25,250 nt of DNA. It comes from Candidatus Xenobia bacterium (GTDB lineage Bacteria; Vulcanimicrobiota; Xenobia; Xenobiales; QWHO01). How positions within the stretch are numbered: the stretch's first letter is position 1; every line of letters begins with the position of its first letter. Location: the NCBI GenBank assembly GCA_045863235.1, contig BTUM01000104.1, forward strand, positions 1 to 25,250. Direction: 5' to 3'. Below, piece after piece: positions 1 through 25,250 of the stretch. The notes under the pieces are model-generated. The model saw only the letters and a program-made list of their open reading frames with translations, ran no database searches and had not been told where the DNA came from. The translations under genes and the position numbers were made by a program.

Positions 1-253
1 TACCACGGAGCGACGGACCGAGACGGGGCGAACTGGCGTTTGCCTGGAAGTTTTTTCGAGCACGGGCCTCGAGGGCGGTGCGCGCACGCTCACAACGGGG
101 TCCACCGGACCTTACCCCGAGATTCCCAGCCAGGAGGTCGACTTTACCGCCTCGGTCGCTTTCTCCGCTCCGGTAAGAACCCGGTGCAGGTCCCTTCCGA
201 CATCGAGACGGCCGCCCCTTCTTCGAGCAGCTTGGCCCAGAGCCGAACGGGCG

Positions 254-1528
254 TCAGGCTTTCTTCCTGACCCGGATGCCGCCCACGACCACCGAGTCCG
301 AGCGCTCGGCCACCACCTGGGTTCGAGGCGGGGGCAGCTTGTCCGGATCGGGCAGCTGGTAGAGGTCGATCGAGTCCTTCATGGTGACCATGACGCGGCC
401 GCTCGGGTCGAGCCAGGGCGGGCTGGCCCCCTTCGGAAGCTCGGCCCAGTACATCACCTCGCCCGTGTCGGGGTGGAGACGCTCGAGGCGGTTATCCTTC
501 AGGCTCAGGAGACCTCTCGGAGTGGAGCGGATCGAGTGGCTGTCACTGGCCACCGCCCACCGGAGCTGGCCCTCGGGGGTCAGGCACACCAGTCGCCCGA
601 AGTTCGGCACGATCAGGTCGCCCCGCTCGGTCAGGTGCATCCCGTACTGGTTGCGCTCGCCCTCGATGGGCTGCTCCCAGCGCGTTGCCCCGGTAGCCGG
701 ATCCAGTCCCTGGATGGAGTTCTCGGTGCTGAGATAGAGCACCGACTCGTCCGCCGCGAGCATCGTCTCACCCAGCTTCTTGTCGAACGTCCGGGTCCAG
801 CGCGGCTCGAACTTACCGTCCTTCACGGTCACCCCGTGCACCGACTTGTCGTCCACGTAGGTGGCCTCGGCCCGCGCGTTGGCGCGCAGAGAGCGGCCGT
901 AGCTCTTGAACTCGATGCTGTCGGAGACCTGGCCGGTGGTGTCGTCCACGCAGATCAGCCTGCCGCTGGCCTTGAGGATGTGCGTTCCCGGGGCCACCTC
1001 GATCGGGTTGTCGAACACGGCTCCCGGTTGACGCCACAGGATCTCCCCGGTTTCAGGCGAGATGGCGATGTGATAGTGCTTCTTGTTCGTCCACGATTCC
1101 GAGGACAAGAGCGTGATTTTGGACGAGCCGTACGACAGGTGGTGGCCCTGGTTGGGCATCTTGAAACCCCACTCGAGCTTGCCCTGGCCGTCCAGTCCGG
1201 CCACGCGCCCGTCGTCGAACTGAACCACGGTGATCCGCTCGCCTGGGAAGACGTTGCTGGGCCGGGGGCCGGGCGGGAGGTCCTTCTCCCACTCCTTCTT
1301 GCCGGTGGCCATGTTGAACCGGATCATCTTGTCGGGCCGGTACAGCACCATGGCGCCGTTGGTCGAGCACTGCCTGAAATGGTCGACGTCCGGCTTCTCG
1401 GCACTCCAGACCCGGTCGGGCGCGACGGCCTCGGCCCGAGCGAAAAGCGTGTTGCGGGCCTCGTCGAAGGAAACGGAAGCCTGGGGAGGCGTCCCTGAGA
1501 ACCGCGCTCCTGGAGTTGAAATGATCAT
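254..1528 (-). CDS. PQQ-binding-like beta-propeller repeat protein (BamB-like repeats), no signal peptide
   Basis: Recurrent propeller-blade motifs: ATGKKEWEK, GQGKLEWGF, PETGEILWRQ, DPATGATRWEQ, TPEGQLRWAV, HPDTGEVMYW. I place the start at ATG 1528 (MIISTPG), preceded by GGGAGGGAC and a TATGCT hexamer. The ORF track start is 1570. Confidence 0.8.
   Translation of the reverse strand: MIISTPGARFSGTPPQASVSFDEARNTLFARAEAVAPDRVWSAEKPDVDHFRQCSTNGAMVLYRPDKMIRFNMATGKKEWEKDLPPGPRPSNVFPGERITVVQFDDGRVAGLDGQGKLEWGFKMPNQGHHLSYGSSKITLLSSESWTNKKHYHIAISPETGEILWRQPGAVFDNPIEVAPGTHILKASGRLICVDDTTGQVSDSIEFKSYGRSLRANARAEATYVDDKSVHGVTVKDGKFEPRWTRTFDKKLGETMLAADESVLYLSTENSIQGLDPATGATRWEQPIEGERNQYGMHLTERGDLIVPNFGRLVCLTPEGQLRWAVASDSHSIRSTPRGLLSLKDNRLERLHPDTGEVMYWAELPKGASPPWLDPSGRVMVTMKDSIDLYQLPDPDKLPPPRTQVVAERSDSVVVGGIRVRKKA
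257..292 (-). other. C-terminal motif VVVGGIRVRKKA (candidate sorting/export tag, copy 1)
   Basis: Last 12 codons of the propeller protein, after a Pro-rich linker (LPDPDKLPPPR). Matches the C-terminal motif at 9128-9160. Confidence 0.6.
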
Positions 1529-1759
1529 GTCCCTCCCAGCATACCCGAGCGGGCTGAAAGGAACATGCACCTCGACCGGGACTTCGATGAACCCCTTCCA
1601 GGGATTTCAAACGGTGCGGGTGGCCATCCGGACGGCTGCGAGGTCTGGTTCGTTAGCGTCCATTCCGGGCCTGCGGACCCGACGTCTCGGGTTGATCACC
1701 TTCCGAGCCTTCTTCGGGCGGCTTGAGGAAAACCTGGCGCGCTTTGCGACAGGGGGAAG

Positions 1760-4700
1760 ATGAAACGCGCCTGCCTTCTGCTCATGCTTTGCGCCCTCGG
1801 CTGCCAGCAGCCCACCGTCACGCCCCCTTCGGAGAGGAACCGTGCCGTCCAGGAGACCGCTCCCCGCGCCGTGCTCCGGCCGGTCGCGCGCGAGGTGGCG
1901 CCCCTCAGCCTGACGGCCTCGGACGGCACGGGCCTGAAGCTGAGGGCGCTGGAGGCGCGCACGGTCATCCAGGGACCACTGGCCTTCACGGAGCTGCACA
2001 TGACGTTCGTCAATCCCGAGAACCGCGTGCTCGAGGGGCGCTTCAACGTGACGCTCCCGCCGGGCGCGGCCGTCAGCCGTCTGGCGATGCGGCTCGAGAA
2101 GGGCTGGCAGGAGGCGGAGGTGGTGGAGCTGCAGGCGGCCCGCCAGGCCTACGAGGATTTCCTCCACCGGCGTCAGGACCCGGCGCTGCTCGAGAAGCAG
2201 GCGGGCAACGAGTTCCAGGCGCGCATCTTCCCGATCCCGGCGCACGGGCAGAAAGAGATCATCGTGTCCTACTCGCAGGAGCTGCTCGGGAATCAGCCCT
2301 ACGTGCTGCCGCTGGCCGGCCTCCCGCGTATGGACCGGCTGAACGTGACGGCCCACGTGGGCGTCGCCAAGCCCGACAAGCTGACGCTGGGCCGCGACAA
2401 CGAAGCCCCCGCGGGCGACTACGTGGTGGAGCAGGGGACTTCTCCGGACGGGCTGACCTACGGAAAGCTGGCCCTGGTGAAGGTGCGCCCCGAGGTGCCC
2501 CCCGCCCCGATCGCGATGACGGGCCTGATGGTGCTGTTCGACACCAGCGCTTCCCGAGCGGCGGGCTACGAGAAGCAGATCGAGCTGCTGGGCAAGCTGC
2601 TGGCGGACCTCGGGAAGCGCTACGGGGACACGATGCCGGTGCAGGTCGTCTGCTTCGATCAAGAACTCCAGTCGGTCTACACCGGCCCCCTGCGCGACTT
2701 CTCCCCCGCGCCGCTGCGCGCCCGTCGCCCGCTGGGAGCGACCGATCTGGCCAGCGCGCTGAAGTGGGCGGGGGAGAACTCGCAGGGCTATCCGCGCCTG
2801 GTGGTGATGACGGACGGTATCTCGACCGCCGGCCTGGAGAAGCTGACAGCACCGGGCTTCGAGCGCGTGGACGCGGTGCTGGTCGGGGGCATCCGCGAGG
2901 CCTCCGGGTTGGCGACTCTTGGCGGCGTGGTGCTGGACGGCGACCAGCCCCTCGAGGAGGTCGCCCGCCGGCTCAGCCAGGCCGTGGAGTCGGAGGTTCC
3001 GGTCGAGGTGGAGGGCGCCCTCTGGCGCTGGCCGGAGAAGCTCGACAACGTGCAGCCAGGCGACGAGCGACTGGTCTATTGCGAGCTCAAGGACCCCGCA
3101 CATTCCGTGCGCGTGCGGGTGGGGTCGCGCTCGACCGAGGTGGCCCTGGCGCAGGCCCCGGCGCCGCTTTTGGAGCGCTCGCTGGCGGCTGCGCAGATTG
3201 CGCGGCTGGTGAAGCGGCTGGGGGAGGCTGCCGATGACAAGTCGCGGGAAAGCTTGCGGAACGACATCGTGCAGCTATCGTGCTCTCGTCGCGTGGTGTG
3301 CGACCTGACGGGCCTGCTGGTGCTGGAGACGGAGGCGGACTACGTGCGCTTCAAGATCGACCGCAAGGCGCTGGCCGACGTGCTCACGGTGGGCGACGAG
3401 GGGCTCGAACTGAGGAACCGCGGCGAGGTGGTTGTGCCCGACCGGGTGGCCGTGAAGGAGAAGAAGCAAGAGATGGCGCTCCGGGACGACGGCCAGGGCT
3501 TCGAGACGGACAATCGCCTGGGCGACGGCAATGTCGACCTCACGGCCTCGCCGGCGCTTCCGGGGCGCCCGGCGGTCGCGCGGCCGGGGAGCACGGCGGC
3601 GAACGAATCGAGTTCGGTCGCGTTGAACTGGGACATAGGCGACGGTGATTCCGGAATCTACGTCGCCGGTGAGTACCTCCACGCAGACAACTCCGTCTCG
3701 AGCACGGACTCACCCGCGCGCCTCCCTGCGGCCGCACCCCGCCCGCAGCCACGGAGCGTGAGCAACGAGCTGTCGCGGGAGGAGCCCTGGGACTCCAAGA
3801 ACAGCGCCCCGCCCTACACCGGCAAGATGGAAAAGATCATGCAGCTGATCGCCAGGGGCGAGAAGGAGAAGGCCCTGCAGGACGCCATCGCCTGGCAGTC
3901 CGCCGAGCCTGGCGACGTCGTGGCCCTGATGGCCCTGGGCGAGGCCCTGGAGGCCCTGGGTCGCAAGGACGAGGCCGCGCGCGTCTACGGCTCCCTGATC
4001 GACCTCTACCCGGGCCGCGCCGACCTGCGCCGCTACGCCGGCAACCGCCTGGACCGCCTGAAGGCCGACGCCCTGGCGCTCGACACCTACGAGAAGGCCG
4101 CCGCCCAGCGCCCCGACCACCCCTCGAGCCACCGCCTGCTCGCCTACGCGCGCCTGCGCCAGAAGGATTCCAGGGGCGCCTTCGAGGCCGTGGAGGCCGG
4201 TCTGGCCCGGAGCTACCCGGGCGGCCGTTTCGCCGCCTACGACCGCATCCTGAAGGAAGACCTGGGAATCCTGGGCGCCGCCTGGATCGCCCACGACCCG
4301 AAGGTGAAAGCCGACGTGCTGGAGCGCCTGAAGAAGTCCGGCGCCAGGCTGGCCGAGAAGCCCTCCACGCGCTGCGTGCTGACCTGGGAGACCGACGCCA
4401 ACGACGTAGACTTCCACATCCAGGACGCGAAAGGCGGCCACGCCTGGTACAGCAACCTGAATCTGCCCTCCGGCGGCGAGCTCTTCGCCGACGTCACCAC
4501 CGGCTATGGCCCCGAGTGCTTCGCCATTCCAGGAGTGCCCTCAGCCGCCCCATACCGCCTGCAAGCCCACTACTACTCCCGCGGCCCGATGGGCTACGGC
4601 ATGGGCAAGCTCGAGATCGTCAAGCACGACGGCAAGGGCGGGCTGACCTTCGAGCAACGCCCGTTCCTGGTGATGAACGACCAGGCTTACGTGGATTTGG

Positions 4701-4792
4701 GGACACTAACGCGCTATCCTGCTGATGCAGAACCGGCTGTGGTGTCGAAGCAGAGCTCCGCCACCACAGGGGGTTTGCGGCCGGACTTCTAG
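1760..4792 (+). CDS. VIT-domain lipoprotein: VIT + vWA-like + TPR + C-terminal DUF2135/YfaP-like domain
   Basis: Lipobox LCALG-C after MKR and a hydrophobic stretch. VIT motifs (AFTELHMTFVNPENRVLEGRF...LPPGAAVSRLAM, RQDPALLE, FQARIFPIP). MIDAS-like FDTSAS and VMTDG. TPR-like helices. DUF2135-like LTWETDANDVDFHI and DVTTGYGPE. Purine-rich GGGGGAAG directly upstream. Confidence 0.85.
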   Translation: MKRACLLLMLCALGCQQPTVTPPSERNRAVQETAPRAVLRPVAREVAPLSLTASDGTGLKLRALEARTVIQGPLAFTELHMTFVNPENRVLEGRFNVTLPPGAAVSRLAMRLEKGWQEAEVVELQAARQAYEDFLHRRQDPALLEKQAGNEFQARIFPIPAHGQKEIIVSYSQELLGNQPYVLPLAGLPRMDRLNVTAHVGVAKPDKLTLGRDNEAPAGDYVVEQGTSPDGLTYGKLALVKVRPEVPPAPIAMTGLMVLFDTSASRAAGYEKQIELLGKLLADLGKRYGDTMPVQVVCFDQELQSVYTGPLRDFSPAPLRARRPLGATDLASALKWAGENSQGYPRLVVMTDGISTAGLEKLTAPGFERVDAVLVGGIREASGLATLGGVVLDGDQPLEEVARRLSQAVESEVPVEVEGALWRWPEKLDNVQPGDERLVYCELKDPAHSVRVRVGSRSTEVALAQAPAPLLERSLAAAQIARLVKRLGEAADDKSRESLRNDIVQLSCSRRVVCDLTGLLVLETEADYVRFKIDRKALADVLTVGDEGLELRNRGEVVVPDRVAVKEKKQEMALRDDGQGFETDNRLGDGNVDLTASPALPGRPAVARPGSTAANESSSVALNWDIGDGDSGIYVAGEYLHADNSVSSTDSPARLPAAAPRPQPRSVSNELSREEPWDSKNSAPPYTGKMEKIMQLIARGEKEKALQDAIAWQSAEPGDVVALMALGEALEALGRKDEAARVYGSLIDLYPGRADLRRYAGNRLDRLKADALALDTYEKAAAQRPDHPSSHRLLAYARLRQKDSRGAFEAVEAGLARSYPGGRFAAYDRILKEDLGILGAAWIAHDPKVKADVLERLKKSGARLAEKPSTRCVLTWETDANDVDFHIQDAKGGHAWYSNLNLPSGGELFADVTTGYGPECFAIPGVPSAAPYRLQAHYYSRGPMGYGMGKLEIVKHDGKGGLTFEQRPFLVMNDQAYVDLGTLTRYPADAEPAVVSKQSSATTGGLRPDF
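4738..4792. repeat. Partial copy of the palindromic repeat at 15096-15180, overlapping the VIT gene stop codon
   Basis: 4756-4792 CTCCGCCACCACA-GGGGGTTTGCGGCCGGACTTCTAG versus 15142-15179 CTCCGACACCACATGGGGGTTTGCGGCCGGACTTCTAG (one mismatch, one indel). Inner stem TGTGGTGTCGAAG / CTCCGCCACCACA. Confidence 0.85.
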
Positions 4793-4799
4793 ACTCTAG

Positions 4800-5074
4800 T
4801 TGCGGGTTGACGATCCAGGGAGTCCCGAGCTGCCTCGCAAGGTTCATGACCTGTGGCTCCAGGTCGTGCGCTGCTATCAGAAAGCCAGCCCTTCGCCTGG
4901 CCGATCGCCCGGCGCCGCTGGACCTTCCAACGCGCAGTTCGACCTGCTGGCCGGCCCCGAGGAAGGGATGACCCAGGAGCAGCAGGGCTAGCGCCTGCTG
5001 GTCACCAGGGGCAATGTCTCCGGGATGCTCTAGAGTCCGCCCTCAACCGGCTGGCCGACGCCCTGCGGGCGTAG
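4800..5074 (+). pseudogene. MarR-family transcriptional regulator pseudogene
   Basis: Reads HDLWLQVVRCYQK...SNAQFDLLAGPEEGMTQEQQG*RLLVTRGNVSGML*, a MarR helix-turn-helix broken by TAG 4989-4991 and TAG 5031-5033. The final helix LESALNRLADALRA* is in another frame, and the wing region is missing. Confidence 0.75.
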
Positions 5075-5109
5075 GAGGTTGACGGCGGGCCGTCCCAAGC
5101 TTCAAACGG

Positions 5110-5694
5110 TCAAGACCCCCCGGCGGCCAGCCCCTCCAGCCACTCCCGCACGTTTCGGGTCCAGTCGGCATCATCGCCCGGCAACGACAGCCGGCTGGCC
5201 ACCTCTGACGCTTTCAGTGGGAGAAAGGAGCTTCGGTCAGACCTCACATAGGTGCCGCCCTGCAGCAAGAAAATTGCCAGCTGCCTCAGGTCGTAGCGCC
5301 AGACCTCCCGAATTCCCAAAGCCCCGAAAATCGACAGTTTGTCGAGGGCGGATCGGGTAACTTCGACCTCCACGACCAGGTCAGGCTCGTTAAGGCCTTG
5401 AAACGAGTAGGACGAGTCCGGCTCGGCTCCCTTCTGCAATTCGACGCGCTTTTGCGTGGCCGAGCCCAGCAAGCGAACTCCAATACCGAAATAGACGCAG
5501 GCACTCAGAACGATCTCCTTGATTCGTTCAGCGGCGTTCTCGTGCTCGGGCGAAGGGCTCATGATCTCCAAGACTCCACTGTCGTAAGTCAAGCGAGGGG
5601 CGCTCTGGTCCCCATGATCGGCCAGAATCCTCTCGTAAGTATCCCAACTGCACGAGGGAAACACGATTCGTTGCTCGGGCTCAAGTTCCAGCAC
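5110..5694 (-). CDS. Uma2 (DUF820) family PD-(D/E)XK putative endonuclease
   Basis: SWDTYERIL...RLTYDSGVLEIMSPSPEHE, GAEPDSSY, PDLVVEVE, DKLSIFGALGIREVWRYD. GTG start. Confidence 0.9.
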   Translation of the reverse strand: MLELEPEQRIVFPSCSWDTYERILADHGDQSAPRLTYDSGVLEIMSPSPEHENAAERIKEIVLSACVYFGIGVRLLGSATQKRVELQKGAEPDSSYSFQGLNEPDLVVEVEVTRSALDKLSIFGALGIREVWRYDLRQLAIFLLQGGTYVRSDRSSFLPLKASEVASRLSLPGDDADWTRNVREWLEGLAAGGS

Positions 5695-5991
5695 CTTGAT
5701 TCTATTCGCCGAAGAAGGCGGTCTCGCCCTCCGGCCCCCGATTGAAGCCAGCTCTCGGCAGCTCCGGCCAACAAGTGATCGCGTGCTTCGTGGGCTTCAG
5801 CCCGAACGCTTGGCCGCGCGCCCCGGCGCCGATACCGCGGCACAGCCAACAAACCCGGCTGTCCCGATCACGGATGAAGGTTCCCAGGGCTCGTCCCTTT
5901 GCGAAACCTGGCCACCATGAAGCGAATCGGGTCGGCGAGAGCGACTCGAGGCCTGGCGGGGTTCTTTCGGAAGGCCAAGAACTCTTGCCGC

Positions 5992-6525
5992 ATGGAGTAT
6001 GGCGGCCGGAGCGTCAGCTACTGGGAGCGCATGCTGGCCTGGCCTCGCGCATCCGTGAGTCGATTTGCGGTGCGCGCGCTCTCGGCGCTGGGTCGCCCGG
6101 GAGCTGAGGCTCTGGTGCGCTCGGCCCGACCCACGCCCGAGGCGGCCTGGGCGCTTTGCCGGACCGAGCAAACGGACCTGATCGCGGCCTGTCCCCTGGC
6201 CCGCCTGATGACCTCTCCCGGGACGGGGCCAGACCCGGTTCGTCGTTTGCGCCAGTCCAGACGCCTGCTGCCCGCCTTCTTCTGGGCAGCCCAGTTGGAG
6301 GAGCGCGACACCTCCGCCCTGGTGGATATCCTGCGCCACGCCGGCACCTCGGCGGTTGTGCAAGCCGCGGCCTGGGCTCTGGGGCGAATCGGCCGCCTGG
6401 TCCTGCCCGAGTGCGCCGACGCCTGCCGACAGGCGGCCGCGTCCACGCGCAGGCGGCTTTGCCGCCTCTTCGCCACGGCACTCTCCAAAGCACGGCGATC
6501 GGCGGGCACTGATACCTTCCCTTGA
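5992..6525 (+). CDS. HEAT/PBS-lyase-repeat-like hypothetical protein
   Basis: Helical repeat motifs VSRFAVRALSALGRPGAEAL and VVQAAAWALGRIG. Start placed at ATG 5992 (MEYGGRSVSYW); the ORF is open from 5899. Confidence 0.5.
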   Translation: MEYGGRSVSYWERMLAWPRASVSRFAVRALSALGRPGAEALVRSARPTPEAAWALCRTEQTDLIAACPLARLMTSPGTGPDPVRRLRQSRRLLPAFFWAAQLEERDTSALVDILRHAGTSAVVQAAAWALGRIGRLVLPECADACRQAAASTRRRLCRLFATALSKARRSAGTDTFP

Positions 6526-6595
6526 TCCTGAGATCGAGTTCGACCCGTTCACACGATTTGAGATCCGCGCCAGCTCTCCGGGCCATGCTGCCTCC

Positions 6596-9181
6596 ATGCA
6601 GATCATTCCGACCATTGCTCCCAATGGCTTACCCTTTCGCCCCCTGCCGGCGTCCGAGGAAGCTCCCGCCCTCCCCCGCGACCAGTTTGCCCCCGGCCGC
6701 AGCCTCGAGCCGCGGCCCCAGCCGCCTCCCGACCGGGCCCGCCAGGCGCTCCCCGAGATCCTCCGCCTCGAGCGGCAGATCGAGCGGGGCGAGCTCGGGG
6801 GCGAGGCCTACCAGCAGGCCGCCCGGCGAATCGCCGAGTGGTCCGCCGCGGGCCAGGATCCGGTCCTCTCGCGGGTGGCTTCCCTGGCTCTTCGTCGCTT
6901 CTTTCAGTGGCCCGACAGGGTGTTGGACGACCAGCTCAAGCGCGGCGTTCGCCAGGCCGGGGAGGAGCGGTGCCGGCAACTCGGGCGCGGAAAGCAGCCT
7001 TCTCAGGACGACCTGAGGGCCATCCTGGACGCGACCCGGACCGAGAGGGCCAGCCCGGCGATGGTGCGAGAGCTGCTCTTTGCCACCCATCAGCTCTACG
7101 CCCAGTCCGAGCACCCTCTGGCCGACCTTGCCCTGAGCGTGCTCCGGGCCTGGCTGCGACGGGGCGACTTCCGCGTGCTTGACGGGCAAGAAGACGATCT
7201 GGCTCGGACCGTGCGCGAGCGTGCCCCGCTGGTCGACCGGCACGGCACCGTGCGTCTCAGACCTCTTCCGCCCCCTCCCCGGCCTTCTCCCGAGGCCGCT
7301 CGCAGGATGGACAGCTTGCTCCGAGAGCGCGACTACGTCGCCAGCTTCGACGCCCTGGCGGCCGAGCACCCAACGCTCGCGGCCGAGGTCGCCGCCGCTC
7401 TGGCGGACCAGACCGACCGCGCAGCCATGCGCGTGATGGGCGGCATTCTTTCCCGGGGAACCGCCGCTGCCGCCGAGCACTTCAAGGCGCATCGCTCGCG
7501 GCTGGCGCGCACCACCGAGCGCCTGGAAGAGGCCCACGACCTGGGCTGGAACTCCTCCAGCTGGGACCACATCTCCGCCCTCTACCGAGGTCTCGTGGAG
7601 CGCTTTCCCGAGCTTGTGACCCCCGAGCTTCTGGGCTACCAGTTGCTCCCCCTGGTGACCCGTCACATCAACTGCGAGCGCGAGTCGAGCCAGATCCTGG
7701 CCGAGCGGATGACTCCCGAGGGCGCTCCTCTGGTCATGGCGCAGATGCTGCGAGAAATCACCAGCGGCAGGGTCCTCGGCGAAGACCATTGGAAGGTGGT
7801 GCACGCCTGCATCGACCGGGGCTGGAAGTGCGGTCCCGTCGAACGCGAGTGGCTGGCCAGCCTGGGCTACCTTCCCCTCTCATACCAGGTCCTCCACTCC
7901 CACGCGGGGTTCGTCGGAGCCGCGGTCGCTCTCTTCAAGCTGGGGGCCCTCGATCAGGTGGAGCTGCCCGGACTCGACGGCCGGCCCCGGCCCTTCCGCG
8001 AGGCTTTCCTCGAGCGGCTGCTGCACGACTCCAAGCTGGAGGTCTACCATCTCTACCGCCCTCAGAGTCACGGCCTGGCCCGGCTCTACGACACCATCCT
8101 CACCGATGACCAGGTTGTCGGCATGCTGCTCGATCGCGTGGAGAGAGCCGGGGTCGCGGTGGAGCAGATGGAGCGTCCCGATCAGCTCGCCTACGCCTTG
8201 CTCGGGTCGATCCAGTTGTCAGAGTCCCGGCTTGAGCGCTTCCGCCGGGTGAACGAGAAGGAGCTCTATCGCGACCATTCATCCTACGTTTTCATCGAGA
8301 CGGTGGACACCTTCCGGCAATCCCGCCAGCAGGCGATGCGCGAGATTGTGACCGCCCCCGCCAGCACCCTGGACGAGGTGCTGGAGGCGGCCCGCGAGCA
8401 CCTGCGTTGCGACGCCTTCCGCCGGAGACAGAGCGTCGTGGATCCGGTCGAGGAGCCCTTCGTCGCGCGCGTCCTGGCCTCGGGCCAGCTCGACGCGCAG
8501 GTGAAGCGTCTCTCCGAGGGCTTCCTGACGGCGGCCCGGGACGCCACCTCGCTCGAGGACCTCGACCTCGACCTGCAGGTCGATGCCTGTCTCGCGCTCG
8601 CGCTCGCGGCGGTCCGTCCCGAGCTTCACTTCGACCTCTTGCAGCGCTACGATCAGGCCATCGCAGGCAAGCAGGCGGGCGCTCTGGTCGAGCCCCTGCG
8701 CAACCACGCGGACGAACGGTCGGCCAGCGCGATCGCTCTCCTGGCTCATTGTGGCGACAACCACGCCCTGCGAGGGCGCATCATGCAGGACTCTTGCTCG
8801 GCCGACCCGCGGGTCCTGGACGCCTGGGAGGAGTCCTTGCAGGGCCAGGCAGGGTGGGTGGACGAGGTCCTCAGTTTGGAGGAGGGAAGCGTCCAGGCCT
8901 ACATCTTCGTGGCCTCGGGGAACCACGAAGAGCGCTGGCAAGCCTGGACGAGGCTGTCCGACAGGCTCAGGGAGCATCCGGCCACTCTCGAGGCCGCCCG
9001 CGAGTGGGCGGCTTTCCGGGCCGCCGGCAAGTCGGTCGAGCAAGCCGACCGGCTCGCCCTGGCGCGCTCGGTCCTGGGCGGCCAGGCTCAGGAGCCCCCG
9101 GCTCCGGTCGCGGTGGATGAGCACAAGGTCGTGGTGGGCGGCGTCCGCCTGAAAGTCCGCCAGCGGCTCACTCGACCTTGA
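6596..9181 (+). CDS. Large (~860 aa) alpha-helical hypothetical protein, Pro-rich N-terminus, no recognised domain
   Basis: Long ORF with GC3-rich codon usage. Start placed at ATG 6596 (MQIIPTIAPNG), because the upstream part of the ORF overlaps the HEAT-like gene. The 3' end overlaps the convergent lipoprotein gene by 14 bp. Confidence 0.8.
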   Translation: MQIIPTIAPNGLPFRPLPASEEAPALPRDQFAPGRSLEPRPQPPPDRARQALPEILRLERQIERGELGGEAYQQAARRIAEWSAAGQDPVLSRVASLALRRFFQWPDRVLDDQLKRGVRQAGEERCRQLGRGKQPSQDDLRAILDATRTERASPAMVRELLFATHQLYAQSEHPLADLALSVLRAWLRRGDFRVLDGQEDDLARTVRERAPLVDRHGTVRLRPLPPPPRPSPEAARRMDSLLRERDYVASFDALAAEHPTLAAEVAAALADQTDRAAMRVMGGILSRGTAAAAEHFKAHRSRLARTTERLEEAHDLGWNSSSWDHISALYRGLVERFPELVTPELLGYQLLPLVTRHINCERESSQILAERMTPEGAPLVMAQMLREITSGRVLGEDHWKVVHACIDRGWKCGPVEREWLASLGYLPLSYQVLHSHAGFVGAAVALFKLGALDQVELPGLDGRPRPFREAFLERLLHDSKLEVYHLYRPQSHGLARLYDTILTDDQVVGMLLDRVERAGVAVEQMERPDQLAYALLGSIQLSESRLERFRRVNEKELYRDHSSYVFIETVDTFRQSRQQAMREIVTAPASTLDEVLEAAREHLRCDAFRRRQSVVDPVEEPFVARVLASGQLDAQVKRLSEGFLTAARDATSLEDLDLDLQVDACLALALAAVRPELHFDLLQRYDQAIAGKQAGALVEPLRNHADERSASAIALLAHCGDNHALRGRIMQDSCSADPRVLDAWEESLQGQAGWVDEVLSLEEGSVQAYIFVASGNHEERWQAWTRLSDRLREHPATLEAAREWAAFRAAGKSVEQADRLALARSVLGGQAQEPPAPVAVDEHKVVVGGVRLKVRQRLTRP
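9128..9160 (+). other. C-terminal motif VVVGGVRLKVR (candidate sorting/export tag, copy 2)
   Basis: Follows a Pro-rich linker (QAQEPPAPVAVDEHK). Matches the motif at 257-292. Confidence 0.6.
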
Positions 9182-12100
9182 AGATCAGGGTGGAGGCTGT
9201 TCCCCCGCTCAGATTCTTCACCTCGATGGGGCCGGTCTGGGCATTGGGGGGAACCGTGGTGGTGATTTCTTCGTCGCTCACTACGGTATAACTCAGCTTC
9301 GACACCTGTCCGCCGAAGAGGATTTCCCCGAAGAAACCCGGATTCGAAACCGGGCCCGGGGAACCGGTCAGAGTCGCCGCCAGAAAACCGGTGCCCTGGA
9401 TCGTGATCGGGGTGCCCGGCGCGCCGGAGGTCGGACTGAACGAGGTGACGGTCGGCCCGACCACCCTGAACGGGTTGTTGCTCGAGTTGACGGTGACACC
9501 GCCCGTGCTCACGTTGAGGTTGCCGGTTCCTGCTCCGAATGGAAGCTGGAAAGTGATGGTTGAGCCGTTGGTCGACCGGCTGAACTTGGTGATGTTGGAG
9601 GCGCCCAGATTGATCTGAGTGACCCCGAGCAGGTTCCCCACGGTCGCGGTCAAGGTGATCGTCTCGAAGTAGGGTGAGGTGCTCGGACTTGCGATGAAGG
9701 CGGGAGGAGTCAGGGTGAAGTCCTGGGTGGACACGTCCTGGCCGGCTGGGAACGAAACCGTGACCGGCCCGGTGGTGGCAGTGGCCGGCACGTTGACCTG
9801 CAGGGTCTGCGCGCCCGGCGGTGGAGCCACGTTGACCGGCCCGTTCCCGATCAGGACCTGGGTGGCTCCATCGAAGGTGTTCGCGCCCGTGGCCGTGAGG
9901 GTGACCTGGGTCCCGATCGGGCCCTGGCTCGGAGCGAAGCCGAAAGTCGGCAAGGTAGGCGTGAAGTTCTGGGTGGAGACCGCGTTGATTTTGGGGTAGA
10001 CCACCGTCAGCTTGCCGGCCACCGCTCCGGCTGGAACGTTGACAACCAGCTGCTGGCCGTCGTTGCTGGTGATGGTTGGCTGTGGGGCTCCTGCGAACAG
10101 AACGCTGGTTGCGCCCAGGAAGTTGCCGCTGGTGGCCGTCAGGGTGATGGGAGTGCCCACGAGCCCCGAGGTGGGGGCGAAGTTGAAGGTCGGCGGGTTC
10201 ACCGTGAAAATCGCCCGGGAGGTGCCTGTTCCGGTCGGGTTGGTGACCGAGACGGGACCCGTCGCGTTCGCGTTCGGGGGCACCGAGGCCAGGATGGTGC
10301 GATCGTCCTGGATGCTGAAGGTCCCCTCCGTCAGCGGAGAAGGGGCTGGGGACGGCGCCAGAGTCAGCGGAACCCCGTTGAAGGCCACCTGGGTTGCCGT
10401 CAGAAAGCCCAGCCCGGGGATCGTCACCTGTGTGCCCGGTGGTCCCAGGGCGGGCGAGGGAGCGTGCACGGCAGGCTTGCCATCGAAGATGAAGCTCTGG
10501 CTCGAGCTGCCGCGCCCGAGTGGAGTGACCACCGTGATCAGCCCGGATTCGACATTCGGAGGCAGACTGACCTGGATGGTCGTCCCGTCGGCCGAGGGCT
10601 CAAAGCCCTCCACCGCAACGCCCCCGACCAGGAGCGTGCAACCCTGGAGAAAGTACGTTCCTGAGACCGTCAGGTTGGTGCCGGCGCCGCCGAACGGAGG
10701 GCTGAAGCCCGTCACCGTGGGCGCGCCGATCAGGTTGCCCGGGGGGGTGGGCGTCACGCTCGGGGACGGGAACGGGATGGGCGTCGGAAAGGGCGAGGGG
10801 ACCGGGCTCGCCGGGGGGATGAGGACCGAGCCGGGCACCTTGGGCGGATTGGGCTGAAAGCTCAGGCCCATGGTCAGGTTGCCGGCGCCGCCCACGCCGG
10901 GCGTATAGACCTGGGTAGTTGGTGCCTGCGGGGTGGCAGTGGCAACCGAGCCGTCCGAGACGGCCGAATTGACCAGGGTGAAGCCCGACGGAGCCGATTG
11001 GAGCTGGGTGAACACATTCGCCTGGTCGAGCGTCGCGTTCTGGCTGTTGGTGTTCGGGTCATAGCCGGTGACGGTGAGCAGCGACTGATTCAGCCCCACT
11101 CCGCCGGCCAGGTGCAGGGGAGAGGAACCGGGCAGCGGGCTCGAGCCCAGCGTGAAAGTCTGGCCCGATGGGCTCGGTGATGGGGTTGTGAGCAAAGCTC
11201 CAAAGAACGAAGGCGAGCTGCCGGCCGTGGGGGCGGTGCCTTGAGTCAGGGCTTGAACGGGGATGCTGGGGGCCGAGCGAATCTCCAGGCTCTCCGAGAT
11301 CCAGGACTCCACTCGAACCTGGTAGACGGTTCCCGGATTGAGGCCGGTGACGACCGCCGAAGTCGTCGTGCTCATCGTGGTAATCGGCGGATTGAAGCCG
11401 TCCGAGCAGATCACCTTGTAGGCCCCGGCCGGACCCCCGTCGCCGTCGACGGCTGCATTCCAGCTCACCGAGAGCTGGGTGCTCTGAACGTCGCTGATGG
11501 TGACCCCGGTGGGAGCGTCGAATCGATTGTCGTTCATCACGACCACCTGCATGGCGTCGGACTGGGAGATGTCGAGCAGGGGGCTGATGCGGCCGCTCCG
11601 ATCGCTGAAGGGAAAGCCATAGGCGTCAGACAGGTTGTAGAAGATGGCGGCATAGGGGTTGTACTGACCGTCGTCAGGCGTCGGGCGGCAAAGCGAGAAG
11701 GGCAGCAGCACGGGAAAATTCGCATACCACACGCTGGAGTCGTTGGGTGCCACACGCGAGTTCACATACCCGAACTGGAGCGCGCTGACGAAGTCTCCCA
11801 CGATGGTGGCATAGATGCTGTTCTTGGTAGCCGGCTGCAGGCTCATCGGGGCCGGCACGGCCCATGAGGTCGCGGCCGCGCTGTAGATGTTGAAGTCGAG
11901 CTGGTTGGCCGGGAGCGCCAGGTAGATCGGAAGATTGGCCGGCAGCGGCGTGGGGTTGGTGCTCTGGGGGGCCAGGCCGCTGGGAGCGTTGTCCATCGGC
12001 TGAGTCGGGTACATGAAGACCGTGTAACCGCCCGCTCCGTCCGGAGAGATGGCGGCCGCGTAGTCGTAGGTCGTATTCGGGGTTCCGTAGCCCACTCCGC

Positions 12101-13259
12101 CGCTGCCGCTCAGAGCGATGGGCTTGCCGCTCTTCTGGATCTGGGTCATGTAGCCGCTGAAACTGGTGTAGGGAGCGGCCGAGGTGGCCCCCGGGGCGCC
12201 GGCGACGGTTTGCGGTCCGAGCGCTCTCAGGAAGGTGGTCATCGGCTGGGTCTGGGGATTCCAGCCGGGAGCGGCGACCGGCACCGGAGAAGGGCTCGGG
12301 GAGCCCGAGGGGGTCGAGGAGGGGGAGAGGAAGGTGCTCGGCATGTCGGGGCTCAGACTGTTGAGCTGCTTGAGGATGGTCTTGGAGGAAGCGTAGAACG
12401 TGCGCATGTCCTGGACGCTCCCGTTCTGCAGCGCCCGCAGCTCCAGGGGGATGCCGTAGTAGTCGAGCGAGGTCAGGTCGGCTCCGCCCCCTGTTCCCGA
12501 GCCGGGACGATAGGCGAACTCCATCTTGTCGAGGCGAAAGGGCACCTCGGCGGTGGGGTCGGCATCGCTCGTATAGACGATGGGAGTGCCGTAGGAAACC
12601 CACAGCCGGCCGCCATCCACGTGGGCAACCTCAAAGGTGTAGACGGGCAAGTCGCGGTTCTTGTAAGGGGAATGCCACGTCATGGAGGGGCTCGGGTCGA
12701 CCGTTTTCAGGTTGACGGCCGGGACCGTCTGGCCCGAGCCAATCTGCCGGGTGGCCATGCCCGAGTTGCCCGAGAGCACCACCTGGGTGCCGGTCAAGAT
12801 CACGTACACCTCAGTGTCCGGGATGTCGCTGTCATTGACCAGTCGGACTTCCAGCGTGGGATTACCCGCCAGGGCCGTGACCTCGAGGGTCTGGCCGGCA
12901 ACCAGGCTCACGGGGACCTTGGCCCGGGCGTGGAGGTTGCCCTGGCTGTCGCGATAGCTGATTCGAAGCTGCTTGACCGAGACCGGAACATTCACGAGGA
13001 GATGAGAGGCAGCGGCCGCGTGGGTCACGGTGCCGTAGACCTGCACCTCGTTCTCATCAAGACCGGCAAAGTCATACAGGGTGGCCGCGTCCACCGCGCG
13101 CATCTGGCTGAAGTCGTGGCGCACCTGCACACTGGTCGACTCGCCCGGCGGGACGTTGGCCTGGCCCATCGGCCCGCTCGCCCCACCCCCCGAGCAGGCC
13201 GACAGCAGGGCGGCCGCGATGCTCAAAATGACGATAGCGAGGACACTGACTCGAATCAT
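9168..13259 (-). CDS. Surface lipoprotein: GH64/thaumatin-like beta-1,3-glucanase domain + FN3 + six IPT/TIG repeats
   Basis: Lipobox LLSA-C; SD GAGGAG. GH64-like motifs GGRLWVSYG, DKMEFAY...ADLTSLDYYGIPL and YNPYAAIF...AYGFPFSD. FN3 (APTGVTISDVQSTQLSVSW...VTGLNPGTVYQVRV). Six IPT/TIG repeats of the type PTVTxFSPxxGxxGTxxTxxG between about 10730 and 9171. Ser/Pro/Thr linkers. Confidence 0.8.
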   Translation of the reverse strand: MIRVSVLAIVILSIAAALLSACSGGGASGPMGQANVPPGESTSVQVRHDFSQMRAVDAATLYDFAGLDENEVQVYGTVTHAAAASHLLVNVPVSVKQLRISYRDSQGNLHARAKVPVSLVAGQTLEVTALAGNPTLEVRLVNDSDIPDTEVYVILTGTQVVLSGNSGMATRQIGSGQTVPAVNLKTVDPSPSMTWHSPYKNRDLPVYTFEVAHVDGGRLWVSYGTPIVYTSDADPTAEVPFRLDKMEFAYRPGSGTGGGADLTSLDYYGIPLELRALQNGSVQDMRTFYASSKTILKQLNSLSPDMPSTFLSPSSTPSGSPSPSPVPVAAPGWNPQTQPMTTFLRALGPQTVAGAPGATSAAPYTSFSGYMTQIQKSGKPIALSGSGGVGYGTPNTTYDYAAAISPDGAGGYTVFMYPTQPMDNAPSGLAPQSTNPTPLPANLPIYLALPANQLDFNIYSAAATSWAVPAPMSLQPATKNSIYATIVGDFVSALQFGYVNSRVAPNDSSVWYANFPVLLPFSLCRPTPDDGQYNPYAAIFYNLSDAYGFPFSDRSGRISPLLDISQSDAMQVVVMNDNRFDAPTGVTISDVQSTQLSVSWNAAVDGDGGPAGAYKVICSDGFNPPITTMSTTTSAVVTGLNPGTVYQVRVESWISESLEIRSAPSIPVQALTQGTAPTAGSSPSFFGALLTTPSPSPSGQTFTLGSSPLPGSSPLHLAGGVGLNQSLLTVTGYDPNTNSQNATLDQANVFTQLQSAPSGFTLVNSAVSDGSVATATPQAPTTQVYTPGVGGAGNLTMGLSFQPNPPKVPGSVLIPPASPVPSPFPTPIPFPSPSVTPTPPGNLIGAPTVTGFSPPFGGAGTNLTVSGTYFLQGCTLLVGGVAVEGFEPSADGTTIQVSLPPNVESGLITVVTPLGRGSSSQSFIFDGKPAVHAPSPALGPPGTQVTIPGLGFLTATQVAFNGVPLTLAPSPAPSPLTEGTFSIQDDRTILASVPPNANATGPVSVTNPTGTGTSRAIFTVNPPTFNFAPTSGLVGTPITLTATSGNFLGATSVLFAGAPQPTITSNDGQQLVVNVPAGAVAGKLTVVYPKINAVSTQNFTPTLPTFGFAPSQGPIGTQVTLTATGANTFDGATQVLIGNGPVNVAPPPGAQTLQVNVPATATTGPVTVSFPAGQDVSTQDFTLTPPAFIASPSTSPYFETITLTATVGNLLGVTQINLGASNITKFSRSTNGSTITFQLPFGAGTGNLNVSTGGVTVNSSNNPFRVVGPTVTSFSPTSGAPGTPITIQGTGFLAATLTGSPGPVSNPGFFGEILFGGQVSKLSYTVVSDEEITTTVPPNAQTGPIEVKNLSGGTASTLIFKVE

Positions 13260-13391
13260 GGGGGCTCCTCAGCGAATTTGATGGGTCGTTCGACCCGGAC
13301 GTCTCTTTCCTCCTGACGACACGAAGGTCGCACTCGTTCCCTCCAGCGCAGTCTCCCAGGAACGGTCCCTCACGCCTCGTAGGAAACTCGC

Positions 13392-15035
13392 ATGAAGGCA
13401 AAGAGCACCGGAGCGCTCACCCCCGAGGCGCATCAGCGCCAGGACAGCCTGTATCAATCCAATCCAAAGTATGACGTCGTGATCGTGGGCACGGGCATGG
13501 CCGCCATCAGCGTCGCTGCCCTGCTCGCCAAAGCCGGGTGGCGGGTGTGCATGCTCGAGGCTCACGACCTTCCAGGCGGCTACGTCCACTCGTTTCGCAT
13601 GGGCGACTTCCATTTCTGCGCCCAGATTCACTACATCTGGGGCTGCGGACCCGGCGAGAAAGTGACCCGGCTGCTCGAGAAGCTCGGGCTCAGCCAGGAC
13701 ATCCTCTTTGAGAAGCTCGACCCGGACGGCTACGATCACGTCATCTTACCCGACCGAAAGCGCGTGGCCATCCCCTGTGGCTATGACCGGTTGGCCGCCA
13801 ACATCGAAGCCGCCTACCCGGGCCAGGGCGAGAGCGTGCGTCGGTTCACCCGCATCCTCGACCGCCTGAGCGTCGAGGTGGCCCAACTGCCCGACACCAT
13901 CCGCTGGTGGCACGTTCCCACTCTGGGGTGGCGCTTTCGGACGCTGATCCGCTACCATCGCAAGACCCTGCAGCAGGTCTTCGACGAGTGCGGTCTGAGC
14001 CGGGAGGCCCGGGCCGTGCTGAGCGCCAACTCGGGCGACTACATGTGCCCGCCTCGCGATCTGTCGGTGCTGGCCTACAACGGCCTGTTTTCCGGCTACA
14101 ACCGGGGCGCCTACTACCCCCGGCGCCACTTCAAGTATCTCATCGACCGCCTGATGGAGCTCATCACCTCCCATGAGGGCTGTCACGTCTACTACGAGAC
14201 CGAGGTCACCGGGTTTGAGGTCCGGGGCGACCGCATGGAGGGCGTCGTGACCTCTGACGGCAAGGTCTTTCGAGCCCCCACCATCGTATGCAACGCCGAC
14301 CCGCAGAAGATGTCCGCCCTCATCGGCCGCGAGAAGTTCCCCGGTTCCTGGCGAAAACCGCTCGAGTACGACTACTCCTGGACCGCTCTGACCGTCTACC
14401 TGGGCCTGCGCGGCCTGGACCTGCGCGACTATGGCTTCGGGCGCCACAACACCTGGCACCTGGAGCAGTGGGATCTGAACCAGACCTGGGATGAGGCCAT
14501 GAACCAGGACTGGAGCAAGCCCTGGCTCTTCATGGCCACCCCCACCCTGCACACCCCCGAGGGGGGCACCTGCCCCCCCGACACCCAGATCCTCGAGCTG
14601 GCCACCGGGGCCAGCTACGACTTCTTTCGCCAGCTCCACGACAGCGACTATAAGGCCTACGTGCGCAAGAAGAACGAGGTCCAGAACCGGCTGATCGACC
14701 TGGTGGAGCAGCACCACGTGAGCGATCTGCGCAAGCACATCGTGCTGCACGTGGCCGGCTCGCCCACCACCAACGAGGATTATTGCCGGGCGCCGCGCGG
14801 GCACGCCTACGGCCAGCACCTGACTCCCGCCAACCTCGGGCCCGGCCGATTGCGCTCCAAGACCCCCTGGAGGAACTTCTTCTGGTGCAACGCCGCCAGC
14901 GGCTATCCGGGCGTGAACGGCACCGTGGGGACCGGCATGCAGCTCTACATGCAGCTGACCGGGGACCGCTTCTTCGATCCACGCCAGACCCCCGACACCG
15001 AGACCCTGCTCCGGCACCTGAGGAGCCAGGGCTAG
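13392..15035 (+). CDS. NAD(P)/FAD-dependent oxidoreductase, phytoene desaturase / retinol saturase-like family
   Basis: YDVVIVGTGMAA...LAKAGWRVCMLEAHDLPGGYVHSF, IVCNADP, GSPTTNEDY...PRGHAYG, and C-terminal KTPWRNFF...GYPGVNG. AGGA upstream of the ATG. Confidence 0.85.
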   Translation: MKAKSTGALTPEAHQRQDSLYQSNPKYDVVIVGTGMAAISVAALLAKAGWRVCMLEAHDLPGGYVHSFRMGDFHFCAQIHYIWGCGPGEKVTRLLEKLGLSQDILFEKLDPDGYDHVILPDRKRVAIPCGYDRLAANIEAAYPGQGESVRRFTRILDRLSVEVAQLPDTIRWWHVPTLGWRFRTLIRYHRKTLQQVFDECGLSREARAVLSANSGDYMCPPRDLSVLAYNGLFSGYNRGAYYPRRHFKYLIDRLMELITSHEGCHVYYETEVTGFEVRGDRMEGVVTSDGKVFRAPTIVCNADPQKMSALIGREKFPGSWRKPLEYDYSWTALTVYLGLRGLDLRDYGFGRHNTWHLEQWDLNQTWDEAMNQDWSKPWLFMATPTLHTPEGGTCPPDTQILELATGASYDFFRQLHDSDYKAYVRKKNEVQNRLIDLVEQHHVSDLRKHIVLHVAGSPTTNEDYCRAPRGHAYGQHLTPANLGPGRLRSKTPWRNFFWCNAASGYPGVNGTVGTGMQLYMQLTGDRFFDPRQTPDTETLLRHLRSQG

Positions 15036-15037
15036 GA

Positions 15038-15078
15038 GCGCAGCCGGAAACCCCCTTGACACAGTTTTCCGGCTGCGC
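15038..15078. repeat. 13-bp perfect inverted repeat directly after the oxidoreductase stop (possible terminator or stabilising hairpin)
   Basis: GCGCAGCCGGAAA (15038-15050) pairs with TTTCCGGCTGCGC (15066-15078). The 15-nt loop contains TTGACA. There is no U-tract, so terminator function is not established. Confidence 0.7.
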
Positions 15079-15081
15079 GAC

Positions 15082-15128
15082 GCCCAACATATTGTGCTAG
15101 AAGTCCGGCCGCCTACAACATCTTGTGG
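15082..15128. promoter_or_regulatory. Tandem NrdR-box-like sites
   Basis: GCCCAACATATTGTGC (15082-15097) and CTACAACATCTTGTGG (15113-15128) both fit the core of the acaCwAtATaTwGtgt consensus. Start-to-start spacing is 31 bp. Confidence 0.45.
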
Positions 15129-15180
15129 TGGCGGAGGTTCCCTCCGACACCACATGGGGGTTTGCGGCCGGACTTCTAGC
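15096..15180. repeat. 85-bp nested palindromic element (REP/REPIN- or MITE-like)
   Basis: 17-bp perfect terminal inverted repeat GCTAGAAGTCCGGCCGC (15096-15112) / GCGGCCGGACTTCTAGC (15164-15180). Inner 12/13 stem TGTGGTGGCGGAG (15124-15136) / CTCCGACACCACA (15142-15154). Partial second copy at 4738-4792. Confidence 0.85.
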
Positions 15181-15239
15181 CGACCCCCCCCGAGAGGCAC
15201 ACCGAGGGTGCTCGGCAACCCGAGACCCTGGAGGCGGGG

Positions 15240-15902
15240 TTAGCCGACCCCCTCCTGTCGTGACTGACTGAGAAACGAGAAGCACTCCATCACGCGCTGA
15301 CCGAGGGGGCGGTGCCGGGCCAACTGCTCGGCAAACCACTGCACGGGTTGCGGCAACTTGCCGGCCAGGCAGCCGTCGATGAAGGTGAAGAGCAAGAACA
15401 GCTCCACCTCCTCCACGGCTGCCAGCAGGCGTTCGATCCCGGGGCTCGGATCGTCTTGAAAGAACAGGTAGTAGCCGTCGTCATGATGCTCCACGATGGC
15501 CAGTGCCTGGCTGTCGGTGCTGTATCTGGCCAGCAGCTGGCGGGCCAGGCGGCCGTGATGGAGGGGGTCCTCCGAGCTCACGCCTTTGCGGGCTTCTGGC
15601 TTGCAGATGTCGTGGGCGTGGACGATCAGGCGCAGGCGTGCTTCATCTCCCTCGAGCAGCCAGGGCCGGGCCCGCTTGAGATTGGCTTCCAGCTCCTCGA
15701 TGTGGGCCCCCAGGGTGCCCTCGGGGTGCCCCCAGCGCGGCACCCCCCACTCGCGGTTCGCGATGTAAACGGGATCGAGGCACAAGCGACGGAGGGCTTC
15801 CGAGGCATCGTCCATGGCCGAGTGTCGGAGCTGGAGTCGATGCTCCTGAGGTGCTGCCGGCGGCTGGCCTTCGGAGGGCTCGGGAAAATTGGGCTCCGGC
15901 AT
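15240..15902 (-). CDS. HD-domain metal-dependent phosphohydrolase
   Basis: GHPEGTLGAHI...LIVHAHDICK...HHGRLAR...IVEHHD...FIDG, i.e. the H...HD...H...HH...D pattern. Alternative start at ATG 15815 (MDDASEAL). Confidence 0.75.
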   Translation of the reverse strand: MPEPNFPEPSEGQPPAAPQEHRLQLRHSAMDDASEALRRLCLDPVYIANREWGVPRWGHPEGTLGAHIEELEANLKRARPWLLEGDEARLRLIVHAHDICKPEARKGVSSEDPLHHGRLARQLLARYSTDSQALAIVEHHDDGYYLFFQDDPSPGIERLLAAVEEVELFLLFTFIDGCLAGKLPQPVQWFAEQLARHRPLGQRVMECFSFLSQSRQEGVG

Positions 15903-15947
15903 CGCACGGGGTTTTTCTCCACCTTCTCTGTGGACCCCTGGGAGGAG

Positions 15948-16787
15948 TCAGGGCAGCGGCTCGCGTCGGGCCAGCCATTCGTCCGGCAGGTCGTCGGCCG
16001 ACAGGGCCACGATGCTCCCGGTGATGGCGCAGGTCGTGTCCCGATCGCCCTGACCGGCCAGGGTCGACCAGAAGCACTCGACGTAGCTGTCTTTATAGCG
16101 CGAGGCGCACCACAGACAGAAGGGCACCGTATCCTGGGAGGTGACCTGCTGGCCCGAGCCCAGCTCTCGAGCCGCCTCCTCCGGCGAGGCGTGGAGCTTG
16201 CGCGCCCGCTCCAGACCGTCCCGGGTCAGCCCGGGGGGCGTGTGCTCGAGCACCGGTCCGAAGAGGTCCGCCTCACCTCGGACGGCGGCTGCCGCGGCCA
16301 CCGCAACCGCCACCGCGCCGGCGATGCCCTCGGGATGGGCGTGGGTTGTCCGGGCCGAAGCCCGGGCCTGGGCCACCACCTCTTCGTAGTCCTCGGCGAA
16401 GTAGGCCCCGACCGGGGCGACCCTCATGGCTGCCCCGTTTCCGAACGAGCCCTCGCCGAACCCGAACAGGTCGCGGACGGCCGTTTCCCAGGCCATGCCT
16501 TTCCGAACCTGGTAAAACAGCAGAATCATCCCCGGGCCGTAGCCCCGATTGGGCTCAGCCTGGTAGCGCTGGGCAAATCGTTGGAAGAGGTCGTCCGGGT
16601 CCAGAGTTCCCCGCTGCTGCAGGGCCTCAACCACCGAGCAGGCCATCGCCGTATCGTCCGTGTAGGGCCACGTGCCCGGGGGAAGCTGCCGGCCGTCCAG
16701 TCGGGCCAGGGCGCCCAGCGCATCCCCCACCGACAGCCCGTCCAGGCTTCGTCGAGCGCGCGCGAGCCGAGTCAGCGGGTCAAGCAT
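15948..16787 (-). CDS. ADP-ribosylglycohydrolase (DraG/ARH family)
   Basis: GLSVGDALG, YTDDTAMA, RGYG, SFGNGAAMRVAP, TTHAH, GDRDTTCAITG. The ATG at 16787 overlaps the upstream stop (ATGCTTGA, 8 bp). Confidence 0.92.
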   Translation of the reverse strand: MLDPLTRLARARRSLDGLSVGDALGALARLDGRQLPPGTWPYTDDTAMACSVVEALQQRGTLDPDDLFQRFAQRYQAEPNRGYGPGMILLFYQVRKGMAWETAVRDLFGFGEGSFGNGAAMRVAPVGAYFAEDYEEVVAQARASARTTHAHPEGIAGAVAVAVAAAAAVRGEADLFGPVLEHTPPGLTRDGLERARKLHASPEEAARELGSGQQVTSQDTVPFCLWCASRYKDSYVECFWSTLAGQGDRDTTCAITGSIVALSADDLPDEWLARREPLP

Positions 16788-18147
16788 CTGGCCGGATTCC
16801 CCGGTTCCGCTCGCCCGTGTCCGAGCTTTGCCCCGACTGGAGAATGCTCCCGGCCACCTTGCGCCCGCTGCGGCTTGCCCCCTCGATCCAGGGTGCGTTG
16901 AGGTAGTCCCCGCACAGATAAAGCCCCCTCTCACCCTGGCCCGCCTCCTCAAACGAGCGCACCCGCGCGACCTGAGCGCAGTCATACTTGGGGATCGCCT
17001 CCGGCCAGCGCTGGATGTCATAGGGCTCGGCCAGGTGCAGGCCTGGCTCGAGCAAGACAAGCTCCTTCCGGACCAGCTCGAACACCTTCCCGTCCGAGCT
17101 GTCGCCCAGCTCCCGGGCGGCCGACTCGTGCAATCCGACATTGATCAAAGACCACCCCTCGTGGGTGGTCGTCTCGCCCTTGAGCGACTCGTTGGTGAAC
17201 TCCGAGACGACCTGGTTCTCGACGTAGGGAATGTAGAAGCAGTGGACCCGCCCCAGAGCATTGCGCGGCACGCGGAACGAGACGTTGATGGTGGCCGCGT
17301 AACGGGTGGCGCAGGTCAGCGCCCGGGCCGCCGCCGGCCCGCGGGAGAGCAAGCTGTGGGCGGCCCCGGCCGTGGTGGCCAGGATCACGTGCTGGTAAAG
17401 CTGGCTCGAGCCCGCCGTGTGGACCTTCCACCCCCCGGCGTCCGGCTCCAGTCCCGTCACCGCGCATCCCGTGTTGACCGGAACCTGGCGGGCGATGGCG
17501 TCGGGGATGGCCTGCATATCTCCCACGGTGTGCAGGATGCTGAAATCAAAGTCCCGGTCGATCATCATGCTCAGGAGCGCCACGAAGGCCGCGGCGCTCG
17601 CCTCGGTGGAGCGTGAGAACATCATGCACGAGTGGAACGCGTCCACGATGTAGTCGGCGAACTCCTGGCTGATCTCCCGCCGGGCATAACTGTAAGCGTC
17701 CTCGTGATTGAGCTCCTCGGGAGTGCTGGAGAGGTCGAAGAAGTTCAGCGCCCGCGGGTGCTTCAACCGCAGGCGAAGGACGTAGGCCATCAGCTCCAGG
17801 CGGCTCCAGAAGCGCACTCCCTGCAAGCGGAGCACGTCCCTCACCGAGCTCATGTTCATCCGGTGGAACCGCCCATCGCGGTAGACGACCTGTTGGACCG
17901 GGCTGGCGCAGCGCACGGCCACGCCCAACTCGTCCGCGAGCTGCAGGAGGCTGGTGTAAGCGCGCACCAGAAAATTGGCCCCCACGTCGAAGGCCAGGTG
18001 CTGCTTGCAGCGCGTCCCCATGCGCCCGCCGATCGTCGATTCCCGCTCGTAGACGTCCACTGACAGCCCACCCCGCTTGAGCTCGTAGGCGCAGGTCAGG
18101 CCGGCAATGCCGGCCCCGATGACGGCGCACCGGGTCGTCGAGTGCAT
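16780..18147 (-). CDS. Protoporphyrinogen-oxidase (HemY)-like / flavin amine oxidase family FAD oxidoreductase
   Basis: CAVIGAGIAGLTCAYEL...VYERESTIGGRM, FDVGANF, RWPEAIPKY, LYLCGDYL...IEGASRSG. Start placed at ATG 18147; the ORF extension to 18399 only reads through the tandem repeat. Confidence 0.8.
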   Translation of the reverse strand: MHSTTRCAVIGAGIAGLTCAYELKRGGLSVDVYERESTIGGRMGTRCKQHLAFDVGANFLVRAYTSLLQLADELGVAVRCASPVQQVVYRDGRFHRMNMSSVRDVLRLQGVRFWSRLELMAYVLRLRLKHPRALNFFDLSSTPEELNHEDAYSYARREISQEFADYIVDAFHSCMMFSRSTEASAAAFVALLSMMIDRDFDFSILHTVGDMQAIPDAIARQVPVNTGCAVTGLEPDAGGWKVHTAGSSQLYQHVILATTAGAAHSLLSRGPAAARALTCATRYAATINVSFRVPRNALGRVHCFYIPYVENQVVSEFTNESLKGETTTHEGWSLINVGLHESAARELGDSSDGKVFELVRKELVLLEPGLHLAEPYDIQRWPEAIPKYDCAQVARVRSFEEAGQGERGLYLCGDYLNAPWIEGASRSGRKVAGSILQSGQSSDTGERNRGIRPDA

Positions 18148-18200
18148 CCCCCCCGCTTCGGCACGGGTTCGGGCAGACCTAGGGCCCGGACCTTGTCGCC

Positions 18201-18372
18201 CGCGGAGCTGACCAAACTGTGCCCCCCGCGGAGCTGACACAAACTGTGCCACCCCCAGAAGTGACACATGTGCCCCCCGCGGAGCTGACCCAAGCTGTGC
18301 CACGCCCAGGACTGACGCGTGTGCCACTCGCGGAGCTGACCCAAACTGTGCCACCCCCAGAGCTGACGCAAG
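18201..18372. repeat. Imperfect tandem repeat with alternating 27/24-bp units (51-bp higher-order period)
   Basis: Units begin at 18205 (26 nt), 18231 (27), 18258 (24), 18282 (27), 18309 (24), 18333 (27) and 18360 (partial). Consensus GAGCTGACNCAAACTGTGCCACCCCCA / GxxxTGACNCRTGTGCCxCxCGCG. Confidence 0.9.
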
Positions 18373-18461
18373 ACCGGCCCCGCGAAAGTCGCAGCACAAT
18401 GCCAGACAATCTGTTGATCTTCGAGGACTTTTGCATCACTGTGCTAGAAGAGGCGCACCCC

Positions 18462-19625
18462 ATGAAGACCTACTGCCTCCAGGCCCTGGCCCGCTACTGG
18501 AGCGAGCGGCCCGAGCTGGTGGCCGCCCTGCCCATTCCCGAGGTCCCCGACTGGGAGGCCTGGCGACCCCGTCTGGCCGAGGTCGAGCTGCCCAACGGCA
18601 CGATCCTGGTGCCCGAGCAGGCCGCCCGGGCCGACTGGCGCGAGGTGGCCTGGTGGAACGTGCTGGCCTGGTATCTCACCGGCGCCGCCGAGCGCGTCCG
18701 CGAGCGGAGCCACGGCCCCATCCACTCCTACTCATGGTCGCTCAAGGGGTTCGATAAGCGCATGTGGGAGGCAGCCTGGGCCAATCGCATCGCCCTCTTC
18801 CTGCGTGGCTGGGCCGGTGGAGACCCCGGGCCTCTCCCTCAGGCCCGCTTCCACCTCACCCACGATGTCGACGCCGTGCGCAAGACCCTGGCCATCCGGT
18901 GCAAGCAGACCGCCTTCCACCTTTACAACAAGAGATTCTGGAAGGCCCTGCGCTTCTTCTTCTCCACCCCCACCTACTGGTGCTTCGAGGAGATCCAGCA
19001 GCTCGAGGAGCGCCACGACCTGCGCAGCACCTTCTTCTTCTACGGCGGTCGGGGCGGCCCGCTGCGCAGCCTGAAACTCCAGCTCTTCGACCCCGACTAC
19101 GACGTCCAGGAGCCCCGCCTGAAGGCCAAGCTGGCCGAGCTCGTGCAGGGCGGCTGGCAGGTGGGCCTGCACCAGTCCTTCGGATCCTGGCAAGACAGCG
19201 GCAAGATGCGCACCGAGCGGACCCACCTCGAGCAGGCCGCCGGCCGCCCCATCACCGCCTGCCGCCAGCACTGGCTCCGTTTCAGCTGGCAGGACACCTG
19301 GCCGGCCCAGCAGGAGGCCGGCCTGGAGCTCGACATGACGCTGGGATTCAACGACCGCCCCGGCTTTCGCACCGGCGCCGCGCTCAGCTACTGTCTGCCC
19401 GGCAAAGCCCACCGCCTCGTGCCCATGATCTTGATGGACTCGCAACTCCACGACTACCAGAGCGCCCTCGACTGGGAGCGCTGGCTGCAAGAGGTGGTGC
19501 GGGTGGGCGGCGAGGCCTCGCTGATCTGGCACCAGCAGACCTTCAGCGCCGACTATGGCTGGGGGGACGACTACCGCAGGGTGCTCGACTGGATCGCCCG
19601 CAACGGCGGCAAGAACCCGCTCTGA
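18462..19625 (+). CDS. Polysaccharide deacetylase (CE4/NodB-like family typical of glycan loci)
   Basis: HLTHDVD, LEERHDLRSTFFF, QVGLH, RQHWLR, TLGFNDRPGFRTG, VPMILMD, LIWHQ. ATG 18462 is preceded by AGAAGAGG. Confidence 0.85.
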   Translation: MKTYCLQALARYWSERPELVAALPIPEVPDWEAWRPRLAEVELPNGTILVPEQAARADWREVAWWNVLAWYLTGAAERVRERSHGPIHSYSWSLKGFDKRMWEAAWANRIALFLRGWAGGDPGPLPQARFHLTHDVDAVRKTLAIRCKQTAFHLYNKRFWKALRFFFSTPTYWCFEEIQQLEERHDLRSTFFFYGGRGGPLRSLKLQLFDPDYDVQEPRLKAKLAELVQGGWQVGLHQSFGSWQDSGKMRTERTHLEQAAGRPITACRQHWLRFSWQDTWPAQQEAGLELDMTLGFNDRPGFRTGAALSYCLPGKAHRLVPMILMDSQLHDYQSALDWERWLQEVVRVGGEASLIWHQQTFSADYGWGDDYRRVLDWIARNGGKNPL

Positions 19626-20812
19626 TCCACCTTGACCGGCCAGACGCCGTAGGCCGCCACCCAGACCGCCAGGCGGTTGATCCAGGGGATGCGCAGCGAA
19701 AGCGGCATCTGAAAGGGCTTGTTGGGGTCCAGGGCCCGCTCGATGACCTGCTTCTGGGCTACCTTCTGCAGGAACTGCAGCAGCCGGATGGGGATCTCGC
19801 GCCGCCACTGCACCTCGCGCAGGGCTCCCACCTCGACCGGCCCCTGGCGCAAACGCTTTCCGAGCACGTTGGAGACCACCGCCGCATCCTGGATGGCGCA
19901 GTTGATGCCCACCCCGCCTACACTCGACATGGTGTGGGCCGCGTCCCCGATCAAGAGAAGCCCCGGCTTGTACCAGCGCGTCAACCGGCTCGACTGCACC
20001 GAGAGCACGAACACCTGCGACCAGTCCAGCCCCGAAACCCGGTCGGCGAAGGCGGGCACGGCCTGAGCCACCGCCTGGCGCAGGTTCTCATCCCCGCGCG
20101 CTTTGAACTCCTTCGAGCTGCCTTTGGGGATCACCAGCGAGACCTGCCAGTGCGTGAACCGGTCGGTGAGCGCGGTGTAGTAGCCGCGCCCGATGCGCAC
20201 CGACAGGTTCAGGTCGGCAGGCTCGCTCTCCAGGCGAGGGAGGCTGAACCAGAGCACGTCCATGGGAGGCGAGGTCTTGACCAGCTTCAGTCCCGACAGG
20301 TGGCGCAGGCGCGAGAAGCGTCCGTCCGCCCCCACCACCAGCGAGGAGCGGTGCTCGCGGCGCTGCCCCTCGTGCTGGTAGACCACCCCCCGCACGGCTC
20401 CGCCTTCCTCGATCAGCTCGCGCACGTTGGCGCCCATCACCAGCTCGAAGTTGGGCGCCGAGCGCATCTGGTCCACCATGAAGCTCAGAAACCGCGCCTG
20501 CGAGATCACCGTGATGTAGTTGAAGCGCGAGCGCAGGAAGCTGTAGTCGGTAACCTTGAGCGGCCCCTCCTCGGTCTGGACCACGATCTTGGCGATGCGC
20601 GAGTGGGGGAGCTCGAGCAGGCGGTCGGCCAGGCCCAGCTCGGCCAGCATCTCCATCACCGAGGGCGTGAGCGTGTCGCCTCGGAACTCGCGGTCAAAGT
20701 CGGCCGCCGCCTCCAGCAGCGTGACCCGCACTCCCTGGCGCACCAGGAGGTAGGCCAGCACCACCCCGGCCGGCCCTCCGCCCACGATGCAGCACTGCGA
20801 GTTCAAAAGCAC
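19571..20812 (-). CDS. FAD-dependent monooxygenase/oxidoreductase (UbiH/2-polyprenylphenol hydroxylase-like)
   Basis: CCIVGGGPAG, DFDREFRGD, VVGADGRFSRLR, LLIGDAAHTMSSVGGVGINCAIQDA. Start GTG 20812, or TTG 20806 overlapping the radical SAM stop. The 3' end overlaps the deacetylase gene by 55 bp. Confidence 0.88.
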   Translation of the reverse strand: MLLNSQCCIVGGGPAGVVLAYLLVRQGVRVTLLEAAADFDREFRGDTLTPSVMEMLAELGLADRLLELPHSRIAKIVVQTEEGPLKVTDYSFLRSRFNYITVISQARFLSFMVDQMRSAPNFELVMGANVRELIEEGGAVRGVVYQHEGQRREHRSSLVVGADGRFSRLRHLSGLKLVKTSPPMDVLWFSLPRLESEPADLNLSVRIGRGYYTALTDRFTHWQVSLVIPKGSSKEFKARGDENLRQAVAQAVPAFADRVSGLDWSQVFVLSVQSSRLTRWYKPGLLLIGDAAHTMSSVGGVGINCAIQDAAVVSNVLGKRLRQGPVEVGALREVQWRREIPIRLLQFLQKVAQKQVIERALDPNKPFQMPLSLRIPWINRLAVWVAAYGVWPVKVDQSGFLPPLRAIQSSTLR

Positions 20813-21951
20813 TGATCGCACCGTGTGCAGGCCGGGAACCGCTTGTGCTTTCGCAGGTCCTGGCGCCAGGCCCGCATCTTCTCCCCGTTCCAGATCTCCA
20901 TGAACGGCTGCTCGTTGATGTTCCCGAAGGGGATGTAGTAGCAGCGGGTATAGGGGATCACGTCCCCGTTGGCGATGATCTGGCCGATGAACCAGCTCAC
21001 CATGCAGCGCTGGCTGCTCAAGAAGCGCTGCGGCTGGTAGTGGAAAATCTCCAGCTCCTCTCGGCTCAGCTCGGGCAGCACGGCCACGCGCTTGTCCCCG
21101 CGCGCCTTCAGCTCGGCGAGCTGGGCACAGAGCACGTCCACCTTGACCCGGTCCGGGCTGGTCTCCTCGTTGAGGCAGTTGACCGTGGCCTTGTAGCGAT
21201 CGCCCCAGATGGCGTTGTGCACCCCGGCCATGTCGCGGGTCACGTAGTTCATGTAGGAGAAGTTCACCCGGTCCACCGGCAGGTCGCCCAGGCAGTCCAT
21301 GAAGGCCACCAGCTGGTCGTAGTTGGAGTTGGTGATGGTGAAGTTGATCAGCACCTCGATGGAGCTGTTGCGCTTGCGGGCCTCCTCCTTGACCAGGCGG
21401 ATCCCCTCGGCCGAGCGCTCGAAGCTGTCCTTGCGGCCGCGGATCTCGTTGTGCAGGGCGGGTGGCCCGTCGATGCTCACGTTGAGCCGGGTCAGCCCGG
21501 CCTCCACCAGCTCCTCGGCCCGCCTGGCCAGGGTGTAGGCTCCCGTGGTGATGGCGATGTCCAGGTTGCGCTCGCGGCAGTGGCGGATGGCGTCCCCCAG
21601 CGGCTTGTAGAGCAGCGGCTCGGTGGAGGTGATCGAGATCATCGGCTTGGAGGCTGCCACCTCGTCGATCACCGCCTTGAACCGCCCGATGTCGATGTCG
21701 GTGCGCTGTCCGTTGATGCGCAGGTTCTTGAAGAAGTTGGAGTCCGGGTTGGGCGTGCCCACGTCGCACATCTTGCAGTGCAGGTTGCAGACGCTGTTCA
21801 CGCTCCAGTAGAGCGTCAGCGGCGGACGCGCGTAGCCCTTCTGGGAGGTCAGGAAGGGCAGCCCCTGCCACATCAGCCGGGGCAGGTTCAGGTGCTTGTC
21901 CATCCCCGGGTGCTGCGACACCGTCAGGGCTTTGTGCAGTTCAGCCAACAT
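20803..21951 (-). CDS. Radical SAM protein with C-terminal SPASM/twitch domain
   Basis: CNLHCKMC (CxxxCxxC, 21766-21789), VSIDG...HNEIRG...SFER, and C-terminal C...IIANGDVIPYTRC...FGNI...IWNG...CTRCDQC. Alternative start at 21903. Confidence 0.92.
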   Translation of the reverse strand: MLAELHKALTVSQHPGMDKHLNLPRLMWQGLPFLTSQKGYARPPLTLYWSVNSVCNLHCKMCDVGTPNPDSNFFKNLRINGQRTDIDIGRFKAVIDEVAASKPMISITSTEPLLYKPLGDAIRHCRERNLDIAITTGAYTLARRAEELVEAGLTRLNVSIDGPPALHNEIRGRKDSFERSAEGIRLVKEEARKRNSSIEVLINFTITNSNYDQLVAFMDCLGDLPVDRVNFSYMNYVTRDMAGVHNAIWGDRYKATVNCLNEETSPDRVKVDVLCAQLAELKARGDKRVAVLPELSREELEIFHYQPQRFLSSQRCMVSWFIGQIIANGDVIPYTRCYYIPFGNINEQPFMEIWNGEKMRAWRQDLRKHKRFPACTRCDQCF

Positions 21952-23521
21952 CGATTTCTACCTTGCAGACCGGCCCCGTCCACTCGACCTCCCGTCGCCA
22001 GGGGCCGCCTTCCAGCTCGGCCGCTTGGAAGTAGCGCGAGCTGGCCATATGGATTCCCACCAGCCTGCGACAGCGCCACAGGCGCTCTCCGGCCGGCCGG
22101 CGGGGCCGATCTTCTTTCAATTCGTCCGAGATTACCACGGAGTCTTGCTTCAGGGCAACCTCCCGCACCAGCCGAACGCCCAATCGCTTACGGCCCGTCA
22201 TCAGGCGGCGCACCACGATCTTCTTGAACAGCTCTCCGACGAAGGCCGAGCGCAGCACCGTCAGGTTCAAGATGCGCAACACCACGAACCGCCAGGGATC
22301 CAGCTCATCGTGCAGGGAGGCAAAAAAGCCCGCGCTCACCTCGAGTCGGTCCTGCTCCAGCCGGGTCAGCTCTCCCGACCCCGGCATGCGGCTCAGGTAG
22401 CTTCCCCGGGGCCCTTCCAGCAGGTAGCCCGCTTCCTCGCAGGCGATCTCCCAGCGTTCCTTCTTGCGGCACACCACCACCGCTCCCCCCAGCCTGGTGG
22501 CTACGTGCACCGTCCGCTCCGGCTCGCGCCACACCACCAGCCCCGCCTCCGGTAGATGCACCCGCCCCGTCGGCTCGACCGCTTCGGGCAATTCCCCGGC
22601 CGAGCGGTAGGCCTCCAGCGCATCGTCGGCCAGGCGCACGGCGTTCTCGAAATCGAGCTGCGAGGGGAGGGGAACCCGCTCATCCTGCCACCCCCGCCGC
22701 ACTCGGGCGGCCAGGTTCGAGAGCTCCGAGCTGCGCGAGGCCAGTTTCTCGAAGGCCGCCGGGTAGAGCAAAGCCGTCGAGCGCACCCCCAGCATCGGGT
22801 GGAGCGACCCGTCCGGCAGGAGGGCCTGGCCCACGAACCGGGCCGCCTGCTCCACCACCTGCCACAGGGCCGCGTCTGAAAGCAGCTCGGCGCACTTGAT
22901 CAGATAGCGCAATGTGCGCGTCTGGTAGCCCGGGTCGGGTCCATCGTACTCCCGGAACCACCCTTCCGAGGGCACATAGAGCTTGAGCGTGCGCTCGAGA
23001 TACTCCATCCCCTTGCGCCGCGCCCCTTCGTGCGAGAGCTCGCGCGCCGCCAACAAGAGCTCGAAGGCGTACTCGGCCAGGTGGTTGGCGATCTCCCCGT
23101 GGTGCTCGTCGTGGCGTAGCGCGAAGGCCAGGGCCCGGTCGATGACCCCCTCCAGGCCAGACCTCTCCCCAAGCTCCGGGCAGCGGGCCACGAACAGCAT
23201 CACGGCCAGAAAGTCGTAGATCACCCCGGGCGAGCGCTCGTAGGGATACACCTGGTCGAAGCTGCCGTCGCGCAGCTGGTAGCGCTCGCAAAAGCGCACG
23301 AACCCGTCCAGCCAGTCCGGCAGAGCCTCCACCCGGCCCACCATGCGGCAGTGCTCCACCACCAGCCGGGCCCCATACTGCAGGGTGGCGTCGGGCATGT
23401 CCTTCTTCTTCCAGCCCCACCACGAGCGGTCGAAGCTGCCGAAAGCGGGCGCGGAGGGCTCGCGGTTCCACATCGAGAGCGCCGTGCGGGCCACCCGGGT
23501 GAACTCTCTGAGGTAGATCAT
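21941..23521 (-). CDS. Hypothetical protein, probable alpha/alpha-toroid fold, of a type seen in polysaccharide loci
   Basis: Long ORF coupled at both ends (ATGA overlap at 23518-23521; 11-bp overlap at 21941-21951). Motifs GSFDRSWWGWK, QLRDGSFDQVYP, EGWFREYDGPDPGYQT. The fold call is inference. Confidence 0.7.
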   Translation of the reverse strand: MIYLREFTRVARTALSMWNREPSAPAFGSFDRSWWGWKKKDMPDATLQYGARLVVEHCRMVGRVEALPDWLDGFVRFCERYQLRDGSFDQVYPYERSPGVIYDFLAVMLFVARCPELGERSGLEGVIDRALAFALRHDEHHGEIANHLAEYAFELLLAARELSHEGARRKGMEYLERTLKLYVPSEGWFREYDGPDPGYQTRTLRYLIKCAELLSDAALWQVVEQAARFVGQALLPDGSLHPMLGVRSTALLYPAAFEKLASRSSELSNLAARVRRGWQDERVPLPSQLDFENAVRLADDALEAYRSAGELPEAVEPTGRVHLPEAGLVVWREPERTVHVATRLGGAVVVCRKKERWEIACEEAGYLLEGPRGSYLSRMPGSGELTRLEQDRLEVSAGFFASLHDELDPWRFVVLRILNLTVLRSAFVGELFKKIVVRRLMTGRKRLGVRLVREVALKQDSVVISDELKEDRPRRPAGERLWRCRRLVGIHMASSRYFQAAELEGGPWRREVEWTGPVCKVEIDVG

Positions 23522-24504
23522 GGCAGGCTCCTCTTCACGTGCTCGAACTCGGCCGGGCTCAGCCGCCCCAGGAAGGGCAGCCGCAGCCCCTCGGCCAGAA
23601 AGCGCTCCGCCTGAGGAAACGGCCCTCCGGCCCCGGGATCATACTCGCCCGGCAACGGCTCCCCGGCCGGCTCGGCGTCGATCCCCCGCTCGCGCAGCCG
23701 GGCCAGCACCCGGTCGCGCTGCGGGAGGCGCAAGATGGCTCGCAGCGGCAGGCATTCGGCATACTCGGCCAGTGCCCCCGGTAGCTCCCGGTAGCGCCGC
23801 CGGGCCAGCTCGGCCTGCTCGAGGTAGACCGCCACTCGCGCCAGGCAGAAGCCTTCCAGCCAGGCCGGACCCCGCCGCGGATGCACCGGCCGGTCTTCTT
23901 TTTCCAGCGCCACCCCGCGCTGCACGAAGAAGCGGTAGAGCCCGCTGGCCAGCAGCCCCCGCAGGGCCACCCCCTGCGCCACTGTCCCCAGAAACGGCGC
24001 CAGGCTGGTTCCTGCAACCGATACCTTCTGGCGGCTGCACAAAAGCCCCCCGCCCGTATCCGCCCCTTTGCCCAGGCCGAAGCTGTAAACCACCGCCTCG
24101 GCCTGCTCACAGAGCTCCGGCCAGGCCCCCAGCCCCTGGGCCAGGTCCAGCACCAGGGGAGGACCCTGCCAGCTCTTCCACTCCCGAGCCAGCCCGTACA
24201 TCGGAGAAGCCAGCACCGCCACCGTGCGCTCGGTGACCGCTCGCGCGAAGGCTTCGCCCGAGGGACAGGGGAAGACCGGGTCCAGGTCCAGGTAGACCGG
24301 GGTAAAGCCCATCCGGCGCAGCAGGAACGGCACCGCCGGGCAGATCTGGGCGCTCACCAGCACCTCGCCCCGCCCAAGACCGGCAAACCAGGCCGCCAGC
24401 GCCTCGCGTCCGCGCCCGAACAGCTGGCGACAGGCCGGTCCGGCCAATCGGGCCGGCTCGGCCCGGGGCCACCCCAGCAGGGGCCGATAGCGCGCCACCC
24501 GCAT
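23518..24504 (-). CDS. DegT/DnrJ/EryC1/StrS-family PLP-dependent aminotransferase-like protein
   Basis: GRGREAL, EVLVSAQICPAV...GFTPVYLDLD, LVLDLAQGLG, YSFGLGK (PLP-lysine position), LRERGID, GLRLP. ATG 24504 overlaps the upstream TGA (TGATG). Confidence 0.75.
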   Translation of the reverse strand: MRVARYRPLLGWPRAEPARLAGPACRQLFGRGREALAAWFAGLGRGEVLVSAQICPAVPFLLRRMGFTPVYLDLDPVFPCPSGEAFARAVTERTVAVLASPMYGLAREWKSWQGPPLVLDLAQGLGAWPELCEQAEAVVYSFGLGKGADTGGGLLCSRQKVSVAGTSLAPFLGTVAQGVALRGLLASGLYRFFVQRGVALEKEDRPVHPRRGPAWLEGFCLARVAVYLEQAELARRRYRELPGALAEYAECLPLRAILRLPQRDRVLARLRERGIDAEPAGEPLPGEYDPGAGGPFPQAERFLAEGLRLPFLGRLSPAEFEHVKRSLP

Positions 24505-25250
24505 CAGCCGAAGAACCTGGCCAGCACCGACGTCCATTCCAGCACGCGCAGGGGTAGCCGCCGGAACACCTCTCGGGCCAGCCGGTAGCGCGGGTGCGAG
24601 CTATCCGCCGCGCCCGTCTCCGCTCGCCCCAGCGTGTAGGTCGGGATCGGCTCCTGACGCGCCAGCCACTTGCGCTTGAAGAAGAGCAGGCTCTCCTGCG
24701 AGGGAGCGTCGCTGCCCAGATCCAGCTCCTCCACCCCCTGCTCGAGCAAGAAGAGGCACAGGCGGTGCAGCATGAAGTCGTTGGGCCGCAGCCCTCGCAA
24801 GCCGGGCAGCGAGGCCGAGTAGGCGTACATCGCCGTGCGCCGGAATAAAAAGACGATCGTGGCCGCCACCGCTTGCCCCTGGTGCAGCACCAGGGCTACC
24901 CGTACCGGCTCTCGCGAGAGCATGCGGGCGAAGAAACCGCGGGGGAGGGGAGGCAGCCCCAGGTGGCTCTGGCTGCGCAGGTAGATCGCATACCAGCGCT
25001 CCAGCCCCTGGCCGGCCGGGCACAGCTCGAACTCGAGTCCGGCCCGCTCGGCCTGGCGCACCATGTTGCGCGTCTTGGCCCCCACCCGCCGAAACAGCTC
25101 CTCGCTGGTCATCCCGCGCAGGTCGAGAAGGCTGTGCACCCAGTAGAAGCGCTCCTCCAATCGTGGACCGCTCCTGTCGTCGCTGAATTCCTTCCGACCG
25201 CTCCTGTCGTCGCTGAATTCCTTCCGACCGCTCCTGTCGTCGCTGAATTC
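24504..25250 (-). CDS. GNAT-family (FemAB/acetyltransferase_6-like) protein, 5' end beyond the window
   Basis: LLDL...RNMVRQAERAGL, WYAIY...LGLPPLPRGFF, YAYSAS...RPNDFML, LDLG, LLFFKRKW. The frame stays open from 25160 to the window edge, through the 30-bp repeat. Confidence 0.85.
   Translation of the reverse strand, partial: EFSDDRSGRKEFSDDRSGRKEFSDDRSGPRLEERFYWVHSLLDLRGMTSEELFRRVGAKTRNMVRQAERAGLEFELCPAGQGLERWYAIYLRSQSHLGLPPLPRGFFARMLSREPVRVALVLHQGQAVAATIVFLFRRTAMYAYSASLPGLRGLRPNDFMLHRLCLFLLEQGVEELDLGSDAPSQESLLFFKRKWLARQEPIPTYTLGRAETGAADSSHPRYRLAREVFRRLPLRVLEWTSVLARFFG
25166..25250. repeat. Perfect 30-bp tandem repeat (at least 2.8 copies, cut by the window edge)
   Basis: Unit GACCGCTCCTGTCGTCGCTGAATTCCTTCC at 25166, 25196 and 25226 (partial). 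It encodes EFSDDRSGRK on the minus strand, in the GNAT frame. Confidence 0.95.

Follow-up and report, generated by a model that had tools for sequence, protein, structure and literature searches.

Why should two proteins with unrelated bodies end in the same short peptide? The question is raised by a window of 25,250 nucleotides (the whole stretch of DNA analysed here) from an uncultured bacterium of the phylum Vulcanimicrobiota, in which P0001 and P0002 carry a common C-terminal tail (Table 1). A preliminary description, made from the sequence alone, took this tail for a new sorting or export signal. We find that interpretation partly supported, and we tentatively favour, at close to an even chance, a reading in which the tail is a module on ~200 largely co-regulated proteins, likely the cargo of a flagellum-derived type III machine that apparently has neither filament nor motor, and serves as a sorting handle for one shared bacterial partner.

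Table 1. Features of the two tagged genes in the window.
Feature	Position	Strand	Description	Basis
Passenger P0001	254..1528	-	424 aa, BamB/PQQ-like beta-propeller, without signal peptide	ORF and structure prediction
Tail module of P0001	257..322	-	T403-A424, predicted hairpin apart from the closed propeller	
Motif of P0001	257-292	-	VVVGGIRVRKKA	
Leader of P0001	1439..1528	-	Disordered N-terminal residues 1-30, M-I-I-S-T-P..., pLDDT <50	
-10 box of P0001	1538..1543	-	TATGCT, 9 nt ahead of the ATG	
Regulon site of P0001	1554..1570	-	Degenerate direct repeat of TTTCAG-N5-TTTCAG, 24.6 bits including the -10 box	
Passenger P0002	6596..9181	+	861 aa, without Pfam family	
Leader of P0002	6596..6685	+	N-terminal, M-Q-I-I-P-T..., Pro/Ala-rich, D-Q-F-A-P motif	Sequence; class statistics
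Tail module of P0002	9098..9163	+	P835-Q856, then five residues and the stop	
Motif of P0002	9128-9160	+	VVVGGVRLKVR	

A C-terminal module on unrelated proteins

Both open reading frames and both motifs were confirmed, as was the unrelatedness of the bodies: BLASTP between the two proteins recovers the tail (18 residues, 44%, E 0.58), one weaker stretch (E 2.3) and nothing else. The VVV codons are GTG GTC GTG in P0001 and GTC GTG GTG in P0002, bearing out conservation at the protein level. P0001 belongs to a tagged family of 22 members, and P0002, which has one tagged paralogue, shows only a weak likeness to HEAT-type helical repeats (TM ≤0.32). Contigs from wastewater and sludge RNA libraries overlap parts of both genes and are uninformative on transcription or start site.

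Alignment gives an 18-residue module, about [VI]-x-E-x-x-[DG]-x-V-x-[VI]-G-G-V-x-[VL]-[RK]-[RK]-R, followed by 0-25 variable residues before the stop. As anticipated for a tag on unrelated passengers, it is present on 197 of the ~7,000 predicted genes of this genome, in 112 unrelated families. The VVVGG motif singled out at first is indeed conserved, but the module is longer than that motif and lies internally in eight proteins, with 32-324 residues after it. At a profile score of at least 20 bits, 181 of the 189 sites in 7,033 predicted genes are C-terminal, against 9.3% expected by position, the profile having been seeded on C-terminal matches. A search of 139,084 six-frame ORFs with the pattern originally put forward gave 231 matches, of which 102 lie at most 14 residues from the stop; a tail HMM at ≥10 bits finds 165 sites in the proteome, and none once the sequences are reversed; and 42 of the 44 matches at E≤0.001 among 1.84 billion outside proteins are C-terminal. 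The tail shared by the two window proteins is not due to chance.

AlphaFold places two strands in the tail of P0001 (residues 412-415 and 418-421, pLDDT 55-66), in agreement with the hairpin-like fold suggested previously, and closes the propeller without them. The tail is thus predicted to be a small beta-hairpin, probably too small to be stable alone, and is probably attached to the passenger body through a flexible linker. Tails average 4.1 K/R versus 1.9 D/E, with an N+Q content of 6% and unconstrained final residues, the alignment holds no hydrophobic helix, and tandem double copies occur in P0007 and P0010. The basic end had been counted as part of the layout; since one genus (g6) has lost it, with tails that are neutral or acidic, the beta core is probably what matters. 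Because the tail tolerates C-terminal extensions, an internal position and loss of charge, a strand-pairing site fits better than a cleavage site or a lipid anchor.

Origin from a DNA repeat element was ruled out, tail codons matching the codon use of the bodies. It is very improbable that the tail lacks a common reader and is a structural relic (a fragment of a propeller blade, say, or a single PAAR repeat) that gene shuffling has dispersed. Propellers are the commonest tail passengers in distant genomes and one tail matches the Pfam PAAR_motif at E 0.12, but the propeller closes without its tail. Comparison of the profile with a PAAR protein gives a probability of 0.3%, and among 52 genomes PAAR is found in one, while the four with gpD/VgrG-like hub genes are not tail-rich; on these grounds the PAAR repeat was rejected. 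Selection is implied by the persistence of the tail, in ordinary codons, across 112 families.

Distribution

The tail recurs in five further families of the phylum Vulcanimicrobiota (Eremiobacterota), and the sequence searches support restriction to this lineage. A GTDB-wide DNA pattern scan returned 61 matches, of which 11, all from four genomes of the same genus, are strong in-frame C-terminal tails and the other 50 were counted as noise. The 75 weak matches in genome G084 are mostly one spurious short repeat, together with one short tail-like frame. No tail was found in 11 further genomes at E≤1e-6, nor in 301 Chloroflexota genomes sampled in a scan without positive control; one internal copy lies inside a Caldilineaceae protein. 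The expectation of an undescribed module held in the catalogues searched: two tails against NCBIfam, 90 tails against Pfam, and the profile against PDB sequences and the ESM Atlas gave no usable match. Neither the titles listed in the literature on the motif nor the literature on secretion in this phylum, mostly open-access, yielded a description of the tail. The tail is therefore neither confined to two proteins, nor lacking in C-terminal bias, nor a domain described in those catalogues.

Passengers, leader and regulon

An N-terminal hydrophobic stretch, scored by a hydropathy rule, is present in 0 of 197 tagged proteins versus 1,518 of 6,608 other genes, and the absence of signal peptides noted for the two window proteins extends to the whole set. 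The passengers include propellers, helical orphans and membrane hairpins, as well as CUB and F5/8 domains; 17 propellers and 4 MAM proteins are among the 129 scanned, and in 49 of the 197 a hydrophobic stretch rich in Gly and Ala lies outside the tail, in many cases in a small helical protein. Enzyme families account for 1 of the 129 tagged proteins scanned (an HD domain protein) versus 28 of 77 untagged regulon proteins scanned.

Tagged proteins have in common a non-cleaved, disordered N-terminal leader, rich in Ser, Pro, Thr and Ala and poor in acidic residues. A leader profile built from untagged regulon genes alone gives tagged genes a median of +3.2 bits (n=120) and leaderless non-regulon genes one of -3.1 (n=316; p 3e-28). 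A TTTCAG-N5-TTTCAG promoter, found at 381 sites versus 10 in reversed DNA with a profile that, like that of the tail, was seeded on tagged genes, stands upstream of 126 of the 197 tagged and 228 of 6,836 untagged genes, a regulon of ~350 genes. For the remaining 71 tagged genes no site was detected, P0002 included (none above 14 bits upstream). The repeat presumably resembles the HilA box, a likeness that a literature search did not confirm. The preliminary description had overlooked both leader and promoter, as well as the export machine without flagellin described below.

The leader of P0001 is likely an export signal, and leader without tail occurs on about as many co-regulated proteins as leader with tail. 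It is improbable that the tagged proteins remain intracellular as part of a co-regulated programme in which the tail serves as degron, as localisation signal or as an amyloid-type signalling motif. Basic C-termini can act as ClpX degrons, and the Caldilineaceae protein harbours a tail copy; against this, the last residues are unconstrained, MAM, CUB and F5/8 are extracellular domain types, and endonuclease I, SLT, trehalase and proteases are among the untagged members of the regulon. V-x-V-G looks RHIM-like at a glance, but the RHIM/PP/BASS3 core, defined as G-phi-Q-phi-G (10.1101/2020.01.06.895854), occurs in only 5 of 190 tails, and the low N+Q content also speaks against such a motif.

A probable flagellum-derived export machine

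The genome (8.4 Mb, 97.6% complete, 166 contigs) encodes FlhA, FlhB, FliP, FliO, two FliN, FliM, FliG, FliF, FliH, FliI, FliJ, FlgB, FlgC, FliK and rod proteins, with genes in the fliQ, fliR and fliE positions recognised by synteny only; the export apparatus, ATPase and C-ring that type III substrates call for are thus all represented. Flagellin/FlgL, FlgK, the P-ring protein FlgI and the MotA stator were not found in this assembly; the one MotA/ExbB match is ExbB, adjoining ExbD and TonB. Missing genes could hide, since a second rod locus reaches a contig end; the same genes are also missing in three relatives, 90-97% complete. The machine appears to build no flagellum. A non-flagellar injectisome would call for an SctF needle, a translocon and a secretin of its own. 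Also present is a conserved, triplicated 81-aa helical gene, a candidate subunit with no Pfam or PDB match and a predicted fold of one long helix, not a hairpin. One copy ends the export operon, and a regulon site precedes a copy of this gene; none was found at the main operon promoter.

What links cargo to machine is the leader, one operon gene that shares the regulon site, and the elimination of other routes. Sortase-type CTERM signals combine a motif, a transmembrane helix and a basic tail on Sec-exported proteins, and T9SS cargo carries a Sec signal and an Ig-like CTD of 70-80 aa. Sortase, exosortase and rhombosortase signals were rejected on the missing hydrophobic helix and N-terminal stretch and the lack of an NCBIfam match for two tails, and the T9SS CTD on passengers without Sec-like signal and 90 tails without usable Pfam match. 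A T4SS basic C-terminal signal was likewise discarded: a VirD4-type coupling protein (PF02534) is found in 0 of 5 tail-bearing genomes, R-x7-R-x-R-x-R in 0 of 197 tagged proteins, and tails in g6 are not basic. T6SS/eCIS sheath genes occur in 0 of 5 tail-bearing genomes, this one included. Encapsulin PF04454 (family 1 only) was not found in this genome and is present in one of five, and the cargo core L-x-[IV]-G-S-L is found in 0 of 190 tails.

Phylogenetic profiling fails to tie tail to machine, since the machine is phylum-wide (FliP in 62 of 64 genomes, flagellin in 20 of 64, and some relatives carry a second, flagellin-linked set) and the tail patchy. The same operon for export is retained by relatives in which no tail was detected; this, together with the leader-only co-regulated proteins, makes it improbable that the tail is the export signal it had been supposed to be. 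That it nevertheless directs export by an unrecognised or T1SS/T2SS-like route, the leader being incidental, is distinctly improbable. C-terminal position, unrelated passengers without Sec signals and a T2SS operon in the genome would suit such a route; T2SS cargo, however, normally requires Sec or Tat, the leader is common to tagged and untagged regulon proteins, eight copies are internal, VirD4 was not found, and HlyD (TIGR01843) passes the NCBIfam cut-off in 0 of 21 genomes, with weaker homologues in all 21.

A possible role for the module

Because the machine persists in tail-less relatives, export is likely signalled by the leader, as it is for other type III substrates, with the tail as a further handle for sorting by class. 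Late flagellar substrates are held at their C-termini by chaperones; here the tail would contribute its strands to one of the cell's own chaperones or adaptors, and might queue non-catalytic passengers, both binding and membrane-inserting, separately from hydrolytic enzymes that have the leader alone. The cargo would act on prey or host cells, and some members of Vulcanimicrobiota are proposed to be predators (PMC9259500). Several observations weigh against this reading: no tail reader emerged, neither as a recurrent neighbour of tagged genes nor as an export-operon gene tracking the tail; no P-ring was found and both secretins lie in T2SS and type IV pilus operons, so that no outer-membrane route is evident; 71 tagged genes have no detected site; and one tagged protein has an HD domain.

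With the same cargo and route, the tail could instead act after export, pairing with other tails or a surface scaffold, as dockerins do, which would bring numerous membrane-inserting and binding proteins together in a single coat or prey-contact patch. We regard this as somewhat unlikely, even though the passengers are mainly binding folds and hydrophobic-hairpin proteins, the module seems too small to be stable alone, and double copies exist; no scaffold gene was identified, and net basic charge disfavours self-pairing in this genus.

Returning to the sorting handle, it is possible, if short of probable, that part of Vulcanimicrobiota independently turned the flagellar basal body into a delivery machine, with a new helical filament subunit, the ~350-gene regulon and a two-part address code, in which the leader would give export and the hairpin would sort or assemble ~200 non-catalytic prey- or host-binding proteins. 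Because their signals are not conserved, type III substrates are difficult to predict; here tail, leader and promoter together single out several hundred candidates for secretion in a little-known phylum. If the sorting role is true, a C-terminal module on most non-enzyme type III substrates would amount to a novel mechanism for fixing the class or order of secretion, a problem of long standing. With the 18-residue peptide as bait, its reader should be easy to fish for. The flagellin-less operon is itself a candidate independent transition from flagellum to secretion.

Comparison with known systems

Like LPXTG, PEP-CTERM, GlyGly-CTERM and the T9SS CTD, the tail is a short, lineage-restricted C-terminal module on many unrelated proteins; unlike them, it has 18 residues, with no Sec signal, transmembrane helix, fixed distance from the end, or NCBIfam or Pfam match. 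Chlamydial Incs and T3SS translocators resemble the 49 tagged proteins in which a leader accompanies a Gly/Ala-rich hydrophobic stretch, many of them small and helical, although no tagged passenger matched them in Pfam and, to our knowledge, Incs share no C-terminal tag. Late substrates of the flagellar T3SS likewise combine a disordered N-terminal signal with a C-terminal binding region, recognised by the chaperones FliS, FlgN and FliT, which dock on FlhA-C, and FlhA, FliI, FliH and FliJ are present here. In the flagellar system, however, the C-terminal sites are substrate-specific helices on a few structural proteins, whereas here one beta module is found on ~200 unrelated proteins, and flagellin and FlgK were not found. 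Buchnera and Sneabacter namystus have lost the filament but retain export apparatus and basal body, and effector secretion is proposed for them (10.1101/719211), a reduced flagellar machine without filament, as here. Those are tiny endosymbiont genomes, whereas the present machine resides in a genome of 8.4 Mb, with its large regulon and triplicated helical gene.

Results

The preliminary description had proposed a VVVGG[IV]R[VL][RK] C-terminal tag on two unrelated proteins, and on rereading the window we recover both open reading frames and their motifs at the same places. The two proteins, P0001 and P0002, have the tail in common and nothing else of note, and P0002 matches no Pfam family. 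In the genome of the window, which is contig C104 of G000 (8.36 Mb, 66% GC, 97.6% complete), the search pattern of the preliminary description gave 231 matches in 139,084 six-frame ORFs, 102 of them at most 14 residues from the stop. An iterated profile, with a clean gap in its scores, found 179 C-terminal and 8 internal sites, and a softer profile run on 7,033 genes, predicted with our own dicodon model, tagged 197 proteins in 112 BLAST families, far more than the two proteins first described. C-terminal sites accounted for 181 of the 189 scoring at least 20 bits, against 9.3% expected, with a profile that was itself seeded on C-terminal matches. Two checks are less circular: an HMM made 0 matches in the reversed proteome against 165 in the forward one, and 42 of 44 tail matches among 1.84 billion outside proteins searched were C-terminal. 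Because tail codons follow the usage of the protein body and the last residue is free, the tail is a protein module, as the proposed conservation at the protein level had implied, and an origin as a DNA repeat element is ruled out.

A Pro/Gly/Ser linker leads into the tail, whose residues follow approximately the pattern [VI]-x-E-x-x-[DG]-x-V-x-[VI]-G-G-V-x-[VL]-[RK]-[RK]-R. Searches of PDB sequences, the Atlas, NCBIfam and Pfam, where the best E was 0.12, found no match, in keeping with the proposed candidate undescribed signal. In the AlphaFold model of P0001, the propeller closes without the tail, which forms a separate hairpin at residues 412-415 and 418-421 (pLDDT 55-66), the shape originally predicted. 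From 0 to 25 extra residues are tolerated after the tail, and 8 proteins carry it internally. The regions appended to internal tails are Y-K-S-G-V-A-G-V-Y-N-P-type repeats, F-D-x-N-N-S-type repeats that finish in aromatic and acidic residues, or a stretch rich in Gln and Pro whose end is hydrophobic.

Features of the window and of related loci
Feature	Location	Strand	Description
P0001	window 254-1528	minus	BamB/PQQ-like propeller, tagged
P0001 regulon site and -10 box	window 1538-1570	minus	found with the promoter profile
VIT gene	window 1760-4792	plus	VIT-domain protein with TPRs
End of VIT gene	window 4721-4792		short stretch also present, in three public runs, on numerous contigs unrelated to one another, which suggests a repeat or insertion site
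P0002	window 6596-9181	plus	tagged; weak likeness to helical repeats
1,363-aa protein	window 9168-13259	minus	GH64 beta-1,3-glucanase and fibronectin III matches; its end overlaps the P0002 end
Gene cluster	window 13392-25160		FAD oxidoreductases, radical SAM/SPASM, DegT-type aminotransferase, GNAT, HD protein, ADP-ribosylglycohydrolase; looks biosynthetic
Flagellar-type operon	contig C27 of G000		flgB to flhA
81-aa genes	L025:10990-12054 (G000 C27:55986-57051)		three tandem copies after flhA; longer paralogue next
Second rod locus	contig C74 of G000		with sigma-factor gene cut by contig end
Internal tail	L012:143-2389		C-terminal region appended
Internal tail	G000 C135:61-2361		C-terminal region appended
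Internal tail	G000 C98:439-4347		C-terminal region appended
Internal tail	L288		C-terminal region appended

The reported lack of signal peptides is general, with an N-terminal hydrophobic stretch in 0 of 197 tagged proteins against 23% of other genes (hydropathy rule, starts from our own gene model). The Pfam scan covered 129 of the 197 tagged proteins besides the window's two and assigned no family to 106 of them; the others comprised 17 propellers, 4 MAM proteins, 1 HD protein and 1 sub-threshold DUF885 match. A Gly/Ala-rich hydrophobic stretch lies outside the tail in 49 of the 197, and propellers are the dominant passengers in distant genomes.

Tagged genes often start 6-7 nt downstream of a TANNCT -10 box, itself preceded at 10 nt by a TTTCAG-N5-TTTCAG repeat, whose 11-bp period may resemble that of OmpR/SARP/HilA-type sites. 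The repeat delimits a regulon of about 350 mostly leaderless genes in G000 (381 promoter sites against 10 in reversed DNA) and stands upstream of 126/197 tagged versus 228/6,836 untagged genes; no site was found for P0002. Tagged and untagged regulon proteins begin alike, with M-x-[IV] and then a Pro/Ser/Ala/Thr-rich, acid-poor stretch, the leader, and a leader profile trained on untagged regulon members alone scored tagged genes apart from control genes without the leader (p 3e-28). By our count, enzyme families occur in 28 of 77 untagged members, scanned out of 228 and chosen for genome clustering; enzymes of the untagged regulon include nucleases, phosphatases, proteases, acyltransferases, trehalase and haem peroxidase. 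Since untagged members are often enzymes and tagged passengers almost never are, it is the non-catalytic portion of the regulon that bears the tail. Fifteen further G000 genes (e.g., C31:25902 and C5:178171) encode a family of mostly 620-780-aa proteins whose C-terminal domain relates them to the tagged MAM proteins. The majority carry the leader, without tail or promoter, and leader-bearing proteins therefore reach beyond the regulon.

Among 201 genomes searched of the phylum Vulcanimicrobiota (Eremiobacterota), the tail is abundant in the four others of the window's genus (130-266 candidates), and it occurs also in genera g8 and g9 and in families f4, f11 and f19; of 30 loci examined from these three families, 29 have it at the C-terminus. 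These genomes are kin and not independent. With a broader profile, one further tail appeared in genome G082, and genus g6 (family f3) had C-terminal tails in 20 of 21 loci, 7 of which were training sequences. The layout proposed for the tag thus persists in g6 as a C-terminal module and not in its basic end, which is mostly missing there. No tail was found in genera g2, g3, g4 and g7 or in the searched genomes of families f5, f7-f10, f12-f15, f20 and f21. Outside the phylum, no strong match at a C-terminus came from a scan with the strict DNA pattern, and a search of 301 Chloroflexota genomes yielded none. One Caldilineaceae protein has an internal copy. In two proteins, P0014 (Caldilineaceae by source name) and P0013, a close copy sits in the linker that joins a helical region to one that looks CHAT-like by eye, without a Pfam match; it could reflect transfer, convergence or a tail-mimicking bait, and a search for relatives of this stretch returned none. 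Two records labelled uncultured Burkholderiales (L147, L157, L160 and L177) each contain more than 20 strong tails and group by behaviour with the window's genus, so their labels are probably wrong.

FliP is present in 62 of 64 phylum genomes and flagellin in 20 of 64. The flgB-flhA operon is syntenic in relatives with and without the tail, and in the draft genome G000, flagellin/FlgL, FlgK and FlgI were not found. The single MotA/ExbB match, considered as a stator, is the ExbB of a TonB operon. A conserved 78-96-aa gene follows the operon in five relatives and is triplicated in G000 and in another genome, G046; its 81-aa product, modelled as one long helix and without a Pfam or PDB match, is a candidate filament or needle subunit. 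A regulon site precedes one copy of this gene, and the main export operon has none. VirD4, contractile sheaths, PAAR, gpD/VgrG-like hubs, family 1 encapsulin and HlyD over the cut-off were likewise not found in the draft genome, and its two full secretins sit in T2SS and type IV pilus operons.

Discussion

Collectively, the results establish the tail as a genuine C-terminal module, limited to certain lineages and found in no catalogue searched. The roughly 200 proteins that bear it are candidate cargo of a flagellar export system that lacks the filament. The simplest reading would be a two-part code of N-terminal leader and C-terminal tail. Judging from sequence, the leader would likely drive type III export, because proteins with and without the tail share it and because relatives in which no tail was found keep the machine. 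For the tail itself, a role as a binding handle is likely: extra residues, internal position and loss of charge are all tolerated, which disfavours cleavage, recognition of the carboxylate and lipid anchoring. Of the sorting or export signal first proposed, the binding role would be retained, and the driving of export would pass to the leader. We rank first, tentatively, recognition of the tail before export by a putative chaperone or adaptor; a role in post-export assembly ranks second and seems rather unlikely. Neighbourhood analysis found no partner gene of the tail. Five proteins (L002-L006) carry the FlhA cytoplasmic domain but lack its membrane part, and in two the domain is joined to long helical regions; all five are candidates for possible partners.

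Searches on the motif and on secretion in the phylum turned up no description of the tail. For marine members of the phylum, PMC9259500 proposes that they are predators with a variety of secretion systems; its accessible text does not describe the tail, and that of PMC11484240 mentions neither secretion nor flagella. The tail differs from RHIM/BASS3 in missing its core, as defined in the available part of 10.1101/2020.01.06.895854, and flagellar T3SSs reduced to the basal body are described for Sneabacter and Buchnera in the accessible portion of 10.1101/719211.
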